From sequence record OK335775.1: a DNA stretch of 64,000 nucleotides, one strand, 5' to 3'. Below are positions 1-64,000 of this stretch, piece by piece. This DNA comes from Escherichia phage PSD2002. Below the pieces are notes generated by a model. That model had not been told where the DNA came from, ran no database searches, and saw only the letters and a list, made by a program, of their open reading frames with translations. Each line of letters begins with the position of its first letter. Positions within the stretch are counted from its first letter, which is position 1. The translations under genes and the position numbers were made by a program.

Positions 1-249
1 CTCGATAGCCGCAATTTTAAATCTATTGTCCTGGTCTTGTCTAATCATTTCAGTATAAGAGGCATAAGTAGTCTCTTTATAAAAGTTTAGAATATACTCG
101 CCTTTATACCAAACCAATGCCATAAAGAACAATAATACCACGACTAGGACCCGGGAAAAAACTACTTTCCCGGAAGAAGTATCTTTAAAAATTCTATCAA
201 GAAGTCCAAAAAGTAGGTCTGATAATGATATTCCTACTTTTGGTTCCAT
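1..249 (-). CDS. t: Holin (gene t), N-terminal part; gene runs off the window start
   Basis: Reverse-strand ATG at 247-249 preceded by AAGGAG and a TATAAATA late promoter; translation MEPKVGISLSDLLFGLLDRIFKD... resembles T4 holin T N-terminus; position downstream of gene 38 as in T4. Confidence 0.75.
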   Translation of the reverse strand, partial: MEPKVGISLSDLLFGLLDRIFKDTSSGKVVFSRVLVVVLLFFMALVWYKGEYILNFYKETTYASYTEMIRQDQDNRFKIAAIE

Positions 250-267
250 ACTTTTCTCCTTTAAAGA

Positions 268-275
268 TATTTATA
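268..275 (-). promoter_or_regulatory. Late promoter for holin gene t
   Basis: Minus-strand TATAAATA followed by AAGGAG RBS and ATG. Confidence 0.65.
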
Positions 276-286
276 GCGCTTATGTA

Positions 287-1081
287 CTATAGCCAGGAAC
301 CGTAGATAACACCTGTATTATGCCAAGTAGGAGAACTTCCAGCAACAGCAGCTCCTGCGCCGCCACCAGCGCCGACTTTTAGAACTTTACCACCATCAGA
401 CCATGCATTCTGACCTGCGCCGCCAGCATCGCCACCCTGACCAGAGTGAGCATTTCCGTATTGATAACCACCTCCTGGACTATCCAAAGAAGCTCCGCCA
501 CCTGAATATCCACCACCACCGCCTGGGCCAAATGGTCTTCCTCCACCACCGCCAATATCTTGCCAGTTTGCACCAGAGTGAGGACGATAAGCGATACCAC
601 CGCCGCCACCGCCACCGCCGCAGATAACCCCACCATTATTAATTCTTAAACGACCGCCAATATCATTTACAATACAAGTTCCACCCAATTGGCCGTTGCC
701 ATCGCCGCCCGAGTGGGTCCATCCACCTTGACCACCTCGGCCCCATATATGAACCCCACCACCAATATTCAATTGAACATATTCGTTTGGAGTATCCCCA
801 TACATAAAGAACAATGGAACATCACGGGTATAAGATACTAATGTATCTGTAAGATTAAACACAATAGGCGCACTACCGGCTTCAAAGCAACGGTCGCGGA
901 ACCATTGCCCATTAAAGTTATGGTCCCCACCTAAAGTATGAATTACTTCAACAGACCGACCGTTCATATTACTCATCCAAAACGGAATACCCATTCTCAA
1001 TCGCTGGGCGGCGCCGCCCATCCAATTTTGTCCTGTATTAGCTACTGCAGACGATCCTACCCACGGTCCTCCAACTGCCAT
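287..1081 (-). CDS. 38: Long tail fibre tip adhesin gp38 (T2-type, glycine-rich motifs)
   Basis: ORF track 287..1093 (TTG at 1093); ATG at 1081 with GGAGGT RBS preferred. Conserved N-terminal region ([25 protein letters not shown]) then poly-Gly motifs separating variable segments, typical of T2/T6 gp38; follows gene 37. Confidence 0.8.
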
Positions 1082-1093
1082 ATAAACCTCCAA

Positions 1094-1107
1094 GGGGCCT
1101 AAGCCCC
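1094..1107 (-). promoter_or_regulatory. Short GC hairpin between genes 37 and 38 overlapping gene 38 RBS region
   Basis: ggggc-ctaa-gcccc palindrome. Confidence 0.35.
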
Positions 1108-1112
1108 TCTTA

Positions 1113-4100
1113 TTATTTTAACAATGATTTAATTAGTGCTTTAAGTTCTTCAATCTCTGATTTCAATTCTGCTATTTCTGCAGTGTGCTCATTGATTGCA
1201 GCTGTATTTAAACCAATTACACCGTTATAGTTTAAACGAAGTAAAGCTTCACCGTCAGGGTCGCCTTCAACCAATTCAGGTAAAATAGCTTGAACTTCTT
1301 GAGCAATTAAACCAGCATTAGGTTCCCATTTCTGATTACCTTCTTCATCCAGGCCACGTTTCTGCATATAAGTGTAACCGTTAATTTTTGAAAGTGTTTG
1401 TGAAGCATTTTCAAATTTAACAAGGTCTTTTTTAACACGAATATCAGAACGAACATAAACATCACGAACAAATGTCGAATAGCTATCGTTTGCCTGAACT
1501 AAATGGCCGTGAGAAATAATTGCTCTGCCAACTTCTGTCCAAAAAGATCCATTTGAATCCCAAAGGCCCGGATGAGATTGATACATTGTACCCCAGCTTG
1601 CAATATGTACACTATTAGCAACCATATTGATTCGGCCGTCACCGCCGTGTGATAATCCTGTGTCGTTATCACCAATAGCAATACTAGGAGAGCCTAATCC
1701 ATTAACAGTACCAACACCAATTGCAGGAGTCTGGACTAAAGACGGGGCGTAAAATAAACCACTAGAGTGGAATTCGAAAATACCTACAGGACCGTTGCCA
1801 TTTTCCTGGTTACCAACACGAATTATAGCTTGTCCCCATGTTTGTGGAGTACGACGCATACCGAAATCAACACCTGATATGTATCCTTCGTTAGTAATAC
1901 CAGATTTTCCTTTGATAATCGGATAATAACTATCATTACCGACGTTGCCAAAATCCACAAATACAGGAGCTTCTAAACCCCATTGGTCACCCCATGCACC
2001 AGATTGATGAGCCACCCATTGTGCAGCCTTTATATAAAGTCGGTCCCTATTAAAATAAAAAGTATCCGACCCCTGAGGAGCTAAACCAACTTCTCCACTA
2101 TTATGAATATTAACGCCTGAATTAGTTTGGAAACTATAAAACGATAAGTTGTTATCAGCGCCGCCATTACCAACATACCAGTTATTAACGCCTGCTTTTT
2201 GTCCTTTCACATAACCAGATTCGGTTGCAGCACTGTTAATAACAATAGCATCCGAGTTTGCATTAAGAGTTAAGCGGCCTGTCATTGTGTCGCCTTCTTT
2301 AGAAACACGGCTATAGACAGCACCAAGAAGATTGGTTACATCACCGGCAGAAGTAAACGTTTTCCAGATATCAGACCAGATGTTACCATTTTTGGCAATA
2401 GTAGCTTCACCACCGCCAACCTGCACGTTATCCGGGAAATTAACTGTACCATCAGCATTAAATCTTGATGTATGACCTTGGGTCCCGTCTTCTTTGTAAT
2501 GATGCAAAACAAAAGTCCCGGAATTAATTTCAGTACCTAAAGACCAAACAGCTTTTCCTTGTAAGAATTTCTGCTTAACAATAGGATAATATTTACTTAC
2601 CGCGTCATCATCAATTTCTTGGAAAACAGGAGCTGCTTGTGCATATTGAATATCATAACCACCCGCACCGGCGCCGTGTCCACCGAATTTAATATAACCG
2701 TTTGCTGCAAAAGAAGCATAACTCAAATCTAAGTCAGGAATAACTACCTTACCATTACTTAAATCTATACTTAAAGGACGAAGTGGCCCTATATCGCCGG
2801 TTTTACCTTCACCAAAGGCGGTAGGAATAATATGTAGGCTTGTTTCTGAACGGCGGAAAATGGCGCCGTAGTCATCATTCCAAATTCTAAGAGCATTGAC
2901 AGCATTACCAGCAATAGTGCCGGAGGCGTTAACTTCTTTACCGACATTTATGCTTTCGTTTACATTCATGCCACCATTTAAATGGGCTTCAACTTTGTCA
3001 TCGGTTTTGCGCTGAATATACCACATCCAACTAGTGGCATCAGATATTTCCATTACGTTTTTGCGGTCACCAGCGACATTAGTAAAGGTATTACCCCAAA
3101 CGCTGATAGTCATATTATCAACTGAACTACTTCCTGTTGTATTTCCTCTGAACATAAGAGTCGAAGCGTTGTTGCGGCCATCAATATTAACCGAACCACC
3201 AACAACATCAATATTACCAGGAGTAACTAACAAACCACCAGCGGTGTTAACGTTTGTAGTACCCTTACCACGGAAATAGTGGTGATAATTGCCACCTTGA
3301 TAATAACCTAAAAGAGTTTGACCGTCACCATACGCGTTATTATCATGATAAGTGACAACCGTCGCCAAAGCATAGTTTTCCGACGGAGGAGTGGTTAAAT
3401 CGGTACCGTTTACAGAATAACCCATAACCATTTTTCTAAGACTGGTGGTTTCTGCAGGGCCGTACAGGAAAGTTCTCGTGCCGTTATTAACGCTGAAATA
3501 ATATCCATCCTGATGCCATTTTAACCCGGTGTCATTATCGCCAAGAGCAATTGAAGCCGTTCCTAATTCAGAATATCCTTTAGAGTCGCCTGGGGTGCCT
3601 ACAGAAATAGAATGACCAGCTTTCAATCCGCCAGACCAGGTAAACGACCAAAGATAAGCTTCTAAGCCATCTCCAGCATACCAGGTTATTCCATCACTAT
3701 CTTTAACTTCATGGAATATACGTGCTCCTACAGCATTTCGCATAACACGGAGGCGGTTAATAGCCGTTTCGCTTTCTGTCATTGGAGTGTTATTTGCTAA
3801 TGAATAGATATCATAATCGCCCGTCTTCTTCCCATTTGTAATAACTTTATCGGTCAAAATCTGAGGAGACGAAATAGATTTCCATGCTGATACTTCAGGT
3901 GAAGTAAATAGGCCACTGCCTGAAAATGCATAAGTGCTTTCGCTTGCAGTAGAATAATCCTGTACGCGAATATTAACTACTTGGTTAGTTGCTCCTGCAT
4001 TATTAGGAGAAAAAATAATACCACGCTCACGGTCATCGCCATCAAAGAAACGAAGATGAGAAGTTGAGGCACTCTTAGAAATAAGTTCACCACCGTGGGT

Positions 4101-4415
4101 CATAATCTGCCCGGCGGCAATAATATCGCGAGTTACTCGAGCAATACCATTGAGATTGAAATCACCAATTTGAGTAAATACACCATTAAGTGTATAATCA
4201 CCGGTTTGATTGTAGTTACCGGTATGAATAACATTGCCGTCAATATTACCACCTTTAGCAAAGCCAAGGTCAATGATGGCACCGGTGTCGTCTTTAGTAA
4301 AAAGTAAACGGTCCTTTAAGTTAATAGCCAGTTCGCCTTCAGCCAACTGGGCTGGTGCCGGACGTACACCAGCTACTTTACTTCTTTTAAATTGGATTTG
4401 CTTTAAAGTAGCCAT
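1113..4415 (-). CDS. 37: Long tail fibre distal subunit gp37 with C-terminal intramolecular-chaperone-like domain
   Basis: 1100 aa; N-terminus [13 protein letters not shown]...[12 protein letters not shown] matches T4 gp37; C-terminal ~110 aa (SDIRVKKDL...[10 protein letters not shown]...[13 protein letters not shown]...coiled coil) resembles peptidase S74 auto-cleaving chaperone domain. Confidence 0.9.
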
Positions 4416-4423
4416 AATGCCTC

Positions 4424-5071
4424 TTAATAATAACCAAAATCTTGAATAGAATCTTTAATAACAATCTGGTCAAAACGAGGAACGTGTCCTGCGTCAGAGG
4501 CCGGATTCAGCGAAATAAAGTTAGGAGCAGCAAGTACTCCGGTCATTGTTTGCATGTTAGTATTATTTATTTGGACTTGTTTTGCGTTATCTACTAATGG
4601 CAATCCGACTTGGGCTTTAGTAGGGGTGTTGCCTGGGCTGAATACGCGGCCAGATTCATCGTATACCTGACGGAATAATGAATCACCCATTACGGTAAGT
4701 CGTTTAGCACCAACTGCTGTATTCGGGTCAAATATTATAAATGGAGTACCGTTTTCCGTTTCATATCCAAAAGCGCCTTTAATACGGAAAGAAGCCGTGA
4801 ACGGTGCTCCACCAGTTCTTGTTCCTAATTTAATACCGTATCCATTAGTATCATTAAAGGTCAGCCCTTTTTCAAAATACACGTTATTCTTATAATTGCC
4901 GCCGTTTGCTTTTGAAACAAAGTCGTTATCAGCGGCTTGTGGTTTATTATATTCGGTATAAACTTTATATGTTTTGTAAAGAAGGTCATTTGATACAGGC
5001 GTTAAGGGAAAATTACCTTGGTGCCATAATACTGAACCTCCTGCTGTAGAACCTAATTTTAAATCTGCCAT
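4424..5071 (-). CDS. 36: Long tail fibre hinge connector gp36
   Basis: 215 aa; MADLKLGSTAGGSVLWHQGNFPL... and C-terminal PRFDQIVIKDSIQDFGYY match T4 gp36. Confidence 0.9.
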   Translation of the reverse strand: MADLKLGSTAGGSVLWHQGNFPLTPVSNDLLYKTYKVYTEYNKPQAADNDFVSKANGGNYKNNVYFEKGLTFNDTNGYGIKLGTRTGGAPFTASFRIKGAFGYETENGTPFIIFDPNTAVGAKRLTVMGDSLFRQVYDESGRVFSPGNTPTKAQVGLPLVDNAKQVQINNTNMQTMTGVLAAPNFISLNPASDAGHVPRFDQIVIKDSIQDFGYY

Positions 5072-5120
5072 TTGAGTTTCCTTTGGGAGTTATAGCCTTT
5101 TATATATTTATGGCCGTAGA

Positions 5121-5146
5121 AAACGAAAAAGGAACCCGAAGGTTCC
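5121..5146 (-). terminator. Rho-independent terminator after gene 35
   Basis: On minus strand GGAACC-UUCG-GGUUCC followed by UUUUUCGUUUU. Confidence 0.65.
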
Positions 5147-6268
5147 TTAATATTTTTCTCTAAATTCAGCGACCCAAACCTGACCAGGTTTAGTGCCTGT
5201 TTTATCATATAGCTGGGCTATGGTAGTACCCATATTTTTAGTTTCCGTACCAAAGTTCATACGAATACCGTTAACACCAAATTCAGCAGGTTTTGGCTGA
5301 GGTTCTGATTCAGATATCTCACCGAACATAACATTTCGAACTCCGCCTTGGCCAGCCGAAGCTGTTTTTCTGGCATAAAGAGTAAAGTCTGTAGTACCTT
5401 CAGGAACCATTACTACCCGTTCAAATGTCATCCATGCACCAGCAGGAACGTTGGAAGGAACGTCCATATTAACTGTCCCAGTTAAAGCACCTGAGGCATT
5501 AAAAAATCTAACAGACATCTGAGAGGTCCCGACGTCTTTTAAAGCTTGGTCATACATTAATTGAAACTTAAGGTAAAAGAATTCACCTGGCTTCATGTTA
5601 TAATCTGTTAATGGGGTGGTAGGAGATTCGGTAGGAAATCGCTTAATTTCATCTCCCTCATTGCTTAGATAAGTGCTTTCGTCTTCAACAATTCTGACAG
5701 GATATCCTGTACCACCGACGTCGCTGATATCATCAAATACCACTTCTAATGGAGTAGAAACATCTTCGACAAGCACCCCATCATTATAAAGCACATGTTC
5801 CATTACTATAGCATTCCTTCCTGAAACATAAAATGCAGAATAAGATGGCTCAAACCGGTCTATTAACCATTTAGTAGGGAATGCGGTACTTCCTGCTGCA
5901 CGGAACCAATCGATAAGTTTTTGTGAAGCATTTAATCTACCAGAAGATACTAAACAAACTATTCTATTGGCCGGTATAGAATTTATATACGTTATAAAAG
6001 CTTCAGAAATAACATCAAAATCTTTTGTAAAACTATAAGTTTTGTTAGCCACTATTTTAGGTTCAGCACTAACATCAATTTCTATAAGGTTTAATCCATT
6101 TTGAAAATTCTGGGAACCGAAGTTCCCATCTTGAAATTTAACATATGCTTTTGTGGTAGACTTAGTACAACTACCCGCTATACTAAGTTTATACCTTACA
6201 GCATTGTTTTCAGATAATGTAGGAACCTGGACATATCCTTGTCCAAATTCTGCCATAAATCTTTCCAT
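5147..6268 (-). CDS. 35: Long tail fibre hinge protein gp35
   Basis: 373 aa; MERFMAEFGQGYVQ...KPAEFGVNGIR... matches T4 gp35 in length and sequence. Confidence 0.9.
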   Translation of the reverse strand: MERFMAEFGQGYVQVPTLSENNAVRYKLSIAGSCTKSTTKAYVKFQDGNFGSQNFQNGLNLIEIDVSAEPKIVANKTYSFTKDFDVISEAFITYINSIPANRIVCLVSSGRLNASQKLIDWFRAAGSTAFPTKWLIDRFEPSYSAFYVSGRNAIVMEHVLYNDGVLVEDVSTPLEVVFDDISDVGGTGYPVRIVEDESTYLSNEGDEIKRFPTESPTTPLTDYNMKPGEFFYLKFQLMYDQALKDVGTSQMSVRFFNASGALTGTVNMDVPSNVPAGAWMTFERVVMVPEGTTDFTLYARKTASAGQGGVRNVMFGEISESEPQPKPAEFGVNGIRMNFGTETKNMGTTIAQLYDKTGTKPGQVWVAEFREKY

Positions 6269-6276
6269 AATACCTC

Positions 6277-9200
6277 TTATTCAATCCACTCAAACTTAAC
6301 GGATTTAGTGACCGGGTCAGGAATAATACGAACGTTACCAATACGTAACCAATCAAGGATTGTAATGTTACCCATTGTAGCGTTATCAGCAGGCAATGCA
6401 CCAACCTCTTCCGCAGAAGGAGGGTTATCTGCCGTATAGACCATAGAGAACGTAGTCCATGCGTTTTTATTTTTCTGCCAGGTACGTGTATAACGAATAG
6501 TACCACCATTCAGTCCTGTAGGATAGCACACCCAATCCTGATAACATGAATCCAATGTATTACCAAACTGAGTTAACGTACCAGGATATTTAACTTCCTT
6601 ATCACGAACAGAATAATCAAACCAAGTACCACGTAATTTCTGACCTGATGTACCGAGAACCTCGTCACCAAAACTACCGTCTTCGTTACGATAACGAATA
6701 GCCGGAGAACTAAATGCACCCGTTTCTGTCAACCAACCAGAAGCATTCCATATCTCATCAGAAACACCGGCAGGTTTAGTTTGGACCGTATCAATATTAA
6801 CCTGACGTTTAGTTTTCATCGTCCAATAACCAGGGAACAGGTTAAATGTAGCCGAATCATTGATATCGACAGACCAGAAGCCAACGGTTTCTGCAGTAGG
6901 GGCCTGCGATGCTAATGTAGGTTTAACACCAACAGAGCGGACGTATTTTTGAGCAACCAAACCATTATTTGCCGATACCTGTCCGGTGGAAACGATAGTA
7001 CCTGAAGTAGTTACGTTTTGCAATGAAGACAGAGCAGAAGCATTTAATGTAGTTGTAGAAACACCGTTAGAAGTGGTTATACCTGTGATATTAGCATTCT
7101 TAGAAATACTAATGGAACCACTATTAACAGCAAAGTCACCAGTCGTATTAAAGGTCCAGTAGAAAGATTCTAAAGAACCCGGCGATGGAAGATAATGTAT
7201 TTTAAAATCACGAGTTCCGTCGTTTACAGTGCCTAAAGAGAATGTACCTTGCCCTAAACGTTGTTTAACAATAGGATGGAACTTGGCATCCGGGGTCGAA
7301 TTTATCTCGGCAAAAATCGGAGCTAAAGTATCACCTTGAGAGTTCCAAGTACCTGCACCAGATTGGGGTCCTACAAATTTAATAGATTTACCTGAGCTAA
7401 CAGATACATCATTTTTAAAAGTAGAATTTCCAGTTACTTCTAGAGAACCTAAAATAGTGTTGCCGGTAATATTAGCCGTACTAGAAGACACTAGAGGAGC
7501 GGCCAGGTTCAATTGTTTTGTCAACGTTAAAGAACCATTAACCGTTTGGTCAACGTCTCTACGAATGAACTGGAGTGAATCTAGGCCATCCAATTTCTCG
7601 GAGTTCACAGCCGTAGCATTTATAGGTAAAAAGTTCTGTAAAGTTTTATTCATCTCGTAAGATGAAACCGCATAACCTGTTTTAGGGTAGTTAGCTGCGT
7701 TCAGAACAGTATCGTCGTTCTCATAAAGGCCTGTACCTGAGTTAAATTTAACACCAGAACCGGTAACTTTATTTCCTGAATAGGTTAAAGCACCTTCGGT
7801 TAATTTAACAAATCCACGACGAAGTGCAGTAGCTTCCCAAGTAGTTTCGGTCTGTACTACATATTTTAAACCAGAAGGGCTTACAGCCAAAACTTTAGAA
7901 GTTCCTGCGGTTGTTTCGGTATTGGTTGCAACACGAATAATACCTTCAGAACTTTCAGTAGATTTTTTAGAGTGTAATTTCAAAGGAGTGATGATGGTTT
8001 TGTCATCAGTACCAACGTTGACTTCGGTCTGGGTCGCCAGGCGAGCAGTACCACGTTGAGTCTCATTTGCTTCTCTAATATCTAGTGTATAATGGTTCCA
8101 TAAGGTTCCTGATTCAACCAAACCACTGGCTGCTGAGACAGAAGTTCTAGCAGTATCATTAAATCTTGTTTTAATTTTCAACGGAGTTGAAATAACATTA
8201 TCTAACGTACCTGCATCAAATTCTACCTGTGTTGCAATTCTAGCAATACCAGTCAATCCTTCCATAGCTTTCCTATCATTTAACGTCTTAGGCGTTACCG
8301 CACGAGTATAATCTGTTCCAGTATCAGTTTCCTGTTGCGTAGCAATTTCAATTAACCCTGTACGAGTATCAAGAGCCACACGAGCATGTAATGTTTCCGG
8401 AGAAACAGCACTGTTGGCAAATCCACTTGCCGATTGGCCTGCGTTAACTTCAGATTGGTTAGAAAGATATACCGTACCCTGTTGAACTTGGGTAGCTTTA
8501 TACTGGTCAAGAGCTTTAGGAGAAATAACCAAATTGCCTACGTTCTTATTATAAACGTTAGTACCTACGGTGTCCCTAGCAGTCGCAGGAGTGGTTCCTA
8601 CAGTAGAGGTATATGTTACAATACCTGAAAGACTTTCCGAACCCTGGCGCGCTTGTAGCTTCTTAGGAGTGATGATTGTAGTATCATCTATACCAGCATC
8701 AGTTTCAACTTGCGTAGCAATTTCAGCAACACCACGACGAGTTTCGGTTGCAGTACGTTCGTTTAATTTCTTAGGAGAAATAATCAAATCGTCCTGGAAT
8801 GCGAAGGTTGTGTCCTGGTTCACCTGAGCAGTAGTAGCAATACGAGCAATACCACGACGAGATTCAGTCGCCACACGATTAGCTAAAGTCTGCGGAGTAA
8901 TTGCCAGTTCTTTTTCAGGATTATTTTCATGGTCAACGTTTGCTTGAGTCTGGGACGCAAGGGCAATAACACCTAAACGAGCACGAGTTAAATCATCTTT
9001 AGAATCCACACGTTCTATAGTAGGAACGTTCTGGGCAACAACCCAATATTTGCCACCTGTAGTGGTGTCTTCGATATAACTCAGTTCAATAACCGGAGTA
9101 TAACTTATATCGCCATTAAAGGTCAGTACATCATTCAATACCCATTCGGTTTCTGGTGGATATTCTGAACGTTTAGGGAATTGAAGCAATTGAACAGAAG

Positions 9201-10326
9201 AAGCAATCTTATCTCCTACAGCAGCCTTAATATTTACCGTCTGAGCTTTACGGAGATAGTTCAGAGCAATCTTAACGACATCACCCTGGGCTACGCCTGT
9301 AGGTAATGTGATATTAATCGTCTGCGGCGTGGTGTTATTAGGACCAAAAACAATAACGCTTTCGTTAGCCAAGAGTTCAACATCATCGCGAATTACACGT
9401 AAGCGAGTTTGAAGGTCGCCGTCCCAAACATACCATAATTTTTCGTTAGAGTTATAAACGAAGAATCCATCGCCTGAGGTACGGAATTCCATGCTATGCT
9501 GATCAGGTTTACCTAATGCAGACGAAGCATCAAACGTTTCAACGATTAAGTGGAACTTACTTCCTAAACCATCGATATCAACGGTTTTAATCATATCACC
9601 TTGGTTCGCATACTTAGGAAGAGTAAACTTAATTACTGCACCTGAAGTATAACGACGGAGAACATTATCACCGGCTTGAGCTTGGAACTGAGCGGTGTTC
9701 GGTTCTACACGAATACCACGTTCTTCGTTACCAGCTTCCCAGAAATGCCAAAGACGGTTAGCAAAGATAAGCATGTTATAAGAAAAAGGCTTCGTAATTA
9801 AGGTCTCAGTAAACTGATTACCAAAACGAACAATTTTCTGGTTACCACCACCAGGAGCAGAACTAGACTGAACCTTTATTTCGTTATAACCAACACGTCC
9901 ACCGATATCTTTAATTACAACGGTATCGCCGTCTGTAGGGTTAGGAGGCAAGGTAAATGTAGTAAAGCTAGCAGCGGAATCCACCGCAATATATTCACCA
10001 GAAGCCAGTTGGCGTGTAGGAGATGCTACGGTAATCCATTTAGGGTCCGTACGGGTAGCGGTCCAATAACCAGGTACAAAGGTTCCTGCCGGAGCATCGA
10101 TATCGCGTTGAGCAACCCAGATACGTTGGTCATGGATTACGGCGAACCCTTTCTTATATCCACGCGTCTCGTCGTACGCCTGGATGGTGTTCTCATCTAT
10201 AAAGAATTCAACGTTGACGCCGTCGTCTAATACATTGTAATCGGCTTTGGCAACATTGATAACTTTCTCGCCTGCAGCATCGAGTCCGGATGTAGCACGG
10301 AAGGCAGGTTTTAAAATATCGGCCAT
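6277..10326 (-). CDS. 34: Long tail fibre proximal subunit gp34
   Basis: 1349 aa; N-terminus and repeated TRRGxA...ATQ motifs as in T4 gp34; preceded by late promoter. Confidence 0.9.
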   Translation of the reverse strand: MADILKPAFRATSGLDAAGEKVINVAKADYNVLDDGVNVEFFIDENTIQAYDETRGYKKGFAVIHDQRIWVAQRDIDAPAGTFVPGYWTATRTDPKWITVASPTRQLASGEYIAVDSAASFTTFTLPPNPTDGDTVVIKDIGGRVGYNEIKVQSSSAPGGGNQKIVRFGNQFTETLITKPFSYNMLIFANRLWHFWEAGNEERGIRVEPNTAQFQAQAGDNVLRRYTSGAVIKFTLPKYANQGDMIKTVDIDGLGSKFHLIVETFDASSALGKPDQHSMEFRTSGDGFFVYNSNEKLWYVWDGDLQTRLRVIRDDVELLANESVIVFGPNNTTPQTINITLPTGVAQGDVVKIALNYLRKAQTVNIKAAVGDKIASSVQLLQFPKRSEYPPETEWVLNDVLTFNGDISYTPVIELSYIEDTTTGGKYWVVAQNVPTIERVDSKDDLTRARLGVIALASQTQANVDHENNPEKELAITPQTLANRVATESRRGIARIATTAQVNQDTTFAFQDDLIISPKKLNERTATETRRGVAEIATQVETDAGIDDTTIITPKKLQARQGSESLSGIVTYTSTVGTTPATARDTVGTNVYNKNVGNLVISPKALDQYKATQVQQGTVYLSNQSEVNAGQSASGFANSAVSPETLHARVALDTRTGLIEIATQQETDTGTDYTRAVTPKTLNDRKAMEGLTGIARIATQVEFDAGTLDNVISTPLKIKTRFNDTARTSVSAASGLVESGTLWNHYTLDIREANETQRGTARLATQTEVNVGTDDKTIITPLKLHSKKSTESSEGIIRVATNTETTAGTSKVLAVSPSGLKYVVQTETTWEATALRRGFVKLTEGALTYSGNKVTGSGVKFNSGTGLYENDDTVLNAANYPKTGYAVSSYEMNKTLQNFLPINATAVNSEKLDGLDSLQFIRRDVDQTVNGSLTLTKQLNLAAPLVSSSTANITGNTILGSLEVTGNSTFKNDVSVSSGKSIKFVGPQSGAGTWNSQGDTLAPIFAEINSTPDAKFHPIVKQRLGQGTFSLGTVNDGTRDFKIHYLPSPGSLESFYWTFNTTGDFAVNSGSISISKNANITGITTSNGVSTTTLNASALSSLQNVTTSGTIVSTGQVSANNGLVAQKYVRSVGVKPTLASQAPTAETVGFWSVDINDSATFNLFPGYWTMKTKRQVNIDTVQTKPAGVSDEIWNASGWLTETGAFSSPAIRYRNEDGSFGDEVLGTSGQKLRGTWFDYSVRDKEVKYPGTLTQFGNTLDSCYQDWVCYPTGLNGGTIRYTRTWQKNKNAWTTFSMVYTADNPPSAEEVGALPADNATMGNITILDWLRIGNVRIIPDPVTKSVKFEWIE

Positions 10327-10359
10327 TTTATTTCCTTTTCGTTTTCAGGGTATAGAACT

Positions 10360-10367
10360 ATTTATAG
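10360..10367 (-). promoter_or_regulatory. T4-type late promoter (TATAAATA) for gene 34
   Basis: Plus strand tatttata = minus strand TATAAATA, about 35 nt upstream of gene 34 ATG. Confidence 0.7.
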
Positions 10368-10373
10368 CAAGAT

Positions 10374-10402
10374 GTTTACTTCCTTAAAACCCGTGATATA
10401 AT
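10374..10402 (+). promoter_or_regulatory. T4-type early promoter for rnh (GTTTAC - 17 nt - TATAAT)
   Basis: gtttac at 10374-10379, 17 nt spacer, tataat at 10397-10402, divergent from the gene 34 late promoter. Confidence 0.65.
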
Positions 10403-10433
10403 GGACCTCTCAACTACTTGAACAGAGGTTCAT

Positions 10434-11381
10434 ATGAACGATTTAGATTTTTTACTTCCTGAAGAAGACCAACAAAAAGATGGATTTTTACTCCTAGATT
10501 TCAGCCAAATCATTATGGCTGCAGCTTTCCAAGAGTTTGGTGAGAATGCTGGATTTCCTAAAGTAACTACAGCAATGCTTCGACACCTCGTGTTGAATTC
10601 AATTAAGAAAAATATTAAAGACTTTAAAAAACAGGGGTACAACCAACTGGTTATTTGTGTTGATAACTCTAAATCAGGTTATTGGCGTCGTCGCTATTCA
10701 CCTTATTATAAGAAAAACCGTGCTAAGGCTCGTGAAGAATCATTATTTGATTGGGAAGGCTTATTTACGGCAATGCATATTATTGTTGATGAGCTTGAAC
10801 ATAACATGCCTTATATTGTTATGAACATCGATACTGTCGAGGCCGATGACCATATTGCTGTTTTAACCCGTATCCTTACGGCTTTAGGCCATCCTGTTAT
10901 GATCGGTTCTTCGGATGGTGACTTTACCCAACTTCATAAATTCCCTGGGGTAAAACAATGGTCTCCAATGCAGAAAAAATTCGTCAAAACAAAATCTGGC
11001 GATTCATTATTGGATTGTGTAACCAAGGTTGTTAAAGGCGACCGTAAAGATAACGTTGCGAGTATTAAAGTTCGTGGTGATTACTGGTTGACAATGGTTG
11101 AAGGCGAACGTACTCCTAGCACTCGTGCCAAGGAACTTGAAGCAATTGCTCTTAATTATTACGACCATGATATAATTAAAACACTTCTTACTGAAGAACA
11201 ATATGAACGTTTCTGTGAAAACCAAATCTTAATTGATATGGACTTTATTCCAGATGATATTGTTGCTTTAATTACTGAAAGATATAATACGTATAACAAA
11301 CCTTCGAAATCTAAAGTTTATCCTTATTTCGTTAAATCTGGTTTGTCTAAACTAACCGCTACAGTAGCTGATTTTTATTAA
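10434..11381 (+). CDS. rnh: RNase H / 5'-3' exonuclease (flap endonuclease)
   Basis: 315 aa; LLDFSQI...SGYWRR...YYKKNRAKAREES..WEG...SSDGDFTQLHK...WSPMQKK... matches T4 RNase H. Confidence 0.9.
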   Translation: MNDLDFLLPEEDQQKDGFLLLDFSQIIMAAAFQEFGENAGFPKVTTAMLRHLVLNSIKKNIKDFKKQGYNQLVICVDNSKSGYWRRRYSPYYKKNRAKAREESLFDWEGLFTAMHIIVDELEHNMPYIVMNIDTVEADDHIAVLTRILTALGHPVMIGSSDGDFTQLHKFPGVKQWSPMQKKFVKTKSGDSLLDCVTKVVKGDRKDNVASIKVRGDYWLTMVEGERTPSTRAKELEAIALNYYDHDIIKTLLTEEQYERFCENQILIDMDFIPDDIVALITERYNTYNKPSKSKVYPYFVKSGLSKLTATVADFY

Positions 11382-11391
11382 GGTGAATATA

Positions 11392-11661
11392 ATGGCTAAA
11401 GAAAAAGTGAAAGTTGAATTCAATCAAGAAGAACATGGTAACACATTGGCACAACTGATTAAGTCGGCTTCTGATACTAAATTAAAAATGGAAGCTTACG
11501 GTGACGAAATTAAAGATATCAAAGACCGTGCTAAGACTGAACTTGGTGTAGACGGTAAAATGTTTAACCAACTGTTTTCCCTGTACCATAAAGGCACTCG
11601 TGAACGTTTCGAAGACGAAAAAACTGAAGTGGTAGAACTGTATGACACAATCTTTGAATGA
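11392..11661 (+). CDS. dsbA: dsDNA-binding protein DsbA (late transcription enhancer)
   Basis: ORF track starts at GTG 11383; ATG at 11392 with AGGTG RBS gives 89 aa, the length of T4 DsbA; position between rnh and 33. Confidence 0.7.
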   Translation: MAKEKVKVEFNQEEHGNTLAQLIKSASDTKLKMEAYGDEIKDIKDRAKTELGVDGKMFNQLFSLYHKGTRERFEDEKTEVVELYDTIFE

Positions 11662-11944
11662 TTTTGATGGAGCGGTTAATACCGCTTCCGAACCTGTCCA
11701 TGTATTGGTAAATAAACAACAGAATGGTCTCGATATTGAGGCCTTTGTTGAGGCTGAAGGTTGTAGCTACCTCGAAGCGGCTACCGCATGGTTGGAAGAG
11801 AACAGCATCCCTGAAGGTAACTTTGCTCGTTATTTGCCTGCAGGAATTATTGATAAAATTATGAACGAAGCCATTGATGATAACTTGCTTCGACCTTCAA
11901 TGGCTCGAACGCAAAAAACTAATACTCTGGATTTCTTGTTATGA
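11642..11944 (+). CDS. 33: Late transcription co-activator gp33
   Basis: 100 aa acidic protein between dsbA and 59, as in T4. Confidence 0.65.
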   Translation: MTQSLNDFDGAVNTASEPVHVLVNKQQNGLDIEAFVEAEGCSYLEAATAWLEENSIPEGNFARYLPAGIIDKIMNEAIDDNLLRPSMARTQKTNTLDFLL

Positions 11945-12594
11945 TTAAGATTCGCATGCCACCAAACAATAACCGTATGGTGAATGGTAAGAGCGTATAT
12001 TCACTATACTTAATGCTCAAACATCACTTCAATGCCAAATACGACGTTATAAAATATAACTGGGTCATGCGAATCTCTGATACGGCTTATCAAAAACGTC
12101 GTGACAAATATTTCTTTGAGAAATTGAGTGATAAATACACTTTGAAAGAGCTTGCTCTTATCTTCATGAGTAACTTGGTGGCTAACCAAGACGCATGGAT
12201 TGGCGACATCAGTGATGCTGACGCCTTAGTCTTTTACCGAGAATATATCGGTAGACTTAAAAGAATAAAACAAGTTTTTGAGGATGATATCAAAAACATC
12301 TATTATTTCAGTAAGAAAGTGGAAGTTAAAGCGCTTTCTGAAATTTTTGATTATAATAAAAAAGTTAACTCGAGCTATATTTTTAAGCTCCTTCAATCGA
12401 ATGTTATTTCATTCGAAACGTTTATTTTGCTTGATTCATTTATGGATATAATTGATAAACATGATGAACAGACCAACGATTTAGTGTGGTCTAAGTATTC
12501 GACTAAATTAAATGCTTACAAAAAAATTCTTATAGTAGATTCTATTGAGGCTCGTAAATTGTTCATTGAAACAATTAAGGGTTGTAAATTTTGA
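11941..12594 (+). CDS. 59: Helicase loader gp59
   Basis: 217 aa; ...DVIKYNWVMRISD..YQKRRDKYFF...LVANQDAWIGDISDADALVFYREYIGRLK... matches T4 gp59. Confidence 0.9.
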   Translation: MIKIRMPPNNNRMVNGKSVYSLYLMLKHHFNAKYDVIKYNWVMRISDTAYQKRRDKYFFEKLSDKYTLKELALIFMSNLVANQDAWIGDISDADALVFYREYIGRLKRIKQVFEDDIKNIYYFSKKVEVKALSEIFDYNKKVNSSYIFKLLQSNVISFETFILLDSFMDIIDKHDEQTNDLVWSKYSTKLNAYKKILIVDSIEARKLFIETIKGCKF

Positions 12595-13226
12595 ATATAG
12601 TTTATAAAATGACTTGGCTTAATCGTCAGGCTAATAATATTAAGCCGTTTTCGTACATAGGTTCTAAAACTAATTGTACTTTTGAAAATGGCGTGATTAT
12701 TGACTGTAAAGGTAAAGAGTATTGGACCTCTTGCGAGCAATCAAGATTTAAAGAGGCCATCGAAGAAGAAAAACCTATTGTTGAAATTTTGGCTATAACG
12801 CCATTTGATATTGTTATTAATATTGAACGTTCAGAACAATTGGAAGTTCAAGCTAGAGATAATGATGATTATTTTAATTTGGTTTATGCCGGTGGCGGAT
12901 TTGGAGTCTTTGGATGCACTCACCCAGCCAAACGTCCTGAAGTTAGAGCCCATATGAAAGCTGCTAACTATATGAATCAACCCGATTACCGTCCTTGGAA
13001 AACTTCTAGAGCAAACCCTTTAGATTGGATGCTTAGTGATATTGCTTATACTAATTATTGTATAATTAATTCTAGTGGAAGAGCTTGTGGATGGAGGCGT
13101 CTCATTAACTCTGGTATAAATGTTAGTGAAACTACATCAAAGAGTATGATTAAACAATTTAATGAGGGTTGGATTCCTAATGATGACCCTGAATTCATTA
13201 AGTTAAAAATGCTTTATTCGAAGTGA
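12591..13226 (+). CDS. GIY-YIG family (Seg-like) homing endonuclease, free-standing, between genes 59 and 32
   Basis: 211 aa from TTG at 12591 overlapping gp59 TGA (TTGA); N-terminus IVYKMTWLNRQANNIKPFSYIGSKTN fits GIY...YIGS motif; FGVFGCTHP...EVRAHMKAAN resembles I-TevI linker / NUMOD3 region; same location as segG in T4. Catalytic residues not all evident, may be degenerate. Confidence 0.5.
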   Translation: MNIVYKMTWLNRQANNIKPFSYIGSKTNCTFENGVIIDCKGKEYWTSCEQSRFKEAIEEEKPIVEILAITPFDIVINIERSEQLEVQARDNDDYFNLVYAGGGFGVFGCTHPAKRPEVRAHMKAANYMNQPDYRPWKTSRANPLDWMLSDIAYTNYCIINSSGRACGWRRLINSGINVSETTSKSMIKQFNEGWIPNDDPEFIKLKMLYSK

Positions 13227-13324
13227 TATATAATTACTTCATCTTCAAAACCTAGTTATCAAGGTAAACGTGATAACAACAACTGTTAATAAATTTATTA
13301 AATATATCAAATAAGGTAAATAAT

Positions 13325-14236
13325 ATGTCTATGTTTAAACGCCGTAATCCTGCTGAACTTGCTGCTCAACTGTCTGCAATGAAAGGTGGCTCTTCTTTCT
13401 CGTCTGATGACAAATCCGAATGGAAATTGAAAGATGACAATGGCGTAGGAACCGCAGTTATTCGATTCCTTCCTTCGAAAAACGAAGCTAATCCATCCCC
13501 ATTCGTTAAGCTTGTTAACCATGGTTTTAAGAAAAATGGTCAGTGGTATATCGAATCATGTACGTCTACTCATGGTGATTTCGATTCATGTCCTGTATGT
13601 AAATACATGAACCAGAATGATACCTTTAATACTAATAATGCCGAATACAAACTGATGAAACGTAAAACTTCCTTCTGGGCTAACATCCTTGTTATTAAGG
13701 ATAGTGCAGTGCCTGCTAACGAAGGTAAAGTGTTTAAATTCCGTTTCGGTCAGAAAATTATGGATAAAATCAACCAGATGGTTGAAGTTGATACCGATAT
13801 TGGTGAAGTGCCGGTTGACGTAACATGTCCGTTTGATGGTGCGAACTTCGTACTGAAATCTAAGAAAGTTGGCGACTTCAAGAACTATGACGATTCCAAA
13901 TTCATGGGTCAGTCTGAAATTCCTAACATCAATGATGAAGCTTACCAAGCTAAATTGATGGAAGAAATGCACGACCTTTCTAAACTGCTCGATTTCAAAT
14001 CATTCGAAACTAACGAAGCCAAGTTTAAGAAAGTTGTTGGTACAGCTGCTCTTGGTGGTGCTGCCGCTAAAGCTTCTGCAGCCGCTGATAAGATTGGTGA
14101 TGACCTGGACGCATTCAGTGCAGACCTTGATGCATATGATTCTAAACCATCTACACCGACTCGTTCCACTACTCCTGAGCCGTCAGTAAGTCCTTCTGAT
14201 GACGATGGTCTGGACGACCTGTTAGCTGGTCTATAA
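13325..14236 (+). CDS. 32: ssDNA-binding protein gp32
   Basis: 303 aa (301 aa from second ATG at 13331, T4 length); [13 protein letters not shown]...[10 protein letters not shown]...[12 protein letters not shown]...WANILVIKD...GKVFKFRFG... and acidic C-terminus match T4 gp32. Confidence 0.9.
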
Positions 14237-14252
14237 GTTATTGATTTATAAT

Positions 14253-14278
14253 GGGAAGACTTCGGTCTTCCCTTTTTG
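14253..14278 (+). terminator. Rho-independent terminator after gene 32
   Basis: gggaagac-ttcg-gtcttccc stem-loop followed by TTTTT. Confidence 0.7.
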
Positions 14279-14288
14279 GCATTTAATG

Positions 14289-14317
14289 GTTTACAACGCC
14301 TTTAAACATGATACTAT
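14289..14317 (+). promoter_or_regulatory. T4-type early promoter (PeSL-like cassette copy 1)
   Basis: gtttac + 17 nt + tactat; about 43 nt identical to the copy at 14995. Confidence 0.6.
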
Positions 14318-14346
14318 AGACCTATCAACTACATGAGGAAATAAAA

Positions 14347-14730
14347 ATGGAAATCGGTAAAAAATACGAACTTCGTCCTGAGCGTATCAAAGCTTTTATT
14401 AATATCACCCCTATCAATAATAACGATATGGTGGATATTATCCAAGACAATGGTGGTTGGTTTGAAGTAAAGGATACGATGACCTCGGATGGGGATAAAT
14501 TTGTAACTAAAATCAAATGTGCGAATGGTAAGATTTTTAGTGCAGACGGGACACTAGAGGAATATTTTGAATTGCATGAAGATGAGTTCTATTGCTTCCG
14601 TGAATGTGCTGAACAAGACGAAGTTGACGAACCCGTTACTAAGGTGGGCGTGACTCAAATCCATTGCATTGTTACCGAACAGAACGTTGACCAAATCATT
14701 GAACTTTTGCAAAAAACTTTTAAGGCCTAA
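14347..14730 (+). CDS. Hypothetical early protein (frd-32 intergenic block)
   Basis: 127 aa ORF with GAGGAA RBS directly after early promoter; no recognisable motif. Confidence 0.5.
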   Translation: MEIGKKYELRPERIKAFINITPINNNDMVDIIQDNGGWFEVKDTMTSDGDKFVTKIKCANGKIFSADGTLEEYFELHEDEFYCFRECAEQDEVDEPVTKVGVTQIHCIVTEQNVDQIIELLQKTFKA

Positions 14731-14731
14731 T

Positions 14732-14992
14732 ATGACTAAAGATGATTTCCTGGATGCAGTAGAAAAAGCCAGTGAGAAATTTGAAGTGATGGGTGTACGA
14801 GTTCATAAAGACCGAAATTACGGGCTCGATATCCAAACTTATTCATTATGGCTTGTAGGTGAACATAGTCTTGTAACCACCTTAGTTATGGGTGTTGATG
14901 CCCAACCTTTACTGGTTAAATTTAGAAGTATGGAAAAAGCTACCAAAGAAATGATTAAACTTGGTAAATGGCTTGATAAAATTCAAAAATAA
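14732..14992 (+). CDS. Hypothetical early protein
   Basis: 86 aa from first in-frame ATG after upstream stop (track ORF 14669..14992 overlaps previous gene). Confidence 0.45.
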   Translation: MTKDDFLDAVEKASEKFEVMGVRVHKDRNYGLDIQTYSLWLVGEHSLVTTLVMGVDAQPLLVKFRSMEKATKEMIKLGKWLDKIQK

Positions 14993-14994
14993 AT

Positions 14995-15023
14995 GTTTAC
15001 AACGCCTTTAAACATGATACTAT
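14995..15023 (+). promoter_or_regulatory. T4-type early promoter (PeSL-like cassette copy 2)
   Basis: Same 43-nt sequence as 14289-14331. Confidence 0.6.
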
Positions 15024-15055
15024 AGACCTATCAACTAATGAGTGAGGAAAATAAA

Positions 15056-15283
15056 ATGGCTAAGGTTAATATTGATATCGTTGATTTTGAATACACTTAC
15101 GAAGTTATCCGTAATCGTTATCCTTCTTTAGTTATGACCCATATTAAAGATACCCAATTCTGTAGTATGCAAATTGAAGTCCAAGGTCCTCTTGAAGACC
15201 TTACCCGCTTTATGGCTGACGAGTATTGTGACGGTATGCACCCGGAAGACACTAAATTTTATATGGGCTTAATTCAAAAATAA
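15056..15283 (+). CDS. Hypothetical early protein
   Basis: 75 aa from ATG with GAGGAA RBS (track start 15038 lies upstream of the RBS). Confidence 0.45.
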
Positions 15284-15313
15284 GTTTACACCAGGCTATG
15301 GTAGTGATACTAT
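15284..15313 (+). promoter_or_regulatory. T4-type early promoter
   Basis: gtttac + ~18 nt + tactat, then AAGGAG RBS. Confidence 0.55.
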
Positions 15314-15338
15314 AGCCTTATCAACTAAGGAGAATAAA

Positions 15339-17037
<1,699 letters not shown>

Positions 17038-17094
17038 AAATTCAAATAATCTGTACTCTGTTTTTGGTTATTATGGTCGGACTGAATTTCATTC

Positions 17095-17102
17095 TATAAA
17101 TA
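17095..17102 (+). promoter_or_regulatory. Possible late promoter TATAAATA upstream of nrdA
   Basis: Exact TATAAATA inside an inverted repeat (ggactga...tcagtcc). Confidence 0.35.
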
Positions 17103-17108
17103 TCAGTC

Positions 17109-17135
17109 CATGCTTAACAGGTTCTATGATAGAAT
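17109..17135 (+). promoter_or_regulatory. Possible MotA-dependent middle promoter for nrdA
   Basis: MotA-box-like atgcttaa, 12 nt spacer, -10 tagaat. Confidence 0.45.
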
Positions 17136-17165
17136 AATTATAGAACCTAACATATTGAGGAAATT

Positions 17166-19421
17166 ATGCAAGTACAAAAAAGTAGTGGTGTATCCCAAGA
17201 TTTTGACGCACAAAAAATTATTAAAGTTCTGACTTGGGGCTGTGAAGGAACCCAAATCGACCCCTATGAATTATACGAAGAAATCAAATCCCATCTTCGT
17301 GACGGTATGACTACCAAAGATATCCAAAATCTGACTGTTAAGGTAGCAGCCAACCTTATTTCGGTTGAAGAACCTGATTACCAATATGTTGCTGCAAAGC
17401 AATTGATGTTTGCACTGCGTAAAGAAGTTTACGGCCAGTTTGAACCGCGTAGTTTTATCGACCATATTTCCTATTGCGTTAACGAAGGTAAATATGACCC
17501 CGAATTGTTGTCTCGATATTCTGCAGAAGAAATTACTTTCTTAGAATCTCATATCAAGCATGAACGTGACTTTGAATTAACCTATGCGGGTGCAATGCAG
17601 CTGAAAGAGAAATATCTGGTTAAAGATAAAACAACCGGTAAAATCTACGAAACCCCTCAGTTCGCTATCATGTGTATTGGTATGGCCTTACACCAAGACG
17701 AGCCAGGTAATCGTTTAGCACATATTATTCGTTTTTATGATGCCGTAAGTACTCGTCAGGTTTCATTACCAACTCCTATTATGGCTGGAGCACGTACACC
17801 AACCCGTCAATTTAGTTCTTGTGTGGTTATTGAAGCAGGCGACTCACTGAAATCTATTAACAAAACTGCTAGCTCAATAATTGAATACATTTCTAAACGT
17901 GCCGGTATTGGTATCAACGTTGGTATGATTCGTGCTGAAGGTTCTCGTATTGGCATGGGTGAAGTCAAACATACAGGCGTTATTCCATTCTGGAAACATT
18001 TCCAGACTGCTGTTAAATCATGTTCACAAGGTGGAATCCGTGGCGGCGCTGCTACTGCTTATTATCCTATTTGGCATTTGGAAGTTGAAAATCTGCTCGT
18101 TCTGAAAAACAACAAAGGCGTAGATGAGAACCGTATTCGTCATATGGACTACGGAATCCAGATGAACGACCTTATGATGGAACGTTTCGGTAAAAATGAT
18201 TACATCACGCTGTTTAGTCCTCATGAAATGGGTGGTGAGCTTTATTATTCTTATTTCGAAGACCAAGACCGTTTCCGTGAATTGTATGAAGCAGCTGAAA
18301 AAGACCCTAGTATTCGTAAGAAACGTATTAAAGCACGTGACCTCTTCGAATTGTTCATGACCGAACGTTCAGGCACTGCACGAATTTATCCTCAGTTCGT
18401 TGATAACACTAACAACTTCACACCATTTATTCGTGAAAAAGCTCCTATTCGACAGAGCAACTTGTGTTGTGAAATTGCTATCCCGACTACTGATGTAAAT
18501 AGTCCTGATGCTGAGGTAGGCTTGTGTACTTTGGCAGCATTCGTATTGGATAACTTCGATTGGCAGGACCAAGACAAAATCAACGAGCTCGCTGAAGTCC
18601 AGGTACGTGCACTAGATAACCTGTTGGACTACCAAGATTATCCTGTTCCTGAAGCTCTGAAGGCCAAGAAACGTCGTAACCTGGGTGTTGGTGTTACTAA
18701 CTACGCCGCTTGGTTGGCAAGCAACTTTGCTTCTTATGAAGACGCTAACGATTTAACTCACGAACTGTTTGAGAGATTACAATATGGACTTATCCGAGCA
18801 TCAATCAAGTTGGCCGAAGAAAAAGGACATTGCGAGTATTATTCAGACACTAAATGGTCTCGAGGCGAATTACCTATCGACTGGTACAATAAAAAGATTG
18901 ACCAAATCGCAGCCCCTAACTATGTTTGTGACTGGGCGTCGTTGCGGGAAGACTTGGCTAAACATGGCATCCGTAATAGCACATTATCAGCACTTATGCC
19001 GTGTGAATCAAGCAGCCAGGTTTCCAACTCTACAAACGGTATCGAACCTCCACGTGGTCCGGTAAGTATTAAAGAATCTAAAGAAGGTAACTTCCGTCAG
19101 GTAGTTCCTAATGTAGAACATAACCAAGGGCTCTACGATTACGCTTGGACCCTCGCTAAGAAAGGTAATAAACCTTATCTTACCCAAGTGGCGATTATGT
19201 TGAAATGGGTGTGTCAATCGGCATCAGCTAACACGTATTATGACCCACAGATTTTTCCAAAAGGAAAAGTTCCGATGTCTGTAATGCTTGATGACCTGCT
19301 ATATTTCTGGTATTATGGCGGAAAAAATCTCTATTATCACAATACCCGTGATGGCTCTGGTACTGATGACTATGAAATCGAAACTCCTAAAGCCGACGAT
19401 TGTGCAGCTTGTAAGCTTTAA
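17166..19421 (+). CDS. nrdA: Aerobic ribonucleotide reductase large subunit
   Basis: 751 aa; class I RNR alpha motifs (ATP-cone N-terminus, NLCCEI, C-terminal CxxC tail). Confidence 0.95.
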   Translation: MQVQKSSGVSQDFDAQKIIKVLTWGCEGTQIDPYELYEEIKSHLRDGMTTKDIQNLTVKVAANLISVEEPDYQYVAAKQLMFALRKEVYGQFEPRSFIDHISYCVNEGKYDPELLSRYSAEEITFLESHIKHERDFELTYAGAMQLKEKYLVKDKTTGKIYETPQFAIMCIGMALHQDEPGNRLAHIIRFYDAVSTRQVSLPTPIMAGARTPTRQFSSCVVIEAGDSLKSINKTASSIIEYISKRAGIGINVGMIRAEGSRIGMGEVKHTGVIPFWKHFQTAVKSCSQGGIRGGAATAYYPIWHLEVENLLVLKNNKGVDENRIRHMDYGIQMNDLMMERFGKNDYITLFSPHEMGGELYYSYFEDQDRFRELYEAAEKDPSIRKKRIKARDLFELFMTERSGTARIYPQFVDNTNNFTPFIREKAPIRQSNLCCEIAIPTTDVNSPDAEVGLCTLAAFVLDNFDWQDQDKINELAEVQVRALDNLLDYQDYPVPEALKAKKRRNLGVGVTNYAAWLASNFASYEDANDLTHELFERLQYGLIRASIKLAEEKGHCEYYSDTKWSRGELPIDWYNKKIDQIAAPNYVCDWASLREDLAKHGIRNSTLSALMPCESSSQVSNSTNGIEPPRGPVSIKESKEGNFRQVVPNVEHNQGLYDYAWTLAKKGNKPYLTQVAIMLKWVCQSASANTYYDPQIFPKGKVPMSVMLDDLLYFWYYGGKNLYYHNTRDGSGTDDYEIETPKADDCAACKL

Positions 19422-19474
19422 TAAAATCTGATTATAATTGACTCATGGATGAGTCACTAACAAATGAGAATAAT

Positions 19475-20614
19475 ATGTCTACAGTTTTTAATACCACCCC
19501 AGTTGATGTTTTAGTCGAGCCGATGTTCTTTGGTTCAGGATTGGGTATTGCCCGTTATGATATCCAACGTCATAAAGTATTCGAAGAGCTTTGTGAAAAG
19601 CAGTTGAGTTTTTTCTGGCGTCCAGAAGAAGTCAACTTGATGATGGATGCTGCTCAATTTAATAAGCTTCCACAATTCCAACAAAATATTTTTACCAATA
19701 ACCTGAAGTATCAATCACTTCTGGATAGTATCCAAGGACGTGCTCCTTCTGCTGCACTTCAAGCCTTGATTTCAGACCCTAGCCTTGATACATGGGTGGC
19801 TACATGGACCTTTAGTGAGACTATTCACTCTCGTTCATATACCCATATCATGCGTAACCTCTATACAGACCCGTCAAAGGTATTTGATGAAATTCTGTTA
19901 GATGACGCTATTATGAAACGTGCTGAATCTATTGGACGTTATTATGATGACGTTATTAAGAAAACTCGCTATTGGCAGAATGCTTTAGAAGAATATCATG
20001 AGTTTAGCGAAGGCGTAAAACAGGCTAAATACGAACTAATGCGTTCTCTTTACCTCTGTCTGCACGTAATCAACGCCCTGGAAGCTATTCGTTTTTACGT
20101 ATCTTTCGCATGCACCTTTAACTTCCATAAAAACATGGAAATCATGGAAGGTAATGCTAAGATTATGAAGTTCATTGCACGTGATGAACAGCTTCACCTT
20201 AAAGGTACTCAGTACATTATTCGTCAACTCCAACTTGGTACTGATGGCGACGAATGGGTTAAAATTGCTCAAGAGTGCGAACAAGAAGCAGTTGATATTT
20301 TCATGGAAGTTAACCGTCAAGAAAAAGAATGGGCTGCTCACCTGTTCAAAGATGGTACTTGCCCTGGATTAAATACTCAGAACATGGGTGCTTTTGTAGA
20401 TTACCTGACAGTTTCTCGTATGAAGCAATGTGGCTTACCGTGTCCTATTACTGATGCTCCTACTCGCCATCCGTATCCTTGGATTCGCGAATACCTGAAC
20501 TCTGATTCAGTGCAGGCTGCTCCTCAGGAAGTGGAAATCAGTTCTTATCTTGTAGCACAAATTGATAACGATGTCGATGAAAAAGTAATGGCATCGTACA
20601 AGAAATATTTTTAA
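19475..20614 (+). CDS. nrdB: Aerobic ribonucleotide reductase small subunit (uninterrupted, no intron)
   Basis: Track ORF 19445..20614; start at MSTVFNTTPVD chosen by similarity to T4 NrdB N-terminus; di-iron ligand motifs present; continuous ORF. Confidence 0.9.
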   Translation: MSTVFNTTPVDVLVEPMFFGSGLGIARYDIQRHKVFEELCEKQLSFFWRPEEVNLMMDAAQFNKLPQFQQNIFTNNLKYQSLLDSIQGRAPSAALQALISDPSLDTWVATWTFSETIHSRSYTHIMRNLYTDPSKVFDEILLDDAIMKRAESIGRYYDDVIKKTRYWQNALEEYHEFSEGVKQAKYELMRSLYLCLHVINALEAIRFYVSFACTFNFHKNMEIMEGNAKIMKFIARDEQLHLKGTQYIIRQLQLGTDGDEWVKIAQECEQEAVDIFMEVNRQEKEWAAHLFKDGTCPGLNTQNMGAFVDYLTVSRMKQCGLPCPITDAPTRHPYPWIREYLNSDSVQAAPQEVEISSYLVAQIDNDVDEKVMASYKKYF

Positions 20615-20619
20615 GGAAT

Positions 20620-20638
20620 GGGGCTTCGGCCCCTTATT
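20620..20638 (+). terminator. GC hairpin with UUCG loop between nrdB and denA (terminator or RNA processing/translation control element)
   Basis: ggggc-ttcg-gcccc followed by ttatt; overlaps region just upstream of denA ATG. Confidence 0.45.
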
Positions 20639-20641
20639 GCT

Positions 20642-21055
20642 ATGAAAGAAATCGCAGACGAATTTAGCTTTATCAAGTACGTCACCCTAGAACTCCAAGA
20701 TGACGCCAGCATTGCTCCACTCACAGTACCAAATAAACAAAATGTCATATATGCTATAGCGGTTGATGATATACTAGTCTACATCGGGAAGACTAAAAAT
20801 CTTCGTAAGCGCATCAACTACTACCGAACCGCTATTAATCGTAAGGACCAAACGTCAGATTCGACCAAGTCCATTCTGATTCATGAAGCACTAATGGCAG
20901 GTAAAAAGGTAGAGTTCTATGCACGGCAGTGCTTTAATCTGTCGATGACTAACGAACTTGGAACTATGTCAGTTGAGACCATGTCTCTTGAAGAGCCAAT
21001 GTTCATAAAGAAATTTAATCCACCTTGGAATACCCAACACCGATTAAAAGGATAA
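20642..21055 (+). CDS. denA: Endonuclease II (GIY-YIG family, host DNA degradation)
   Basis: 137 aa from MKEIADE; VIYAIAVDDILVYIGKTKNLRKRINYY GIY-YIG motif; position after nrdB as in T4. Confidence 0.75.
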   Translation: MKEIADEFSFIKYVTLELQDDASIAPLTVPNKQNVIYAIAVDDILVYIGKTKNLRKRINYYRTAINRKDQTSDSTKSILIHEALMAGKKVEFYARQCFNLSMTNELGTMSVETMSLEEPMFIKKFNPPWNTQHRLKG

Positions 21056-21059
21056 AGCA

Positions 21060-22208
21060 ATGATTGAATTATATGATAACTTGATGGCCCTGGTTAAAAA
21101 CTCGACTAAATCTAAGTTCTTCTTTAAAGACTTTCAGAGTGCGCTAGGAGTCAACTATCGCATCTTTAGTTATAACTATGCATCGTACAGTGATTGGTTG
21201 GAAGACGGCGCACTAGAGTGCCGAGGCATTATGTTTGAAATGGACGAGAACGGTCCAGTACGTATTGCTGCTCGTCCTATGCAAAAGTTCTTTAACCTTG
21301 ACGAAAACCCTCTGACCATCGGTCTAGATTTGTCACCAGAAAATATTGACCTCGTAATGGCTAAGGAAGATGGTTCTCTGATTTCTACATTCATGGACCG
21401 ACAGTATCTTTCTGTTAAATCTAAAGGCTCTATCCATTCATCAATGGTGCATGATTCTTTACGGTTCCTTCGTCTCCCTGAGAACGAGGCCTTTGCCGCA
21501 CGTCTAGAAGAAATCACTAAAGCTGGGTATACCTGCAACCTTGAATATGTAGCACCTACCAACCGTATCGTTCTGGCTTACCAAGAAACAAACCTCATCC
21601 TGTTGAACGTTCGTAATAATGAAACAGGTGAATATATTCCGTATGCTGAATTGTTTAAAGATGGTGCCCTGCGTAAGCATTTGGTTGAAAGTTATGAGCT
21701 CGCTGAGGGCGATTTCGTAGAAAACATCCGTAAGCAGGAAGGCATTGAAGGTTTCATCTTTGTACTGAAAGATGGTACGTTCTTTAAACTCAAAACCGCC
21801 TGGTACAGTGCACTGCATCATACCAAAGATTCCATTAACAATAACGAACGTTTGTTTGAAGTTGTAGTGGCTGGTGGTACTGATGACCTTCGTGGTCTGT
21901 TCAGTACGGATTCGTTTGCTATCGAGAAAATCGATGCCTTTGAACGTATCCATTTAGATTACTTAGAACAATCATTAGCCTTGTTAGAAGCAGCGTACTC
22001 CCAACTTAAGGGTCGCGACCGTAAGGACTACGCCGTTACTGGTCAACTAATCCTTAAGGACTTTCCAGGGTTGTTCTCTATTCTTATGCAGGCGTACGTA
22101 GGCGGCATTAATTATGATACGGTCATGGACCAGATTAACTCTGTGTTCTTGAAAAACCATAAAGCCCAAATCCCTGAAAAATATTTGAAAGAAATTGTGG
22201 TAGAGTAG
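21060..22208 (+). CDS. rnlA: RNA ligase 1 / tail fibre attachment protein gp63
   Basis: 382 aa; YRIFSYNYASYSDWL..ALECRGIMFEMD...EDGSL (ligase lysine-motif region) matches T4 Rnl1. Confidence 0.85.
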   Translation: MIELYDNLMALVKNSTKSKFFFKDFQSALGVNYRIFSYNYASYSDWLEDGALECRGIMFEMDENGPVRIAARPMQKFFNLDENPLTIGLDLSPENIDLVMAKEDGSLISTFMDRQYLSVKSKGSIHSSMVHDSLRFLRLPENEAFAARLEEITKAGYTCNLEYVAPTNRIVLAYQETNLILLNVRNNETGEYIPYAELFKDGALRKHLVESYELAEGDFVENIRKQEGIEGFIFVLKDGTFFKLKTAWYSALHHTKDSINNNERLFEVVVAGGTDDLRGLFSTDSFAIEKIDAFERIHLDYLEQSLALLEAAYSQLKGRDRKDYAVTGQLILKDFPGLFSILMQAYVGGINYDTVMDQINSVFLKNHKAQIPEKYLKEIVVE

Positions 22209-22236
22209 TTTACATCTCCTCATGATGTGTTAGTAT
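22208..22236 (+). promoter_or_regulatory. T4-type early promoter for alc, embedded in 8-bp inverted repeat
   Basis: gtttac + 17 nt + tagtat; ctcctcat ... atgaggag inverted repeat spans promoter and RBS. Confidence 0.55.
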
Positions 22237-22266
22237 AGACTTACCAACTAATGAGGAGAAAACAAA

Positions 22267-22767
22267 ATGAATATGCAAATGATTACTAACGAAATGGTTG
22301 TTAAGGCTTTTGGTGATTCTACTGACGGTATCCAAGTTTTTAAAGGTTCTCGTGCAGTAGGTTACCTGACCGATCTTCGTGTTACTTTAGCTAAAAATGC
22401 TAAAAAGAAAATCAAGCAAAAAGAATACTCTACCCGTTACGCTGAAGAAAAGCGTGAAGCCATGCCCGAAGCTGTTAACTCTATGGTTGAGTTTCTCCGA
22501 AACAACCTTTCCAAATACGATGCCGAGGTGTTTATTAATATTAGCCAACCTAATGTTAAAATCTCAGGCATCACTTTCTATTTGATTTGTGACCCATTAA
22601 GCGACAAGTTTAATCGCCTTGGCATTTCAAGTCCTTACCATACTGCTGAAGAATTATGTTTTATGTTTGAAACGTATAAAATTCAGTGTGAAAATCCTAA
22701 AACGGTTCTTATTAATTCCCTGTCACGTGATGACATCATCGAGATTATTACCAAATGTCTAAATTAA
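22267..22767 (+). CDS. alc: Alc-like protein (host transcription shut-off)
   Basis: 166 aa, position between 63 and pseT region as in T4 (Alc 167 aa); sequence identity not independently verified. Confidence 0.55.
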   Translation: MNMQMITNEMVVKAFGDSTDGIQVFKGSRAVGYLTDLRVTLAKNAKKKIKQKEYSTRYAEEKREAMPEAVNSMVEFLRNNLSKYDAEVFINISQPNVKISGITFYLICDPLSDKFNRLGISSPYHTAEELCFMFETYKIQCENPKTVLINSLSRDDIIEIITKCLN

Positions 22768-23108
22768 GTATTTACCTTTTAGCTGGAGCCATTGCAGTAG
22801 GTGCTTATGGTTTTATTTCGTATCAATCAAGCCGTATTGATACCCTTACCGAAGAACTGAAAACAACCCAGCAAACAGCTAAACAGAACGCTGAAGCTGT
22901 AGAGGACCTTCGTGGTCAATACTCTGATATTGAATTCCGTACTACTGAAATGAATGCCCGAATGGATAAAATTAAGGTAGAAAATGAAAAGCTCCGTAAA
23001 GATTCGAAGAAGGCGCACGTGGTGGCAAGTAAGCCAGGATTGGTCGAAAAACAAATCAACAAGTCCTTCGATTCCTTTACAGAAGACTTCAGGAGCATTA
23101 CAGAATGA
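22755..23108 (+). CDS. Inner-membrane spanin (i-spanin, Rz-like)
   Basis: 117 aa; N-terminal TM helix (LSIYLLAGAIAVGAYGFISY) followed by coiled-coil periplasmic domain; T4 pseT.3 position. Confidence 0.7.
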   Translation: MSKLSIYLLAGAIAVGAYGFISYQSSRIDTLTEELKTTQQTAKQNAEAVEDLRGQYSDIEFRTTEMNARMDKIKVENEKLRKDSKKAHVVASKPGLVEKQINKSFDSFTEDFRSITE

Positions 23109-23395
23109 TTAAATTATCTGTAGTAGTATTATCTATTGGCTTGTTAGTTGGATGTGCCCAGGACATCCCTGTAGTGCCTAAGCAACAACTACATCCTTCG
23201 TGGCCACAACCTATCGCCGAACATAATGTTAAATGGCAGGTTAAGGTAATCGACGGTAAGGCCTGGGTTGGAATGCCATTTGAAGATTCCCAAGAACATC
23301 GTATTTGGTTGAACGACGTAAAAAGATATGTACAAGACCAGAAATCCATGTTATGTTATTATCGTTCCGGTCTAAAAGAGGAGAAGTGCAAATGA
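23105..23395 (+). CDS. Outer-membrane lipoprotein spanin (o-spanin, Rz1-like)
   Basis: 96 aa; signal peptide with lipobox LLVGC; ATGA overlap with i-spanin; T4 pseT.2 position. Confidence 0.7.
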   Translation: MIKLSVVVLSIGLLVGCAQDIPVVPKQQLHPSWPQPIAEHNVKWQVKVIDGKAWVGMPFEDSQEHRIWLNDVKRYVQDQKSMLCYYRSGLKEEKCK

Positions 23396-23499
23396 TTGAA
23401 GCGTGTACTGATGGATGGGATATTGTTAGATTTGGTTTTGTCTGCTTTTGTTTTGGAATTCTGATTAGTATATGTATTGGCGGTCTTTTCGGAAAGTAG
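23392..23499 (+). CDS. Small hydrophobic protein (single TM)
   Basis: 35 aa from ATG with GAGGAG RBS, ATGA overlap with o-spanin stop; FGFVCFCFGILISICIGGLF hydrophobic segment. Confidence 0.35.
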   Translation: MIEACTDGWDIVRFGFVCFCFGILISICIGGLFGK

Positions 23500-23528
23500 T
23501 TTACAAACTCTTGGGAGCAGAGTATAAT
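23499..23528 (+). promoter_or_regulatory. T4-type early promoter
   Basis: gtttac + ~18 nt + tataat, -10 flanked by ggagc/gctcc inverted repeat. Confidence 0.55.
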
Positions 23529-23562
23529 GCTCCTACGGATTATAAAATTTGAGGAAATTATT

Positions 23563-24041
23563 ATGACTTTACGTGATAACAGTTTTGTGGCTAAGCCTGA
23601 ATACATTTCAGGCGTTAAATCTCCTGTATTACAAAAGCTCTTAAAATTAGGGTCCTGTGCAAGTACACCGCTTGAAAAGAAGGCAACTTTCAATTTTGCT
23701 TGGGCTATTGTGGACGGTATTGATGTAGTAAGACAGGTAACTTTTTATGCTCCAGGGTCTATTGAGCCTTCGCAGATTATTAATTTGAATGGAAGTAATT
23801 ATATCACCATCCAACAATGGTATCGTATGATGCGCCCGGTTTGGGAATACCCTGAATTCATTGAAGAGTACAATGAAAAAGAACGTATTCGCGAGCTAGT
23901 AAAAAGTTTTGAATATGCGGCTAAACGCCATGGACAAATGCAATCCGCAGTAACCCTCGGTGATGTTCCTGAAAGTGTTGCTTACGAATCAGGTAAAACC
24001 CTTAAAACTTGCCGTGAAGAACTTTATAAGGAACTTGGTGT

Positions 24042-24045
<4 letters not shown>
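23563..24045 (+). CDS. Hypothetical early protein
   Basis: 160 aa from ATG with GAGGA RBS. Confidence 0.5.
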
Positions 24046-25245
<1,200 letters not shown>

Positions 25246-25246
<1 letters not shown>

Positions 25247-25443
25247 TGAATAATATCGAAAAGATTTTTCGTACAATCGAAGAAATTGAAAAACGTAAAT
25301 GCTTTTTCTTCGGCGTATGGCCTTTAACTGATGGACGTATTGGCCTGGATGTTATGGACTATAAAGATGAAGACAAGGTCGATGGTGGTATTTTTAAATC
25401 CGCTCCTGAACTCCTTGCCTTCTTGGAAGAACATTATGTATAA
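25246..25443 (+). CDS. Hypothetical small protein
   Basis: 65 aa from ATG overlapping pseT stop (TAATG). Confidence 0.4.
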
Positions 25444-25651
25444 CAAACACCACGAAGTTGAAGAAGAAGCTTATAAAGAGCTTCAGAAACTGGTAGGTCA
25501 GAATATGTCTCCTACCCTCATTAACTCACTAGCAGCCCTTCGTAATGACCTCAATGAACGTTACAAAGGCGAGTACTATGTTGAGTTCGTTCCTCTGACT
25601 GAAGTCGTTGACCGGTTTATTGTTAACGTGAAGGTCCATACTGTACACTGA
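25436..25651 (+). CDS. Hypothetical small protein
   Basis: 72 aa from ATG overlapping previous stop. Confidence 0.4.
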   Translation: MYNKHHEVEEEAYKELQKLVGQNMSPTLINSLAALRNDLNERYKGEYYVEFVPLTEVVDRFIVNVKVHTVH

Positions 25652-25658
25652 GGTAATT

Positions 25659-25937
25659 ATGTTCCCTACTTATTCTGAAATTGTTAAAGTAGTTTTTAGT
25701 CAGATTGTATCTGATTACCTATACGAACCTGTCAACACGTCGACTGAACTAAAGGTGCATGGTCGTTTGTCTGCTATTCTGGAAATCATGTTCCCGGATG
25801 CAGTTGATGCAATCACTGTTCAACTCACGCCTGGTGCAGCAATTGCAATTGTCCCATTTAAAATTGATAACCACATTTTGGCTATTTCATGCAAAATGGA
25901 CTTCCAGAAACAAACGGTAGTTGTCGAAGCAATTTAA
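25659..25937 (+). CDS. Hypothetical protein
   Basis: 92 aa ORF. Confidence 0.45.
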   Translation: MFPTYSEIVKVVFSQIVSDYLYEPVNTSTELKVHGRLSAILEIMFPDAVDAITVQLTPGAAIAIVPFKIDNHILAISCKMDFQKQTVVVEAI

Positions 25938-25939
25938 GT

Positions 25940-25969
25940 GTTTACACTATGGTAGGACTGTGGTATAGT
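25940..25969 (+). promoter_or_regulatory. T4-type early promoter inside 9-bp inverted repeat (PeSL-like)
   Basis: gtttac + 17-18 nt + tatagt; ggtaggact ... agtcctacc flanks the -10. Confidence 0.55.
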
Positions 25970-25999
25970 AGTCCTACCGAAACAAATGAGGAAATCGAA

Positions 26000-26554
26000 A
26001 TGAGCCAGTTCTTTGAAGAGCGTAAGTTTTATAAGTTCGTTGGTGAATACACTAAAAACAAATTCACTAATAACGGTGCTTATGGCCTCAATACAGCTTT
26101 TGCTAAGTATGTGGGTATGAATCCGTTTGAAGTTGAAATTGATTACCATAACGGGAAGCCACGTGTAAGCCGAATTCGTGTATATGACGAGATGATGTTT
26201 GTCGACCCGAGCAAAATGACAGGTAATCCTAATGATGCAAATAGTGTTCTTTTTAATTCATCAGGCTTTTTTAGCCATGAATTCGAATACTTTATCGAAG
26301 TGGTAGACCCTAAAGAACTGCAGTTAGTTTTCCAGAACCCTGAAATCAAACCTATTAAAACTCCGGCCGATTGGAAAGTGCTTATTGTTAAAAATGGTAA
26401 GATTGAAGTTCATTCTCGCCATAACACAAAGGAACAAGCCGATCGTCAGGCTGAAGAGCTTTTGACCAGTTCGTTCCAACAAGTGTGTTATATTGTTAAA
26501 GGCGACGTTACCCAAGCTACCACTACCAAACAACTTAAGTTGGAGACCATCTAA
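26000..26554 (+). CDS. Hypothetical protein
   Basis: 184 aa from ATG with GAGGAA RBS. Confidence 0.5.
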   Translation: MSQFFEERKFYKFVGEYTKNKFTNNGAYGLNTAFAKYVGMNPFEVEIDYHNGKPRVSRIRVYDEMMFVDPSKMTGNPNDANSVLFNSSGFFSHEFEYFIEVVDPKELQLVFQNPEIKPIKTPADWKVLIVKNGKIEVHSRHNTKEQADRQAEELLTSSFQQVCYIVKGDVTQATTTKQLKLETI

Positions 26555-26787
26555 TGCTGAGCGAACAACCTATTACTGTAGAGCAGTTCCAAGTTAAAGT
26601 TAAAGAATTTGCTCAGGCCCTGATTAATAAGGTTTCTGTACGTTTTCCTGACGCAACTCTGCGAGTAATTCAGGAATCACCACGTGCGGTATTGGTTATC
26701 GTTAATCCTAAAAATGGCGGCCAGATTACCCAGTTGAAACTTGGTTCTGATGGTCTGGTCGAAGCGCAGCGAGTGTTCATAGAATGA
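26554..26787 (+). CDS. Hypothetical protein
   Basis: 77 aa ORF. Confidence 0.45.
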   Translation: MLSEQPITVEQFQVKVKEFAQALINKVSVRFPDATLRVIQESPRAVLVIVNPKNGGQITQLKLGSDGLVEAQRVFIE

Positions 26788-27329
26788 AAGCAAGCACATA
26801 CCTTCAGATTGCATATCTGATTTCTCAAGAATCAAAATGTTGTTCATGGAAAGTGGGTGCGGTTATCGAAAAGAATGGTCGCATTATCTCTACAGGTTAT
26901 AACGGTTCGCCTTCCGGTGGTGTTAACTGTTGTGACCATGCTGTAGAACAGGACTGGACCCGTGTTGTGTATGACCCGACGCGAATGTCGCATAAATCCG
27001 TTCTTCTTAAAGAACACCGAATGGCTCACGCTGCATGGTCATCTAAAAATGAAATCCATGCCGAACTGAATGCTATTTTGTTTGCAGCTCGTACCGGAAG
27101 TTCTATTGATGGCGCTACGATGTACGTGACATTATCTCCGTGCGCCGATTGTGCTAAGTCTATTGCGCAGTCTGGAATTAAAACATTGGTTTATGCTGAG
27201 CTCTATGACCGAAATCCTGAAGGGTGGGACGATATCCTCCGTGAATCAGGCATCGAAGTTATCCAGTATAATCGTACAGGTCTCCGTTCTTTGAACTGGG
27301 AATCAATTCAAAACTATTGCGGTGAATAA
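26784..27329 (+). CDS. cd: dCMP deaminase
   Basis: 181 aa; zinc-binding HAE...PCxxC motifs (HAELNAI, SPCADCAK). Confidence 0.85.
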   Translation: MKASTYLQIAYLISQESKCCSWKVGAVIEKNGRIISTGYNGSPSGGVNCCDHAVEQDWTRVVYDPTRMSHKSVLLKEHRMAHAAWSSKNEIHAELNAILFAARTGSSIDGATMYVTLSPCADCAKSIAQSGIKTLVYAELYDRNPEGWDDILRESGIEVIQYNRTGLRSLNWESIQNYCGE

Positions 27330-27634
27330 TGAATATTTTATTTGAAAAACCTAAACAAGTGGTTACTGTTGATTACACAGATACATTTATTGATGCTCTT
27401 CTCCAAAAAGGTATCAAATCTATTAAAGTAGGTCCACTTTATGTTATTGAACAGCTTAAAGGCAATTCTACTGGCGAAATTTCGACTCATTCTACTAGTG
27501 ATATCGAATATGTTATCGACCAATTGGTAAATGTAAACCCAGAATTGGTATTAGTCCGTGAAGTTCGTAAAGAAACTCGTGGCGGCGAAACCAAGTATAT
27601 TGTCCGCATTGATTATATAAAAATCGAAGGCTAA
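27329..27634 (+). CDS. Hypothetical protein
   Basis: 101 aa ORF. Confidence 0.5.
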   Translation: MNILFEKPKQVVTVDYTDTFIDALLQKGIKSIKVGPLYVIEQLKGNSTGEISTHSTSDIEYVIDQLVNVNPELVLVREVRKETRGGETKYIVRIDYIKIEG

Positions 27635-27657
27635 GCATCCTAATTGAAGGAAACAAA

Positions 27658-27891
27658 ATGAAATTTCGTTTAGTTAAGTTTTCAGGTCTGAACTCAAAAG
27701 GTGAAAACCTGATAGCTTATTCAGTAGAATATAAAAAGTACTTTTTCTCTCGTTGGAAATCGTACTATAAATCCGAGTGGGTTCGCGCTGAAATGAAATA
27801 TAAAACGGTGCCTATTCTTGATAATTGCCATAGCCTATTAAGAGCTCTAAAAGAGCGTAATGCAACCACTATCAAAACTATTCTGGAATAA
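27658..27891 (+). CDS. Hypothetical protein
   Basis: 77 aa ORF. Confidence 0.45.
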   Translation: MKFRLVKFSGLNSKGENLIAYSVEYKKYFFSRWKSYYKSEWVRAEMKYKTVPILDNCHSLLRALKERNATTIKTILE

Positions 27892-27893
27892 TT

Positions 27894-28193
27894 ATGATTT
27901 TAACCGAACAAGAAACTATTCGTCTCCGTGAAAAAGTCAAGACTATTTTGTCTGTTGGTTTTCACGAAGTCCTGTTTGAAAAAGCTGATGGTAGTGCCCG
28001 TCGTATGACTTGTACTCGCGACTTAGACCTGCTGCCGTATAAAGAAGTCCAGGCCCCTGGGCCAGAAGCCAATAAAGAATCTGTTAATTATATCAGAGTA
28101 TTTGATACCAAGGTTAATGATTGGCGCTCATTCCGTTTCGATAAGCTGATTTCTATTAACGGCCTTCAGACTGAAACTCTGCTTGTCCTGTAA
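27894..28193 (+). CDS. Hypothetical protein
   Basis: 99 aa ORF. Confidence 0.5.
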   Translation: MILTEQETIRLREKVKTILSVGFHEVLFEKADGSARRMTCTRDLDLLPYKEVQAPGPEANKESVNYIRVFDTKVNDWRSFRFDKLISINGLQTETLLVL

Positions 28194-28220
28194 TATGCTT
28201 TAAGAATAGCGTGTTATTAT
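28194..28220 (+). promoter_or_regulatory. Possible MotA-dependent middle promoter for gene 31
   Basis: MotA box atgcttta, 12 nt spacer, -10 tattat. Confidence 0.45.
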
Positions 28221-28251
28221 TAATCTATCAACAAAACAATATGGATTAAAT

Positions 28252-28575
28252 ATGGAACTTCCTATTAAAGCGGTCGGAGAATATGTTATTCTCGTTTCCG
28301 AACCAAAACAAGCCGGTGATGAAGAAACTACTGCATCTGGTATCGTTATTGGCAAACTTCATCAAGGTGAAATCCCTGAACTTTGTGAAATTTATTCTGT
28401 AGGACCTGATGTCCCTGAAGATTTTTGTGAAGTAGGCGATTTGACTCCACTTCCTGTTGGTAAGATTGCTAACGTGCCTCATCCGTTGGTTGCATTGGGT
28501 ATTAAACAACCTAAAGAAATTAAACAAAAATTCGTTACCTGTCACTATAAAGCTATTCCTTGCCTTTATAAGTGA
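28252..28575 (+). CDS. 31: Co-chaperonin gp31 (GroES analogue for capsid folding)
   Basis: 107 aa; [17 protein letters not shown]...VGPDVPE.FCEVGDL...[23 protein letters not shown] matches T4 gp31. Confidence 0.85.
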
Positions 28576-28721
28576 TATAAATAATAATATGGATTGGCTG
28601 CCGGACTAGTTAGTTAACCGGAGAATCCTAAGCGGTGGACTACAACTGAGAGACTTGCCGAAAGGAAGTGAAATTCAGAAGAACGTGTCCACCAATCTTT
28701 ATCTCGAATTGAGAAACTAAA

Positions 28722-28970
28722 ATGAACAAACAATTGAATCACGCTCTTGAACTGCAACGCAACGCTTGGAACAACGGTCACGAAAACTACGGCGCATCTA
28801 TTGATGTTGAGGCCGAAGCACTGGAAATCCTGCGTTATTTCAAACATCTGAATCCTGCTCAGGCTACTCTGGCTGCTGAACTGGAAGCTAAAGATGAACT
28901 GAAATTTGCTAAGCCTTTGGCTTCAGCAGCTCGTAAAGCAGTACGTCATTTTATTATTACCCTGAAGTAA
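28722..28970 (+). CDS. rIII: rIII-like lysis inhibition accessory protein
   Basis: 82 aa, same size and position (after gene 31) as T4 rIII. Confidence 0.5.
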   Translation: MNKQLNHALELQRNAWNNGHENYGASIDVEAEALEILRYFKHLNPAQATLAAELEAKDELKFAKPLASAARKAVRHFIITLK

Positions 28971-29048
28971 GTTAAATCGAGGAGCCGTCGAACTGTTTGA
29001 TTAATGATTTGCGAATCATTATAGTTTTAAGACCCCAACAGTTTTACG

Positions 29049-29077
29049 GTGTACCTCTTGAATGTATTTTGTACTAT
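29049..29077 (+). promoter_or_regulatory. T4-type early promoter upstream of a long leader
   Basis: gtgtac + 17 nt + tactat; an additional promoter-like ttga...tatagt with internal palindrome lies at 28995-29025. Confidence 0.4.
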
Positions 29078-29232
29078 CACGCGTCAGAAAAAGGTTATCT
29101 GTCTAAGTCGTGGTTGGTATGATGACGAGGTTTATGGTTATCCTGTCGTTAAATATCCTAAACCTATGTTCCCCTTGAGGGCTTGCGCAGGCAACGCCAA
29201 TAAGTCCTGCATCCTAATTTAAGAGATTTAAA

Positions 29233-29394
29233 ATGGCTAAGAAAGAAGTTAAAGTAGTTGACGGTACCTCTAAACGCGCTGGTTACAAGCGTGCGTCCAA
29301 CAAGCGTATCAATCAGGTAGTTGATAAGCTTCAAGCTCGTGCTCGTGCAGTATTGCGTGCAGATGCTGCTTGCTTTGGTAAGCCTCAGGCATAA
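29233..29394 (+). CDS. Small basic protein (53 aa), not in ORF track
   Basis: Manually translated MAKKEVKVVDGTSKRAGYKRASNKRINQVVDKLQARARAVLRADAACFGKPQA; followed directly by a strong terminator. Confidence 0.4.
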   Translation: MAKKEVKVVDGTSKRAGYKRASNKRINQVVDKLQARARAVLRADAACFGKPQA

Positions 29395-29399
29395 GTTAT

Positions 29400-29427
29400 G
29401 GGACTCCGAAGAGTCCCATTTTTGTTT
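29400..29427 (+). terminator. Rho-independent terminator
   Basis: gggactc-cgaa-gagtccc stem-loop followed by atttttgttt. Confidence 0.75.
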
Positions 29428-29446
29428 CTAAATCTTTAAAAAAATG

Positions 29447-29475
29447 GTGTACATCTCCGGTAGGCATGATACTAT
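29447..29475 (+). promoter_or_regulatory. T4-type early promoter in inverted repeat (PeSL-like), shared leader with 29889 copy
   Basis: gtgtac + 17 nt + tactat; tgtacat...atgtaca inverted repeat; downstream leader tatagac.tgtaccaaataatacgaaaacaaact repeated at 29914. Confidence 0.55.
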
Positions 29476-29516
29476 AGACATGTACCAAATAATACGAAAA
29501 CAAACTGGAGAATAAA

Positions 29517-29885
29517 ATGAAAATCAATCTTAACTCATATATCAAATGTAAAGACCACGACGGTTACAAAGCAATCGAAACTAAAGAAATGCAATGGCAC
29601 TTGTACAAAGAACAATTTGAATTTGTAGGTTGCATGACTCCGGAAGGTCCTTCTGATGACTTCTCTTGGAAAATTATGGTAACAAACTTTTTTACCGGTG
29701 ATACCTACGAACTGAAAACTATCATAACCGGTAAGATTCGTTGTAAGACCTATGAAGATGAAGAAACCGGTTATTCTGAAGATGTTACATGGTATCAAAA
29801 TGGTCGCACTACTGCTGATGAGTTGATTGAAAAAATGAAAGCCAAAGGTGAATTAAATTTAGATAATTGGATTAAAGTTGCATAA
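29517..29885 (+). CDS. Hypothetical early protein
   Basis: 122 aa ORF after early promoter. Confidence 0.5.
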   Translation: MKINLNSYIKCKDHDGYKAIETKEMQWHLYKEQFEFVGCMTPEGPSDDFSWKIMVTNFFTGDTYELKTIITGKIRCKTYEDEETGYSEDVTWYQNGRTTADELIEKMKAKGELNLDNWIKVA

Positions 29886-29888
29886 AAC

Positions 29889-29917
29889 AGTTTACTTTGG
29901 TACAGGTTGTGTTATTA
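29889..29917 (+). promoter_or_regulatory. T4-type early promoter in 9-bp inverted repeat (PeSL-like)
   Basis: gtttac + 17 nt + tattat; ggtacaggt ... acctgtacc. Confidence 0.55.
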
Positions 29918-29967
29918 TAGACCTGTACCAAATAATACGAAAACAAACTAAACCAAAGGATAATAAA

Positions 29968-30333
29968 ATGAACTACATCAACTTCGAACGTAAATATGTT
30001 TCTATCGGTGCGGTTGGTTCTAACGAATACATGTGTTTATGGGAGCATAAAAACGGTTCAGTTTGCGAAATCGACCATTGGGTTTCTCCTGATTATGTTT
30101 ATATGCGATTTGAAAATGGTATCACTCTTTCAATCACTAAAGAAGGTTCTTCTTTTAAAATAGCTTTAGATGATGATTTCCGTCAACGTGATTTAGGTAC
30201 TCATCCTTGCTGGAACGGCGTTAATCGTAAGCTTCTGGTTAAAACCTGGATTCGTCACATCCTGAGCAACCGAGCTAAACCTGAACACCTGGAAGCAATC
30301 TTTGATGTAGTTCTGAACGAATTCGATATCTAA
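29968..30333 (+). CDS. Hypothetical early protein
   Basis: 121 aa from ATG after repeated leader (track ORF start 29878 lies upstream of the promoter). Confidence 0.5.
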   Translation: MNYINFERKYVSIGAVGSNEYMCLWEHKNGSVCEIDHWVSPDYVYMRFENGITLSITKEGSSFKIALDDDFRQRDLGTHPCWNGVNRKLLVKTWIRHILSNRAKPEHLEAIFDVVLNEFDI

Positions 30334-30343
30334 TCTTAAAAAT

Positions 30344-30362
30344 GGAGGCTTCGGCCTCCTTT
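30344..30362 (+). terminator. GC hairpin with UUCG loop (terminator / processing signal)
   Basis: ggaggc-ttcg-gcctcc followed by ttt. Confidence 0.45.
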
Positions 30363-30374
30363 GAGGAAAATATT

Positions 30375-30662
30375 ATGTTTATGACCACTTATTTCGATAC
30401 TCGTAAAAATTTCTGTGAAGTTGTTTTCTCTAAAGCAGGTAAAGACGTTCCTGCCGACAAACAACCTACTCGTGAATCTATTAAGGCCTATGCTGATGTT
30501 GTATGCCCTGTAGAATTCCGTACTGTTAATGGTCGTGATACCTTAGCAATCACTAAGCTCAACCGTGATATCAATATCGACCCTAGTGCCGCCCGTGAAG
30601 TCAATACCTCTGACATCTATGGTGGTAATGTTAAATCACACGGCTTTCAGATGAGGTTCTAA
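30375..30662 (+). CDS. Hypothetical protein
   Basis: 95 aa from ATG with GAGGA RBS downstream of hairpin. Confidence 0.45.
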   Translation: MFMTTYFDTRKNFCEVVFSKAGKDVPADKQPTRESIKAYADVVCPVEFRTVNGRDTLAITKLNRDINIDPSAAREVNTSDIYGGNVKSHGFQMRF

Positions 30663-30856
30663 TGCAACTATTTTTATCGCAAACAGTCCAGTTAAAAGGC
30701 GTAGGTATTCCTGGAATGATTTCCAAGGTTCTACCTGCTTTTAAATTAGGTAATGTTATTATTAAAGAAGCCTACACCGTCTTATGGGTCGATGGAACTG
30801 AAGACGTTCGCATGGGCGGTGAACTGTCTGTAATCAAATGTTTAAAGCGAGGATAA
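30662..30856 (+). CDS. Hypothetical small protein
   Basis: 64 aa ORF. Confidence 0.4.
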   Translation: MQLFLSQTVQLKGVGIPGMISKVLPAFKLGNVIIKEAYTVLWVDGTEDVRMGGELSVIKCLKRG

Positions 30857-30857
30857 T

Positions 30858-31070
30858 ATGTTTAAGAAATTGATTCAGAAATTATTAGGTACGGAAATGG
30901 TCGAAGTGACTTATCGTGTAACTGATTTATCTCCTGTGCATCCACAAGATGAACCATATACTAAAACAATTAAAATGCTGAAATCTGACGGCGGATTATC
31001 TATTAAAGACCGTCTACCTTGTTATGGTCATTGGGCTGATGTAGAGATTATCAGTGTCAAAGATATTTAA
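30858..31070 (+). CDS. Hypothetical small protein, tandem paralogue A
   Basis: 70 aa; MFKKLIQKLLG.E.VEVTYRV.DLSP......IISVKDI shared with adjacent ORF. Confidence 0.5.
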   Translation: MFKKLIQKLLGTEMVEVTYRVTDLSPVHPQDEPYTKTIKMLKSDGGLSIKDRLPCYGHWADVEIISVKDI

Positions 31071-31079
31071 GGAGTCTTC

Positions 31080-31292
31080 ATGATTAAGAAATTATTTAAA
31101 AAGCTGTTTGGCTTGGAACTGGTTGAAGTGACTTATCGTGTTATTGATTTATCACCGCCATATGCTTGCGATGAAGATGCTATTAAAACTGTTGTTATGC
31201 GAAAAACATATCGCGGGCAGTCAATTAAAGAAAGATTGCCAGATCATGGCATGTGGTATGCAACCAAGATTATCAGTGTCAAAGATGTCTGA
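31080..31292 (+). CDS. Hypothetical small protein, tandem paralogue B
   Basis: 70 aa; about 50 percent identical to 30858..31070 with conserved termini. Confidence 0.5.
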   Translation: MIKKLFKKLFGLELVEVTYRVIDLSPPYACDEDAIKTVVMRKTYRGQSIKERLPDHGMWYATKIISVKDV

Positions 31293-31743
31293 GTTAGAAA
31301 TCAGAAGTAATTTTCCGTGGCCATCGTGTGCATTAAGTAACTTTGCTAAATGGCCTTTCGTTATGGATGGTATCCAATTTGGAGGGCTCGAAGGATTCCT
31401 CCAAGGGTGTAAGGTGAGAAATCATGAACAACAAAAACGTATATTTGGGATGTCCGGTCTGGCCGCACAACAAACTGGAAGAGCTTATGCAAGAGCTGCG
31501 GACCGTGGGACGCTTTTCTGGCTTGGAATTCCCTTTTCAAGATACTCTACATCATGGAAAGAGTTGTATACAAATGCATATTTTGAAGCAGCGCTCCAAA
31601 ACAAAGGATTCCGCGACGCATTACAAGCTACAAAGGGCAAAGTTTTAAAGCATTCGATGGCGAGTCACCTTACAGAATGTGATACAATACTAACTGAAAA
31701 AGAGTTTATCGACATCCTAAACAAATTGAGAGATTTATTATGA
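31285..31743 (+). CDS. NADAR (YbiA-like) domain protein, putative ADP-ribose/N-glycoside hydrolase
   Basis: 152 aa from ATG overlapping previous stop; LSNFAKWPF.MDG..F.G.EGFLQG.K resembles YbiA/NADAR core (SNFA.WP...DG...E..FQA.K). Confidence 0.55.
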   Translation: MSELEIRSNFPWPSCALSNFAKWPFVMDGIQFGGLEGFLQGCKVRNHEQQKRIFGMSGLAAQQTGRAYARAADRGTLFWLGIPFSRYSTSWKELYTNAYFEAALQNKGFRDALQATKGKVLKHSMASHLTECDTILTEKEFIDILNKLRDLL

Positions 31744-32378
31744 AACCAGTTATCTTAACAGATATCGATGGAGTATGTTTAAGTTGGCAGTCCGGCTTGC
31801 CTTATTTCGCACAGAAATATAATTTGCCTTTAGAACATATTTTGAATATGATTCAGGACGAACGTTTCTTATCTCCTGGTGAGCTGTTTAATTGTGATAA
31901 TGAATTAGGCGCTCGTTTAATCGAGAAGTACAATCAGTCAGATTTTATTCGTTATCTGTCTCCTTACATGGACGCATTAAAACATATCAACAAGCTCAAA
32001 AAAGACTTCGATTTTGTAGCCGTGACTGCGCTAGGCGACTCAATTGATGCACTGCTGAATAGACAATTCAATTTGAATGCTTTGTTCCCTGGCGCATTCA
32101 AGGAGATTCTGATGTGTGGTCATTCAGAATCAAAAGAAGACCTCTTCATAAGAGCTAAAAATACGTACGGTAAACGTATTAAGTTTTATGTTGATGATTT
32201 GGCTCACCACTGTGATGCTGCATCTAATGTTCTCATGGATATCCAAGTTTATTGGTTAGCTCGTGGTGAACGTGACTTTAAACCTAATTTAGCCGTAAAG
32301 GTTAATTCATGGGACGATATCGCAGCAATCGAATCCCTTCGTAATAATGCCGCAGTTGAATGGATTGCTCGAGGTTAA
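31740..32378 (+). CDS. HAD-superfamily hydrolase (putative nucleotidase/phosphatase)
   Basis: 212 aa; N-terminal ILTDIDGV (HAD motif I DxDG) and later YVDD; ATGA overlap with NADAR gene. Confidence 0.55.
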   Translation: MKPVILTDIDGVCLSWQSGLPYFAQKYNLPLEHILNMIQDERFLSPGELFNCDNELGARLIEKYNQSDFIRYLSPYMDALKHINKLKKDFDFVAVTALGDSIDALLNRQFNLNALFPGAFKEILMCGHSESKEDLFIRAKNTYGKRIKFYVDDLAHHCDAASNVLMDIQVYWLARGERDFKPNLAVKVNSWDDIAAIESLRNNAAVEWIARG

Positions 32379-32379
32379 T

Positions 32380-32658
32380 ATGTTTGTAGTTCATACAATT
32401 TCAGACTATGGTCCTACCACTACAATGGATTATGGTCATGTAAACCAGTTTATTCGTCATGTGAATCATGATTACTCATTTGATGTAAATCCGGCTAAAG
32501 ACCATCCTGTTTGGCGCGAATGCGTCGAACAGGGATTCATTTATGTCCACTTTATGTCCAAGTTCAAATCTGATGGGCGAATGAGATTTGTGTTCTCTTA
32601 TCATAAGCGATTAGACTTGCTTTTGGCTGATGTGGCTTATAATAGAATCCATGACTAA
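32380..32658 (+). CDS. Hypothetical protein
   Basis: 92 aa from first ATG after upstream stop. Confidence 0.45.
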   Translation: MFVVHTISDYGPTTTMDYGHVNQFIRHVNHDYSFDVNPAKDHPVWRECVEQGFIYVHFMSKFKSDGRMRFVFSYHKRLDLLLADVAYNRIHD

Positions 32659-32668
32659 TGAGGTGATT

Positions 32669-34195
32669 ATGATTTTAGATATTTTAAACGAAATTGCTGC
32701 TATTGATTCTACTAAAGCTAAAGAAGCCATTATTGCTCGTGAAAAGGACAATGAGCTTCTGAAACGTGTTTATCGTATGGCTTATACCCGTCGTCTGAAC
32801 TACGGTATTAAAAAGTGGCCAGAACCTGGATTTACATCTCAATCCTTTGGTATGATTACTCTTGAAGACCTTCTTGATTTCGCTGAATTCACATTAGCCA
32901 CACGTAAGATTACGGGTAATGCGGCTATTGAAGAACTGGCTCAAATCATTGCTGATGCTAAGGCCCCGGATGCCGAGGTATTACGTCGTGTAATGATGCG
33001 CGACCTTGAATGTGGTGCATCGATTTCTATTGCTAACAAGGTTTGGAAAGGTTTAATCCCTGAACAACCGCAGATGTTGGCGAGTTCTTATGATGAAGCT
33101 TTGATTAAGAAAAATATTAAATGGCCAGCGTTTGCTCAATTAAAAGCTGATGGTGCTCGTTGTTTTGCCGAAGTTCGTAACGATGGTGTGACATTCCTTA
33201 CTCGTGGTGGTAATGAATACCAAGGGCTTCATCTTTTAGCTGCTGAATTAATGGCGATGACCGAAGAAGCTCGTCAACGTCATCCTAATGGCGTTATGAT
33301 TGATGGCGAATTAGTTTACCATACTCCTAAAGTTGAACCTAAAGCATCTAATGATTTGTTTAGTATGTTTGACGAGGAACTTCCTGAATTAAGTAAAGCC
33401 AAAGAATTCCAAACTGTCGCCGATCGTTCTACGTCAAATGGATTGGCTAATAAGGCTCTTCAAGGAACTATCACCCCATCTGAAGCCGCTGGTATGGTAT
33501 TACAGGCATGGGATTATGTCCCACTGGATGTCGTGTATTCTGAAGGCAAAATTAAAGGTGATAAGTATGATGTACGCTTTACAGCCTTAGAACTTATGGT
33601 GGCTCATAATGTCGTATTGCATGGCACAACGCGTGTTGAAGCTATCGAAAACCAGTGGGTTAATAATCTTGAAGAAGCTAAAGTCGTTTATAAGAAATAT
33701 GTCGACCAAGGTCTGGAAGGTATTATCCTTAAGAACATGGACTCCTACTGGGAAAACCGCCGTTCTAAGAATCTTATCAAGTTCAAAGAAGTAATCGATA
33801 TTGCTTTAGAAGTGGTGGGTTATTATGAACACTCGAAGGACCCTAACAAACTAGGCGGTGTTGAATTAGTATCACATTGTCGTCGAATTACAAGTGACTG
33901 TGGTTCAGGCTTTAAAGATACCACCCATAAGAAAGATAAATCAGGTAAAAAAGTATTGATTCCATTGGAAGACCGTCCTGATTTAGACCGTGAACTTCTT
34001 ATGAAACAAGCTCGTGAAGGTAAGTTGATTGGACGTATTGCTGACTGTGAATGTAATGGTTGGGTTCATTCTAAAGGACGTACTGATACTGTAGGTATTT
34101 TCCTTCCAATTATTAAAGGTTGGCGTTTCGATAAAACAGAAGCTGATACATTTGAAGATGTATTCGGGTCGTGGGACCAAACAGGACTTAATTAA
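32669..34195 (+). CDS. 30: ATP-dependent DNA ligase gp30
   Basis: 508 aa from MILDILNEIA; ligase motifs (KADGAR adenylation lysine, IDGELVY, EGIILK) and overall colinearity with T4 DNA ligase. Confidence 0.9.
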   Translation: MILDILNEIAAIDSTKAKEAIIAREKDNELLKRVYRMAYTRRLNYGIKKWPEPGFTSQSFGMITLEDLLDFAEFTLATRKITGNAAIEELAQIIADAKAPDAEVLRRVMMRDLECGASISIANKVWKGLIPEQPQMLASSYDEALIKKNIKWPAFAQLKADGARCFAEVRNDGVTFLTRGGNEYQGLHLLAAELMAMTEEARQRHPNGVMIDGELVYHTPKVEPKASNDLFSMFDEELPELSKAKEFQTVADRSTSNGLANKALQGTITPSEAAGMVLQAWDYVPLDVVYSEGKIKGDKYDVRFTALELMVAHNVVLHGTTRVEAIENQWVNNLEEAKVVYKKYVDQGLEGIILKNMDSYWENRRSKNLIKFKEVIDIALEVVGYYEHSKDPNKLGGVELVSHCRRITSDCGSGFKDTTHKKDKSGKKVLIPLEDRPDLDRELLMKQAREGKLIGRIADCECNGWVHSKGRTDTVGIFLPIIKGWRFDKTEADTFEDVFGSWDQTGLN

Positions 34196-34365
34196 TGAAA
34201 GTTTATTTAGAAACAATTGTTATATCAAATACAAATATTACGGCAGTCTCTCAAATCATCCTTGATTTTGAGGACGAAATAGCTTTTGCCGATTTTAAAG
34301 ATACCTTCGATGGCTATGAAAAAGGCCCTACATTCGAAGTATATCGTACACTGTTACCACTTTAA
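34195..34365 (+). CDS. Possible small protein (56 aa), not in ORF track
   Basis: ATG overlapping ligase stop (TAATG); followed by short GC hairpin; weak RBS. Confidence 0.3.
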   Translation: MKVYLETIVISNTNITAVSQIILDFEDEIAFADFKDTFDGYEKGPTFEVYRTLLPL

Positions 34366-34382
34366 GGCCTTCGGGCCTTTTC
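34365..34382 (+). terminator. Short GC hairpin with UUCG loop
   Basis: aggcc-ttcg-ggcct followed by tttt. Confidence 0.4.
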
Positions 34383-34385
34383 TGG

Positions 34386-34393
34386 CATAAATA
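34386..34393 (+). promoter_or_regulatory. Possible late promoter (CATAAATA variant) for Alt-like operon
   Basis: cATAAATA 22 nt upstream of ATG with AAGAGGA RBS; first base deviates from TATAAATA. Confidence 0.4.
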
Positions 34394-34415
34394 AGGTTAT
34401 TAAAGAGGAATTATT

Positions 34416-36311
34416 ATGTCCGAACAATTGAATGAGGTATTTGATGGTGATATAAATTTATCTGCTGTCAATTTAAACCCTAAACTTAAAGTCCCACAGA
34501 TTTGGAATATAAAGGCTGAAGGTAACGAGAACCTTGTTGCCCGCATGGTTTCATATACTTCCGAAGGCGATGTAATTCGTCAGGTTAAGCCTGGTGACAA
34601 GTATGTTCATGTCGTTTTAATGAGCCTATCGGCTAAAGGTTCTCCTGCCGAACTCAAAGGTGGATTAGGTACCAATCCTATTTCCGCTATTCGTTCTATA
34701 TTTGATATCGTCTATGAACAGGTCAAGGCCCTTCGTATGGACGCTGTTATGTTCCGTTTTCCTACCAAGAAAATGAAAGGGCAGGAAAAAGCTATACAGA
34801 GGGTATTGGCTAAATTAATAGCCTCTAGAGCAGGCGGACAGTTTAAAGTTCTTGATGCCTTGTATCAATTCACCGGTAAGCATTCGTATGTTTTTATCTA
34901 TCGTAAAAATAAAAATATAGAATCTATAAATGGTATTCCTAATATTAATTTAGAATTGTATACTAAAGTCGAATCTGAAGTCGGTGACGTGTATGTTTCA
35001 AAGAAAACAGGCGAAGATGTTACCAAACTAGAAGCTATAGCTAAGTCCATAGACGAAATAGAAAAATCACGTTCTGATAAAACTGTTATAACCAAAACAA
35101 AGGTTTCTAAACGTGCTGCTATCAATGCTTTATATCCTACAGCAGAGCCTACAGGATTGAGTAAATTTTCGGCAGAGCACAAAAAAGCTTATGCAGATTA
35201 TTCTGCTACTAGTTCCGTTCATTCTTCTGAAGATTCTAAAGAAAGCCAAATAGCTTTAGCCAGTAATAAAATATTAAAAGACACCTCTAAAGAAATGGCA
35301 GAATATTTGGATTATATTTTTAACGGTGTTAATCCATCATTTGAAGTAGACGAGCGCAAACTTAAACTAATTGCTGATATAAAGTTTGCTTTAGAGGCAT
35401 CAGATTCTTTAGATAAATCTAATAGTGTCATAGAGGCTTTAAAATCAGGTAAATCTCATGTAGACATTCTTAGACTAGTCGCTGCGGCCCTTTTAGATGA
35501 TTCAGTTAAAGGTACTTGGGCTAGAGAATCTAAAATCAAGGAAGTAATAAAATCCTTAGTAGCAGTTTATACAAAATCTATCCAACCGTTGTTTAAGATA
35601 TCTGATAATCCTAATTTATCCAAACCTCAAGAAGAGGCAGTCAAAAAGTATACTCGTGGCGGCTACAACCATATAAACAACTTTTTGCTAGGTAAAACAG
35701 ATACCACCGATGAAATGATAAAAATGATTGGTGAGTTGGATTCTACATTTGAAAATGGTACAAAACTTCCTAAAGGAACCATAGTGTATCGTTCTCAGAT
35801 AATGCCTACCGAAATGGCTTTGAATTCTATAAAACATAAGGTGATGTATCTTCCTATTTTTGCATCAACTTCATTGGCTCCTAATATTTTCGGTGAAATG
35901 GGTCATGCTCAATCCAACTTAGACCCTGAAGCTCTTTCTAGCGATATAGATAGTAATCTTGAAGACACCATTAAAAGTGCGACCGGAAGTGCTAGAGATA
36001 CCATTAAGCTAGGGTTAATTATTAAAGGTGCTGATAAAATTAAGGTTATTGTGCCCGGTGACTTGGCTAATTGGTCTACAGAAACCGAAGTAATTCTTCC
36101 TCGTGGGGTTATGCTTAAGATTAATAAAGTATACGGTGCTTCCAAGGGACCTATGGGTTCAATTGGTAAATATGTTTTAGTGGAATGTGAAGTTGTAGCT
36201 ACCGAGCAAATCACAGAGGAAGATTCATATAGCACCGGATTCTCGTTTGGAAATTATGATAGAATTATGTATGAAGATTCTATGGAAAAATTAGCAAATT
36301 TATTTAAATAG
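34416..36311 (+). CDS. Alt-like ADP-ribosyltransferase paralogue 1 (putative injected head protein)
   Basis: 631 aa; conserved N-terminal about 230 aa shared with two downstream ORFs; LNE/VF N-terminus resembles prohead protease cleavage/capsid-targeting site; C-terminal R-S-E ART signature (VYRSQ, FASTSL, TETEVILPRG). Confidence 0.7.
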   Translation: MSEQLNEVFDGDINLSAVNLNPKLKVPQIWNIKAEGNENLVARMVSYTSEGDVIRQVKPGDKYVHVVLMSLSAKGSPAELKGGLGTNPISAIRSIFDIVYEQVKALRMDAVMFRFPTKKMKGQEKAIQRVLAKLIASRAGGQFKVLDALYQFTGKHSYVFIYRKNKNIESINGIPNINLELYTKVESEVGDVYVSKKTGEDVTKLEAIAKSIDEIEKSRSDKTVITKTKVSKRAAINALYPTAEPTGLSKFSAEHKKAYADYSATSSVHSSEDSKESQIALASNKILKDTSKEMAEYLDYIFNGVNPSFEVDERKLKLIADIKFALEASDSLDKSNSVIEALKSGKSHVDILRLVAAALLDDSVKGTWARESKIKEVIKSLVAVYTKSIQPLFKISDNPNLSKPQEEAVKKYTRGGYNHINNFLLGKTDTTDEMIKMIGELDSTFENGTKLPKGTIVYRSQIMPTEMALNSIKHKVMYLPIFASTSLAPNIFGEMGHAQSNLDPEALSSDIDSNLEDTIKSATGSARDTIKLGLIIKGADKIKVIVPGDLANWSTETEVILPRGVMLKINKVYGASKGPMGSIGKYVLVECEVVATEQITEEDSYSTGFSFGNYDRIMYEDSMEKLANLFK

Positions 36312-36319
36312 GATAGATT

Positions 36320-38401
36320 ATGACCCAATTAAATGAAGTGTTCGAGTCCGAAGGTACACTGCCTGTTGTGAACTTGAACCCAAAACTTAAAGTACCTCAG
36401 ATTTGGAAGATTGGAGACGCGGAGTCTCAGTTAGTAGCACGTATGGTATCCTACGCTTCTGAAGGTGATGCTATTAAACAAGTTAAAATGGGTGATAAAT
36501 ATGCCCACGTTATCCTTATGAGCCTTTCAGCTAAAGGTTCGCCTGCCGAACTTAAAGGCGGCTTAGGCCCTACTCCTGTAGATGCGATTAATACTATTTT
36601 TGATGTGGTTTATGACCAAGTTAAAAAGCTTCGTATGGATGCCGTGATGTTCCGTTTCCCTACTAAGAAAATGAAAGGTCAAGGCCCTATCGTTCAACGG
36701 ATTATCCAACGTTTGGTAGCACAGAAAACCGGTGGACGTTTTAAAGTGGTTCCGGCTATGTACCAATTTACCGGTAAACATACTTACATCCTGGTAGTTC
36801 GTAAACAAGCTGATATAGAAGATATCAAAGGTATGCCTGGAATTAATGCTGAATTGTATACTAAGGTAGATTCTGATGTCGGTGAAGTTTATATTTCTAA
36901 AAAAGAAGGCGTACAGGTTACTAAAGAAACTGCTATCGCCGGTAGTATTGCTAAGGTTGAAGAACGTCGCACTGATAAAATGGTTATAACCAAGACTAAG
37001 ATTTCTCGACGTGCTATTGCAGCAAGTCAATCGTTAGAATCTTATCGTAATGAAAGTGGGCTGTTTAAGAAATATGAAGCTACTGCAGTAGATTTTAATA
37101 AACCGGCAACAGTTCCATTAATCCCTGAGGCCCAGGAAATGGTCACTAATAACAATTCTCCTGCGGCTAAAAATAAGGTTGCTAATATAGTAGCTGAAGG
37201 CACTGCTGAAGAATTGCATTACGACTATAAATTGTTCCCACTTCACGGTATTGGTGAAATCCAAGAGAAAATTAAAGAGAAAATTCTTACAGCTATCAAA
37301 AATGAACCTTTGACATCTGTTAAAGCCCTGGAAAAATATGCCTCTACCATTAATACCATTTTCGAAGAATATAAAGGCGAGTGGCTGGCTATCCATAACA
37401 GAACTCGTAAAGGCCAACCTGACGACGTCTGGAATGAATTAACCGAGTCCAAGTGGAAAGCAGCCAAGACTAAGTTCATTAAAAAACGTGTGTATAGTTT
37501 TGCTGGCGTAGGTGGTGGTATTATGGTCGATATTACTATTGCTCGTGAGGGCTCTAAATATACCCCATCACAAAAGCGCGGCATCAGAGAATATTGTGGT
37601 TCAGGATATACAGACATAAATAATCTTCTTTTAGGACGTTATAATCCCCAGAACTATGAGGTTATGAGCGAAAAAGATATCGAATCTGCAGTTAATAATT
37701 TGGATTCCGCTTTTGAAAATGGCGACCGTATACCAGAAGGCATCACAGTTTATCGTGCACAGAGTATGACTGCTCCTATATACGAAGCACTAGTTAAAAA
37801 TAAAGTGTTCTATTTCAGAAATTTTGTATCTACTTCTTTAACTCCTATAATTTTCGGACGTTTTGGTGTTACACACGCTGGTATTGGTCTTTTAGAACCG
37901 GAAGTTCGCAACGAATTGACAGTTGATAAAAATGAAGAAGGAATAACTATTAATCCTAATGAAATAAGAGCGTATAAGGAAAATCCCGATTACGTTAAGG
38001 TTCAAATAGGATGGGCCATTGATGGGGCTCATAAAGTTAATGTCGTATATCCAGGAAATCTCGGAATAGCAACTGAAGCCGAAGTTATTCTACCGCGTGG
38101 ATTAATGGTCAAAGTTAATAAAATAACAGATGCTTCTAATAATGATGGAACAACATCTAGTAATACAAAACTCATCCAAGCTGAAGTTATGACAACAGAT
38201 GAGCTTCAAGAATCTGTTGTATATGATGGTGATGTACTAATGGAAACCGGCGAGTTGGTCGTATATCAAGATGACTTCGATACTTCCGAAAGCCCCTTAT
38301 CTTTTGATTCATTTGTTAAATCTACACGGTTTGATGTACTGCCTCTTTTGGCTTCATGCATAGACCTCTATGACATCCCAGAAAAATTCATCCAAGGGTA
38401 A
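36320..38401 (+). CDS. Alt-like ADP-ribosyltransferase paralogue 2
   Basis: 693 aa; same N-terminal module; ART signature VYRAQ, FVSTSL, TEAEVILPRG. Confidence 0.7.
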   Translation: MTQLNEVFESEGTLPVVNLNPKLKVPQIWKIGDAESQLVARMVSYASEGDAIKQVKMGDKYAHVILMSLSAKGSPAELKGGLGPTPVDAINTIFDVVYDQVKKLRMDAVMFRFPTKKMKGQGPIVQRIIQRLVAQKTGGRFKVVPAMYQFTGKHTYILVVRKQADIEDIKGMPGINAELYTKVDSDVGEVYISKKEGVQVTKETAIAGSIAKVEERRTDKMVITKTKISRRAIAASQSLESYRNESGLFKKYEATAVDFNKPATVPLIPEAQEMVTNNNSPAAKNKVANIVAEGTAEELHYDYKLFPLHGIGEIQEKIKEKILTAIKNEPLTSVKALEKYASTINTIFEEYKGEWLAIHNRTRKGQPDDVWNELTESKWKAAKTKFIKKRVYSFAGVGGGIMVDITIAREGSKYTPSQKRGIREYCGSGYTDINNLLLGRYNPQNYEVMSEKDIESAVNNLDSAFENGDRIPEGITVYRAQSMTAPIYEALVKNKVFYFRNFVSTSLTPIIFGRFGVTHAGIGLLEPEVRNELTVDKNEEGITINPNEIRAYKENPDYVKVQIGWAIDGAHKVNVVYPGNLGIATEAEVILPRGLMVKVNKITDASNNDGTTSSNTKLIQAEVMTTDELQESVVYDGDVLMETGELVVYQDDFDTSESPLSFDSFVKSTRFDVLPLLASCIDLYDIPEKFIQG

Positions 38402-38404
38402 ATA

Positions 38405-40528
38405 ATGGAAAATTTAAATGAGGTTTTTGATAGTGATTCCGCTAAAAACTATCCAGTAACAAATCTTAAACCGGGTTCCGGTATTCCACAGATTTTCTCT
38501 ATCCAAGCACCAGGTAATGATAATCTGGTTGCTCGTATGGTATCTTATGCGTCTCAAGGAGACGCTATTAAAATGGTTAAGCCGGGCGACAAATATGTTC
38601 ATGTTATCTTAATGAGTTTATCTGCTAAAGGCGCTCCGGCAGAACTCAAGGGTGGTTTGGGTACCGATCCACTCGGTACACTGAACACCATTTTCGATAC
38701 CATATATGAACAAATAAACAAACTTAAAATGGACGCGGTTTTGTTCCGTTTCCCTACTAAGAAAATGAAAGGTAAAGGTCCTACCGTTCAGCGCGTATTA
38801 GCTCGCTTGGCTATGGCTCGTACCGGTGGTAAGTTTAAAGTTGTTGACGACATGTTCCAATTCAGCGGAAAACATACCTACGTTCTTTTAGTACGTCGTG
38901 GTGCTAGTATTGAAGATATCAAGGGTATGCCTGAAATTAATGCCGATCTTTATACTAAAGTTGAGTCTAAAGTTGGCGAAGTGTATGTTTCTAAGAAAAC
39001 CGGCCAGGCTGTAAGTAAGGTCGAAGCCGTAGCGGCATCTATTGCACAAGTTGAAGAGAAACGTACTGATAAGGCTGTCATTACTCGTACTAAGATTTCG
39101 CGTCGTATGGCAGCGGCGGCGCAGTATTCTACTGCTGAGCCTGAAACTTTGTCCTCTAAAGAATTGCAGGTTTATAACGAGTTTGAAGCTTCTGTACCGG
39201 TTCACACGGCTGAAGGCCCTGAGAACGAAGGTATTGAACAGATTAGTCAGAACTTTAAAAAAGGTGCCATTACTAAAATGCGTCAGGCTTCTCAGTTTAA
39301 ATCTAAGAGCGAGGACCTTGCCAACTTTAGATACACTATTGCTCTCACACACGCTTTAATGACTGATAGTAAATTTAAACTAAATTATGCTAATAGAGAT
39401 AAACAAGGGTTTGAAATTTACTCTAATAATATGGCATTTTTTAATACAGAAGTCGATAGACTTTTAAGTGGCCTTTCGCAAATCAATACAACCAATAGTC
39501 TGGATATTATTAAGAAAATTGTTAATAACCTGAGTACCCGTTTTAAGGGTTCCCCTTCAGAGAAAGCATCTAGAATTGCTTTCGCTATGGAAGCCGTTTA
39601 TAAACTGGTTAACGATTCTATTAGTGATGCATATGCTTATTCAGGCGAGCTCATTAAACCTAAGGACCTAACCAAAGATGAAAGCAATGCTATTATTGAA
39701 TATTGCGCGGCTGAATATGCTCCTATGAACTTATTCCTTTTAGGTAAACCTGAATCCGAAAACAATACAACGGCTATTAAATTGATTAAGGATTTAGACT
39801 CAGCATTTACTAAGGGTATTAAACTTCCTAAGGGTACTATTTTGTATCGTGGTCAGGATTTGCCATACAAAATTCTGCGCCATAATATCGATAACAAAAC
39901 ATTTTACTTTAAGAACTTTGTGTCAGCCTCATTAAAGCCTAACATCTTTGGTGAATTCGGTAAAAATTATATGGCCCTCGACAACCAAGCCGTTTTTGTT
40001 GGTGGTGAAGGTTCTTTGTCCTCCGCTGATGAGTTGTTTAAATTGGCTAGTGGTAGTTCATCTGATGTGGGTGAAGTCGATGACGAAGAGGTAGAATGGG
40101 AAGAAGACGAGTTTGGTAATCCAATTGCACCTGAAGGTCCTGCAGATAGAATTGCTGAAATTGGTATGGTTATTCGAGGTGCTGAAGCAGTTAAAGTTAT
40201 CGCTCCTGGTGACCTTACAGAATATGCCGAAGAAGCAGAAATTATCCTTCCGCGTGGATTATTGTTGAAGGTTGATAAAGTAGCGGCTTTTGCCATGAAT
40301 GATAGAGTATCTCACAAATACCTTATGGAAGCTACCGTAACGCCTCCTTCAGAGCTCAGCGAATCTGTTTACGATGGTGACCATTTGATGGAAACTGGTG
40401 AAGTTCGCCTGATGGATGGATTTAGTCAATTCTTGGTTAATGAATCCGTTTCTGAAAGCAACGAAGCTATGGAAATCCTTGCCGCGTCTTTGGATATCTC
40501 TTCTTTATCAAATAAATTCAAAATGTAG
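38405..40528 (+). CDS. Alt-like ADP-ribosyltransferase paralogue 3 (variant STS motif)
   Basis: 707 aa; same N-terminal module; ART signature LYRGQ, FVSASL, EEAEIILPRG; extra acidic insert (DDEEVEWEEDE). Confidence 0.65.
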   Translation: MENLNEVFDSDSAKNYPVTNLKPGSGIPQIFSIQAPGNDNLVARMVSYASQGDAIKMVKPGDKYVHVILMSLSAKGAPAELKGGLGTDPLGTLNTIFDTIYEQINKLKMDAVLFRFPTKKMKGKGPTVQRVLARLAMARTGGKFKVVDDMFQFSGKHTYVLLVRRGASIEDIKGMPEINADLYTKVESKVGEVYVSKKTGQAVSKVEAVAASIAQVEEKRTDKAVITRTKISRRMAAAAQYSTAEPETLSSKELQVYNEFEASVPVHTAEGPENEGIEQISQNFKKGAITKMRQASQFKSKSEDLANFRYTIALTHALMTDSKFKLNYANRDKQGFEIYSNNMAFFNTEVDRLLSGLSQINTTNSLDIIKKIVNNLSTRFKGSPSEKASRIAFAMEAVYKLVNDSISDAYAYSGELIKPKDLTKDESNAIIEYCAAEYAPMNLFLLGKPESENNTTAIKLIKDLDSAFTKGIKLPKGTILYRGQDLPYKILRHNIDNKTFYFKNFVSASLKPNIFGEFGKNYMALDNQAVFVGGEGSLSSADELFKLASGSSSDVGEVDDEEVEWEEDEFGNPIAPEGPADRIAEIGMVIRGAEAVKVIAPGDLTEYAEEAEIILPRGLLLKVDKVAAFAMNDRVSHKYLMEATVTPPSELSESVYDGDHLMETGEVRLMDGFSQFLVNESVSESNEAMEILAASLDISSLSNKFKM

Positions 40529-40558
40529 TTTACAACACCACAAGGATGTGGTACTATT
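40528..40558 (+). promoter_or_regulatory. T4-type early promoter
   Basis: gtttac + 17-19 nt + tactat then GAGGAG RBS. Confidence 0.5.
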
Positions 40559-40585
40559 ACCTTACACAAACATGAGGAGAACATT

Positions 40586-40876
40586 ATGAAATCTGCATTC
40601 CGTTTTAATGGTCAAGAACTGGTAGTTGAAAACGTTATCCCTGCTTCCGAAGAGTTTGACAGTGCCGTAGGTAATGAATTACGTCGAGTTTTCGGTGAAG
40701 ACAAACAGTTTGATATCCGACCTGTTGAGAATTTTTCTTATCCAGAACAAACCGAAAACATTTTTAACGGTGTAGTGACAGGACAACTCGAATCTGAAGC
40801 TCCTATTTCTATCACGGTCTTTGTTAAAAAGCAGCCATTAATGACTGCAGCAGGTTTCATTTCGTTCCGTAAATAA
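40586..40876 (+). CDS. Hypothetical early protein
   Basis: 96 aa ORF between early promoter and bidirectional terminator. Confidence 0.5.
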   Translation: MKSAFRFNGQELVVENVIPASEEFDSAVGNELRRVFGEDKQFDIRPVENFSYPEQTENIFNGVVTGQLESEAPISITVFVKKQPLMTAAGFISFRK

Positions 40877-40883
40877 ACCCCTA

Positions 40884-40912
40884 AAGGAGAGCATATGCTC
40901 TCCTTTTTTGTT
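40884..40912. terminator. Bidirectional rho-independent terminator
   Basis: aggagagcat-atgctctcct palindrome followed by TTTTTT; separates convergent genes. Confidence 0.7.
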
Positions 40913-41864
40913 ATAACAGCCTCGATATTCCATTATTAATAGCACGCCCACCAAATGTATTAACCAATCCTGTTAATCCACTAGAAGCTCCTGAAAGTCT
41001 ACTTAATTTGGCCACTGAAGAACTCAGCGAATTGCTCTCACTTAGCCCAGCGACGCCTTTAATAATCTTATCTTCCAACCACTCATAAGCAGCTTGTTTA
41101 CCAACTGCACCCGTCTGTACACTTCTATAAGCAAATGTAACATCAAATGAAGCAATTTGGTTATCACCGTCGTAGGATAATTCCGGTGACGAAACACCAA
41201 CAGGAACACAACCATTAAGCATTACTACTGTATGGGGTAATCCATTACGAGAATGAAGGTTGACTTGAATGTCGGCTTCAACATCCTCGGGTAATGCTCT
41301 TAATTGTGTAATAGGGTCTTGAACACTATTAACCCAATCATTAAAAGCACGGTAGTTAGCAGCTTCAGAATCCATACGGAAGCTTAATACTAATGGAGAA
41401 TATTCTCTTCCGGTAATTTTGATGTTAGGTGAGTTGTGGTTCAAATCCATTTCATAGTTCAAAGTATTATCCGGGATTTTAACGGCGTGGACTAAAAGAC
41501 CTGCCGTAGGATAGGCCATATTGAAAAAATCCATCAGATATGTACCTACTTCAAACTCCCCTAGTAAGCTCTGCACAACCCTGGATGACATAGCTCCAAT
41601 CAAATATTTACTTATGCCTGACTTACGAATCAACTTCTGAGTGCCCGCTGTCACTAATGTCGTAACACCTTGGGTCAACTCTCCTTGTGTAATACCAAAC
41701 AAATCGCTATTCAATGGGATATTGTTAAATAAAGCTCCACCAAACTGGTCGAGGAGCGCTTGGGATTTAGAAGAAGGAACCGTAGCAAATACTACACTAA
41801 ACAGGTTATTCCTCTGTAGGTCAATATTAATTGCCTGGTTCTGAAATTCTTGTAAAGTATACAT
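40911..41864 (-). CDS. 54: Baseplate tail tube initiator gp54
   Basis: 317 aa; length and order (29-48-54) as T4. Confidence 0.8.
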   Translation of the reverse strand: MYTLQEFQNQAINIDLQRNNLFSVVFATVPSSKSQALLDQFGGALFNNIPLNSDLFGITQGELTQGVTTLVTAGTQKLIRKSGISKYLIGAMSSRVVQSLLGEFEVGTYLMDFFNMAYPTAGLLVHAVKIPDNTLNYEMDLNHNSPNIKITGREYSPLVLSFRMDSEAANYRAFNDWVNSVQDPITQLRALPEDVEADIQVNLHSRNGLPHTVVMLNGCVPVGVSSPELSYDGDNQIASFDVTFAYRSVQTGAVGKQAAYEWLEDKIIKGVAGLSESNSLSSSVAKLSRLSGASSGLTGLVNTFGGRAINNGISRLL

Positions 41865-42952
41865 TAGAATCCTTCCGTATAAAGTGAGCCACGGTTAAGA
41901 GTAATAATTTCACGGAAAGTAACTTCTAAACTAAACGTAGATGGTAAGTTAGGAGCAATAGCCAATCCGTTAAAATGGCCGTCCGGAGTTTTATCAAAAC
42001 GGATACTCTGGATTTGGCATGGACCAAAAATATCTTCACGACCATCATATGAACTGCTATCACCAAAGTTTCGGATATACCAAATGGTTGGGTTACTTAC
42101 CACAATAACATTAGAAAGGAAGCTTGTAATACTTTCCCCTAATAGCTTACCGTCAAACTTGTCAATAGCTTCTTTTTTAAACGTAGAACGATACCAGGTA
42201 TCAATCTTATCTTTTAATTCGCCTGCGAAGGCTGAATTGCCTGTTTCGCCATAAGAATAGTAATTAAAGATTTCATATATTTTAATAATCTGGATAAGGT
42301 CTTGGGCATTTCGTGGAGTCATTTCCCAAGTGAATACCTTAGTACGGTTATCCGGGCCGGCGTACATACTACGAGCTGTAGTGTATATCTGTTCGCCTGA
42401 ATCAGCCATTACGCCGTTAGTCACAGATTCTAATGCACCAAATACCGCGGTACTAGCAACGTTACTTAAAATACCTGTAGCAGTACCACCGCCTTTAGTA
42501 ATTAAGGACTCACCAACATCATTAAATTTGTGTGATACGGAATCCACATCAGATTTAGAACGAGGTAAAAGGATATTAGCTAAGGCTTGGGTATCAAATT
42601 TAACGCCCTTAGTATTTCCACCAAATAAGTTTTTAACAGCACTATATGTTCCACTATTGCCTGTTAATTTGCTGGCTGCACTTGAGAACTTTTTAGTCAT
42701 TTGACTCGAACGGTCGTTACGCAAATCCGGAGATACACGAGAACTAAAATTATATGCGGTAAAAAGCAATCCATTTTTATAGAGGTCGTTTAATACCATA
42801 TCGGTTGAGGTATCATTACCTGAAGCCCGCTCAGCTGGATACTGAGCGGTTACCGTGGTTTTTATTGGTGGTGTTTTAGATTGACCTGCGGAGGTCTTTG
42901 AACCTCCTTTAAACAAGGAGGCTACATCAAAGTCAAGTTCTTTTACTTTCAT
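41864..42952 (-). CDS. 48: Baseplate tail tube cap gp48
   Basis: 362 aa (T4 364 aa), position between 29 and 54. Confidence 0.8.
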   Translation of the reverse strand: MKVKELDFDVASLFKGGSKTSAGQSKTPPIKTTVTAQYPAERASGNDTSTDMVLNDLYKNGLLFTAYNFSSRVSPDLRNDRSSQMTKKFSSAASKLTGNSGTYSAVKNLFGGNTKGVKFDTQALANILLPRSKSDVDSVSHKFNDVGESLITKGGGTATGILSNVASTAVFGALESVTNGVMADSGEQIYTTARSMYAGPDNRTKVFTWEMTPRNAQDLIQIIKIYEIFNYYSYGETGNSAFAGELKDKIDTWYRSTFKKEAIDKFDGKLLGESITSFLSNVIVVSNPTIWYIRNFGDSSSYDGREDIFGPCQIQSIRFDKTPDGHFNGLAIAPNLPSTFSLEVTFREIITLNRGSLYTEGF

Positions 42953-42960
42953 TATTAATC

Positions 42961-44697
42961 CTAATTAACTTTAGTAGCTTGACGCATACCAGGAGCAGGA
43001 GTAGAGGACTGTGGAGGCATATTATAGCTTGTCTTACTCGTTTTCTTGATATTCGTTTGCTGATTTATTTGAGTTGGAGCTTGCTGACTATATTTAGCAT
43101 TTTCCTTTGCTCTCATTTGCTCATCAACCTTTTTAACCTGGGTATTTTCAGGAGATTCCGCTACAGAAGCAGGTTTAGGCTTTTCAGCTTCATTAAATTT
43201 CTCTAAAGATTTATTCATCTTATCAAGTAATTGCTGGATATTAAGGTCTTTCGGTGCCCCACCTTTAGCCATAATAGGGTCGGCCAATTGTTTCTCGATA
43301 TCAGCTTTAAATGCTTTAGCATTTTCGATATCTTTAGAATCTGGCTTCATTATATTATCAGCGGTTTGTGTCAAACGAATAATATCAGCCTGAGCTTTAT
43401 CACGTTTCTTGAAATACTCTAAACGTTCTTCTTCAGGGAGGTCACGGAAGCTTGTGTCAATTCCACCTGCGCGTAATTGGTCGGCTTGTTCTTTAGTAAG
43501 ATTACCGTATTTCTCTGCCTGGTTTATAAGCTCAGGTTTATCCTTATACTTCTTATTCATTTTCTCGGCTGTTTCTAAAGCCTCGGCTGAACGTCTATCA
43601 TGGTACTTGGCCACTTTAGTTTGGTCTTCATCGTCCAAAGTGGCTCCGGTATTTTGCTGATATGACATTAAAGCAGAAGCCTCTACGTTTTCAGCTAAAT
43701 CACCCATACCAGGTATTTTACTTAAAATAGCAGAAATCAACTTAGAAATACCAAGCATTAAAAGTTGTGCCATATTTTTGGTAAGATTAACCATACCACG
43801 AATAATAGCTTCAGCCAGACCTAACCAGTTTCCTTCACTAAACATGGCTTCAGCATTCTTGGCCCATGTCATTAGCCCTTCAAGTAATGGTCCCCACTCT
43901 TTAAACTTATCGTTAAATTCTTTCCACCCTGACTCAAATTGGTCCATGAAATATTGGAAGTATACGCGAATGGCATCTATACCAAATATTAAAAGGACTA
44001 AACCTGCTGCGAGTTTAGCAGCTTCAGCGGCAGCGGTAATGGTATACTTAAAAAGCATGCCTGAAATTCTATCAGCGACGCCTATAGAAGCTTTAAATCC
44101 CTTTTCAGTTATTTTAGTAAGGGCTTCGATTTTCTCGGAAAGAGAAGTCTTATCACCTTCTTTACCTTCATCTGAATTTTTAGGAGGCTCAGGCATAAAT
44201 TCGGCGTCAGGTTTATTATCTTCAGGTGGAAGAATATCTTCAACAACAGCAGGAACTTTAGGAGTTTCGGCCTTAGGTTCTTCTGGAATAGAGTCTTCAA
44301 TAACCTTTAATGAGCTCCCTTCCGGTGGAATAGAAATACCAGAAAATTTAGCCTCCAACATATTAGAAAGCTTATTAATCTTTTCGTTTAATGCATCCGA
44401 AAGAGCTTTAGACTGTTGGGTTTGTTCTGATATGGCTTCGGCCGTTAATTCTGTTCCAGCGACAACATCTTGGACGCTTTTGTCTACTCGGTCTACAGAA
44501 TTAATAATCTGGTTAGACTTTGTCTCAACAACTTCAGAGAGCAATTCAGACGCCGCCTGGGAATCGGATAAAACATCTGATATATTTCCTAATTCGTCGT
44601 TCTGAGTTTGGGCTAGCGCCTCAGCACGACGCTGAGGAGCCATTTCTTCAATCAGTTTATTGCGACGAAAACTATTCTGATTAGATTCGTTCTTCAT
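42961..44697 (-). CDS. 29: Baseplate hub / tail length determinator gp29
   Basis: 578 aa (T4 590 aa), central hydrophobic segment, position after 28. Confidence 0.8.
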   Translation of the reverse strand: MKNESNQNSFRRNKLIEEMAPQRRAEALAQTQNDELGNISDVLSDSQAASELLSEVVETKSNQIINSVDRVDKSVQDVVAGTELTAEAISEQTQQSKALSDALNEKINKLSNMLEAKFSGISIPPEGSSLKVIEDSIPEEPKAETPKVPAVVEDILPPEDNKPDAEFMPEPPKNSDEGKEGDKTSLSEKIEALTKITEKGFKASIGVADRISGMLFKYTITAAAEAAKLAAGLVLLIFGIDAIRVYFQYFMDQFESGWKEFNDKFKEWGPLLEGLMTWAKNAEAMFSEGNWLGLAEAIIRGMVNLTKNMAQLLMLGISKLISAILSKIPGMGDLAENVEASALMSYQQNTGATLDDEDQTKVAKYHDRRSAEALETAEKMNKKYKDKPELINQAEKYGNLTKEQADQLRAGGIDTSFRDLPEEERLEYFKKRDKAQADIIRLTQTADNIMKPDSKDIENAKAFKADIEKQLADPIMAKGGAPKDLNIQQLLDKMNKSLEKFNEAEKPKPASVAESPENTQVKKVDEQMRAKENAKYSQQAPTQINQQTNIKKTSKTSYNMPPQSSTPAPGMRQATKVN

Positions 44698-45208
44698 TTA
44701 AGATATCCATGATTTTAAGCAATCCTTTGATAGGACCATTAGGACCAGGGATAGCTACAGTAGAAGTTATATCGTCGGCCCATGTAGCAACAAAGGCAGG
44801 CATATCCAGAAAATCTGGTACATCATCACCAAGATAAAGAGATTGTAGTACACTATCAACAGGACCAAATGTTTGAAATGGTTCATGTGATTTAAATTTA
44901 AACGTTTTACCTTGGAACTGGAATTCAAGTCGTTGGCAAATATAAAGGTCATTTAAATTATATGTGAATCCATCTTTAGTTACTTTTTCTTTTAATCGTC
45001 CGTTGAATTCTAAAAGGTGTAAAGCAGCAAAATCTGTTTCTGCTGCAGACAGTCCTTTACAAATGGATTCCATTGTCATATAGAGGGCCTTGTAAGGGTC
45101 CTTTTCATCTTTAACCAATTTCTGGTGTTTAAGACCCAATTTAGGAATGGAAATCTCTTTGTCACCCAGCGTTATTTTCTTGATCGGGAGTATCAGTTTT
45201 AAGTTCAT
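44681..45208 (-). CDS. 28: Baseplate hub distal subunit gp28
   Basis: 175 aa from ATG with GAAGGT RBS (track start 45250 lacks RBS); position between 27 and 29. Confidence 0.65.
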
Positions 45209-46331
45209 TTTTAACCTTCGGCGGTTCTTCAATCTTAATAGGCTTACCATTAGTAAACATATAAAGGTTTGTAATTGATGTATTGTTACTCACTTCATGA
45301 ATAACTTCGTCTACATAAAAATCGTACTGGAATTGGTTTTTAGGGTCATAGAAATTAATCTTATCGCCTGGAGTTAGTTCAAAGTTACCATATACCTTAC
45401 AATGAGCGTATCCATCGTATTGGGCCATAGTAACTAATCTATCGGCTTCTTCAAAACCGTTTCGGTAGGTATAATCAGAATATCCACCGGAGCGAGAAAC
45501 CAATATACTGTTTTGCCCGTCACCAAAAGTAATTCGTGTGGCGTTTTTGTCTAAGAAAGAGTGGGCGTATACAGTAGCGTTTTCATATGGTTTTCTGGAA
45601 TGTTGGTTGGCTTTAGTTAACCATTCAAAATCAAATGCGATAGGTGTATCCATATCTTGAACGTATTGACCTATTAATCGCGGCTCACCCACTACAAAAT
45701 TAATAGGCTCTTGGTTAACCATAAATTCGTAGTCCATGATAGAAATACCATCTATATCTTCCCAGACAAATACAAATTTATCAGATTCAACGGCCATACC
45801 TACTTCTCGTACAAATTCCATATAACGGTCCATTGAATCACACCAAGGAACATTAGGAACGTAAACGTTTATCCCGTTCAAAGGAGGAGCAAGAAGCGGA
45901 CGGTCTTGATAAATAACACCAATCATTTCAGTTAATGTTTCTTGAACACTCGGGAAGAACATACGACTAAATTTAAGATTCTCTAAAAAGTGGATTGGGG
46001 CGAGTTGTATTGTTATGATATTGTCGCCCTTCGAATCCACTCCTACAGCAAAGTGTTTACTTCCATAAATTCTTGATTGGGTACGTTCAGAGTTAGCATT
46101 CTTAACAGAAATTTGAATAATCTGCTCACCGTCCATTTTAGTATGAAGGTTCTTTGCATCATAAAACTGAAGCAACCCTTCATTACTACCGTAAAGCCCA
46201 TCTCGCATTGTTAGAGTAGTAAATGTCGCGCCTAGTTCAACAAAACGATGCTCTAACCAGGCGTCATAATCTTCGTAAAGGCGTATACTAATATTAGGAA
46301 AGCCTTCACGTTGCATAGTTTTTGAACTCAT
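45162..46331 (-). CDS. 27: Baseplate hub subunit gp27
   Basis: 389 aa (T4 391 aa); AAGGA RBS; ATGA overlap with gene 51. Confidence 0.85.
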
Positions 46332-47080
46332 TTCTTAAGGTCCTTTTCAACCAAAGACAAAGCAATACCGCGTTCGATTGGAATCATCTGCATAATGCTT
46401 TCTAATGAATAATTGTTCTTTACCAGTAAATGGTTTATTTGGTAAAATAAAAATATCTCATCCGGGTTGACTATAAGCTTAAACACCTCTAAAATATCGG
46501 TATACGTAATTGTTCTACGATTACAGCATCCATATTTTAGTTCAAAATTAATAGGGCTAGTTTGTTTGACTATATCCTCTAAAGTGGATAAGTCTATAGC
46601 ATCTATTACGGCTAATTGGTCTTCTTCAGAAAGGTCAGTCCAATTATATTTCCCGTTTTCATCTTCCACGGTTTGGAGGGTGTTCAGAATCAATTCGGAT
46701 TTGTCTTGATATTCTATTTCCGGAAATTTGAATGTTAGCTTCAAGCCGGCCACTTCAATTGTGGGATTATCTAACTTGGTCTGTTTCAAATTGAATAAAA
46801 CTTGTCTATCCTTTTCACACTTACTACAAGTGTATCGGATAGGAATTTTGGTCTTGCCGAGTGATGACGTATAAAGTTCAATGAACATATATGGGCGCCA
46901 TGACATAGGATATTCACCGAAGTATTCTTCCAGTAACTCATCTAAAATTTGTTTTTGCTCTTCAGGTGATTTATTATTCATGTCATTTCGAATCAAAATA
47001 AAATCACGATAATCAGCTACTGTAAAAGGTTTAAATCGGTGGACTCCATCAGGCATTTCACAACGTACTATATTAGCCAT
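46328..47080 (-). CDS. 51: Baseplate hub assembly catalyst gp51
   Basis: 250 aa from [12 protein letters not shown] (track start 47131 lacks RBS and overlaps gene 26 start); late promoter and AAGAGGA RBS upstream. Confidence 0.7.
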
Positions 47081-47100
47081 AGGGTGTCCTCTTATTGATG

Positions 47101-47112
47101 TATTTATAAATA
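47101..47112. promoter_or_regulatory. Palindromic divergent late promoters TATTTATAAATA serving gene 51 (minus) and gene 26 (plus)
   Basis: TATAAATA readable on both strands within a 12-nt perfect palindrome; RBS and ATG on each side. Confidence 0.7.
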
Positions 47113-47130
47113 AGCTTAAAGGAGAAGACA

Positions 47131-47754
47131 ATGAATTATACTTTTGACGTAAAAATTAAAAACAAAACCATAAAATGCAGAGCATTTACCCTCAGAGAGT
47201 ATAAGGACTTGCTCCAAGCTAAATTAGAAGGCAGAATAGAGTCCTTTATCAATGAACTCATTTCGAATTGCACAGATGCTCGTGATTTAAACAAGCAAGA
47301 ATCTGAGCTCCTGGTGATAAACCTGTGGGCCCATTCATTAGCTGAAGTGAATATAGAACGTGAGTGGAGTTGTAGTTGTGGCCGCTCACAGGTTGTCCCT
47401 ATGACACTAACTCGAGCAACATTGGGTAAAGAGCCGGATGTTATTAAAGACTTTGGCAACTTTAAAATTGTTTTCAGATATCCTAAACTCTTTGAAGATA
47501 AAAATAGAGCTATGATGGTCGCAGGGTGTATCGATTATATTTTAACTTCTGCAGGCGAAAAGCTTCTTCTTTCCGATTTAAGCGGTGCGGAACTTGATGA
47601 CCTTTATTCTGTGATAACAGAAAAAGATATAAAAGAAGTTTATGATGCACTAGTCGCCCCTAAGCCTATTTTGGCTATACCTATTTCTTGTGAATGTGGT
47701 GAACACACCGTCCACGTTATTGAGGGACTTAAAGAGTTCTTTAAGGTGATGTAA
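47131..47754 (+). CDS. 26: Baseplate hub subunit gp26
   Basis: 207 aa (T4 208 aa), divergent from 51 as in T4. Confidence 0.75.
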   Translation: MNYTFDVKIKNKTIKCRAFTLREYKDLLQAKLEGRIESFINELISNCTDARDLNKQESELLVINLWAHSLAEVNIEREWSCSCGRSQVVPMTLTRATLGKEPDVIKDFGNFKIVFRYPKLFEDKNRAMMVAGCIDYILTSAGEKLLLSDLSGAELDDLYSVITEKDIKEVYDALVAPKPILAIPISCECGEHTVHVIEGLKEFFKVM

Positions 47755-48143
47755 TGAATATCAATAAAATGTATTCAGATTTAGACCCTGAAATGAGGAC
47801 GTCTTGGAATAGAGACGTCGCTAAAGCTACAGGTGCTCGCGCAGTAAAAAATAGTTTGTTAGGCATTATTACTACTCGCAAGGGTTCGCGCCCTTTTATG
47901 CCTGAATTCGGTTGTGACATCAGCAACCAATTGTTTGAGAATATTACTCCATTAATCACGGATACCATTAAGCGTAATATAGTTTCCGCAGTGCGGAACT
48001 TCGAACCCAGAATTTCTGCTCTAGCTGTAGGTGTGACACCTGTGTACGATGATAACTCGATTATCGTGACCGTTCAGTTTAGTATCGTTGATGACCCAGA
48101 TACATTAGAGCAAATTAGAATCCAGCTCTCACAGAGTGGTTAA
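47754..48143 (+). CDS. 25: Baseplate wedge subunit gp25
   Basis: 129 aa (T4 132 aa); ATGA overlap with gene 26. Confidence 0.8.
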   Translation: MNINKMYSDLDPEMRTSWNRDVAKATGARAVKNSLLGIITTRKGSRPFMPEFGCDISNQLFENITPLITDTIKRNIVSAVRNFEPRISALAVGVTPVYDDNSIIVTVQFSIVDDPDTLEQIRIQLSQSG

Positions 48144-48170
48144 TTGCTGTTCAAATGAATAGTGTATAAT
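48144..48170 (+). promoter_or_regulatory. Possible middle promoter for uvsY
   Basis: MotA-box-like ttgctgtt about 13 nt upstream of -10 tataat. Confidence 0.3.
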
Positions 48171-48201
48171 GGTCCTATGGTTATTACACAGGAAACATGC
48201 G

Positions 48202-48636
48202 ATGAGTAAAGAGATTGAGTACAAGTTGGAGTCGTTTCAAGATGCTTTGGATGAAGATTTAAAGATTGATGGGACTCGTTTACAGTACGAAGTACAGAAC
48301 AACGTTTTGCTGCACAGCAAATGGCTAAGGCTGTATACGAATTGTAAGAAAGAAATAATGAGATTAGAAATCCAGAAAAAGACCTCACTTAAGAAGCGAT
48401 TAGATTTCTACACGGGACGTGGAGAGCCTGGTGATGAGGTTTGTATGGACCAATATGAGAAATCTGAATTAAAGACCGTTATGGCTGCGGATTCTAGTGT
48501 AATTAAAATCGACACATCAATTCAGTATTGGGCTTTATTACAAGACTTTTGTAGTTCAGCACTTGATGCTATTAAGGCGCGTGGTTTTAACCTTAAGACC
48601 ATGCATGAGATGAGACAATTTGAGGCGGGCAAATGA
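48202..48636 (+). CDS. uvsY: Recombination mediator UvsY
   Basis: 144 aa from MSKEIEYK; ...LQYE.QNNV.L.SKWL...RLE.QKK..LK.RLD.Y.GRG...MD.YEKSE.KTV...D....DTS.QYW..L.DFCS.ALDAIK.RGF... matches T4 UvsY. Confidence 0.85.
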   Translation: MSKEIEYKLESFQDALDEDLKIDGTRLQYEVQNNVLLHSKWLRLYTNCKKEIMRLEIQKKTSLKKRLDFYTGRGEPGDEVCMDQYEKSELKTVMAADSSVIKIDTSIQYWALLQDFCSSALDAIKARGFNLKTMHEMRQFEAGK

Positions 48637-48737
48637 GTTATCGTAAACCAGTCATCAATAAATGCCCTAAACCATCTAAAGAGCGGATGGACGAACTCCA
48701 AAAATTCATTAATGCTGCTTTAGCAAGTAATAAATAG
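48633..48737 (+). CDS. Possible small protein (34 aa, uvsY.-1 position)
   Basis: ATGA overlap with uvsY stop; not in ORF track. Confidence 0.3.
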   Translation: MSYRKPVINKCPKPSKERMDELQKFINAALASNK

Positions 48738-48765
48738 GTATGTAAGTTAAACTAAGGAGACAATC

Positions 48766-48933
48766 ATGTCAGATAAGATTTGCGTTGTCTGTAAAACTCC
48801 AATCGATGCTGCATTGGTTGTTGAAACAGAAAAAGGTCCGGTTCATCCGGGCTCATGCTATAATTACGTTCAAAGCCTGCCGGTTACGGAAAACACTGAA
48901 GAACAGCTGAACGAAACCCAATTACTACTTTAG
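48766..48933 (+). CDS. Small Cys-containing protein (55 aa, uvsY.-2 position)
   Basis: AAGGAGA RBS; MSDKICVVCKTPID...HPGSCYNY (CxxC...C, zinc-ribbon-like); followed by terminator. Confidence 0.4.
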   Translation: MSDKICVVCKTPIDAALVVETEKGPVHPGSCYNYVQSLPVTENTEEQLNETQLLL

Positions 48934-48962
48934 TCTAGTGTGTATAGCCATTTATGGTTATT

Positions 48963-48990
48963 GGCCCTTCCGAAAGGTTGGGCCTTTTTT
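48963..48990 (+). terminator. Rho-independent terminator
   Basis: ggcccttcc-gaaa-ggttgggcc stem followed by TTTTTT. Confidence 0.65.
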
Positions 48991-48992
48991 GT

Positions 48993-49220
48993 TTAGAAAT
49001 CTTCCTCTTCCTCGTCGTCCATCGACTCCAATTCAGCTCTCTTACCAGCCAATGCATCACGCACGCTAATATCATCCGAATCACGAAGTTCGGCTTCCTT
49101 ACTACGAGTTTTGTAATACTTTTCCAATTCCTTCAGACCATCCATAGTCTGACAAGAACCAATTTTAGCCATGAAGCTTTCAATAGATGCTTCTTGAATA
49201 ACTTCTTTAAAGGTTTTCAT
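48993..49220 (-). CDS. UvsW.1-like small acidic protein
   Basis: 75 aa, acidic C-terminus (DDEEEEDF); lies downstream of uvsW as T4 uvsW.1 does, but here separated from uvsW by an endonuclease gene. Confidence 0.5.
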   Translation of the reverse strand: MKTFKEVIQEASIESFMAKIGSCQTMDGLKELEKYYKTRSKEAELRDSDDISVRDALAGKRAELESMDDEEEEDF

Positions 49221-49912
49221 AAATCCACCTGTTTCATTAAATTTCTGATTTTGTGACGAGAAAGACCCGTGGCTTCAGAAGCTTGTTTCATCGAGCCATA
49301 TTCAACACCATTTATAGTAACCTTTTTAGCTGCCGGGTTTTTAGATGGGTCTTTATATCTTTCTTTAGCTTTATCTGAAATTTTCTTAGAAGCTTCAGGG
49401 GTATGATTTTTACCATACATGCCGTTGCCGGCACCGGAATTTCTTTCAGATATAGCTTGACATTGTTCTTGCGTGTATTTATAAGGATTCGCTTTTTTAG
49501 TTGCAGATATTTTATCGCCCCATAAAATAGGTCTACCTTTAAATAAATTGCTCATATATTCTTTATGAGCTTCAGTGTGGTGCTTACCGTAAAATGGATT
49601 TCCTTCTCCAGTCTGAAGAATTGCCAATTGCCTACGTTCCCACCCATATGATTTACTAAATTGTCTTTTATGAGTCCTGGAGCTCATACCCATAGAAATA
49701 ACAGCTTTTATGAGACCGTAGTTATTTGGATAAATTTTGGCCAGTAATTTATGAGCTATAAAATGTTCTTCTGGGGTAAGGCGTACTCTATTTTCTTGAG
49801 TATCAGGCCCACCAATACACGACGGGATAATATGATGAGATTCTGTATAACCCATAGGTTTAGAAGCCTTTCGGCTTCTAATTAAATTGTCATAAATTTT
49901 TTGATAATTCAA
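49217..49912 (-). CDS. Free-standing HNH homing endonuclease (I-TevIII/Mob-like)
   Basis: 231 aa starting at TTG overlapping uvsW TGA; N-terminus MNYQKIY; HNH core GYTESHHIIPSCIGGPDTQENRVRLTPEEHFIAH; two NUMOD3-like repeats (G.GNP.YGKHHT.EA, G.GNGMYGKNHT.EASKKIS); C-terminal HTH-like INGVEYGSMKQASEATGLSRHKIRN. Confidence 0.8.
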   Translation of the reverse strand: MNYQKIYDNLIRSRKASKPMGYTESHHIIPSCIGGPDTQENRVRLTPEEHFIAHKLLAKIYPNNYGLIKAVISMGMSSRTHKRQFSKSYGWERRQLAILQTGEGNPFYGKHHTEAHKEYMSNLFKGRPILWGDKISATKKANPYKYTQEQCQAISERNSGAGNGMYGKNHTPEASKKISDKAKERYKDPSKNPAAKKVTINGVEYGSMKQASEATGLSRHKIRNLMKQVDL

Positions 49913-51405
49913 ATTTGGACCTCTTTCATGACATAATTAAATTTCTCGTCTGCGTACCGTTGAATACGTTCTAATCCATGTTTTAATGCATAATTTAGGT
50001 GAATGTATTTCTTTTTAGAATCTTTGGATTTAGGTTTCACCCCCATGTCATCGATGATGTCAAAAACTTGGGCTGTTGTTTTAGATTTGTGTTTACGTAA
50101 AACCCTTCCTATGGTTTGCAGTACCGTTACCTTGGATTTTACTGGATGGGCAAATACAACGTGGTGAAGGTTCTTAACGGAAATACCTGTAGAGAACACA
50201 CCATAACTTGCCACAACAATAATACCCTTACCATTTTCCGCCATTACCTTCAGAGCATTACGCGTTTCGGTATTAACTTCACCCGATACGTAATAAACTT
50301 CTTTATGTTGCTCTTTAACCATTTCAAAAAGAGTTTTACCGTGTTCGATGTTTTTAAACATCAGGAATACGTTCTCTTCTTTCTTAGCGAGTTTAACAGC
50401 TAAATTAGCAACCCATTTATTACGACGAGTAGCCTTAGTAATGACCTTGATTTCTGATTGGTAATCTTTACCTTTCATTTTAACCGTGAATTCGTCTGGG
50501 TATCGAAGGAAAATACTGTTGATTTTAAGGTCAGTAACCTGTCCTTCTTCCATTAATTGGGAGGTGGATACTGGCTTAAACACATCACCAAACAAGCCCA
50601 TATATTGCATTAAATTAGCTTTACCATCTTTTAAAGAACCCGACAAACCGAATTTAAACATACAGTTGGTTAGGCCTTCGATGATAGTAGAAATAGATTT
50701 ACCTGTAGCCAAATGGCATTCGTCGTTCATAAACATACCGAACTGAGCAAACCATTCTTTAGGTTGCTTGATAGCGGTTTGATAAGTTGAAACATAAATC
50801 ATTGCATCGGAATCACGAGCAGTACCTGAACGAATACCAAGCATTGCGGCTTTAGGGAACAGACGATAATCGATGAAGTCATTAATCATCTGGTCGACAA
50901 GTGCAGTAGTAGGAACTAATATAAGGATTTTACCTTCATAGTTCTCAACGTAATATCGACTCAGGAGCGCCTGGATTAATGATTTACCTGCGGATGTAGG
51001 TAAATTCAGAATTGCACGACGTTTTGTCAGGCCGTTGTATACGGCTTCATTCTGATACCAATGAGGCTCAATCTTGGTAGACCCTGAATAAATTTCTTGA
51101 GAAGCCACCCATGAGTCAAAATCTTCACGAGAAATATCTTCCTGTTCAAGAATACGTGGGTCAATCCACAGAGAGTATTCAAATTGTTCAGCGAACTTTT
51201 TAATTTGAGGAACCAATCCATATGGCAGTTTACGGTTATAATCCAGAAGGCGAATACGTCCGTCCCATTGACCATAACGAAATTTAGGGTTGAATTTATA
51301 TCCATCAGCTTCAAAGCTAAAATAGTCTCTGAGTTCGTAGAATGTAGATTCATCGCATTCAATACGGACATGACTAAAATTATCAAAATGTACTTGAATT
51401 TGCAT
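49909..51405 (-). CDS. uvsW: DNA helicase UvsW
   Basis: 498 aa; SF2 helicase motifs (PTSAGKS Walker A, DECH box) and end-to-end similarity to T4 UvsW. Confidence 0.9.
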   Translation of the reverse strand: MQIQVHFDNFSHVRIECDESTFYELRDYFSFEADGYKFNPKFRYGQWDGRIRLLDYNRKLPYGLVPQIKKFAEQFEYSLWIDPRILEQEDISREDFDSWVASQEIYSGSTKIEPHWYQNEAVYNGLTKRRAILNLPTSAGKSLIQALLSRYYVENYEGKILILVPTTALVDQMINDFIDYRLFPKAAMLGIRSGTARDSDAMIYVSTYQTAIKQPKEWFAQFGMFMNDECHLATGKSISTIIEGLTNCMFKFGLSGSLKDGKANLMQYMGLFGDVFKPVSTSQLMEEGQVTDLKINSIFLRYPDEFTVKMKGKDYQSEIKVITKATRRNKWVANLAVKLAKKEENVFLMFKNIEHGKTLFEMVKEQHKEVYYVSGEVNTETRNALKVMAENGKGIIVVASYGVFSTGISVKNLHHVVFAHPVKSKVTVLQTIGRVLRKHKSKTTAQVFDIIDDMGVKPKSKDSKKKYIHLNYALKHGLERIQRYADEKFNYVMKEVQI

Positions 51406-51419
51406 AAGTAATTCTCAGT

Positions 51420-51427
51420 TATAAATA
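51420..51427 (+). promoter_or_regulatory. Late promoter TATAAATA for inh-hoc
   Basis: Exact TATAAATA about 33 nt upstream of ATG at 51461. Confidence 0.6.
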
Positions 51428-51433
51428 TAGTTA

Positions 51434-51441
51434 TATTTATA
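51434..51441 (-). promoter_or_regulatory. Late promoter (TATAAATA on minus strand) for uvsW
   Basis: Plus-strand tatttata about 30 nt upstream of uvsW start codon. Confidence 0.5.
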
Positions 51442-51460
51442 CACCAACAAGAGACTAATT

Positions 51461-52132
51461 ATGGATACTCAATATATTGAAGAGCTTCGTGCACTCGAAG
51501 ATAAAAAAGAAGCTAAAGCTAAGTTAATCGAATACGGCGAACAGTTCGGTTTAAAACTTAAGAAAACCCGTTCGTTTGATAATTTGATTATCGATATCTC
51601 TGAAGGCCTTAAAGCCTTGGCTGACGAACCACTCCCAGAAACCGAAGGGTTGTCCATTTCTGATTTGATTGATGCTGCCGACGAACTTACAGGTGCTAAC
51701 GAATTTGTTGATGGTGCTGAACCAGCTAAAGAAGAAGCCACCCTGTTGTTCGATGCCCCTGAGGCTGCAGTAGAAGTCGTTGAGGTAGCCGAACTTCCTA
51801 AGGTAGAGATTATCGAAGAGGATGTTCCATTTGACGAAGAGAAATTCAAAGGGGCTATAGCCAAGGTTGTTGAATCTGAAAAACCTGTATTCTCTTTACC
51901 TGAAAACTTCAGTCCTAATCTTTTGCTTATCGGTAAGAACCCAGGTTATTGCACCGTTCCTTGGTGGATTTACCAATGGATTTCTGAGACTCCGGATTGG
52001 AAAGAACGTCCAACTGCTTTCCAACATCCTTCTGCCCACCAAACATTATTTAGTCTGATTTATTACATTAATCGTAATGGTTCAGTATTAGTACGTGAAA
52101 CTCGTAACTCATCTTTTGTCACTTTAAAATAA
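51461..52132 (+). CDS. inh: Probable Inh (prohead protease inhibitor) homologue
   Basis: 223 aa acidic protein in the T4 inh position between uvsW and hoc; identity by synteny only. Confidence 0.45.
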   Translation: MDTQYIEELRALEDKKEAKAKLIEYGEQFGLKLKKTRSFDNLIIDISEGLKALADEPLPETEGLSISDLIDAADELTGANEFVDGAEPAKEEATLLFDAPEAAVEVVEVAELPKVEIIEEDVPFDEEKFKGAIAKVVESEKPVFSLPENFSPNLLLIGKNPGYCTVPWWIYQWISETPDWKERPTAFQHPSAHQTLFSLIYYINRNGSVLVRETRNSSFVTLK

Positions 52133-52141
52133 GGGTTTATT

Positions 52142-52990
52142 ATGGCTTATACCGTAGATATGGCTCCTTTGGCGGCTACGGCCGTTATTGGAGCAACAAC
52201 CAATTTCACTGCGACCGGTTCCGGTGCTGCAGCTGAAGGTACCGAATCATTTGTCTGGACCGTTGATGGCGTTCCTCAATCTTCTGTGACTGCTGCAATG
52301 GATTATGTTGCTGTTGGCCCGGCAGGCAGCAAGACTATTAAAGTTGTTGCAACAACTACACCGGCGGACGGCGAACCAGAAACAGCTGAAGCCGAAACAA
52401 CTTTAACTATCCAGAATAAAACCATTTCCGGTGTTTCTGTGACATTAACCCCAGCTTCGATTAATGTTCCGGAAGGCACTCCAGCTTCTTTTAAAGCGGA
52501 TGTGGTCGGCGCTCCTGCTGGTGCTACTTTTGCCTATTCTTGGAAGAAAGACGGTTCTCCTGTAGTTGGCACCACGGATACTCTAGCAATCGATACAAGC
52601 ACTGAAGGTTCACAGGTTATTGAAGTTTCTGTTGTGGTTTCGGCGACTGATTATAACCCGGCGACTGTCACAAAAACCGGTAATGTAACAGTCACGGCTA
52701 AAGTCGCACCGGTTCCGGATGGCGAATTACCTTACGTTCATCCACTCCCTGTTCGTAATTCAGCATATATTTGGGTTGGTTGGTGGGTTATGGATGAAAT
52801 CCAGAAAATGACTCTTGAAGGCAAAGACTGGAAAACAGATGACCCGGATAGCCCGTATTATTTGCACCGATATACACTTCAAAAAATGATTACCGACTAT
52901 TCAGAGGTTGATGTACAAGAATCTCGTAATGGCCGAATTATTCATCGCACCGCTTTAGAAGCTGGTATTATATACGATTACATTTATTAA
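52142..52990 (+). CDS. hoc: Outer capsid protein Hoc (shortened, about two Ig-like domains plus capsid-binding C-terminus)
   Basis: 282 aa; Thr/Val-rich Ig-like repeats; C-terminus LPYVHPLP.R.SAYIW.GWWVMDEIQKMT.EGKDWKTDDPDS.YYLHRYTLQKM matches T4 Hoc capsid-binding domain. Confidence 0.8.
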   Translation: MAYTVDMAPLAATAVIGATTNFTATGSGAAAEGTESFVWTVDGVPQSSVTAAMDYVAVGPAGSKTIKVVATTTPADGEPETAEAETTLTIQNKTISGVSVTLTPASINVPEGTPASFKADVVGAPAGATFAYSWKKDGSPVVGTTDTLAIDTSTEGSQVIEVSVVVSATDYNPATVTKTGNVTVTAKVAPVPDGELPYVHPLPVRNSAYIWVGWWVMDEIQKMTLEGKDWKTDDPDSPYYLHRYTLQKMITDYSEVDVQESRNGRIIHRTALEAGIIYDYIY

Positions 52991-52993
52991 TAA

Positions 52994-53016
52994 TGGGCCT
53001 TGCGGCCCATTTTGCA
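52994..53016 (+). terminator. Rho-independent terminator after hoc
   Basis: atgggcc-ttgc-ggcccat followed by tttgcatt. Confidence 0.6.
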
Positions 53017-53044
53017 TTAAAGTACAAAATTCCTGTTTACAAGT

Positions 53045-53074
53045 TAAAAATTCTATGTTAAGATGGGTTTACCA
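53045..53074 (+). promoter_or_regulatory. T4-type early promoter
   Basis: gtttac + ~18 nt + taagat. Confidence 0.45.
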
Positions 53075-53093
53075 ACTCAACGAGAGAATTGTT

Positions 53094-53303
53094 ATGGATA
53101 AGGTTAAAGTACATTTTTTACACGAATCTGGGTTGAATTTTATAGAAATTGCTAAAAAAATGGGCGGGACCGCTAAGGACATGGCCAAAGCATGGGTTGA
53201 TGTAGAACAAGCCAAGGCCAAATTTAAAGCGAAAGAAAAGGTTGTTTATCGTAAAAGATTGAACAACAAGGTTCGGCGCAAAGCGCGTTCTAGTTCAAAG
53301 TAA
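53094..53303 (+). CDS. Hypothetical small basic protein, possible helix-turn-helix
   Basis: 69 aa from ATG downstream of promoter; SGLNFIEIAKKMGGTAKDMAKAW resembles an HTH; Lys/Arg-rich C-terminus. Confidence 0.4.
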   Translation: MDKVKVHFLHESGLNFIEIAKKMGGTAKDMAKAWVDVEQAKAKFKAKEKVVYRKRLNNKVRRKARSSSK

Positions 53304-53417
53304 TATGCTTTAAATTTAGGTGTGATATAATGGGTCTAGGTCCTTCCGTTAAACCATTTGGCTTGGTGACAGAAGACTACTAGCTCTTCTATTTAATTAT
53401 ATTTATTATGGTGATTT

Positions 53418-54425
53418 ATGTTCAAGAAATATAGCAGTCTCGAAAACCACTACAACAGTAAGTTTATCGAAAAACTCCGTACTAACGGTTTGACTGGTGG
53501 TGAATGGGTAGCACGTGAGAAGATTCATGGAACCAACTTTAGTTTAATCATAGAACGTGACGCAGTCACATGCGCCAAGCGCACTGGCCCTATCCTCCCT
53601 GCTGAAGATTTCTATGGTTATGAAATTTTACTTAAGAACTATGCTGATTCTATTAAATCTGTTCAACATCTAATCGAATCGATTAATTACCAGTCATATC
53701 AGATTTACGGCGAATTCGCTGGGCCAGGTATCCAGAAGAATGTGGACTATGGTGATAAAGACTTTTATGTGTTCGATATCCGAGTTACTAAAGAAGATGG
53801 CTCAGAATCTGTTCTAACCGATACATTGATGGAAGCCTTCTGTATTATCCATAAGTTTAAGGTAGCTCCATGTCTGGCCACTGGTAGCTTTGAAGACCTT
53901 ATTAAACTTCCTAATGATTTTGATTCAGTTGTTCCTGATTATAATTTTGCAGTGGATAACGCAGGCTTAACTATTGCAAACTCAACCGATTTTATTCCTA
54001 AGGTAGAAGGTAAGGTATTCACGGCTGAAGGCTTTGTATTGAAACCTGATGTTCCTACCTGGCTTCCAAACGGAAATCGTGTGGCGATTAAATGTAAGAA
54101 CTCTAAATTCAGCGAGAAGAAAAAGTCTGATAAGCCTATTAAAGTTGCAGTGGTATTGTCCCAAGACGATATGGATTTGATGTGGCAATTCACCGATTAT
54201 GTGACTGTTAACCGCATTAACAATGTCATCAGTAAGATTGGCGAAGTATCGCCGAAGGATTTCGGAAAGGTGATGGGCTTGACAGTCCAGGATATCCTTG
54301 AAGAAGCCGCCCGTGAAGAATTGGAATTAACTGATGCGGAAAATCCCGTTGAAGTTAAAAAGCAGCTCGTTGAGTGCGTAAAAGAAACATTAAGACATGT
54401 ATGGATTGAACTAGTATCCAAATAA
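53418..54425 (+). CDS. rnlB: RNA ligase 2
   Basis: 335 aa; [12 protein letters not shown]...[10 protein letters not shown] (ligase lysine motif KxHG) ...[13 protein letters not shown]... matches T4 Rnl2. Confidence 0.85.
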
Positions 54426-54431
54426 ACGATA

Positions 54432-54459
54432 AAGGGACCTTACGGTCCCTTTTATTTTT
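54432..54459. terminator. Bidirectional rho-independent terminator between rnlB and gene 24 paralogue
   Basis: agggacc-ttac-ggtccct followed by TTTTATTTTT; U-rich on both strands. Confidence 0.7.
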
Positions 54460-55732
54460 CTAAAGGCGGTAATTTTACGCCGAGATAAGAACTCAATTGA
54501 CTTTGATTAGCCATTTTGTCCATATCAGAACCATCAATAATGCGGGCTTCTTTATCGTCCTTAGCGACGGTATAAGGGTTTGCAGACAATGCATAACGAG
54601 CAAGCAATGCTACTGTAGGTTGTAAGCTTTCCGGGTCAACAATAACCTTAAATTCACCAACTGAAGTATCACCTTCTTCGTCAACCACATTCAAACCTTC
54701 CGTATAAGGCGCATAATATAAAGATGCGACCGTCTGTCCTTCACCCATCTGGGCATTTACACCAACAATAACATAATCACATGGACTATTCATATCAGCA
54801 TAAAGTGGTAGGCCATTCTTTAATATACCATAAGCCAATTCGTCCTGGTCTTCCTTTTTCTCAACCCAACCAGAGGCGGCGAGAATAGCAGCACAACGAG
54901 AACTAGCTACTGCATAAGTCCCGGCAAAAGAAGTCTGTCGTTGGACGGCAGAGTTCATCTCACACATATAATAATATAATGTGCGAGCACGGTCCTGGGC
55001 ATTATCGTAGCGAGGGTTGGTAAGGTCTAATACACCCTTTTCAGAAACACCCTGGACTTTAAAACGAGAGCTCACGGTAATTAATGACTGTAATACATCC
55101 TTATTAATTTCTTCTGCCATTTGAATGCCTAGCAGATTTTCAACAAAATTAGGAGCATTAAACCCGTTAGATTCTAGGTCTTGGGCTAATTCGACTGTCA
55201 ATGAAGTTTTCAGTTTACGTGATTTAACTTCAGATTGCCATTTGTCGATACGGAATCCGGTTTCAGCAATTTCAGGATGGCCTTGTTCAAATTTAGAAGT
55301 AATAGCAGCATCCGACACCATACGGATATGGCCGGCTGCCACTGCTTCAGAAATAACTTCGCTGAGGTTGGTTTCTGTGGTTCCGGCGAAAGGAGATGCT
55401 TCTAGAACTTTAAACACTACGCTTTCAAACTGGAACATATCACCGACCGCATAAGCTGTAGATGAATCAGTAAATTCTGGAATATTTTCACGTTCCGTCA
55501 TACCAATCTGGCCCGCAAATGTTGCTCCACCAAGATAAGTCATTTTGTCGTCAGGATTCAGTACACGTACCCCATACAGAGCAGCAACCGGTTGATTTGT
55601 TTTTTGTTCAGCAACTAGGGCTTTAAAGATTCGTTTATTAGTTGCTTGGGTGTATGAAAGAAGAGCAGGACGGCCAACCGAGCTGGCAGCCGTCAATGTG
55701 GATTCTTTAATTAGGTCTACAATCTTAGACAT
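54452..55732 (-). CDS. Capsid vertex protein gp24 paralogue (second copy)
   Basis: 426 aa; about 50 percent identical along whole length to the adjacent gp24 (shared blocks SRKLKT.LTVELAQD.ESNGF.AP.F, INKDVLQSLITVS, YAPYTEGL, RYALSANPYTVAKDDKEAR.ID). Confidence 0.8.
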   Translation of the reverse strand: MSKIVDLIKESTLTAASSVGRPALLSYTQATNKRIFKALVAEQKTNQPVAALYGVRVLNPDDKMTYLGGATFAGQIGMTERENIPEFTDSSTAYAVGDMFQFESVVFKVLEASPFAGTTETNLSEVISEAVAAGHIRMVSDAAITSKFEQGHPEIAETGFRIDKWQSEVKSRKLKTSLTVELAQDLESNGFNAPNFVENLLGIQMAEEINKDVLQSLITVSSRFKVQGVSEKGVLDLTNPRYDNAQDRARTLYYYMCEMNSAVQRQTSFAGTYAVASSRCAAILAASGWVEKKEDQDELAYGILKNGLPLYADMNSPCDYVIVGVNAQMGEGQTVASLYYAPYTEGLNVVDEEGDTSVGEFKVIVDPESLQPTVALLARYALSANPYTVAKDDKEARIIDGSDMDKMANQSQLSSYLGVKLPPLEK

Positions 55733-57015
55733 TAATCAGCCTCGTAAATAATTGCCGGAAGTTTAACGCCAACCAGATAAGACATATTGCTCTGTCCAGC
55801 CATTAAATCCATATTGGTTGCATCGATAACACGAGCTTCTTTATCGTCTTTAGCCACGGTGTACGGGTTAGCTGATAGTGCATAACGAACCATCAGAGAA
55901 ATAGAAGGTTGTAATGAATCCGGGTCAACAATAACCTTATAAGCACCGACGTGTTCTTGGTCATCTAAATCTAAGCCTTCGGTATAGGGAGCGTAGAAAA
56001 TAGAACCGACAACTTCATTACCGCCGTAATTCTCTTTAACACCAACGGTAACATAATCTAATGGACTGTTAACGTCACAAAACAGAGGCAGACCATTCAA
56101 CAAATATCCGTATGCAGTTTCCGGAAGCCAATTATTATCTTCGGGTTTATGTTTTAACCAGCCAGAACCTGCAAGCATTGCAGCCACACGACTTGAAGCC
56201 ACAACAAACGTGCCAGAATAAGAAGTAGTTTTCTGGATTTCAGAATTCATCTCACAAACGAGTTCATAAAGTTTACGTGCAGATTCAGGAGCACTGTCAT
56301 AAGACAAATCGATGATGCCGTTATCAGATACACCAGTAACTTTATAACGTTTGGATACGGTTATTAGAGATTGCAGAACGTCTTTATTAATTTCATCTGC
56401 CATTACTGTAGCCAAGAGGTCTTCTAAGAACGCCGGCGCGTCAAAGCCATTTGATTCCATATCCTGCGCTAATTCTACAGTCAAAGCCGTCTTCAATTTA
56501 CGGGTCTTAACCGGAGCATTCCATTTATTAACCTGGAATACAGCATCAGAGATTTCTACATCACTCGCTTCAAATTTAGTGGTATGGGCAGCATCAGGAA
56601 CCAGACGACATGTTAATGACACTAAACCTTCTTGAAGAGCATCAGCCAATTCTGTGGCGCTAGTGGACGCGAGTGGGCTTGCTTTAAGAGCCTTATAAAC
56701 CACATTCTGGTACTTGAAATATTCACCCTGAGCAATCGCCTGGGCCTTATCTGTGAGTTCTGGGATAGTTTCACGGTCTTTAGAACCAACTTCACCACCA
56801 TAAGAGGCACCTGTCTGGAAACTAAATTCATTATCAGGGGTAAGATATTTGACACCATACAGTGCAGCAATAGGCTGGCTAGTACGTTGTTCGGCGATAA
56901 TATCACGGTAAATCAATTTGGTTGTAGCACGGGTCAAAGCAACAAGATTAGGGCGACCCAATGAGTTGCTGGAAGTAGTTGTTGACTCGCGCAGTAATTC
57001 GTTAATCTTTGCCAT
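55732..57015 (-). CDS. 24: Capsid vertex protein gp24
   Basis: 427 aa; MAKINELLRESTTT...GRPNLVALTRATTKLIY... matches T4 gp24; late promoter upstream. Confidence 0.9.
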   Translation of the reverse strand: MAKINELLRESTTTSSNSLGRPNLVALTRATTKLIYRDIIAEQRTSQPIAALYGVKYLTPDNEFSFQTGASYGGEVGSKDRETIPELTDKAQAIAQGEYFKYQNVVYKALKASPLASTSATELADALQEGLVSLTCRLVPDAAHTTKFEASDVEISDAVFQVNKWNAPVKTRKLKTALTVELAQDMESNGFDAPAFLEDLLATVMADEINKDVLQSLITVSKRYKVTGVSDNGIIDLSYDSAPESARKLYELVCEMNSEIQKTTSYSGTFVVASSRVAAMLAGSGWLKHKPEDNNWLPETAYGYLLNGLPLFCDVNSPLDYVTVGVKENYGGNEVVGSIFYAPYTEGLDLDDQEHVGAYKVIVDPDSLQPSISLMVRYALSANPYTVAKDDKEARVIDATNMDLMAGQSNMSYLVGVKLPAIIYEAD

Positions 57016-57043
57016 TGCGCTTTCCTTATTGAGGGTATATGTT

Positions 57044-57051
57044 TATTTATA
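57044..57051 (-). promoter_or_regulatory. Late promoter (TATAAATA on minus strand) for gene 24
   Basis: Plus-strand tatttata about 30 nt upstream of gene 24 start. Confidence 0.65.
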
Positions 57052-57057
57052 AAAGTT

Positions 57058-57087
57058 GTTTACAGCAAGATTCTCACATGTTACTAT
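57058..57087 (+). promoter_or_regulatory. T4-type early promoter
   Basis: gtttac + 17-18 nt + tactat then GAGGAG RBS. Confidence 0.55.
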
Positions 57088-57116
57088 AGACATATCAAAA
57101 CATGAGGAGATTAAAA

Positions 57117-57383
57117 ATGAACAAGTTAAACTTTATTCGTACTACTCTTTCCGCTCTTGATAAAGACATCAAAGCTCTGGTAGAAAAATTCGGTAACAAT
57201 CCTAATGGTAATGCAGTGAATGCCTTAGTTAAGAAATACGAAGCCATGGCTTATGCTACCGACTTCTGGTGGAACGGTGAATACTCTACCCATACCAAAG
57301 ACAAATCTGGTAACTGGCTGAAAATCCAAGAAAATCGTATTGACTTCCGTGATATCATCAACCGTCGAGTTAAGATTGCATAG
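57117..57383 (+). CDS. Hypothetical early protein inserted between late genes 23 and 24
   Basis: 88 aa from ATG after GAGGAG RBS; own early promoter and terminator; T4 has segD at this position. Confidence 0.5.
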   Translation: MNKLNFIRTTLSALDKDIKALVEKFGNNPNGNAVNALVKKYEAMAYATDFWWNGEYSTHTKDKSGNWLKIQENRIDFRDIINRRVKIA

Positions 57384-57398
57384 TACAGAAACAAGAAT

Positions 57399-57428
57399 GG
57401 GAGACCGAAGTCTCCCATAATAAGGTTA
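57399..57428. terminator. Bidirectional terminator (gene 23 and small early gene)
   Basis: gggagac-cgaa-gtctccc stem-loop with U-rich flanks on both strands. Confidence 0.7.
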
Positions 57429-57432
57429 TATC

Positions 57433-58992
57433 TTAGATACCTTTAACATATACACGACGGAAGTAACCATTCAGACCAAGGCTGTTAACGATGTCAGGCA
57501 TACCGCTCTGAATACGTTTGGTAGGAGCCTGTGCAGACGGGTCAGCGAACGGGTTGATACCGATACCGTAACGAGTTTTGAAGCCCATTACCGGTTGGAA
57601 GTTCTTCGGATCGGAACCACGCAGCGGGGTCAGTGCAACGTATGGAGCATAGTAGATACCTGCGTCCATTTCGTTAGCGCCTTTATAACCGATGGTGAAG
57701 TAATCGGAACGTGCATACTGGTCGATGTAAACGCGATATTTACCACCAAGAACACCGGCAAATACTGCTTTGGTTGTGTCAACGTTGAAACCTTGACCCA
57801 GACCTTGAGCTGCATAACTTACAGAAGTATCAACTGCAGCCAGTACGTTAACTACGTTACGGGAAGCGATGATGAAGTTACCAGCACCACGACCGGTCTG
57901 ACGAGCGATTTCGGCTGCTTCTTTATCAATCTGGAACAGAAGGGCTTTAAAGCTCTCACCGGCCCAACGAGCACCACGGATATCAATCGGGTCCTGGAAG
58001 TCAAACACACCAGCTTTAGCGCCAACGGTGTTGGTCATACCAGATTTACCAACCTGTGCAGAGTAGTTAATCCAATCGATAACTTCACGGTTGATTTCGA
58101 GCATAATTTCGGTAGCAAGGATACCGGACAGTTCAGCATCTGCATCCATACCGTGTACTGCACGAAGGTCCTGTGCCAGTTCGATAGAGTAGCTTGCTTT
58201 CAGCTGACGGGATTTAGCTTCGATAACTTGTTTGTCGATGCGGAAGCCCATTTCGTTCCACGGGTTATCGGTAGAACCGTTAAAGCCTTCCTGAAGTTCG
58301 GCGATAGAAGTAGCCATACCTTCAGCCAATTCAGCCAACTTACCAGCTTCAATCAAAGCGGTAACAGCAACATCCAGTTTAGCGGCATCAGTAGCAGCAG
58401 CATCAACGGTTACGGCTTCGACAGCCTGGAAGTGTGCAGCACCGGTAGCTTCGAAGAAGTGAGAATAAATTTTACCAACTTCCAGAACTTTGCTTGCAGC
58501 CAGTGCTTCGAAAGTTTCAGCAGCACCCTGACCAGAGAACATAGCGTCTGGAGAATACATCGGATGGAAAGCTTCTTTAGCGCCAGAAGCGATAGGGTCT
58601 TTACCATAAACTGCACGAAGGGCAAATACCTGGCCGGTAGGGTTATTCAGAGGCTGAACACCACAAATATCAAAAGCAATCAGATGAGGAATAGCACGAC
58701 GAACCATACCCATTACTGCCGGCCCAATCTGAGTTACAGCACCAGAAGTCTGGCCAGCTGCGATATTGGTAGCATCATAACCGTGGTCACCACCAATTTC
58801 AGCTTCGGTCAGGAAAGAACCAAATGCTTCAGAGATTTTTTCATCACGATATTCCGGAGCAGTCAGGATGTCTTGTTCCTGGTTTTCGAAAATTTTAGCG
58901 ATGATAGCTTGTTTAGAAGCACCCACGATTTCAGGAAGGGCTTCGTTTTCCAGCAGAGCGGACCATTTTTGAACTAATGCATTCTTTTTCAT
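57433..58992 (-). CDS. 23: Major capsid protein gp23
   Basis: 519 aa; near-identical blocks to T4 gp23 (EIGGDHGY, ATNIAAGQTSGAVTQIGPAVMGMVRRAIP, MGFKTRYGIGINPFA, FRRVYVKGI). Confidence 0.95.
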   Translation of the reverse strand: MKKNALVQKWSALLENEALPEIVGASKQAIIAKIFENQEQDILTAPEYRDEKISEAFGSFLTEAEIGGDHGYDATNIAAGQTSGAVTQIGPAVMGMVRRAIPHLIAFDICGVQPLNNPTGQVFALRAVYGKDPIASGAKEAFHPMYSPDAMFSGQGAAETFEALAASKVLEVGKIYSHFFEATGAAHFQAVEAVTVDAAATDAAKLDVAVTALIEAGKLAELAEGMATSIAELQEGFNGSTDNPWNEMGFRIDKQVIEAKSRQLKASYSIELAQDLRAVHGMDADAELSGILATEIMLEINREVIDWINYSAQVGKSGMTNTVGAKAGVFDFQDPIDIRGARWAGESFKALLFQIDKEAAEIARQTGRGAGNFIIASRNVVNVLAAVDTSVSYAAQGLGQGFNVDTTKAVFAGVLGGKYRVYIDQYARSDYFTIGYKGANEMDAGIYYAPYVALTPLRGSDPKNFQPVMGFKTRYGIGINPFADPSAQAPTKRIQSGMPDIVNSLGLNGYFRRVYVKGI

Positions 58993-59013
58993 GTGTTGTA
59001 TAACCTTATTAAA

Positions 59014-59829
59014 TTAAGAAATTCGTGATGCTGCGATTGCAGACAGGTCCGCGAAGGACAGGGTAGGCTTAGCGCCTTTTTCTTCAACTGCTTCTGAAAT
59101 GTAATTCAGTGCCGCAGCATCGTCTACATTTTTATTTATAGCGGCTTCGGTGATTGGGTTTCCAACGTCAGACTGACCTTTAACCATTTCAACAATAGCG
59201 CCAATTTTTTTACCGAATGCATCGGAATAATCCATGCCTTCTACCAGAGAACTGACTTTTTCTTTTTGAGATTCGGTCAGGTCTTTAGTTGCTTCCGTAA
59301 CAGCAACTTCACGCTGTACGTAATTAATATACGCATCGCGCATACCAACTTCTTCGAACAGACGAGCGGTTTCATCTTTCTGCTCTTGGAGCTCTTCTTC
59401 CATTTCAGCAACAACATCTACTGCTTCTTCTGGAACAACCACATTGTGTTCAACAAACAGTTCTTTCATACCCATCAACATGGATTCGAAAAGTTCGGCT
59501 TTAATACCTTTATCAACAGCCAGCTGGTTTTCAGCCATCCATTCTTTAGCAACGTGGTCAAGGAAACGACCTGCAGCTTCTTGGATTTTCTTATCGGCTT
59601 TTTCTTCAGCTTCTTCTTTATTTTTCTCGACTTCTTCTTCCGCTTTTTCAGCGATTTTAGCGATGTGAGATTCAGCCAGTTTCACGGCGTGTTGCTTGAC
59701 GGTAGCTTCGAATACAGTGCCGAAAGTTTCTTTTGCTTCCGGAGAAATATTAACTGATTCGAAAATACTATCAAGAGCAACGGAAGCATCAATATTCTGT
59801 GCTTCGGCAATCAGTTGTTCTTTAAGCAT
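59014..59829 (-). CDS. 22: Prohead core scaffold protein gp22
   Basis: 271 aa acidic coiled-coil protein (T4 269 aa), position between 21 and 23. Confidence 0.85.
   Translation of the reverse strand: MLKEQLIAEAQNIDASVALDSIFESVNISPEAKETFGTVFEATVKQHAVKLAESHIAKIAEKAEEEVEKNKEEAEEKADKKIQEAAGRFLDHVAKEWMAENQLAVDKGIKAELFESMLMGMKELFVEHNVVVPEEAVDVVAEMEEELQEQKDETARLFEEVGMRDAYINYVQREVAVTEATKDLTESQKEKVSSLVEGMDYSDAFGKKIGAIVEMVKGQSDVGNPITEAAINKNVDDAAALNYISEAVEEKGAKPTLSFADLSAIAASRIS
59133..59140 (-). promoter_or_regulatory. Possible late promoter for gene 23 inside 3' end of gene 22
   Basis: Plus-strand tatttata (minus TATAAATA) about 140 nt upstream of gene 23 start. Confidence 0.4.
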
Positions 59830-59856
59830 TTTGTAGTCCTGTTGTTTAGATAATAA

Positions 59857-59864
59857 TATTTATA
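59857..59864 (-). promoter_or_regulatory. Late promoter for gene 22
   Basis: Minus-strand TATAAATA about 28 nt upstream of gene 22 ATG. Confidence 0.6.
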
Positions 59865-60495
59865 ACGCTTTTTTCATGGCCTCTGCGAGAGCCATAAAGG
59901 CGTCATCGGCACTGGTATCGGTATCTACCGTTTGTGATTCTGTAATTTGCTTTGGAGTTACATAAGCATCAGGAGCAGATGGTCCCCATACTGCATCAAC
60001 ACCGACGGTTAATTTATAACCTTCGTTTACACGCTTATATCCTTTGTTGGTTTCGGTTAAAGAACCAAGACCACGAGAACTAACACCAGGAACCCAACCA
60101 GCACGGATATTTGCAGCTAGTTTATCACCCGGACCATGGTCACCTTCGATGATACGTGCACGTCCATAAACATCATTACCTTTCCACCACATATCTTCAA
60201 TAATGATAGCGGCTTGCATAGGGTCAACGTTAGCACGAGGTGGATGGTTTAATTCTCCTAAAGCTTGTTTAGTAGCAACCTGTTCTGCCATATAATCAGA
60301 AACGGCTTTTTCCAAAATAGGTTTTGGGTAAAGGCGTTTATTACGGTTAACTACCTCTGCTTGCATGAAAATGCCTTCTATATAAAGGCCGGGAGCAAGC
60401 CCAGAATTTTTTCCATCATGAGATTCCAACATAGGAACCCCATCGATAATTTCACCTGGTTGTCCCCAATGTTCGATGAGCAATTCAGGTTTCAT
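59860..60495 (-). CDS. 21: Prohead core protease gp21
   Basis: 211 aa; near-identical to T4 gp21 (GEIIDGVPMLESHDGK, GLYIEGIFMQAEVVNRNKRLYP, ELNHPPRANVDPMQAAIIIEDMWWKGNDVYGRARIIEGDHGPGDKLAANIRAGW). Confidence 0.9.
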   Translation of the reverse strand: MKPELLIEHWGQPGEIIDGVPMLESHDGKNSGLAPGLYIEGIFMQAEVVNRNKRLYPKPILEKAVSDYMAEQVATKQALGELNHPPRANVDPMQAAIIIEDMWWKGNDVYGRARIIEGDHGPGDKLAANIRAGWVPGVSSRGLGSLTETNKGYKRVNEGYKLTVGVDAVWGPSAPDAYVTPKQITESQTVDTDTSADDAFMALAEAMKKAL

Positions 60496-60923
60496 TAGTT
60501 AAGTCCAAAAGCTTTACGTTTAGAACGGGCTTTCTTACGCTTACGTTCGGCACGTACTTGAGTAGACGGGTTAGCACGTTTGGTTTTAGATGCTTTACGA
60601 GCAATCTGACGGCGTTTTGCTTTAGATAAACCTGTCGTTTGGAATGCGTTACGTTGACGGGTTTTAATATCTTTAGTACGAGTAAGCTCACCTTTAGAGG
60701 AAACGTGTTTAACGATAAATTCGTTAAGAGCCATTGATTCATTTAAAGAACCAAGAGCGATAGCACAATCGATATCGCCTTCAGCAATCATGTTCTCTAC
60801 AAGATTATTTATATCGCTTTTCTCGAGCGCTTCAGAAAGAGCAGCAAAACGTCCCTGTGCTTCTGGAATTTTGGCCTCTACGCTTTCTAGAGTTAATTCG
60901 TAATCATCAGGGATAAGGAACAT
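60495..60923 (-). CDS. 68: Prohead core protein gp68
   Basis: 142 aa (T4 141 aa), basic C-terminus, position between 67 and 21. Confidence 0.7.
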
Positions 60924-61189
60924 TATTCATCGTCCTCGTCTTTGCCATCATCACCTTCGTCCGCATCGTCAGATTCTTTTTTGTCTTTCTTATCTGCTTT
61001 ATCGGATTTTTTGTCATCTTCGTCTTCGTCATCTTCGTCGGCTTCTTCGCCTTCAATCATAACGGAGCGAGCAATTTCTGCTTTACGGGCTTCAATCAAA
61101 GCGGCTACTCGAGATTCGATAAGCGGGGCTGCTGCTTTACGAACTGCTACGAGGTCGTTTGATTTAATAGCTTCGATTAAATCTTCCAT
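60923..61189 (-). CDS. 67: Prohead core protein gp67
   Basis: 88 aa with highly acidic C-terminus, position after gene 20. Confidence 0.65.
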
Positions 61190-62763
61190 TAGAAATCCTC
61201 TTCTTCTTCATCTGGGTTTTGGAAACGAGCCTCTTTAGACTCTTCTTCAATTTGCTTAGCTTCTTGATTAATTTCTTCGTCAGTCATCTGGAGGAAATCT
61301 TTCATAGCCGTTTGATGTGAAATGTACTTACCAATAAATGGTTCGGCCATCGTTAGCATATTGATTCTGCGTTCCATGATTTCAGCATCTTTCATTTCAC
61401 TGAAATAGCTATCACGGTTAAATGTAACTTTAATATTATTTATTTCCTTTTCCCACTCATCTTCTGTAATAATCTTTTTAAGAATGAGGTTTGTTTTTAA
61501 CGGGTCTAGGAAAATTTCTTCAAATTTGTTTTGTAACTGACGAATCCATTTAGCAAATTTCAACTCATCACGAGTGATTGCTGTACCGGCATCAAACATA
61601 ACGCCTGAATTAGATTCACTAGGGATACGTGATTCTGGAATACGCAGTGCACGGTAAAGTGCTGTGCGGAAATAAAGAACGTCATCCATATCACTCATAC
61701 CAGTAGCACCTGGCATTGTATCAACTTCTGTTACCGCTTTACCGTCACGACGTTGCAACCAATAGTCTTCAGTCATGGACATATTGTGTTGTTGGTTTTT
61801 AATTTTACCTGTCGAAGCATCATACACCACACGGTTTTTCATCGTGTTCATGATATGTTGCATTTGTGCTGCAGCCTTACGTGAAGGCATATTACCTGTA
61901 TCGATATAAAACACACGACGGTCAGGAGCACGTGTAATACGGTAGATGACCATTGCGTCTTCCATCAATTTAAGCTGGTTTGCAGGCTTAATAGCACGTT
62001 GCAAATAGCCAATGATGTTTTTACCACAACAATCTAATAATCCTGAATGGGCATAAACCACAGCAGCACGAGGAATTTTAACTTTAGTCCCTGCTGAATA
62101 AATGCGTCCATCTGCGCAATAGCTTTCATGGCCTGTATCATAAACGAAAAACTCGCGATATCCGTCTACAACTTTAACACCATCTTCCATACGTGTAACG
62201 ATTTCACGAATATATTGGACTTGGCGTGGGTCTAAGCGACGAAGCTCTTGTACGCCATCTTTCATTTTTTTAGGGTTTATAATTTTATGAAAGAAAATTC
62301 TTGAGTCTACATACCAGCGTTGGAAATGGTCAGTGCCTTTACGTTGGAAATTTAAAAGGTTTAAAACGTCACTGAATTCGGCCAAGATTTTATCTTTAAT
62401 TGCTTGACTAAATTCTGTCCCGTCTAAATTCAATGCAACTACTTCTTTATCATCCTCGTAGACAATAGCGTCAGACACAATTTCCTGTACGGCGTTGTCG
62501 ACTTCATAGTTGTTCATTAAATTACGGTAGGTATCAATAAGTTCCCTGGTATTTTTAACTTCAGGCTCATTACTACCAAACATCTGTTGCATAAGAGCAT
62601 TATAAGGAATATTTTGCTCTTGTGTCTCAATTTCGCGAGCGCCATCATCAAGCTTAGGTGCGGTGACAGACTCTAAATTGTTATTAATTTGTTGTTTATA
62701 TTCTTTTTCGTCTTCATTAGCCCATGGCTTAAGAAAACTTAATATTGTATTAAAGTTTGCCAT
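61189..62763 (-). CDS. 20: Portal vertex protein gp20
   Basis: 524 aa (T4 524 aa); late promoter and stem-loop in leader. Confidence 0.9.
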
Positions 62764-62785
62764 TAGAGTCTCCGATGAATGGGAT

Positions 62786-62803
62786 AAGGAGCCGAAGCTC
62801 CTT
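62786..62803 (-). promoter_or_regulatory. Stem-loop in gene 20 5' leader (between late promoter and RBS)
   Basis: aaggagc-cgaa-gctcctt; on mRNA GGAGC-UUCG-GCUCC tetraloop hairpin. Confidence 0.5.
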
Positions 62804-62811
62804 GATAATTC

Positions 62812-62819
62812 TATTTATA
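62812..62819 (-). promoter_or_regulatory. Late promoter for gene 20
   Basis: Minus-strand TATAAATA about 50 nt upstream of gene 20 ATG. Confidence 0.6.
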
Positions 62820-62820
62820 C

Positions 62821-63312
62821 TCATTCCCACCAATCGATAGCGAACGTAGATTCGAAAGTTTCTACCTCGTTGTTTGAATCCCAATCCATCTGGACTTCAC
62901 CAACGTTAGTAGGCCATAAGCCGTAAATTGTAACTTCTTTGGTCACAGTCTTGCCGTCACGATGGAACTGGCGAACTACTGCTTGTTTCTTATATTCTGC
63001 AGGTGCTGCACCGGTAATTTCATTGGTCATACCATGACAGAGATTCTGCCAATCAACAATTGCCTGACGGGTGTCATGTGCATCATCGTTATAAATGGTA
63101 ATTGTCCAATCATCAAACGTACGGTCACCAGCTACGTTAATTTTACGGTTCATGTAGCCAACCGGTACTTTTTCTACAATGCCTGCCGGCATAGGTGCTG
63201 CTTTACATTTAAAGCTAAAGTTTTTACCAAGAAATGGAATTTCCACTTCGAAAAGGTTAGGGCGTGCAAAGTCACCAGATTCAAAAGCCCTAGTGATATC
63301 GGTAAGTTCCAT
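62821..63312 (-). CDS. 19: Tail tube protein gp19
   Basis: 163 aa (T4 163 aa), position between 18 and 20. Confidence 0.85.
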   Translation of the reverse strand: MELTDITRAFESGDFARPNLFEVEIPFLGKNFSFKCKAAPMPAGIVEKVPVGYMNRKINVAGDRTFDDWTITIYNDDAHDTRQAIVDWQNLCHGMTNEITGAAPAEYKKQAVVRQFHRDGKTVTKEVTIYGLWPTNVGEVQMDWDSNNEVETFESTFAIDWWE

Positions 63313-63330
63313 GGGATGCCTCTTAAGTCA

Positions 63331-63351
63331 GTTCCTGGACACACCAGGAAC
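63331..63351 (-). promoter_or_regulatory. Stem-loop in gene 19 5' leader
   Basis: 8-bp inverted repeat gttcctgg/ccaggaac between late promoter and ATG. Confidence 0.4.
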
Positions 63352-63364
63352 GTTCTGATTAATT

Positions 63365-63372
63365 TATTTATA
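63365..63372 (-). promoter_or_regulatory. Late promoter for gene 19
   Basis: Minus-strand TATAAATA about 53 nt upstream of gene 19 ATG. Confidence 0.6.
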
Positions 63373-63497
63373 ACAGTTGATAAATCATATTCCTAAAGAA
63401 TAATCAATCCCAGGCGCAATTCTACGTGATGTACGCTGTAACCAAACTCATGGTATAATGGTTTTAGGTTCTTTATATTACAGCCTGGGATAATAGA

Positions 63498-64000
63498 TTA
63501 TACTAAAGGTCCAATCAATTCATCAAAATCAGCACCAGTGCTCGTTGCAACGAAGTTCAACGTGATATAATTTATCGATCTCGCCGGCTTGATGTATATA
63601 TTAGCAATAAACTCGTTACGGTCAATAACCGCAGGGGTGTTCACTGTAGTATCACAAACCACACGTCCTTCATAAATCCCACCAAGTGCCTTAATACCAT
63701 CTAAATACTGAGAAACTTCCATACGGAAGCTTGAACGAGTGAAGTTGTCGTTCAATTCAAACAGCTTATATTTAGAGGCATCACCGATATTTTTCTTAAG
63801 CATGTTGAACAGACGGCGAACGTTAATGTGGTCCATCGGAGATGGAACTTTAGTTGCAGTCTTATCACCAAACAATACGAAACCATCACCACCAGCAAAA
63901 CCAACAACTGGGTTAATAGCTTCCTGGTACATGCGGTCACGTTGTGCTTGACGTGGTTCAATTGCCAATTTCAGAACGTTAAGAATCTGGCCACGGTTAT
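63498..64000 (-). CDS. 18: Tail sheath protein gp18, C-terminal part (gene continues beyond window end)
   Basis: ORF open to the window edge; C-terminal sequence (INVRRLF, PAVIDRNEF, KPARSINYI) sheath-like; position upstream of gene 19. Confidence 0.8.
   Translation of the reverse strand, partial: NRGQILNVLKLAIEPRQAQRDRMYQEAINPVVGFAGGDGFVLFGDKTATKVPSPMDHINVRRLFNMLKKNIGDASKYKLFELNDNFTRSSFRMEVSQYLDGIKALGGIYEGRVVCDTTVNTPAVIDRNEFIANIYIKPARSINYITLNFVATSTGADFDELIGPLV

Follow-up and report, generated by a model that had tools for sequence, protein, structure and literature searches.

Does the distal end of the long tail fibre of Escherichia phage PSD2002 mature by self-cleavage of gp37, and is the protein encoded next to it, gp38, the adhesin that binds the end thus exposed? 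We addressed this question for the adjacent genes g37 and g38 in a stretch of 64,000 nucleotides of the phage sequence (OK335775.1), referred to here as the window. It is very probable that the two genes together encode a T2/S16-type long tail fibre tip, with a self-cleaving gp37 and a gp38 adhesin that carries loops of the RB32/FL08 type. This is an ordinary and well-understood arrangement, and its biology is textbook material that is already known.

Both genes lie on the minus strand, within the interval 287-4415 that an earlier note on this DNA had correctly given (Table 1), with g38 directly downstream of g37 across a spacer of 31 nt. The spacer contains a hairpin that was found at the equivalent position in all nine relatives inspected (9/9), with stems that differ between them. 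The g37 product matched PHROG 1699 ("long tail fiber protein distal subunit") over aa 1-1099 with E=0. The two proteins are identical to UCR81182.1 (gp37) and UCR81181.1 (gp38), both from phage PSD2002 and both labelled "hypothetical protein" in GenBank. For g38, a TTG at 1093 given as the start by a mechanical ORF list was dropped and the ATG at 1081 preferred, because this codon is preceded by GGAGG and yields a product beginning with the family start MAVxGPW. No NCBIfam family was matched by gp37 or gp38, an Rfam scan at the gathering threshold and a tRNA scan returned nothing across the whole window, and a sigma-70 promoter scan of positions 1-5200 found 15 candidates against 13.6 expected from shuffles, which is no enrichment.

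Table 1. Features of the g37-g38 locus, in positions of the window.
Feature	Position	Strand	Basis and remarks
g37, long tail fibre distal subunit precursor	1113..4415	minus	1100 aa, 118.4 kDa; ORF and PHROG 1699
Predicted mature gp37, aa 1-989	1449..4415	minus	106.1 kDa, ends ...FVRDVYVR; inferred, S16 site transferred by alignment
gp37 tip, aa 906-989, predicted gp38 docking base	1449..1700	minus	Homologous to the part resolved in the S16 gp37 crystal (phmmer, 6f45_A residues 22-92)
Codons of Arg989 and Ser990, predicted scissile bond	1446..1451	minus	Ser990 is the predicted catalytic nucleophile; conservation and S16/T5 sites
Intramolecular chaperone domain, gp37 aa 990-1100	1116..1448	minus	Pfam Peptidase_S74, AlphaFold, Foldseek; predicted release after trimer folding
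C-terminal long helix of chaperone domain, gp37 aa 1063-1099	1119..1229	minus	DSSP helix 175-211 of modelled fragment
g37-g38 spacer: GC-rich hairpin GAGGGGC-UUAG-GCCCCUU, then g38 GGAGG ribosome-binding site	1087..1108	minus	Hairpin scan and fold
g38, tail-fibre adhesin	287..1081	minus	264 aa; Pfam GP38 and Gp38_N
gp38 N-terminal attachment domain, aa 1-39, Trp7/Trp20/Trp35	965..1081	minus	Pfam Gp38_N
gp38 polyglycine specificity region, aa 113-248	338..745	minus	Segment map and per-segment identities
Glycine-rich motifs (GRM)	GRM1 722-745, GRM2 596-619, GRM3 509-553, GRM4 410-442, GRM5 338-373	minus	
Hypervariable segments (HVS)	HVS1 686-721, HVS2 554-595, HVS3 443-508, HVS4 374-409	minus	

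At the extreme C-terminus of gp37, the long tail fibre distal subunit, we identified an intramolecular chaperone domain of 111 aa and 12.3 kDa, extending from Ser990 to Lys1100. The peptide SDIRVKKDL...[10 protein letters not shown]...[13 protein letters not shown] starts at Ser990, with 111 residues from there to the stop. The HMM search proposed in the earlier note bore out its suggestion of an S74-like, self-cleaving type of chaperone at this end of the protein: Peptidase_S74 ("chaperone of endosialidase", PF13884) matched aa 990-1049 at E 9.1e-12, covering model positions 1-57 of 58 and scoring 45.5 bits where the curated cut-off is 22, well outside what chance would give. With gp37 aa 889-1100 as query, a large protein search yielded only 17 proteins, a set sufficient for a conservation test and shallow for AlphaFold. 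Ser990, Asp991 and Lys995 are invariant in this 17-sequence alignment, which reaches down to 27% identity. Ser990 and Lys995 of SDIRVK form a Ser/Lys pair five residues apart at the start of the domain, the motif SD.R.K recurs in 9/9 reference gp37 proteins, and the Peptidase_S74 domain begins at the same SD motif in gp37 of T2, T6, S16 and ABTNLS3. Identity over the chaperone domain is 100% to E33 and PSD9 and 55% to S16; over aa 906-1100, gp37 aligned with S16 gp37 (6f45_A) at E 3.6e-46 (phmmer), and its C-terminus aligned with that of T2 at E 6e-17 (BLASTP).

The predicted structure of this region was confident over the chaperone part (AlphaFold pLDDT 78-95; the model is a monomer, whereas the native fold is an intertwined trimer). 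Over the tip (aa 889-988), pLDDT fell to 32-52, since the alignment of 17 proteins was shallow, and this unreliable part was left uninterpreted. The modelled fragment shows the alpha/beta unit, beta-hairpin and terminal coiled-coil helix typical of such domains, with strands at 126-134 and 140-147 and the helix at 175-211. The best Foldseek match in the PDB was the intramolecular chaperone of MyRF (MyRF ICA, 7dc3; E 2.9e-6, TM 0.68 on the target, 23% identity), which was also a weak sequence match (E 0.035); the K1F endosialidase intramolecular chaperone (3gw6) was matched with a probability of 0.99, at about 10% identity in the structural alignment. A coiled coil had been proposed to follow the S74-like motif: the helical part of this proposal stands, as a single C-terminal helix of 37 residues in the AlphaFold model, but it belongs to the chaperone domain and is no separate feature. 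The identification of the gp37 C-terminus as a Peptidase_S74 intramolecular chaperone is supported by the profile, the conserved Ser/Lys pair and the predicted fold.

By homology with S16 and T5, we predict a cut between Arg989 and Ser990 (DVYVR989^S990DIRVKK). The earlier note had placed the cleavage after the Ser; we place it in front, because the S16 and T5 cuts leave the conserved Ser on the chaperone. PMC7917993 describes, for S16 gp37, autocleavage of the C-terminal 113 residues (DLNVS^SDRRIKK) that exposes the gp38 docking surface, and states that gp38 docking needs this newly exposed gp37 end. In T5 pb1, the cut falls at Thr1263-Ser1264, and Lys1269 activates Ser1264 (PMC4690869). The deposited gp37 chains of 6F45 comprise 204 residues, with 68-72 modelled; these match residues 22-92, up to the cut, which fits a loss of everything beyond the cleavage site. 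For T2 and T6, C-terminal processing of gp37 followed by capping with gp38 is attributed to Drexler et al. (1986) by PMC3157838. Since the same domain is present in T2, T6 and S16 and processing is reported for all three, the agreement with T2-type processing noted earlier holds.

The folding sensor of T5 and K1F is an Arg of the neighbouring subunit (with an Asp), which in T5 precedes the Ser by 14 residues (PMC4690869). In gp37, position -14 is Asn976 and not an Arg, and mapping by position revealed no convincing counterpart of the sensor Arg/Asp. Arg984 and Asp985, at -6 and -5 from Ser990, are conserved; they are common to S16 and absent from T2 and T6.

For gp38, we found matches to Pfam GP38 (PF05268; E 1.2e-62, 212 bits) and Gp38_N (PF21721; E 2e-20, 72.9 bits), both with a cut-off of 25 bits, and to PHROG 2056 (E 4e-101). 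Over its full length, the protein matched the PP01 gp38 receptor-binding domain (PDB 9v85, E 6e-70) and S16 gp38 (6f45_D, E 1e-53). Trp7, Trp20 and Trp35 align with tryptophans of S16 gp38; such residues act as prongs entering pockets of gp37 (PMC6851490, summarising Dunne et al. 2018). Glycine makes up 28% of gp38 and 38% of aa 105-264, with runs of G8, G5 and G5. Relative to S16, T2, T6 and PP01, the GRMs are 45-100% identical and the HVS 0-45%, identity being higher in every GRM than in any HVS, so that the poly-Gly motifs do flank variable segments as had been read from the sequence. In the alignment with T2 and T6 called for in the earlier note, the HVS are about 20% identical and the GRMs more alike, and the receptor role proposed there for the variable segments agrees with published evidence that these loops determine the receptor (PMC3157838, PMC12032242). 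Across nine phages, the subtype of the gp37 chaperone co-varies with that of the gp38 N-terminus, and co-variation of gp37 chaperone/tip and gp38 N-terminal subtypes has been described by Trojet et al.

Two other accounts of these proteins have to be weighed. The Peptidase_S74-like domain might be a degenerate remnant that aids folding or trimerisation and stays uncleaved, in which case virions would contain full-length gp37 and gp38 would sit elsewhere or be transient. The failure to map the T5/K1F sensor Arg would suit such a remnant, as would the C-terminal fin of the P22 tailspike, proposed as an uncleaved auto-chaperone in the T5 paper (PMC4690869). We nonetheless regard this as very unlikely, given that both catalytic residues are invariant within a near-complete Pfam match, that the domain is unchanged in E33 and PSD9 and shares 55% identity with the S16 domain, which does cleave, and that gp38 docking in S16 depends on the exposed end (PMC7917993). 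It is extremely improbable that gp38 is an assembly chaperone of the T4 type and not a virion adhesin, with gp37 itself binding the receptor. The homologues in E33, wV7 and HY03 are indeed labelled "distal long tail fiber assembly catalyst" in GenBank, but these labels are a carry-over from T4 gene numbering, and T4 gp38, which has a folding and assembly role, is described as very unlike S16 gp38 in sequence (PMC6851490). We rejected the T4-type identity on the adhesin profiles, GP38 being the "phage tail fibre adhesin" family, and on the matches to two crystal structures, S16 gp38 bound to its gp37 tip and the receptor-binding domain of PP01 gp38. A gp37 that undergoes cleavage and afterwards receives an adhesin as its cap is the account that we retain.

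For the receptor, we predict OmpA, because the gp38 loops are of the RB32/FL08 type. Overall HVS identity is 88% to RB32 and FL08, 82-92% across the group of RB32, FL08, wV7 and E33, and around 20% to T2, T6, S16 and PP01. RB32 requires OmpA and responds to the composition of LPS as well, and chimeras with RB32 loops acquire RB32 specificity (PMC3157838); FL08 is OmpA-dependent, and Gp38 proteins that are close relatives reportedly have their receptor in common (PMC12032242). The receptor is the weakest step of our reading, because PSD2002 was isolated on STEC O157:H7 EDL933, a serotype on which PP01 uses OmpC, and because HVS3 carries substitutions (ASLDSP) that are absent from OmpA-tested relatives, which have ASYDGP or ASYVAP. 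The same tip architecture might thus serve a receptor other than OmpA, either OmpC as in PP01, or OmpA together with an LPS or O157 determinant; the LPS sensitivity of RB32 and the lower identity of HVS3 to RB32 and FL08 (82%) lean the same way, and the PP01 receptor-binding domain is the best-scoring PDB match. That score, however, stems from the beta-helix and the GRMs. Over the HVS, identity to PP01 is 22%, with 0-17% in HVS1, 2 and 4, segments in which identity to RB32 and FL08 is 86-100%. A PP01-like OmpC binder was dropped for this reason, the likeness being one of scaffold rather than of loops, and we consider a non-OmpA or composite receptor unlikely on the whole. OmpA remains the predicted receptor.

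Among known systems, S16 is matched in the order of g37, g38 and the holin gene, in the alignable gp37 tip and chaperone (111 aa here, 112 aa in S16), in the cleavage motif SD.R.KK, and in a gp38 alignable end to end, in which the G8 motif and all three Trp are conserved. It differs in the length of gp37 (749 aa vs 1100 aa in PSD2002), in lacking the 11-12-residue insertion of the PSD2002 tip (the [12 protein letters not shown] region), in the residue before the cut (Ser, vs the predicted Arg), and in gp38 hypervariable loops that are 22% identical, for which a different receptor is therefore expected. T2 and T6 share the GRM/HVS design and the C-terminal Peptidase_S74 domain of gp37 (T2, E 2.7e-16; T6, E 1e-10), but their chaperones are about 30% identical to that of PSD2002, with 99 aa in T2 and 113 aa in T6, and their loop sets, with OmpF/FadL as receptors for T2 and Tsx for T6, are different. 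RB32, FL08 and wV7 share the HVS at 88% identity and GRM1-3 at 100% identity; in RB32, however, the attachment domain and gp37 tip that bear this loop set are of the T6 type (31% chaperone identity), and the C-terminus of PSD2002 gp38 is of the E33/PSD9 type, with GSWL vs GPRV in this group.

More distantly, the K1F endosialidase (3GW6) and T5 pb1 share PF13884, the Ser-x4-Lys pair and the beta-hairpin with terminal helix, and the i/i+5 spacing of Ser1264 and Lys1269 in pb1 is that of Ser990 and Lys995. In T5, the receptor is bound by the C-terminal domain of the cleaved fibre itself, whereas the cut in PSD2002 would expose a docking site for a separate adhesin. K1F resembles T5 in this respect, the receptor-binding domain being the C-terminal domain of the cleaved protein itself. 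The MyRF ICA (7DC3) is a eukaryotic homologue from a membrane-bound transcription factor, with which only the self-cleaving trimerisation module is common.

Taken together, these likenesses suggest the following course of assembly. gp37 would be made as a precursor of 1100 aa, in which the chaperone (Ser990-Lys1100) trimerises and templates the folding of the preceding beta-helical tip. After correct folding of the trimer, Ser990 and Lys995 would together cleave the Arg989-Ser990 bond in each chain, freeing the 12.3-kDa chaperone and leaving a mature gp37 of 106 kDa. The new end would expose a hydrophobic base on which, by analogy with S16, one gp38 may dock on three gp37 chains (a 3:1 stoichiometry) through its N-terminal helical domain and Trp7, Trp20 and Trp35. 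The C-terminal part of gp38 would form a lattice of polyglycine-II helices from the GRMs, displaying the hypervariable loops to an outer-membrane protein, which for a loop set of the RB32/FL08 type is probably OmpA. Of this picture, the identity of the domains, the conservation of the catalytic residues, the predicted fold, the gp38 architecture and the loop family are shown here; the cleavage and its precise site, the 3:1 stoichiometry and the receptor are carried over from homologues.

Finally, the gp37 tip at about aa 851-950 shows 57-67% nucleotide identity to five aligned relatives, and 43% to ABTNLS3 over aa 901-950. It is the sole stretch poorly matched in every relative examined, although the chaperone that follows it is 100% identical in E33 and PSD9. 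Combined with the unique HVS3 substitutions, the divergent tip could conceivably represent a new lock-and-key subtype, or provide an accessory binding activity, for example towards LPS or the O157 surface, that aids growth on O157:H7, the chaperone-coding segment being mainly a recombination linker. We think this quite improbable; if true, the conserved chaperone-coding segment would serve the exchange of tip and adhesin cassettes.

The analysis brings no new insight into how such fibres are assembled or how the host is recognised. Its gain is in annotation, as two "hypothetical" proteins can be named as a distal subunit precursor with a predicted self-cleaving chaperone and as a gp38 adhesin. 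PSD2002 is a component of a therapeutic cocktail against O157:H7, and the prediction of OmpA as its receptor may be of use in designing cocktails and in foreseeing resistance.

The C-terminus of gp37, the distal subunit of the long tail fibre, is a Peptidase_S74 intramolecular chaperone. The peptide singled out in the earlier note begins at Ser990 and runs 111 residues to the end of the protein, and the S74-like chaperone proposed there was borne out by a profile search, in which Pfam Peptidase_S74 ("chaperone of endosialidase") matched residues 990-1049 (E 9.1e-12; 45.5 bits, cut-off 22 bits). Ser990, Asp991, Lys995 and a G..G.IAQ.V...LP core were invariant down to 27% identity, within a shallow set of 17 homologues. 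NCBIfam matched neither gp37 nor gp38 to a family. An AlphaFold2 model of residues 889-1100 was confident only in the chaperone part (pLDDT 78-95), the tip that precedes it being unreliable, and contained a beta-hairpin together with a terminal helix of 37 residues (1063-1099). Its best PDB match was the MyRF ICA domain (7dc3; E 2.9e-6, TM 0.68), and it also matched 3gw6, the intramolecular chaperone of the K1F endosialidase (probability 0.99), and 6f45, the gp37 tip of Salmonella phage S16. The coiled coil of the earlier note is thus this terminal helix, within the chaperone itself. The equivalent helix of T5 pb1 makes a central triple coiled coil (PMC4690869).

Residues 906-1100 matched the S16 gp37 fragment of the gp37-gp38 tip structure 6F45 (E 3.6e-46). 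The S16 protein is reported to cleave off its own last 113 residues, at DLNVS^SDRRIKK, once it has trimerised, exposing the gp38 docking surface (PMC7917993); in agreement with this, only 68-72 of the 204 residues deposited for the 6F45 gp37 chains are modelled, corresponding to residues 22-92, up to the cut. The same SD motif opens the Peptidase_S74 matches of T2, T6, S16 and of ABTNLS3, a backbone relative. The gp37 C-terminus matched that of T2 (E 6e-17), for the gp37 processing of which PMC3157838 cites work of 1986. T5 pb1 is cut between Thr1263 and Ser1264, with Lys1269 activating Ser1264, which departs with the chaperone (PMC4690869). Transferring this position, we predict a cut in gp37 at DVYVR989^S990DIRVKK, which would leave mature gp37 at 106.1 kDa and release a fragment of 12.3 kDa. 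Cleavage after the serine, as first suggested, is probably one residue off, because the T5 serine leaves with the chaperone; phi29 was modelled with the serine retained, according to the T5 paper (PMC4690869). No counterpart of the neighbouring-subunit arginine sensor of the T5/K1F mechanism could be mapped on gp37 by position.

Two Pfam families matched the adhesin gp38: GP38 (E 1.2e-62) and Gp38_N (E 2e-20). Among crystal structures, it matched the receptor-binding domain of PP01 gp38 (9v85; E 6e-70) and S16 gp38 over its full length (6f45_D; E 1e-53). Three of its tryptophans, Trp7, Trp20 and Trp35, line up with those that in S16 insert into hydrophobic, symmetry-related pockets in the base of gp37 (PMC6851490). 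Under the scheme of Trojet et al., we divided the protein into five glycine-rich motifs (GRM) and four hypervariable segments (HVS) and computed identities segment by segment against ten relatives. With S16, T2, T6 and PP01, identities were 45-100% in the GRM and 0-45% per HVS (20-22% pooled), bearing out the suggestion that poly-Gly motifs flank variable segments; with RB32, FL08, wV7, E33, PSD9 and ABTNLS3, the corresponding values were 73-100%, 68-100% and 82-92%. RB32 requires OmpA, LPS composition also mattering, and chimeras with its HVS block take on its specificity (PMC3157838); FL08 is OmpA-dependent, "type 1" (PMC12032242). Since the HVS set matches those of RB32 and FL08, the predicted receptor of PSD2002 gp38 is OmpA, with confidence kept moderate by private substitutions in HVS3 (ASLDSP) and by isolation on O157:H7. 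A PP01-like specificity was rejected: PP01 leads the PDB matches through the common scaffold only, its HVS falling in the low pooled range.

As expected, the locus is mosaic. Nucleotide identity to ABTNLS3, the nearest backbone relative, changes by zone (see table), and its gp38 nevertheless has the HVS set seen here, carried on a T6-type attachment domain. Relative to the closest backbone genome, OR756449, a different subtype takes the place of the joint alone (1317-1744: gp37 tip, first part of the chaperone, gp38 N-terminal domain), the set of gp38 receptor-binding loops being the same. Across nine phages, the gp37 chaperone/tip subtype co-varies with that of the gp38 N-terminus, which is the lock-and-key pairing known from Trojet et al. 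(PMC3157838). The chaperone is 100% identical to those of E33 and PSD9, the preceding 100 residues only 66-68%; in every comparison, conservation of g37 is lowest at residues ~851-950.

Features of the tail fibre locus and zones of identity to ABTNLS3
Feature	Coordinates	Strand	Remarks
g34	6277-10326	-	
g35	5147-6268	-	
g36	4424-5071	-	
g37	1113-4415	-	1100 aa
g38	287-1081	-	264 aa
Late promoter TATAAATA (T4 late-promoter consensus)	10359-10366	-	just upstream of g34
Late promoter TATAAATA (T4 late-promoter consensus)	268-275	-	after g38, just upstream of next gene
Hairpin GAGGGGC-UUAG-GCCCCUU, GC-rich	1087-1108	-	fills 31-nt g37-g38 spacer
Hairpin AAGGAACC-UUCG-GGUUCCUU, then T-rich run	5129-5148	-	between g35 and g36
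Zone: most of g37, g36 through g34, genes beyond	1744-12000		93%
Zone: gp37 residues ~891-1033	1317-1744		unalignable
Zone: remaining chaperone, g38, start of gene t	1-1317		80%

By the ORF list, the first 10.3 kb encodes the T-even long tail fibre proteins, all on the minus strand, followed by a gene, starting within the window, that is holin gene t in syntenic relatives. Because the TATAAATA consensus was found nowhere from g34 to g38, these genes are suggested to form a single late transcription unit. A sigma-70 promoter scan of 1-5200 gave no enrichment over shuffles, and Rfam and tRNA scans of the whole window found nothing. A mechanically listed g38 start at TTG 1093 was rejected; the true start, ATG 1081, lies 5 nt past GGAGG and yields the family N-terminus MAVxGPW, fitting the Gp38_N alignment, which begins at residue 1. 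The g37-g38 hairpin adjoins this ribosome-binding site and recurs at the same position in T2, T6, RB32, S16, E33, PSD9, FL08, wV7 and ABTNLS3, with stems of differing sequence and a UUCG tetraloop in six of the nine, versus UUAG here. Stable C(UUCG)G hairpins were reportedly noted in T4 intercistronic regions by Tuerk et al. in 1988. The g35-g36 hairpin looks terminator-like in a simple scan.

Residues 568-679 (2379-2714) and 796-839 (1899-2030) of gp37 resemble gp34 residues 975-1080 (7087-7404; BLASTP E 9e-12 and 3e-4), with the motif "...APVF..YYPI[VI]K..."; apart from these segments, Pfam Gp34_trimer matches gp37 residues 447-550. The resemblances are fibre modules common to the proximal and distal half-fibres. 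In the hinge connector gp35, residues 57-130 (5879-6100) match Pfam ILEI ("interleukin-like EMT inducer"), barely exceeding the cut-off (E 2.4e-6; 28.4 bits versus 27). Elsewhere, three large tandem plus-strand ORFs at 34416-40528 (631, 693 and 707 aa) correspond to three Alt-like ADP-ribosyltransferase genes of the nearest relatives, versus two annotated in JS98 and JS10.

By exact look-up, gp37 and gp38 are UCR81182.1 and UCR81181.1 of PSD2002, both labelled "hypothetical protein". This phage, a WG01-like myovirus, was isolated on STEC O157:H7 EDL933 and belongs to a therapeutic cocktail (PMC9241756); its backbone is that of Dhakavirus (JS98-like), the nearest record being 97% identical across 20 kb. 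In close relatives, GenBank names for the genes at 287-4415 are inconsistent or misleading ("distal long tail fiber assembly catalyst", "tail protein and peptidase", "hypothetical protein"). The observation in the earlier note is confirmed and its interpretation supported, with the scissile bond slightly corrected; everything fits a well-characterised system. The practical gain is that two "hypothetical proteins" of a phage used in therapy can be annotated properly, and that OmpA can be put forward as a testable receptor prediction.

Follow-up and report, generated by a model that had tools for sequence, protein, structure and literature searches.

The window, as we call the whole 64-kb stretch of DNA analysed here, is part of a Dhakavirus (JS98-like T-even) genome, and no deposited phage exceeds 95% identity to it across the stretch. 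The interval between gene 32 and frd is a variable one. In the window it holds three cassettes within 1 kb (14289, 14995 and 15284), of which the first two, P1 and P2, bracket a two-gene module at 14347-14992. The features of the locus are as follows.

12591..13226, + strand: SegG-like homing endonuclease ORF (60% identity to T4 SegG, E 4e-85, BLAST)
13325..14236, + strand: gene 32, ssDNA-binding protein (ORF list; gp32 annotation in all relatives)
14253..14277, + strand: gene 32 intrinsic terminator, GGGAAGAC-TTCG-GTCTTCCC, then TTTTT
14289..14331, + strand: P1, repeat copy 1, predicted early promoter and leader start (exact match; promoter scan 9/12 with TG); -35 GTTTAC at 14289-14294, TG at 14309-14310, -10 TACTAT at 14312-14317, putative start near A14324
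14335..14338, + strand: SD GAGG of frd.2, 8 nt 5' of the ATG at 14347
14347..14730, + strand: frd.2-like gene, module gene 1 (Pfam FRD2 PF03197, 9.9e-38)
14732..14992, + strand: orf232-like gene, module gene 2 (86-aa ORF)
14995..15037, + strand: P2, repeat copy 2, predicted promoter and leader start (exact match; promoter scan); -35 at 14995-15000, -10 at 15018-15023, putative start near A15030
15044..15047, + strand: SD GAGG of frd.3, 8 nt 5' of the ATG at 15056
15056..15283, + strand: frd.3-like gene, behind P2 (Pfam Phage_FRD3 PF05798, 4e-38)
15284..15327, + strand: P3, third and more diverged cassette, heading frd.1 (60% to the repeat)
15339..15602, + strand: frd.1-like gene (Pfam DUF5417, 3.4e-35; 69.6% identity to T4 Frd.1)

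The order is therefore SegG-like ORF, 32, terminator, P1, frd.2, orf232-like, P2, frd.3, P3, frd.1, frd and td, with P1 and P2 on the strand of gene 32, frd and td. The SegG-like ORF, which had no match in Pfam, was identified by BLAST against T4 SegG alone; PSD9 lacks it (a 685-nt indel). The frd.2-like product is 61.5% identical to T4 Frd.2, and the orf232-like gene, for which Pfam returned no family, is orthologous to JS98 orf232 and VR7 gp254. P3 carries a 7-bp perfect inverted repeat, AGGCTAT/ATAGCCT, bracketing its -10 box. A search of the whole window against Rfam gave no family. In the terminator scan, the gene 32 hairpin has eight pairs (five of them GC), a loop of 4 nt and a T-run behind it; it is conserved in all Dhakaviruses, and a comparable hairpin is present in T4 and VR7. 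The terminator and P1 form a terminator-promoter composite, and since P1 lies 17 nt behind the terminator, the block of small genes would be transcriptionally insulated from gene 32.

The 43-mer GTTTACAACGCCTTTAAACATGATACTATAGACCTATCAACTA has two exact copies in the 64-kb window, at 14289-14331 and 14995-15037, both on the + strand and spaced 706 bp start to start. A recount of the two copies gave 43/43 identical positions, bearing out the earlier note, which had reported one identical sequence at 14289 and 14995, each followed by an RBS and a small ORF; GAGG and an ATG were indeed found behind both (14347 for frd.2 and 15056 for frd.3). The bases bordering the repeat differ (G/T before, C/A after), so that exact identity ends on both sides, and imperfect similarity reaches on through the SD to ATGG. 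No exact direct repeat between genes is longer in the window, whose longer repeat families are gene paralogues that are roughly 70% identical. No third copy with three or fewer mismatches was found in the window, and shuffles gave 0/100. The proper null for an identity over 43 bp is set by the other members of the same promoter family, rather than by random sequence.

Both copies read GTTTAC, 17 nt, TACTAT (equivalently TTTACA, 16 nt, TACTAT), with TG upstream of the -10 box. P1 stands behind TTTTTGGCATTTAATG, and P2 is preceded by AAAATTCAAAAATAAAT, then GTTTAC, with a TAA stop 2 nt before the repeat, in an AT-rich stretch. The consensus for PeSL promoters of T4/PST is TTTACW-N17-TAYWAT (PMC4122927). 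With an element of this type and an extended -10 in both copies, P1 and P2 are predicted T4-type early-promoter cassettes, as had been proposed for them before; we found neither a MotA-box middle promoter nor a late promoter (TATAAATA) in the repeat or on its reverse strand. The orthologous place in T4 has gene 32, a terminator hairpin, an early promoter (GTTTACAAGC...TGGTACTAT) and frd.3. In T4, the frd.3 RNA reportedly ranks with the most abundant NAD-capped transcripts of the phage, which are primary ones (bioRxiv 10.1101/2024.04.04.588121); no entry for frd.3 stands in the supplement of the T4 dRNA-seq preprint. From this anatomy we infer promoter activity and start sites: host sigma-70 RNA polymerase would start immediate-early transcripts at about 14324 and 15030, P1 expressing frd.2 and the orf232-like ORF and P2 re-initiating for frd.3.

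The two cassettes have close kin at other loci. In Tequatrovirus ACG-C40, the promoter ahead of motA is identical to the repeat at 38/43 positions, and so is a terminator-preceded promoter at another locus of AnYang; the subfamily varies appreciably only at positions 8-11, 14, 17 and 18. T-even early promoters of the subfamily with the core CTTTAAACATGATACTATAGACCTATCAA (e.g., that of ACG-C40 motA) have in common with the repeat the -35 box, the 17-bp spacer and the extended -10 geometry, and their 38/43 identity takes in a good part of the spacer as well as the first transcribed positions. They lie at unrelated loci with unrelated genes downstream, unlike P1 and P2, which are 706 bp apart, in direct orientation and identical even at the variable positions of the family. 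Conservation within this promoter subfamily accounts for roughly 38 of the 43 positions, so that the signal of recent exchange comes down to about five positions. These non-orthologous matches speak for the view that strong selection on the subfamily accounts for the identity by itself, with no recombinational origin or consequence; the deletion in AnYang described below would then have come about by another route, e.g., microhomology.

A comparison of the two positions among relatives bears on this view directly. Our base-by-base reading covered 19 genomes, i.e., 18 deposited Dhakavirus genomes and the window, and both P1 and P2 were found in 16 of them. The two cassettes are paralogous in all 16, with 34-43 of 43 positions identical, and the full 43/43 is reached only in the window and IME540; about 40 further records have the same cassette spacing. 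The spacer of P2 occurs as a P1-like allele (AAYGCCTTTAAAC), as AYCTGCTTTAAAC, as the stem-forming AAGGTCTATAGGC and in other forms, and its 'B' allele is 1 nt from the spacer of a Tequatrovirus motA promoter. In collection-wide searches, AACGCC stood in the spacer at both P1 and P2 only in the window and IME540. It was found at P1 alone in ABTNLS3 (collection-wide) and QL01 (base-by-base table), whereas MX01, WG01 and LHE83 carry it at P2 alone. AATGCC, the usual P1 allele, sits at P2 in FB and QL01. The C/T polymorphism between AACGCC and AATGCC could recur by mutation.

Alleles common to both positions are what ectopic exchange would produce. Selection on the promoter alone fits them poorly: orthologous P2 copies with three or four different spacers remain predicted promoters, so the P1 spacer is dispensable there, and P1-type alleles, including the C/T variant, sit at P2 in a subset of genomes. 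The window also bears the marks of a mosaic. It is 100% identical to IME540 through the 3' end of gene 32, P1, orf232 and P2, and the 5' part of its frd.2 is 77% identical to IME540 and 97.6% to 04086, which reads as a patch exchange with the P1/RBS cassette as its left edge. It is exceedingly improbable that the second copy, or the single copy of AnYang, is an assembly error. Short repeats can mislead assemblers and AnYang is a single record, but a sequencing read spans more than the 43 bp of the repeat, two cassettes with unique flanks can be read directly in the 16 genomes out of 19 and recur at the same spacing in the further records, and IME540 has the 43/43 pair independently.

In AnYang, gene 32 is followed by the terminator, one cassette and frd.3, and the module is absent. 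The junction reads terminator, GTTTACAATGCC...CTACATGAGGAAAATAAAATGGCTAAGG, where CTACATGAGGAAAATAAAATGGCTAAGG is the start of frd.3, and both endpoints of the deletion lie inside the cassette. Among 189 matching records, AnYang was the only contiguous match to the module-less junction; in all other genomes covering the full junction query, an insert of at least some 690 bp interrupted the match. The deletion of the module is known from this one genome, a single deposited assembly. Its arrangement is the predicted product of recombination between the repeats. The junction is the same as the P2 leader of VR5 and VR7, and the crossover point can therefore not be placed inside the cassette. VR7, a Gaprivervirus, has the order 32-frd.2-orf254-frd.3 with two dissimilar promoters. 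As VR7 carries the module, the module is ancestral and AnYang a secondary loss; as the two promoters of VR7 are dissimilar, the similarity of P1 and P2 arose in the Dhakavirus lineage, by homogenisation. The earlier note had suggested that the repeats could drive deletion or duplication of the module, and that the presence of the module across T-even relatives should be compared. The comparison turned up the deletion with one cassette left, in AnYang, and no duplication product in the 19 Dhakavirus genomes. Two further candidates were rejected: a tandem duplication of the module, its flanking genes being unrelated, and an origin of the JS98 frd.2a-frd.2b tandem via the cassettes, its internal junction having no promoter.

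AnYang differs from the window by other indels as well. A second cassette-bounded indel, 29493-30362, is absent from AnYang and starts and ends in the interval from a -10 box to an SD; it is visible by direct alignment to AnYang, not by a similarity search of 29000-30400. Two further ORF-precise indels (23566-24041 and 27338-27657) are joined at start-codon microhomologies of 5-6 nt. Long cassette homology is therefore not required for such events, and the cassettes would be one route among several. These microhomology joints, in the same pair of genomes, again favour selective constraint together with a deletion by another route. Nevertheless, both ends of the AnYang deletion fall within the cassette and the two promoters of VR7 are dissimilar, and together with the alleles that sit at both positions we consider it unlikely that constraint is the whole explanation.

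Shuffling of small early genes in modules, as had been proposed from the window alone, is apparent at the locus in its five architectures, in the mosaic of alleles and in the repositioning of frd.2. The five architectures of the gene 32-frd interval were counted among the 19 Dhakavirus genomes, and the gene order of T4 is different: the frd.2 module lies 5' of frd.3 in Dhakavirus and 3' of frd.3 in T4. In 04086 and IME341, frd.2 paralogues stand on both sides of frd.3, each with its own promoter. A scan of IMG/VR for the terminator-P1 junction gave five contigs only and no new architectures, and a metagenome scan gave one 1-kb contig of the frd.2a type.

The SegG-like ORF next to gene 32 suggests another source of exchange. 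In T4, SegG targets gene 32, and when T4 and T2 co-infect, SegG is passed on at high frequency (PMC2988022). The gene 32 of SegG-less genomes might be cut in co-infections, and the repair tracts might yield both the mosaic and the homogenised cassettes, the repeats being by-products. The homologue at 12591-13226 is present in some relatives and absent from others, and the window, IME540, MX01, FB and AnYang all have it. P1-like P2 alleles, however, also occur in QL01, WG01, PSD9 and E33, which are apparently SegG-less (match starts at query position 157). Copying from a colinear donor, moreover, explains neither two identical positions in one genome nor a deletion bounded by repeats. We therefore regard SegG-driven co-conversion as an improbable main cause, and the homologue beside gene 32 may add to local co-conversion.

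The earlier note had described P1 and P2 as a promoter-early stem-loop (PeSL)-like element, and had pointed out inverted repeats spanning the -10 region of the promoters at 22208, 23499, 25940, 29447 and 29889. Stems were found at all five, with lengths of 8 bp at 22208 (spacer versus SD), 6 at 23499, 9 at 25940, 6 at 29447 and 12 at 29889/29890. At 15284, 23499, 25940 and 29890 they are perfect inverted repeats of 6-12 bp whose arms lie in the spacer and at about +1 to +12, so that the -10 box falls in the loop. For 11 curated promoters, the complementarity between the spacer and the +1 region averaged 5.55 within a promoter and 3.99 across promoters, and 7/20000 permutations reached the observed value. 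The curated set replaced an automated promoter list, rejected as a control since it contained false sites and missed 29447 and 29890 (p ~0.04). The arms differ in sequence from promoter to promoter.

The duplicated cassette itself is different in this respect, and no stem-loop was found inside the 43-bp repeated unit. Complementarity is at background in both copies (4 and 3 bp). The best fold of the P2 context (-5.1 kcal/mol, z -0.7) is no better than those of shuffles, and the sole significant fold of the P1 context is the gene 32 terminator (-11.2 kcal/mol, z -2.7), 17 nt upstream of the repeat. P2 alleles of the JS98 type, by comparison, have a stem of 9-10 bp (GGTCTATAG/CTATAGACC, z -2.9). 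Of the PeSL description, the predicted promoter, the flanking of a module and the shuffling hold for the repeated unit; the stem-loop does not.

PeSLs were described in RB49/phi1 by Arbiol et al. 2010 (PMC2839356), and in PST/T4 and nt-1/KVP40 by Comeau et al. 2014 (PMC4122927). They are intergenic composites in which a stop codon of the preceding gene, set in AT-rich DNA, is followed by an early promoter, an SD and a start codon, and P1 and P2 share this layout. The likeness extends to the setting: the repeats recur at short intervals in a hyperplastic region, where they are clustered and flank small non-essential ORFs, and a close relative differs by an indel ending in the cassettes. The PeSLs of PST/T4 have their stem-loop immediately 5' of the promoter, and P1 likewise stands behind a GC-rich hairpin. 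That hairpin is the ordinary gene 32 terminator, however, and P2 has no stem-loop. Crossovers from one PeSL to another were located to the segment from the -10 box to the ATG (PMC2839356). In these two papers JS98 is named once, for PeSL-like sequences near gene 43, and the gene 32-frd locus is not described; a keyword search of a literature collection likewise found no description of the cassette locus between gene 32 and frd.

If P1 and P2 were a full mobile element of this kind, a dedicated protein would bind the stem-loop, and the module would be excised as an encapsidated mini-circle spreading its genes horizontally. Mini-circles were demonstrated for RB49 and phi1 (PMC2839356), the -10 box is flanked by significant inverted repeats at several promoters of the window, and the place of the frd.2 module with respect to frd.3 differs between T4, Dhakavirus, and 04086 and IME341. 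Nevertheless, the repeated unit has no stem-loop, the stem sequences differ from promoter to promoter and so offer no common protein-binding site, and no recombinase is implicated. Thus, we think such an element very improbable at this locus.

Two other known systems also resemble the cassettes. Promoter-associated shuffling of T-even internal-protein (IP) genes was reported by Repoila et al. 1994, as related in PMC2839356 and PMC4122927. According to these accounts, early promoters of the T4 type, as opposed to canonical sigma-70 ones, with weak AT-rich stem-loops serve as conserved linkers, around which small early genes are swapped among T-even relatives, much as in the window; the locus and the genes are others, gene 32-frd here instead of the IP loci. 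In deletions between short direct repeats by homologous recombination or slippage (Albertini et al. 1982, and Singer et al. 1982 on the homology required in T4, both as cited in later papers), a repeat of ~40-50 bp is reduced to one copy and the DNA in between is lost, as in AnYang. Here, unlike in plain direct-repeat deletion, the repeats are functional regulatory cassettes, by prediction, and the product would stay correctly expressed, which is the very point of the PeSL model.

It is fairly likely, in our judgement, that P1 and P2 are paralogous T-even early-promoter/leader/SD cassettes whose spacers became identical by ectopic exchange, and that they act as a substrate for recombination. 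The sequences show the repeat, the anatomy of the cassettes, the deletion in AnYang, the mosaic of alleles and the polymorphism common to both positions; by which pathway the copies recombine, and which of them converted the other, we infer. The free spacer positions would have become identical through ectopic homologous exchange, by gene conversion or crossover, in the lineage common to the window and IME540. The direct repeats of 43 bp (~65-75 bp with their imperfect flanks) could then be used by the highly active general homologous recombination of the phage or by replication slippage; in T4, homology of less than 50 bp suffices for recombination, according to PMC2839356. Three kinds of product would be expected: 1) a 706-bp deletion, after which gene 32, terminator, one cassette and frd.3 remain, 2) a 706-bp circle, or a duplication by unequal exchange, and 3) conversion between the copies, with swaps of alleles for which the cassette serves as linker. 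Recombinants would always retain a working promoter, SD and gene junction, and such variants would survive for this reason.

The cassette pair is real, and a clear but ordinary example of a process known from T4-type phages, the shuffling of genes around promoter cassettes. It is a natural example, in a T-even genus for which the PeSL papers did not cover gene 32-frd, and it supplies the substrate (two identical cassettes), the product expected from them (AnYang) and an outgroup to fix the polarity. It also tempers the PeSL model in three respects: a stem-loop is not required here in the unit that recombines, ordinary conservation of a promoter family makes up most of the identity, and other ORF-precise indels in the same genomes are joined by start-codon microhomology alone. 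For phage engineering and the quality control of therapy phages, a low-frequency 706-bp deletion variant is predicted in stocks of this phage.

We may speculate further, and much more tentatively, that the cassettes of T-even phages are a multi-copy family evolving in concert, with conversion moving spacer alleles between positions, possibly between loci, and adding or erasing the stems that bracket the -10 box. In the lineage of the window, the spacer of P1 has apparently replaced that of a P2 which bore a stem-loop. If the family does evolve in concert, recombination would rewire read-through attenuation besides gene content, and the stems bracketing the -10 box, which are significant and complementary despite their unrelated arms, would be a selected structural signal.

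A second pair of promoter cassettes, each with an early promoter, a leader and an SD, was found in the window, with a spacing of 443 bp.

29447-29506 and 29890-29949: second promoter-cassette pair; 40-nt leaders 93% identical

Of the window segment 29493-30362, 868 nt are missing from the related phage AnYang, and both ends of this indel fall downstream of a -10 box and upstream of an SD. The AnYang leader at the indel is similar to the leader of P2, the cassette heading frd.3 (14995-15037). Two further differences between AnYang and the window, at 23566-24041 and 27338-27657, are single-ORF indels joined exactly at start codons, with microhomology of 5-6 nt (TATGA and AATGAA) at the joints, and thus ORF-precise gain or loss has a cassette-independent route.

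Five early promoters carry perfect inverted repeats, as follows.

15284-15327, + strand: early promoter with 6-12 bp perfect inverted repeat (P3, heading frd.1)
22208-22260, + strand: same
23499-23545, + strand: same
25940-25980, + strand: same
29890-29935, + strand: same

At 15284, 23499, 25940 and 29890, one arm lies in the spacer and its partner at +1 to +12, so that the loop contains the -10 box; at 22208-22260 the spacer arm pairs with the SD instead, and here too the loop includes the -10 box. For 11 curated promoters, arm complementarity averaged 5.55 within the same promoter against 3.99 in the cross-promoter control; 7 of 20000 permutations reached the observed value. Because the arm sequences are not alike from promoter to promoter, the repeats point to a structure rather than a common binding site.

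The promoter core CTTTAAACATGATACTATAGACCTATCAA also occurs upstream of motA in Tequatrovirus ACG-C40 (L026 886-960), and heads an unrelated ORF at another AnYang locus (L027 901-943). The spacer of the ACG-C40 motA promoter (TTCTGC) is one base apart from 'B' (ATCTGC), one of several spacer alleles of P2.

frd.2 comes in no fewer than three types, as alleles or paralogues (window 14347-14600; phage 04086, L006 2138-2640; T4, L015). The gene precedes frd.3 in Dhakavirus, follows it in T4, and lies on both sides in 04086 and IME341. The 5' part of the window frd.2 is an exchanged patch relative to IME540, otherwise the closest relative. The P3-frd.1 segment and frd (15284-16183) are ~80-92% identical to every examined relative, whereas for the adjoining frd.3 identity to most of these phages is 98-99%, suggesting a further mosaic boundary near P3.

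T4 SegG is a GIY-YIG homing endonuclease. Its target is gene 32 (PMC2988022), beside which the window has a SegG-like ORF.

12591-13226, + strand: SegG-like ORF, 211 aa, 60% identity to T4 SegG

A Pfam search with this ORF matched no family. Its presence varies among Dhakaviruses, and it forms a 685-nt indel between PSD9 and the window.

Paralogous arrays were also noticed. Three tandem paralogues of ~2 kb each, roughly 70% identical, occupy ~33500-39700, and match three adjacent genes that the PSD9 annotation gives as Alt-like NAD-arginine ADP-ribosyltransferases.

34536/36434/38528 and 34833/36731/38825: repeat families in this array

Small paralogous ORFs at 30858-31293 lie in tandem (period 222 bp, 78-89% identity), with a copy number unlike that of AnYang (480 nt vs 42 nt).

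What the first reader, a model, noticed from the sequence alone, without database searches (positions are those of the whole stretch)
28980..29232. About 250-bp noncoding stretch with promoter-like elements upstream of a 53-aa basic-protein gene and a strong terminator
No ORF above 20 codons is present on the plus strand here, yet there are two early-promoter-like sequences (around 28995-29025 with an internal aatgatt/aatcatt palindrome, and 29049-29077). The transcript would carry a 150-200 nt leader before a tiny basic ORF that ends at a strong terminator (29400..29427). This could be a regulatory leader or a small RNA.
Basis: seen in the sequence. Interest (0 to 1): 0.4.

Follow-up and report, generated by a model that had tools for sequence, protein, structure and literature searches.

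The report
Structured RNA leader of gene 30.9
The 260-base gap between the rIII and 30.9 genes of this T4-like phage is non-coding and consists of RNA hairpins and a pseudoknot that are better conserved than the genes on either side. It is an undescribed structured leader RNA, also present in phage T4, whose function is unknown.

Summary
The window comes from a T4-like phage (Dhakavirus, 99.5% identical to Shigella phage PSD9). The flagged interval is the spacer between rIII and the homologue of T4 gene 30.9, a 53-aa protein with pI 10.8. The stretch is real and non-coding.

It is 95-98% identical to T4, while the flanking genes are 58-84% identical. On the + strand it is a chain of RNA modules:
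- X: a small hairpin.
- A: an H-type pseudoknot.
- C: a hairpin followed by CUUG.
- D: a hairpin just before the 30.9 ribosome-binding site.

Compensatory base changes support R, A, C and D. No Rfam family matches. Module A occurs once in the window and lies upstream of every canonical 30.9 gene examined.

The terminator is confirmed.

Best reading: a cis-acting structured leader of the 30.9 mRNA, probably a binding platform for a regulator. That function is inferred, not shown. Moderately interesting; a new member of a known kind.

The parts
28722..28970 (+). rIII gene (82 aa), upstream neighbour. Its read-through transcripts carry the structured spacer.
   Evidence: ORF; annotated as the lysis inhibition accessory protein in PSD9 and T4.
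28979..29057 (+). Module R, a long irregular RNA hairpin. Helix 1 is GAGG 28979-82 / CCUC 29054-57 and is invariant. Helix 2 is 28984-28997 / 29037-29050. A conserved 15-nt bulge lies at 29022-29036.
   Evidence: RNAalifold on 11 T4-type sequences (A4). Pair counts: 98.9% paired, 5 pairs with changes on both sides, 0 of 500 shuffles reach this, slid controls 25-63% paired. 98% identical to T4.
28997..29025 (+). Probably coincidental, because it lies inside hairpin R.
   Evidence: 9 of 12 positions match; such sites are not enriched over shuffles. The -35 is CTGATT in most relatives, and the window's T pairs with a compensating A in helix 2.
29049..29077 (+). Early-promoter-like site P2, GTGTAC-17-TACTAT. 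The expected start is near 29084.
   Evidence: Same hexamers and spacing as the promoter-like site at 29447-29475. The strict pattern occurs 4 times on the + strand against 0.01 expected. The -10 is absent in T4 and the spacer is shortened in L180.
29076..29114 (+). Module X. Outer helix AUCACG/CGUGGU, inner hairpin CAGA-AAAAGGUUA-UCUG, and a 3' internal loop UCUAAGU. It has the same architecture as module D. It belongs to the ~51-nt segment (29067-29117) that T4 lacks.
   Evidence: Alignments. The inner stem covaries (CAGA/UCUG versus CAGC/GCUG in L171 and L174; read). The outer helix is not well supported.
29118..29170 (+). Module A, an H-type pseudoknot. The 5' flank is UAUGAUG. S1 is GACGAGG 29124-29130 / CCUGUC 29142-29147, with a bulged G. 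S2 is GGUU 29136-29139 / AACC 29161-29164: 4 bp here, up to 7 bp in relatives. The A-rich linker GUUAAAUAUCCUA is at 29148-29160.
   Evidence: 22 distinct variants: S1 88% and S2 81% paired, 25 and 23 cells with changes on both sides, 0 of 2000 shuffles reach either. The covariance model scores 70 bits here and at most 16.4 bits elsewhere in the window. It was found upstream of every canonical 30.9 gene examined.
29171..29185 (+). Module C, a short hairpin CCC(C)-loop-GGG followed by the conserved CUUG.
   Evidence: The stem covaries between phages: CCC/GGG, CCUC/GAGG, GCCU/AGGC, UCC/GGA, GCU/AGC. The pattern occurs once in the window.
29187..29210 (+). Module D, hairpin GCAGG / CCUGC, with an inner GGC-AAC-GCC mini-hairpin and a 3' internal loop AAUAAGU. 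It is the last structured element before the ribosome-binding site.
   Evidence: A helix occupies this position in every leader where D follows C, with seven different sequences (GCAGG/CCUGC, GCGGG/CCUGC, GGGAGC/GCUCCC, GGUGGAG/CUCCAC, GGGAAC/GUUCCC, GAACUGG/CCAGUUC, GACCAG/CUGGUU). The UAAG(U/A)C loop motif recurs in distant leaders.
29221..29235 (+). Translation initiation region of 30.9: AAGAG Shine-Dalgarno-like purines at 29221-29225 and ATG at 29233.
   Evidence: Sequence. Local accessibility is the same as for other genes of the window.
29233..29394 (+). Gene 30.9 homologue: 53 aa, pI 10.8, function unknown.
   Evidence: 66% identical to T4 gp30.9. PHROG 1427, unknown function. No Pfam, NCBIfam, PADLOC or PDB relative. 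The family is confined to T4-like phages.
29398..29429 (+). Intrinsic terminator-like hairpin (29398-29419) plus T run. It ends the rIII/30.9 transcripts and is followed by another early-promoter-like site at 29447-29475.
   Evidence: Terminator scan; promoter census.

Best explanation
The interval is the transcribed, non-coding spacer between rIII and gene 30.9 of a T4-like phage. Its + strand RNA is under strong selection as a chain of folded modules: hairpin R, hairpin X, pseudoknot A, hairpin C plus CUUG, and hairpin D. The chain ends about 10 nt before the 30.9 Shine-Dalgarno sequence.

Two transcript classes are expected:
- Read-through from rIII, which carries all modules.
- In this phage, transcripts from the internal early promoter P2 (start near 29084), which carry X, A, C and D.
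Both end at the terminator at 29398-29419.

The most likely role is a cis-acting 5' leader of the 30.9 mRNA. The pseudoknot and the loop motifs, which are conserved to the nucleotide, would be docking sites for a trans-acting factor that sets translation or stability of the 30.9 message. Candidates are the small basic gp30.9 itself (autogenous control, as T4 gp32 exerts through its leader pseudoknot), another phage or host RNA-binding protein, or a small ligand.

Shown: non-coding status, conservation, RNA structure, strand, single copy, and strict linkage to 30.9. Inferred: that the RNA regulates, what it binds, and the direction of the effect.
For: 1. Non-coding. One-base indels separate T4 from the window in the 3' half. 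The ATG of the only shared mini-frame is ACG in L181. The 57-aa ORF has no PHROG hit.
2. Conservation exceeds that of the neighbouring genes. Against T4: R 98%, A-C-D 95%, rIII 84%, 30.9 73%, the next gene (Pfam Phage_30_8) 58%. The spacer was found in 775 phage records, one place in each.
3. Structure.
- R: 98.9% paired, 5 pairs with compensatory changes, 0 of 500 shuffles reach this.
- A: both stems covary, 0 of 2000 shuffles reach the observed values.
- C and D: stems differ in sequence but not in position across leader types.
4. Strand. The consensus fold is -46.4 kcal/mol on the + strand and -34.9 on the - strand. Invariant G-U pairs become C-A mismatches on the - strand.
5. Linkage. Model R1 finds A exactly once in the window, and in all 24 loci tested that hold a canonical 30.9, including remote homologues (E about 1e-5). 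It finds none in five rIII loci that lack 30.9, nor next to two divergent 30.9-like genes.
6. Arrangement. The order at the 3' end, D then ribosome-binding site then ATG, is kept although the upstream modules are shuffled.
7. Transcription. T4 30.9 RNA is classed as early. rIII has early, middle and late promoters. No terminator lies between rIII and 30.9.
8. Precedents in T4: the gene 32 leader pseudoknot and structured initiation regions of e, soc, 49 and I-TevI (PMC3014915).
Against: - There is no experimental evidence of regulation.
- Thermodynamic folding of the whole spacer is not better than shuffles (z = -0.8).
- The Shine-Dalgarno region of 30.9 is no less accessible than that of 49 other genes (0.54 versus 0.52). 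A simple sequestration mechanism is therefore not supported.
- The proposed long-range anti-SD pairing (CCUCUUGAAU with AUUUAAGAG) has no covariation.
- In the window and in T4, pseudoknot stem S2 is only 4 bp, and an alternative pairing (AGGUUUA/UAAACCU) competes with S1.
- Modules are not strictly gene-specific. A hairpin that precedes 30.9 in Klebsiella-type phages sits upstream of rIII here (28634-28693). Module order varies, and the distance from A to the ATG ranges from about 60 to 270 nt. This fits independent RNA units as well as it fits one leader.
- Two divergent 30.9-like genes do without any of these modules.
Confidence: 0.5

Rival explanations
1. The modules are independent stable non-coding RNAs or decoys. 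They would be cut out of the rIII-30.9 transcript and act in trans, for example by titrating a host RNA-binding protein, a ribonuclease or an anti-phage system. On this reading their position in front of 30.9 is incidental.
For: - Loops and linkers, not only stems, are conserved to the nucleotide.
- Module order is shuffled between phages, and modules are gained and lost (B is present in L216 and absent in L217; X is absent in T4).
- One module type occurs upstream of rIII here and upstream of 30.9 elsewhere.
- The 137-nt module B in relatives is a complex, strongly covarying RNA.
- Local folding does not hide the 30.9 ribosome-binding site.
Against: - No promoter-plus-terminator unit of its own: hairpin D has no U tail, and the only terminator follows 30.9.
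- No complementary target was found in the 64-kb window for the conserved single-stranded motifs.
- No similar sequence exists in 5,426 E. coli genomes.
- Module A is strictly linked to 30.9.
Confidence: 0.22
2. The conservation reflects DNA-level signals: early or middle promoters and operator-like palindromes that control transcription of 30.9. RNA structure would play no part.
For: - P2 is a significant match to the phage's early-promoter pattern.
- A sigma-70-like match overlaps the palindrome.
- Stem-loop-plus-early-promoter cassettes (PeSLs) are known in T4-type phages (PMC2839356).
Against: - Compensatory changes keep base pairing, with G-U intermediates that work in RNA but not in duplex DNA recognition.
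- There is a clear strand asymmetry.
- Conservation extends about 150 nt downstream of P2.
- The -10 of P2 is deleted in T4, yet the flanks stay 95-98% identical.
- The elements are single-copy, unlike PeSLs.
- The first promoter match is not above chance.
Confidence: 0.1
3. The high identity is a by-product of frequent recombination or gene conversion between co-infecting T-even phages. On this reading the segment is a mobile or hitch-hiking piece with no function of its own.
For: - The middle segment is polymorphic: a deletion, X, or the 137-nt B.
- T4-type phages are mosaic, and intergenic cassettes are proposed recombination sites.
Against: - In more distant phages the modules have diverged while keeping their pairing. 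That is purifying selection on structure, not recent transfer.
- The same pattern is seen in hundreds of genomes from several genera.
Confidence: 0.05
4. A small protein is encoded in the spacer, for example the 57-codon GTG frame or the shared tail MFPLRACAGNANKSCI(L/F)I.
For: - Mechanical ORFs exist.
- The 51-nt difference from T4 is a multiple of three.
- Some phage annotations extend gp30.9 upstream across the leader (P0034 and P0035, 97-102 aa).
Against: - Plus and minus 1 indels between close relatives shift the frame.
- The start codon is lost in L181.
- The frame is absent from the leader types in which the stems covary.
- No PHROG match.
- No Shine-Dalgarno sequence precedes the internal ATGs.
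Confidence: 0.03

Closest known systems
T4 gene 32 mRNA leader (pseudoknot operator for autogenous translational repression by gp32)
   Same: A T4-family early/middle mRNA with a long 5' leader. The leader carries an H-type pseudoknot tens of nucleotides upstream of the start codon and is conserved among T-even phages. The product is a nucleic-acid-binding-type protein (PMC3014915).
   Different: No sequence similarity. The 30.9 leader has at least four further modules. There is no AU-rich unstructured tract between the pseudoknot and the ribosome-binding site. Binding by gp30.9 is untested, and gp30.9 has no known function.
Inhibitory RNA structures at the initiation regions of T4 genes e, soc, 49 and I-TevI
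   Same: The choice of promoter decides which 5' RNA segments are present. Here P2 lies inside the structured region, so P2 transcripts lack module R.
   Different: Those cases rest on a simple hairpin that hides the Shine-Dalgarno sequence. Here the ribosome-binding site is not predicted to be unusually occluded, and the conserved elements lie well upstream.
Lambda pL-nutL-N leader (boxA/boxB RNA in the leader of a small basic arginine-rich protein, followed by a terminator)
   Same: Architecture only: early promoter, roughly 150-220-nt structured leader with short conserved hairpins, a small very basic protein, then a terminator. CCUCUUGA (29054-29061) loosely resembles boxA. This comparison is from my own knowledge and is not a test.
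   Different: No sequence or family relation was shown. No Rfam hit. T4 is not known to use N-type antitermination. Another promoter follows the terminator, so read-through is not required.
PeSL cassettes (promoter-early stem-loops) of T4-type phages
   Same: Intergenic position, and an early promoter combined with a stem-loop. The element at 29398-29475 just downstream is of this type (PMC2839356).
   Different: PeSLs are short, repeated many times per genome, G/C-tract hairpins that act as terminators. The 30.9 leader modules are single-copy, conserved across genera, include a pseudoknot, and are not followed by U tracts.
Bacterial ribosomal-protein leaders and riboswitches (cis-regulatory structured 5' UTRs)
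   Same: A conserved multi-helix 5' UTR with invariant loops, lying in front of the gene for a small basic protein.
   Different: No match to any of the 4227 Rfam families, even at E = 10 on a 961-base stretch. No ligand or protein partner is known.

Membership tests
Protein-coding gene | A reading frame kept among relatives, with a start codon and homologues | tested here: not met
   Frame-shifting indels between T4 and the window. ATG changed to ACG in L181. No PHROG hit for the 57-aa ORF. The frames are absent in other leader types.
T4-type early promoter (sigma-70 dependent) | GTTTAC-like -35, about 17-bp spacer, TAnnAT -10, usually an upstream A-tract; function conserved among relatives | tested here: inconclusive
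   P2 (29049-29077) has GTGTAC-17-TACTAT, identical to the site at 29447. The strict pattern occurs 4 times against 0.01 expected. It lacks the A-tract and the TGA/AGAC context. Its -10 is absent in T4 and its spacer is 11 nt in L180. P1 (28997-29025) is not above chance. Transcription starts cannot be tested here.
Intrinsic terminator | G+C-rich hairpin directly followed by a U run | tested here: met
   29398-29419: 9 bp with 5 G-C pairs, then TTTTTGTTT. No such element lies between rIII and 30.9.
H-type RNA pseudoknot | Two stems in which the loop of stem 1 pairs with sequence 3' of it; both stems supported by covariation; loop lengths able to span the stems | tested here: met
   Across 22 variants S1 is 88% and S2 81% paired, with AT/TA/GC and CG/GC/TA exchanges; 0 of 2000 shuffles reach the observed values. 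L1 is 2-3 nt and L3 is 13-14 nt. Caveat: in the window and in T4, S2 is only GGUU/AACC.
Any Rfam 15 family (riboswitches, ribozymes, sRNAs, r-protein leaders, tRNA/tmRNA) | Covariance-model score at or near the gathering threshold | tested here: not met
   No hit at gathering thresholds in the window. Only an 11.7-bit chance match at E = 4 on 28560-29520. Nothing relevant in six related loci. No tRNA or tmRNA.
RegB endoribonuclease site | Single-stranded GGAG followed by an A-rich tract, consensus GGAGRAYARAA (PMC1702504) | tested here: not met
   The only GGAG (28981-28984) reads GGAGCCGUCGA. C at positions 5-6 is extremely rare in true sites, and this GGAG is predicted to lie in helix 1/2 of R.
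Trans-acting small RNA gene | Own promoter and own terminator, or a defined processed 3' end; a seed complementary to targets | tested here: not met
   No terminator before 29398. No complementary sites in the window for the conserved loops. Processing cannot be tested here.
Autogenous translational operator (gene 32 type) | The gene product binds its own leader structure and represses translation | not testable with these tools
   Only indirect support: strict co-occurrence of module A with canonical gp30.9 and the basic nature of the protein.
PeSL cassette | Early promoter plus G/C-tract stem-loop, repeated at many intergenic sites of one genome | tested here: not met
   The modules are single-copy per genome (one place per record; one model hit in 64 kb). 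The hairpins are not G/C-tract terminators.

The most novel reading that the evidence does not exclude
The rIII-30.9 spacer of T-even-type phages may hold a family of undescribed, mobile, ultraconserved RNA modules: pseudoknot A, the UAAG(U/A)C-loop hairpins X and D, hairpin C, and in relatives the 137-nt multi-helix RNA B. Together with the tiny basic protein gp30.9, these could form a ribonucleoprotein or a ligand-sensing switch. Its real job would be to act on the host (translation, RNA decay or defence), not merely to tune one small gene. That would be the first riboswitch-like or RNP-type regulatory RNA of phage T4. As of 2010, no riboswitch or trans-acting RNA had been functionally characterised in T4 (PMC3014915).
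Probability: 0.3. Interest if true: 0.75.

Novelty: new member of a known kind. Interest (0 to 1): 0.55.

Why it matters
T4 is among the best-studied of all viruses. Yet this spacer, also present in T4 itself (NC_000866 130541-130784), carries RNA structure conserved more strictly than the surrounding genes. It has no Rfam family and no description in the open literature I could search.

It offers a compact, testable case of RNA-based control in T-even phages. It also gives a handle on the function of the orphan early gene 30.9. Finally, it shows structured RNA modules being shuffled between the leaders of neighbouring genes. If the pseudoknot binds gp30.9 or a host factor, that would add a second example to the gene 32 paradigm. 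If the modules act in trans, they would be the first functional small RNAs of T4.

Tried and rejected
1. Known RNA families. Rfam at gathering and permissive thresholds, plus tRNA/tmRNA scans, found nothing.
2. Hidden gene. Rejected on indels, a lost start codon and the absence of homologues.
3. RegB processing site at GGAG. Rejected against the published 11-nt consensus.
4. Shine-Dalgarno sequestration. I noticed CCUCUUGAAU (29054-63) is complementary to AUUUAAGAG at the ribosome-binding site, and that other leader types carry local CUCC...GGAAG hairpins. But accessibility is the same as for 49 other genes and does not depend on the transcript's 5' end. The long-range pair shows no covariation. 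Not supported.
5. Two helices predicted by RNAalifold. GAAUGU/GCAUYY is unsupported: it never varies on both sides and has an A-C mismatch in the window. AGGGCUUG/UAAGUCCU is rejected: it breaks in L178 and L182, where the C and D hairpins hold.
6. Overall thermodynamic stability. Not significant (z = -0.8 on the + strand, -1.7 on the - strand).
7. Minus-strand RNA. The consensus fold is weaker and pairs break.
8. Extra copies or trans targets in the window. None.
9. Host mimicry. No match in E. coli genomes.
10. Function of gp30.9. Pfam, NCBIfam, PADLOC, PDB sequence search and a 5.8-billion-protein search gave only hypothetical phage proteins.
11. Wider sampling. A metagenome scan for module A added almost no new diversity. 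A looser viral scan mostly hit a capsid-gene motif of small unrelated contigs.
12. Literature. Eight searches found no description of this spacer. The Miller et al. 2003 T4 genome review was not available.

Full report
**What the locus is**

The window is from a T4-like phage. The 1.1 kb around the finding is 99.5% identical to Shigella phage PSD9 (Dhakavirus) and matches 788 phage records. The flagged interval is the spacer between rIII (28722-28970) and a 53-aa ORF (29233-29394). That ORF is the homologue of T4 gene 30.9, at 66% identity. The T4 counterpart of the spacer is NC_000866 130541-130784, and no feature is annotated there. gp30.9 is very basic (14 K+R against 4 D+E, pI 10.8). Its function is unknown: PHROG 1427 only, and no Pfam, NCBIfam, PADLOC or PDB relative. 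A search of 5.8 billion proteins returned only hypothetical proteins of T4-like phages.

**Checking the observation**

- The terminator is confirmed: a 9-bp stem at 29398-29419 followed by a T run.
- The stretch holds no ATG-initiated ORF of 20 codons or more. It does hold mechanical ORFs of 41 codons (TTG start) and 57 codons (GTG start).
- The first promoter-like site (TTGATT-17-TATAGT, 28997-29025) matches 9 of 12 positions. Such matches are as frequent in shuffled sequence: 12 found, 9.7 expected.
- The second site (GTGTAC-17-TACTAT, 29049-29077) was below the scan's threshold. It has the same hexamers and spacing as the site at 29447, which follows the terminator. A census shows 12 + strand sites of the form GT(G/T)TAC-N16-18-TAnnAT. 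The strict form occurs 4 times against 0.01 expected. P2 is therefore a credible early promoter in this phage.
- P2 is not general. T4 lacks its -10, together with 51 nt (29067-29117). L180 has an 11-nt spacer.

**The unexpected feature: conservation**

Aligned with T4, the spacer is almost identical outside the 51-nt indel, whereas the coding flanks diverge. In 60-column windows, 28977-29066 scores 58-59 of 60 and 29127-29214 scores 55-56 of 60. rIII scores about 42-57 and 30.9 about 36-45. By segment against T4:

| Segment | Identity to T4 |
|---|---|
| R | 98% |
| A-C-D | 95% |
| rIII | 84% |
| gene 31 | 83% |
| 30.9 | 73% |
| next gene | 58% |

The spacer is found in 775 phage records, once in each.

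**It is not coding**

- T4 and the window differ by single-base indels at three places in the 3' half.
- The only mini-frame they share (MFPLRACAGNANKSCI...) loses its ATG in L181.
- That frame does not exist in the other leader types.
- The 57-aa ORF has no family.

**Anatomy**

I compared 30-odd distinct spacers taken from viral contigs, metagenomes and assemblies. They resolve into modules. In the window these are:

- **R (28979-29057).** Five pairs are changed on both sides, no shuffle out of 500 reaches this, and slid controls give 25-63% paired. Helix 1 (GAGG/CCUC) never varies, so it is only a prediction.
- **X (29076-29114).**
- **A (29118-29170), an H-type pseudoknot.** Stem S1 carries a bulged G, and its loop pairs with sequence downstream of an A-rich linker to form S2. 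In 22 distinct variants S1 is 88% and S2 81% paired. Exchanges include A-U/U-A/G-C and C-G/G-C/U-A. In S2, GGUU/AACC becomes AGUU/AACU, and the three variable loop bases covary with their partners. None of 2000 shuffles reaches the observed pairing or double-change counts. These shuffles ignore phylogeny, so they are supportive, not probabilities.
- **C (29171-29185).** A short hairpin followed by the conserved CUUG. Five different stem sequences occur.
- **D (29187-29210).** A helix that always sits just before the ribosome-binding site when it follows C. Seven different helix sequences occur.

X and D share a design: an outer helix, an inner hairpin, and a 3' internal loop UAAG(U/A)C. That loop motif recurs in distant leaders.

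In the window and in T4, S2 is reduced to 4 bp. An alternative pairing, AGGUUUA/UAAACCU, would compete with S1. The pseudoknot is therefore well supported for the family and less so for this particular phage.

**Strand**

The consensus fold of the T4-type alignment is -46.4 kcal/mol on the + strand, with a covariation term of -1.6. On the - strand it is -34.9 kcal/mol with -0.6, and several pairs turn into C-A mismatches. The functional molecule is therefore + strand RNA, the sense of rIII and 30.9.

**Linkage**

- A covariance model of A (R1) scores 70 bits at 29118-29170. Nothing else in the 64 kb scores above 16.4 bits.
- It finds A in all 24 tested loci that hold a canonical 30.9. These include remote homologues of the protein (E about 1e-5) fetched afterwards as a test.
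- It finds none in five loci where rIII is followed by other genes.
- It finds none beside two divergent 30.9-like genes that abut rIII or a promoter directly.

**Transcription**

In T4, rIII has early, middle and late promoters (PMC9409239). 30.9 RNA is classed as early, and the protein was not classed (PMC9697503 supplement). No terminator separates rIII from 30.9. R shows RNA-type covariation but lies upstream of P2 and overlaps P1, so it must be expressed on rIII read-through transcripts. P2 transcripts would start near 29084 and carry X (minus the 5' strand of its outer helix), A, C and D.

**Mechanism**

What is shown is a selected, folded, sense-strand RNA tied to 30.9. The most economical reading is a cis-acting leader that recruits a factor to control translation or stability of the 30.9 mRNA. 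Known T4 precedents are the gene 32 pseudoknot operator and the structured initiation regions of e, soc, 49 and I-TevI (PMC3014915).

I could not support a specific mechanism:
- The ribosome-binding site is no less accessible than those of 49 other genes (0.54 versus 0.52).
- Accessibility does not depend on the 5' end.
- The anti-SD-like CCUCUUGAAU shows no covariation with the SD region.
- The GGAG in R does not fit the RegB consensus GGAGRAYARAA (PMC1702504).

The main rival is that the modules are autonomous RNAs acting in trans. Several observations favour it:
- Module order is shuffled.
- Modules come and go.
- Loops are conserved to the nucleotide.
- The hairpin at 28634-28693, upstream of rIII in this window and in T4, is homologous to the hairpin that precedes 30.9 in Klebsiella-type phages. 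Its closing stem covaries.

Against it: the spacer has no terminator of its own, no target in the window and no host counterpart.

DNA-level explanations, neutral homogenisation and a hidden ORF are each contradicted by the covariation, the strand asymmetry and the indels.

**Comparison with what is known**

No Rfam 15 family matches. PeSL cassettes (PMC2839356) are repeated promoter-terminator units, whereas these modules are single-copy. A 2010 review states that no riboswitch or trans-acting small RNA had been characterised in T4. Eight literature searches found no description of this spacer.

**Verdict**

The feature is a real, previously unannotated, structured leader RNA family of T-even-type phages: a new member of a known kind. 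Its function is still to be established.

Noticed in passing
Not in the window; same locus in relatives, e.g. L152:945-1081 (JS98, NC_010105 131218-131354), L164, L166, L176, L216: Module B is a ~137-nt multi-helix RNA between rIII and 30.9. It is present in 404 phage records (Escherichia, Klebsiella, Enterobacter, Yersinia, Erwinia and others), once in each, mostly 90-100% identical across genera. RNAalifold on 12 variants gives 40 pairs, 18 with compensatory changes. There is no Rfam hit. Presence varies between near-identical leaders (L216 has it, L217 does not), and its order relative to module A varies.
   Followed up: partly
window 28634-28693 (gene 31 to rIII spacer, 28576-28721): The hairpin GGUGGAC-UACAAC...GAAGAACGUG-GUCCACC is homologous to the hairpin that sits just before the 30.9 start in Klebsiella-type phages. 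The closing stem covaries in four forms. The whole 31-rIII spacer folds better than shuffles (z = -2.76) and ends in a small hairpin next to the rIII start. Structured modules therefore move between the leaders of neighbouring genes.
   Followed up: partly
window 10374, 14289, 14995, 15284, 22208, 23499, 29447, 29890, 40528, 53035, 57058 (+ strand): Census of this phage's early-promoter-like sites: GTTTAC(A)-N16-18-(TGA)TACTAT-AGACCTATCAAC. All the convincing ones are on the + strand.
   Followed up: partly
window 29398-29475: A terminator hairpin is followed, after an A-tract, by an early-promoter-like site (GTGTAC-17-TACTAT) ahead of the next gene (Pfam Phage_30_8). This is a PeSL-type cassette.
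   Followed up: no
window 28497-28586: The 3' end of gene 31 and the sequence just after it, including the late-promoter-like TATAAATA at 28576-28583, are 93-97% identical to T4. The rest of gene 31 is about 75-80% identical.
   Followed up: no
related loci, e.g. L018:1788-2084; proteins P0034, P0035: In some phages the leader is open in frame with 30.9 and is annotated as a 97-102-aa protein ('Uncharacterized 11.1 kDa protein in Gp30-rIII intergenic region'). These are probably over-extended ORF calls across the structured leader.
   Followed up: no
T4 and L157-L160, L175-L182 leaders, directly after the rIII stop; absent from the window: A further hairpin module (F: GGAGAUUCACUGCCUUAGUGUGAGCU in T4, GGUGAUUCGCUACCUUAAGUGCGGCUAG in others) recurs at different positions in other leader types. 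The window goes straight from the rIII stop into module R.
   Followed up: no

Follow-up and report, generated by a model that had tools for sequence, protein, structure and literature searches.

The rIII-to-ligase interval of Escherichia phage PSD2002 and its relation to the T4 30.9-30.1 gene cluster

The 30.9-30.1 block is a well-known cluster of T4-like phages, and what is described here is in that respect already known and ordinary. In T4 (NC_000866, 127205-130540) the genes 30.9, 30.8, 30.7, 30.6, 30.5, 30.4, 30.3 (with the embedded 30.3'), 30.2 and 30.1 follow one another on one strand between rIII and DNA ligase. A terminator lies after 30.9, early promoters precede 30.8 and 30.7, a GC tetraloop hairpin precedes 30.6, and the starts downstream overlap. 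T4 gp30.3 (AdfN), a NADAR enzyme, clears phage DNA of the ADP-ribose added by DarT1, and an inactive RB69 allele lacks the C-terminal helix (PMC11825919). T4 can do without adfN on E. coli K-12, and the gene is essential only when DarTG1 is present (HIDEN-SEQ, bioRxiv 10.1101/2025.11.20.689424). The PeSL cassettes of related phages (Arbiol 2010; Comeau 2014, PMC4122927) combine the promoter consensus TTTACW-N17-TAYWAT with an upstream stem-loop.

Here we describe positions 29233-32658 of a 64,000-nucleotide stretch of PSD2002 (OK335775.1; the window), which comes from a Dhakavirus. With a probability of nearly nine in ten, this block is the T4 cluster 30.9-30.1 in its Dhakavirus form: small early genes, conserved and non-essential, whose transcription runs rightward from rIII towards ligase. 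The window shares the T4 gene order, strand and intergenic plan.

Gene content and correspondence to T4

Ten tightly packed plus-strand ORFs and one embedded ORF were found in 29233-32658. The initial annotation had counted about eleven ORFs; ten of these are separate, and the eleventh, 30.3', lies in another frame of 30.3.

29233..29394, + strand: 30.9, 53 aa, very basic (phrog_1427, E 4e-27; annotated 30.9 in IME08; 70% identical to T4 over 43 aa)
29517..29885, + strand: 30.8, 122 aa (Pfam PF06019 Phage_30_8, E 1e-44; 40% to T4 gp30.8)
29968..30333, + strand: 30.7, 121 aa (T4 orthologue, 84%; model unstable over five AF2 runs, pLDDT 49-86)
30375..30662, + strand: 30.6, 95 aa (phrog_2153, E 2e-48; 84% to T4 gp30.6)
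30662..30856, + strand: 30.5, 64 aa (phrog_1690; 68% to T4 gp30.5)
30858..31070, + strand: 30.4a, 70 aa, ancestral-type copy (phrog_2042, E 2e-34; 44% to T4 gp30.4)
31080..31292, + strand: 30.4b, 70 aa, divergent tandem paralogue (57% aa to 30.4a)
31285..31743, + strand: 30.3 (NADAR, putative AdfN), 152 aa (Pfam PF08010, E 4e-64)
31424..31648, + strand: 30.3', 74 aa, nested within 30.3 in its +1 frame (homologous to annotated T4 30.3')
31740..32378, + strand: 30.2, 212 aa, predicted HAD-superfamily phosphatase, short form (motifs, AF2, Foldseek)
32380..32658, + strand: 30.1, 92 aa, DUF3045 (Pfam PF11243, E 6e-16; 43% to T4 gp30.1)

Longer starts were rejected for three genes. The TTG at 29878 was set aside for the ATG at 29968 in 30.7. 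In 30.6 the UUCG hairpin contains the ATG at 30342, and alignments to Pfam and PHROG run from residue 12; the start taken, ATG 30375, has a GAGGA Shine-Dalgarno upstream. The family profile of 30.1 also begins at residue 12 of the longer form, and 32380 was taken as its start.

The proposed match to the T4 30.x region holds for every ORF. Each has its namesake as best T4 match (E 4e-10 to 3e-101), with 28-86% amino-acid identity to the positional orthologues 30.9 to 30.1, and gene order is identical in the T4, IME08 and PSD9 annotations. The DNA matches 757 phage records. The nearest genome, Shigella phage PSD9, is 99.3% identical, and the 222-bp 30.4b unit is the sole difference between the two in the block.

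Nine of ten ORFs are less identical to T4 at third codon positions (0.43-0.65) than at first and second positions. The exception is 30.4b, whose third position (0.43) is below position 2 (0.68) only, position 1 standing at 0.40. Four-fold sites are approximately 50-65% identical to T4 where protein identity is 84-86%. This codon-position conservation indicates that the ORFs are real genes, and Shine-Dalgarno motifs lie upstream of nearly all starts. Most products had been described as lacking any recognisable motif, which holds only in part: all ten belong to existing PHROG families, and five to named Pfam families of unknown function. The eight products other than gp30.3 and gp30.2 are genuine proteins under purifying selection, members of known families of unknown function, and are known unknowns rather than ORFans. 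Identity to T4 reaches 84% in 30.7, 84% in 30.6 and 86% in 30.3, against about 60% for the essential ligase.

From 30.6 to ligase the genes are spaced by -8 to +10 nt. Overlapping stop and start codons, noted earlier, occur at 30.6/30.5 (1 nt), 30.4b/30.3 (8 nt) and 30.3/30.2 (ATGA). The tandem paralogues noted with them are 30.4a and 30.4b (E 1e-25 to each other). The former is 95% identical in nucleotides to the single 30.4 copy of PSD9. The 30.4b type (at least 95%) is present in only 14 of 258 phage records with a 30.4 homologue; both of the two such records listed also have a second 30.4 place, and none listed has it as sole copy.

Several features set the window apart from T4. It carries the second, divergent 30.4 copy, its gp30.2 lacks the C-terminal tail of about 85 aa, and its 30.8, 30.4 and 30.1 reach only 28-46% identity. 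An extra segment of about 50 nt lies in the leader upstream of 30.9, and the 30.9 terminator has a CGAA loop where T4 has UUCG.

Promoter cassettes, hairpins and gene turnover

The predicted signals of the block are as follows.

29398..29430, + strand: intrinsic terminator after 30.9, 9-bp stem, CGAA loop, U-run (folding energy)
29448..29506, + strand: early-promoter cassette 1 with conserved 5' UTR, TGTACA-N16-TACTAT
29891..29949, + strand: early-promoter cassette 2, TTTACT-N16-TATTAT, upstream TG
30344..30359, + strand: C(UUCG)G hairpin between 30.7 and 30.6, GGAGGC-UUCG-GCCUCC (-12 kcal/mol)
32618..32643, + strand: candidate MotA-type middle promoter (TGCTT...TATAAT) in the end of 30.1, ahead of ligase (pattern match only)

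Both the two promoter cassettes and the GC tetraloop hairpins of the initial annotation were recovered. The cassettes contain 40-nt repeats (29467-29506 and 29910-29949) that are 93% identical, each after a T4-early-type -35/-10 pair (at 29448 and at 29891). Their 34-nt core has 2 copies in the window, against 0 expected. There are two hairpins, at 29398-29419 (-14.3 kcal/mol, z -5.0) and 30344-30359. The 30.9 terminator of relatives has the same stem with a UUCG loop, which is inverted in the window. Equivalent GC-rich tetraloop hairpins occupy the 30.7/30.6 junction in T4, SP18, NHEP29, PG7 and UTI-K4.

Cassette 1 together with the upstream terminator is a complete PeSL. It has the stem-loop/terminator, an AT-rich stretch, a Shine-Dalgarno and a start codon, with a TTTACW-like -35 and a TAYWAT -10. 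Cassette 2 is only half a PeSL, because it is without the upstream stem-loop. Instead, an 11-12 bp inverted repeat (29896-29932; -18.8 kcal/mol, z -5.2) brackets the -10, an arrangement also found in T4, SP18 and NHEP29, and with other arm sequences in UTI-K4.

In total there are three T4-early/PeSL-type promoter matches and one terminator. The late promoter (TATAAATA) is absent from both strands of the block, and a generic sigma70 scan gave no excess of sites (12 found, 17.6 expected). Early expression is suggested by the early-type matches and the lack of a late promoter, and early-type promoters are predicted to drive the block, promoters and terminator being called by consensus or folding energy. 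As read from the sequence, a long structured leader would precede 30.9 and its intrinsic terminator. Cassette 1 and 30.8 would follow, then cassette 2, 30.7, the UUCG hairpin and the run 30.6-30.5-30.4a-30.4b-30.3-30.2-30.1, which is putatively coupled in translation and goes on into ligase.

The block had been called hyperplastic, a description that suits gain and loss in other genera but not the stable content of Tevenvirinae coliphages. Gene content and order are shared by T4 (Tequatrovirus), SP18 (Gaprivervirus), NHEP29 and Dhakavirus, except for one gene inserted in SP18 and the second 30.4 copy of the window. Real turnover was seen only in Karamvirus, Kagamiyamavirus and Jiaodavirus, and outside Tevenvirinae. 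Insertions in SP18, PG7, EcS1 and UTI-K4 lie at the 30.9/30.8, 30.8/30.7 and 30.7/30.6 junctions, and are bounded by UUCG hairpins or promoters where the flanks were read (SP18, PG7, UTI-K4). The indel positions are as predicted by the PeSL model, in which terminator-plus-promoter cassettes would drive and insulate transcription and, in other genera, would be sites of gene insertion, loss and replacement. The two cassettes of the window are direct repeats that flank one gene, and indels of other genera fall at such junctions. Recombination between the two 40-nt repeats that removes 30.8 was not found in any relative examined.

Products of 30.3 and 30.2 and alternative readings

The NADAR and HAD genes of the initial annotation are 30.3 and 30.2. 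The product of 30.3 matches T4 AdfN at 86% identity along its full 152 aa. Both E36 and K43 are present, and the C-terminal helix is retained in an untruncated C-terminus; no notable difference is evident at the sequence level. The activity was shown for the T4 protein, and the identity and intact catalytic residues suggest that gp30.3 is AdfN here also. The enzyme would hydrolyse ADP-ribose put on guanines of phage DNA by the host toxin DarT1, and replication could then proceed. A host-takeover or anti-defence role had been suggested for most of the block; it stands for 30.3 only, through its T4 orthologue, where the role is proven (PMC11825919; bioRxiv 10.1101/2025.11.20.689424). For the eight products other than gp30.3 and gp30.2 such a role would be a guess, and none of them is named among the new anti-defence genes from the T4 HIDEN-SEQ screens.

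In gp30.2 the residues D8xD10, T96, K132 and D152-D153 are invariant or nearly so in 40 homologues. Its AF2 model (pLDDT 94.7) matches HAD hydrolases in Foldseek (E 6e-8 to 1e-6), including the 5'(3')-deoxyribonucleotidases 2jao, 4mum and 3bwv of the NT5C family; the best sequence-level PDB match is weak (E 0.07). With these enzymes it shares a Rossmann-like HAD core, an inserted helical cap, a DxDGV motif I, and the conserved Thr, Lys and DD motifs. From the modelled fold and the motifs, gp30.2 is confidently predicted to be a Mg-dependent HAD phosphatase. It would probably act on a nucleotide or a phosphorylated sugar, because it is most like the 5'(3')-deoxyribonucleotidases. However, it falls under the Pfam NT5C threshold (13.4 against 24.8 bits), is only 14-18% identical to the NT5C structures, and has TM-scores of 0.55-0.70 that generic haloacid dehalogenases equal. 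Membership of the NT5C subfamily is therefore not established.

The gene 30.2 is the most persistent ligase neighbour, lying by ligase in 12 of 13 loci (11 genera). In RB43 and PMBT1 the two genes directly adjoin or overlap, and in Acj9 and Aeromonas phage 65 a single ORF separates them. This persistence, the coupling that runs up to ligase, and a HAD fold nearest to deoxyribonucleotidases would fit an accessory module for DNA repair and nucleotide metabolism, formed by the cluster, or at least by 30.3-30.2-30.1, and acting together with ligase in housekeeping rather than anti-defence. One task of gp30.2 in such a module might be the clean-up of phosphorylated DNA ends or nucleotides, and AdfN might act as a general DNA de-ADP-ribosylase. 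The 3'-phosphatase domain of T4 polynucleotide kinase is also a DxDxT enzyme. We regard a repair module as rather unlikely, given that T4 adfN is needed only against DarTG1 and not on E. coli K-12 (bioRxiv 10.1101/2025.11.20.689424). Moreover, 30.2 and 30.3 are not an obligate pair (four loci have 30.2 but no 30.3, and one has 30.3 but no 30.2), and the 212-aa model shows no evident domain for binding DNA ends or nucleic acids.

A truly hyperplastic region, with fast-turnover lineage-specific ORFans swapped by recombination and serving mostly as phage-specific anti-defence or host-takeover genes, is a still more doubtful reading. The space from gp31/rIII to ligase does vary across Straboviridae: JSE has 30.3 alone, 30.3 and 30.2 persist amid unrelated ORFs in RB43 and PMBT1, and PG7, EcS1 and UTI-K4 have other ORFs and are without 30.4 and 30.3. 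The copy number of 30.4 varies within Dhakavirus, and PeSL-type cassettes are present. Yet each of the ten ORFs has a T4 orthologue at the corresponding place in the order, the full set is common to four Tevenvirinae lineages, several members are under purifying selection and surpass ligase in conservation, and only the 30.4b unit sets the block apart from that of the nearest genome. For this phage group the ORFan reading is largely refuted. The odds are balanced on whether some listed ORFs are annotation artefacts, the candidates being 30.3' and the extended N-termini of 30.7, 30.6 and 30.1. The 30.6 extension begins within the hairpin, upstream of the Shine-Dalgarno, and family profiles skip the first residues of long 30.6 and 30.1. 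The +1 frame of 30.3 stops in SP18, L019 and NHEP29, three of ten Tevenvirinae variants, and is thus not consistently conserved; the ATG is missing in several others. Against this, the frame stays open for 76 codons in seven of the ten, a GGTGAG Shine-Dalgarno precedes its ATG, and 30.3' is reportedly expressed in T4 (Zajanckauskaite et al. 1997). The conserved T4-like cluster remains the preferred reading of the block.

The rIII-30.9 leader

The only unexpected feature near the block is the leader between rIII and 30.9 (28971-29232), which is very strongly conserved, folded and non-coding. Identity to T4 is 91-98%, and Rfam gave no match at E<=1.

28979..29057, + strand: M1, three-tier RNA hairpin directly 3' of the rIII stop codon (RNAalifold)
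28997-29025, + strand: sigma70-like motif TTGATT-N17-TATAGT inside M1 (promoter scan)
29119..29232, + strand: M3-M4, conserved 3' part of the 30.9 leader, with an invariant CCCCTTGAGGGCTTGCG and the stem GCAGG/CCTGC

Among 12 distinct T4-like variants aligned with RNAalifold, the 25 pairs of M1 are paired in 99.3% of cells (25-62% in slid controls), and compensatory double changes occur at five of the pairs. M1 scores 0.147 for covariation and its shuffles 0.084, with none of 500 shuffles scoring as high. G.U pairs place the structure on the plus (sense) strand. M1 is 97.8% identical to T4, and the sole two differences make up one compensatory pair. M3-M4 is 91% identical to T4, with 1-nt indels that break any reading frame, and is single copy in the window. 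Its closing stem is GGGAGC/GCTCCC or GGGAAC/GTTCCC in other genera.

Position, gene content and coding evidence

The block between rIII and DNA ligase (29233-32658) corresponds to the T4 30.x region, as the initial annotation had proposed. Every ORF has its T4 namesake as best match, and position, order and strand all agree with T4. The flanking ORFs are dCMP deaminase, gp31, rIII (28722-28970), DNA ligase (32669-34195) and Alt, which places the block exactly at the location of T4 genes 30.9 to 30.1. The genes lie between rIII and gene 30 (ligase) in the T4 order and on the same strand. When the block ORFs were compared by BLASTP with all T4 30.x proteins, each returned its namesake (E 4e-10 to 3e-101). 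DNA of 29100-32800 is matched by 757 phage records, the best of which are Dhakaviruses (Shigella phage PSD9 99.3%, WG01 97.5%, IME08 94.7%).

Genes of the block and their identity to T4
29233-29394, + strand: gene 30.9, 70% identity to its T4 namesake (BLASTP)
29517-29885, + strand: gene 30.8, 40% identity to its T4 namesake
29968-30333, + strand: gene 30.7, 83% identity to its T4 namesake
30375-30662, + strand: gene 30.6, 84% identity to its T4 namesake
30662-30856, + strand: gene 30.5, 68% identity to its T4 namesake
30858-31070, + strand: gene 30.4a, 44% identity to T4 30.4
31080-31292, + strand: gene 30.4b, 28% identity to T4 30.4
31285-31743, + strand: gene 30.3, 86% identity to its T4 namesake
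31424-31648, + strand: 30.3', an ORF embedded within 30.3
31740-32378, + strand: gene 30.2, 74% identity to its T4 namesake
32380-32658, + strand: gene 30.1, 43% identity to its T4 namesake

The block is an already known and annotated cluster with one functionally characterised member, AdfN of T4. As a further copy of a cluster that has been annotated in T4 for decades it adds little. Its value lies in a well-defined set of eight conserved early proteins that are under purifying selection and have no assigned function. The initial observation of the block is confirmed, and the interpretation placed upon it is borne out in part.

The count of about eleven ORFs is accurate for ten consecutive + strand ORFs; the eleventh is 30.3'. 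The frame of 30.3' is open here and in T4, and in seven of ten Tevenvirinae variants. It was rejected as a conserved overlapping gene because the remaining three variants carry a stop codon and others lack the ATG. Mechanically assigned starts were found to be too long in three genes (30.7, 30.6 and 30.1). For 30.7 a start at TTG 29878 is implausible. ATG 30342 was rejected for 30.6 because it falls within the hairpin GGAGGCUUCGGCCUCC and precedes a GAGGA Shine-Dalgarno sequence. In both 30.6 and 30.1 the family profiles align only from residue 12 of the longer version onwards. Spacing between genes is -8 to +10 nt throughout 30.6 to ligase and includes three true overlaps; the overlapping stop and start codons noted initially are indeed present.

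In nine ORFs out of ten, identity to T4 is lower at the third codon position (0.43-0.65) than at the first and second. In the remaining ORF, 30.4b, position 3 (0.43) is below position 2 (0.68) and not below position 1 (0.40). Four-fold sites are approximately 50-65% identical to T4 in genes whose proteins are 84-86% identical. Together these patterns show that the ORFs are real genes under purifying selection rather than untranslated frames. Recent horizontal transfer, which might be suspected behind the 84-86% protein identity to T4, is ruled out by the divergence of the synonymous sites. The ligase of this phage shares only about 60% identity with T4-type ligases, and several of the "accessory" block genes are thus better conserved than their essential neighbour. 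The protein gp30.1 (32380-32658) is approximately 97% identical to that of the Gaprivervirus SP18 (6213-6491 of its comparison locus, L004) and 43% identical to that of T4. Set against the 83-86% identity of 30.7, 30.6 and 30.3 to T4, this indicates that the cluster is a mosaic of segments with different histories.

Most products had been described as having no recognisable motif. This does not hold at the level of families, as all ten ORFs fall into existing PHROGs and the Pfam families Phage_30_8, Phage_T4_Gp30_7, Phage_30_3 and DUF3045 are matched in the block. None of the ten PHROGs carries an assigned function. No NCBIfam family reached threshold for any block ORF. A match of gp30.8 to VbhA antitoxin (E 0.046, 14 bits against a cut-off of 25.9) was dismissed as chance.

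Plasticity, gene duplication and promoter cassettes

The block had been called hyperplastic. Plasticity was assessed at the ligase-anchored locus of 13 phages from 11 genera, searched with profiles of the window proteins. Gene 30.2 is present in 12 of the 13 loci and 30.3 in nine. Genes 30.9, 30.8, 30.7 and 30.5 are each found in eight, all of them Tevenvirinae, followed by 30.1 (seven), 30.6 (six) and 30.4 (five). All ten gene families occur in the same order in T4, SP18, NHEP29 and the Dhakaviruses. In SP18 two UUCG terminators enclose an additional gene, 30.6A. PG7, EcS1 and UTI-K4 carry added or replacement ORFs at the 30.9/30.8, 30.8/30.7 and 30.7/30.6 junctions and lack 30.4 and 30.3. 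In JSE, 30.3 is the sole block gene kept. Wherever the indels were read they coincide with hairpin or promoter junctions, as expected under the promoter-early stem-loop (PeSL) model (Comeau, Arbiol and Krisch, PMC4122927). The term hyperplastic therefore fits the family as a whole, where content varies over the 13 loci with indels at PeSLs. It does not fit this phage and its relatives, since within Dhakavirus only the 30.4b unit varies and the content differences of an HPR are not seen.

That unit belongs to the paralogue pair noted initially, 30.4a and 30.4b, which are 57% identical. Copy number of 30.4 (30858-31292) is polymorphic within Dhakavirus. PSD9, 99.3% identical overall, lacks exactly one 222-bp unit, and its single 30.4 is chimeric, with a 30.4a-like body (95%) and a 30.4b-like 3' end. 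Both copies are present in 13 of 120 records, and the 30.4b type (at least 95%) in 14 of the 258 records with any 30.4 homologue. Among the matches listed, the 30.4b-type records (n=2) each have a second 30.4 place, and 30.4b was not seen there as a lone copy. Judged from these sequences, the pair arose by a tandem duplication restricted to this lineage, and the copies have diverged since. A copy would be lost when unequal recombination occurs between the conserved ends of the genes (repeat D3).

Two promoter cassettes had been recognised in the block; they lie before 30.8 (29448-29506) and before 30.7 (29891-29949). Both are real: 29467-29506 and 29910-29949 are 93% identical, a 34-nt core is found twice against 0 expected, and each cassette holds a predicted T4-early-type promoter. 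The two GC tetraloop hairpins reported with them are also present.

Hairpins of the block
29398-29419 plus U-run, + strand: predicted intrinsic terminator after 30.9, -14.3 kcal/mol, z -5.0
30344-30359, + strand: C(UUCG)G hairpin before 30.6, GC tetraloop

The loop of the 30.9 terminator is CGAA in the window versus UUCG on the same stem in IME08, SP18 and T4, an inversion of the four loop bases between the inverted-repeat arms. A PeSL is defined as a stem-loop or terminator followed by a TTTACW-N17-TAYWAT early promoter, a Shine-Dalgarno sequence and a start codon (PMC4122927). Cassette 1 has this arrangement, with the hairpin 29398-29419 and its U-run, TGTACA-N16-TACTAT (29448-29475) and GGAGAATAAAATG. 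It contains an AT-rich stretch, a TTTACW-like -35, a TAYWAT -10 and a Shine-Dalgarno sequence, and deviates from the consensus in a spacer of 16 rather than 17 and a -35 match of 5/6. Cassette 2 has TTTACT-N16-TATTAT and a Shine-Dalgarno sequence; the upstream stem-loop is absent and a hairpin spans the -10 element. This is an inverted repeat of 11-12 bp (TTTGGTACAGG...CCTGTACCAAA; 29896-29932; -18.8 kcal/mol, z -5.2) that brackets the -10. The repeat is kept around the 30.7 promoter -10 in T4, SP18 and NHEP29, and in UTI-K4 with other arm sequences. As RNA, the 29896-29932 hairpin would form only in read-through transcripts.

A 13-bp hairpin within 30.1 (32505-32534; -20.6 kcal/mol, z -5.1) was set aside. 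It is present in PSD9 and absent from SP18, where synonymous codons disrupt the hairpin and leave the amino acids unchanged; it is thus lineage-specific and probably not functional. The end of 30.1 also holds a MotA-box-like pattern match, TGCTT...TATAAT (32618-32643), which may be a MotA-dependent middle promoter of ligase.

The NADAR protein gp30.3 and the HAD protein gp30.2

The NADAR and HAD genes placed in the block by the initial annotation are 30.3 and 30.2. The product of 30.3 belongs to the gp30.3/NADAR family by its match to Pfam PF08010 (E 3.6e-64, 215 bits against a cut-off of 36), and weakly matches the YbiA-type TIGR02464 across the catalytic region (E 0.09). Single-sequence searches against PDB sequences gave nothing significant for either gp30.3 or gp30.2. 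T4 gp30.3, characterised in 2025, is a DNA ADP-ribosylglycohydrolase of NADAR fold named AdfN (anti-DarT factor NADAR; Johannesman et al., PMC11825919). It strips DarT1 modifications and thereby renders T-even phages resistant to DarTG1; E36 and K43 are required for activity, and an RB69 allele without the last helix is defective (PMC11825919). A transposon screen found T4 adfN to be conditionally essential on DarTG1 hosts (HIDEN-SEQ, bioRxiv 10.1101/2025.11.20.689424). The window protein aligns to T4 AdfN without gaps over its full length of 152 aa at 86% identity (...GGLE36GFLQGCK43...), and retains catalytic Glu36 and Lys43 as well as an intact C-terminal helix. On this alignment it is filed as AdfN, and is predicted to remove DarT1 ADP-ribose from DNA and to confer DarTG1 resistance. 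Among the block products it is the one whose T4 orthologue has a demonstrated anti-defence role.

The protein gp30.2 bears all four HAD catalytic motifs (DxD, S/T, K and DD). In an alignment of 40 homologues five of the motif residues (D8, D10, K132, D152 and D153) do not vary, and T96 is kept in at least 90% of the sequences. Its AF2 model (pLDDT 94.7, pTM 0.89) is a Rossmannoid core fold with a cap insertion. At E<=1e-3 the model has 146 matches in the PDB; the 50 of them that were listed are HAD-superfamily hydrolases without exception (E 6e-8 to 1e-6). The 5'(3')-deoxyribonucleotidases 2jao, 4mum and 3bwv are among the best geometric fits. In sequence, gp30.2 scores 13.4 bits, below the Pfam NT5C cut-off of 24.8, and a profile search reaches PDB 2jao at E 0.07; we therefore class it as a HAD phosphatase and not as an NT5C enzyme. 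The Pro/Asn/Tyr-rich C-terminal tail of T4 gp30.2 is missing from the window protein. A database search returned 123 homologue clusters, from which the 40 aligned sequences were taken. Most of the clusters have no source name, and each name shown is that of a phage or phage-like contig.

Gene 30.2 adjoins or lies near ligase, upstream of it, in the distant Straboviridae RB43, PMBT1, Acj9 and Aeromonas phage 65 (loci L008, L010, L011 and L012), in which the rest of the cluster is largely gone. This persistence may reflect a link with ligase in function or expression. A different role could be imagined, as AdfN is said to need an extra T-even factor (PMC11825919) and 30.3 and 30.2 are coupled by an ATGA overlap. 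That gp30.2 is this factor has a low probability, since 30.2 occurs without 30.3 in four loci and the papers give no pointer to it. A HAD phosphatase whose gene neighbours ligase in most sampled Straboviridae genera (12 of 13 loci), gp30.2 is a sensible first target for biochemistry.

A conserved spacer upstream of 30.9, a probable RNA leader

The newest item lies beside the block and could matter more than the block itself. The rIII-30.9 spacer (28971-29232, 262 nt), matched by 775 phage records, is the best-conserved sequence of the whole region, above the surrounding genes. Over the first 89 nt the identity to T4 is 97.8%, the only two differences being a compensatory pair. Over the last 117 nt it is 91%, with 1-nt indels that break all reading frames; the leader is therefore non-coding, and small ORFs in the gap (e.g. 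29049-29222) were discarded.

Three parts can be distinguished. M1 (28979-29057) is a predicted three-tier hairpin of 25 pairs, with 99.3% of cells paired across 12 distinct variants (RNAalifold) and double compensatory changes at five pairs. Its covariation score exceeds all 500 shuffles, and slid controls pair at 25-62%. Because G.U pairs in it are invariant, the structure is assigned to the sense strand. M2, a GC-rich, multi-helix module of approximately 150 nt (CGGCAAGTGCATGCTACC...GCTAACGGTGTGCAACAGATAAGAG), lies between the two conserved parts in SP18 (L004 about 2450-2600), PG7, UTI-K4, EcS1, NHEP29 and IMG/VR contigs, and spans Gaprivervirus, Karamvirus, Jiaodavirus and Kagamiyamavirus. 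RNAalifold predicts 43 pairs in M2, ten of them with compensatory changes. The window retains a degenerate remnant of about 50 nt (about 29066-29118) and T4 has none. M3-M4 (29119-29232) has a core of invariant CCCYTTGAGGGCTTGCG and a closing stem.

Whole-leader minimum-free-energy z-scores are unremarkable (-1.1 and -1.25), so that the argument for a structure relies on conservation and covariation. Rfam covariance models gave no match at E<=1 in the window or SP18, and the single PG7 match is sub-threshold, on the other strand and due to chance. No tRNA or tmRNA was found in the leader, Rfam and tRNA searches of M2 gave no match, and we found no published description of the leader. We consider the spacer to be probably a structured leader or a regulatory RNA of gene 30.9. 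A more specific, tentative reading, to which we give somewhat less than even odds (about 0.4), is that it is a modular and structured RNA leader of 30.9, not described before and Tevenvirinae-wide, that consists of M1, an optional M2 and M3-M4. Its role could be cis-regulatory (e.g. as the site at which the very basic gp30.9 regulates its own synthesis), or it could act in RNA processing or stability. Confirmation would give a classic model phage a new conserved structured RNA.

A scan of IMG/VR with a 16-nt motif returned 62 loci, mostly chance matches in unrelated GC-rich contigs; some 20 of the 62 were usable. The MAFFT alignment of M3-M4 across genera left the closing stem unaligned, and the covarying pairs there are given without a formal count: the M4 stem is GCAGG/CCTGC in the window and T4, GGGAGC/GCTCCC in PG7-type phages and GGGAAC/GTTCCC in one contig. 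A sigma70-like promoter motif, TTGATT-N17-TATAGT, is located inside M1.
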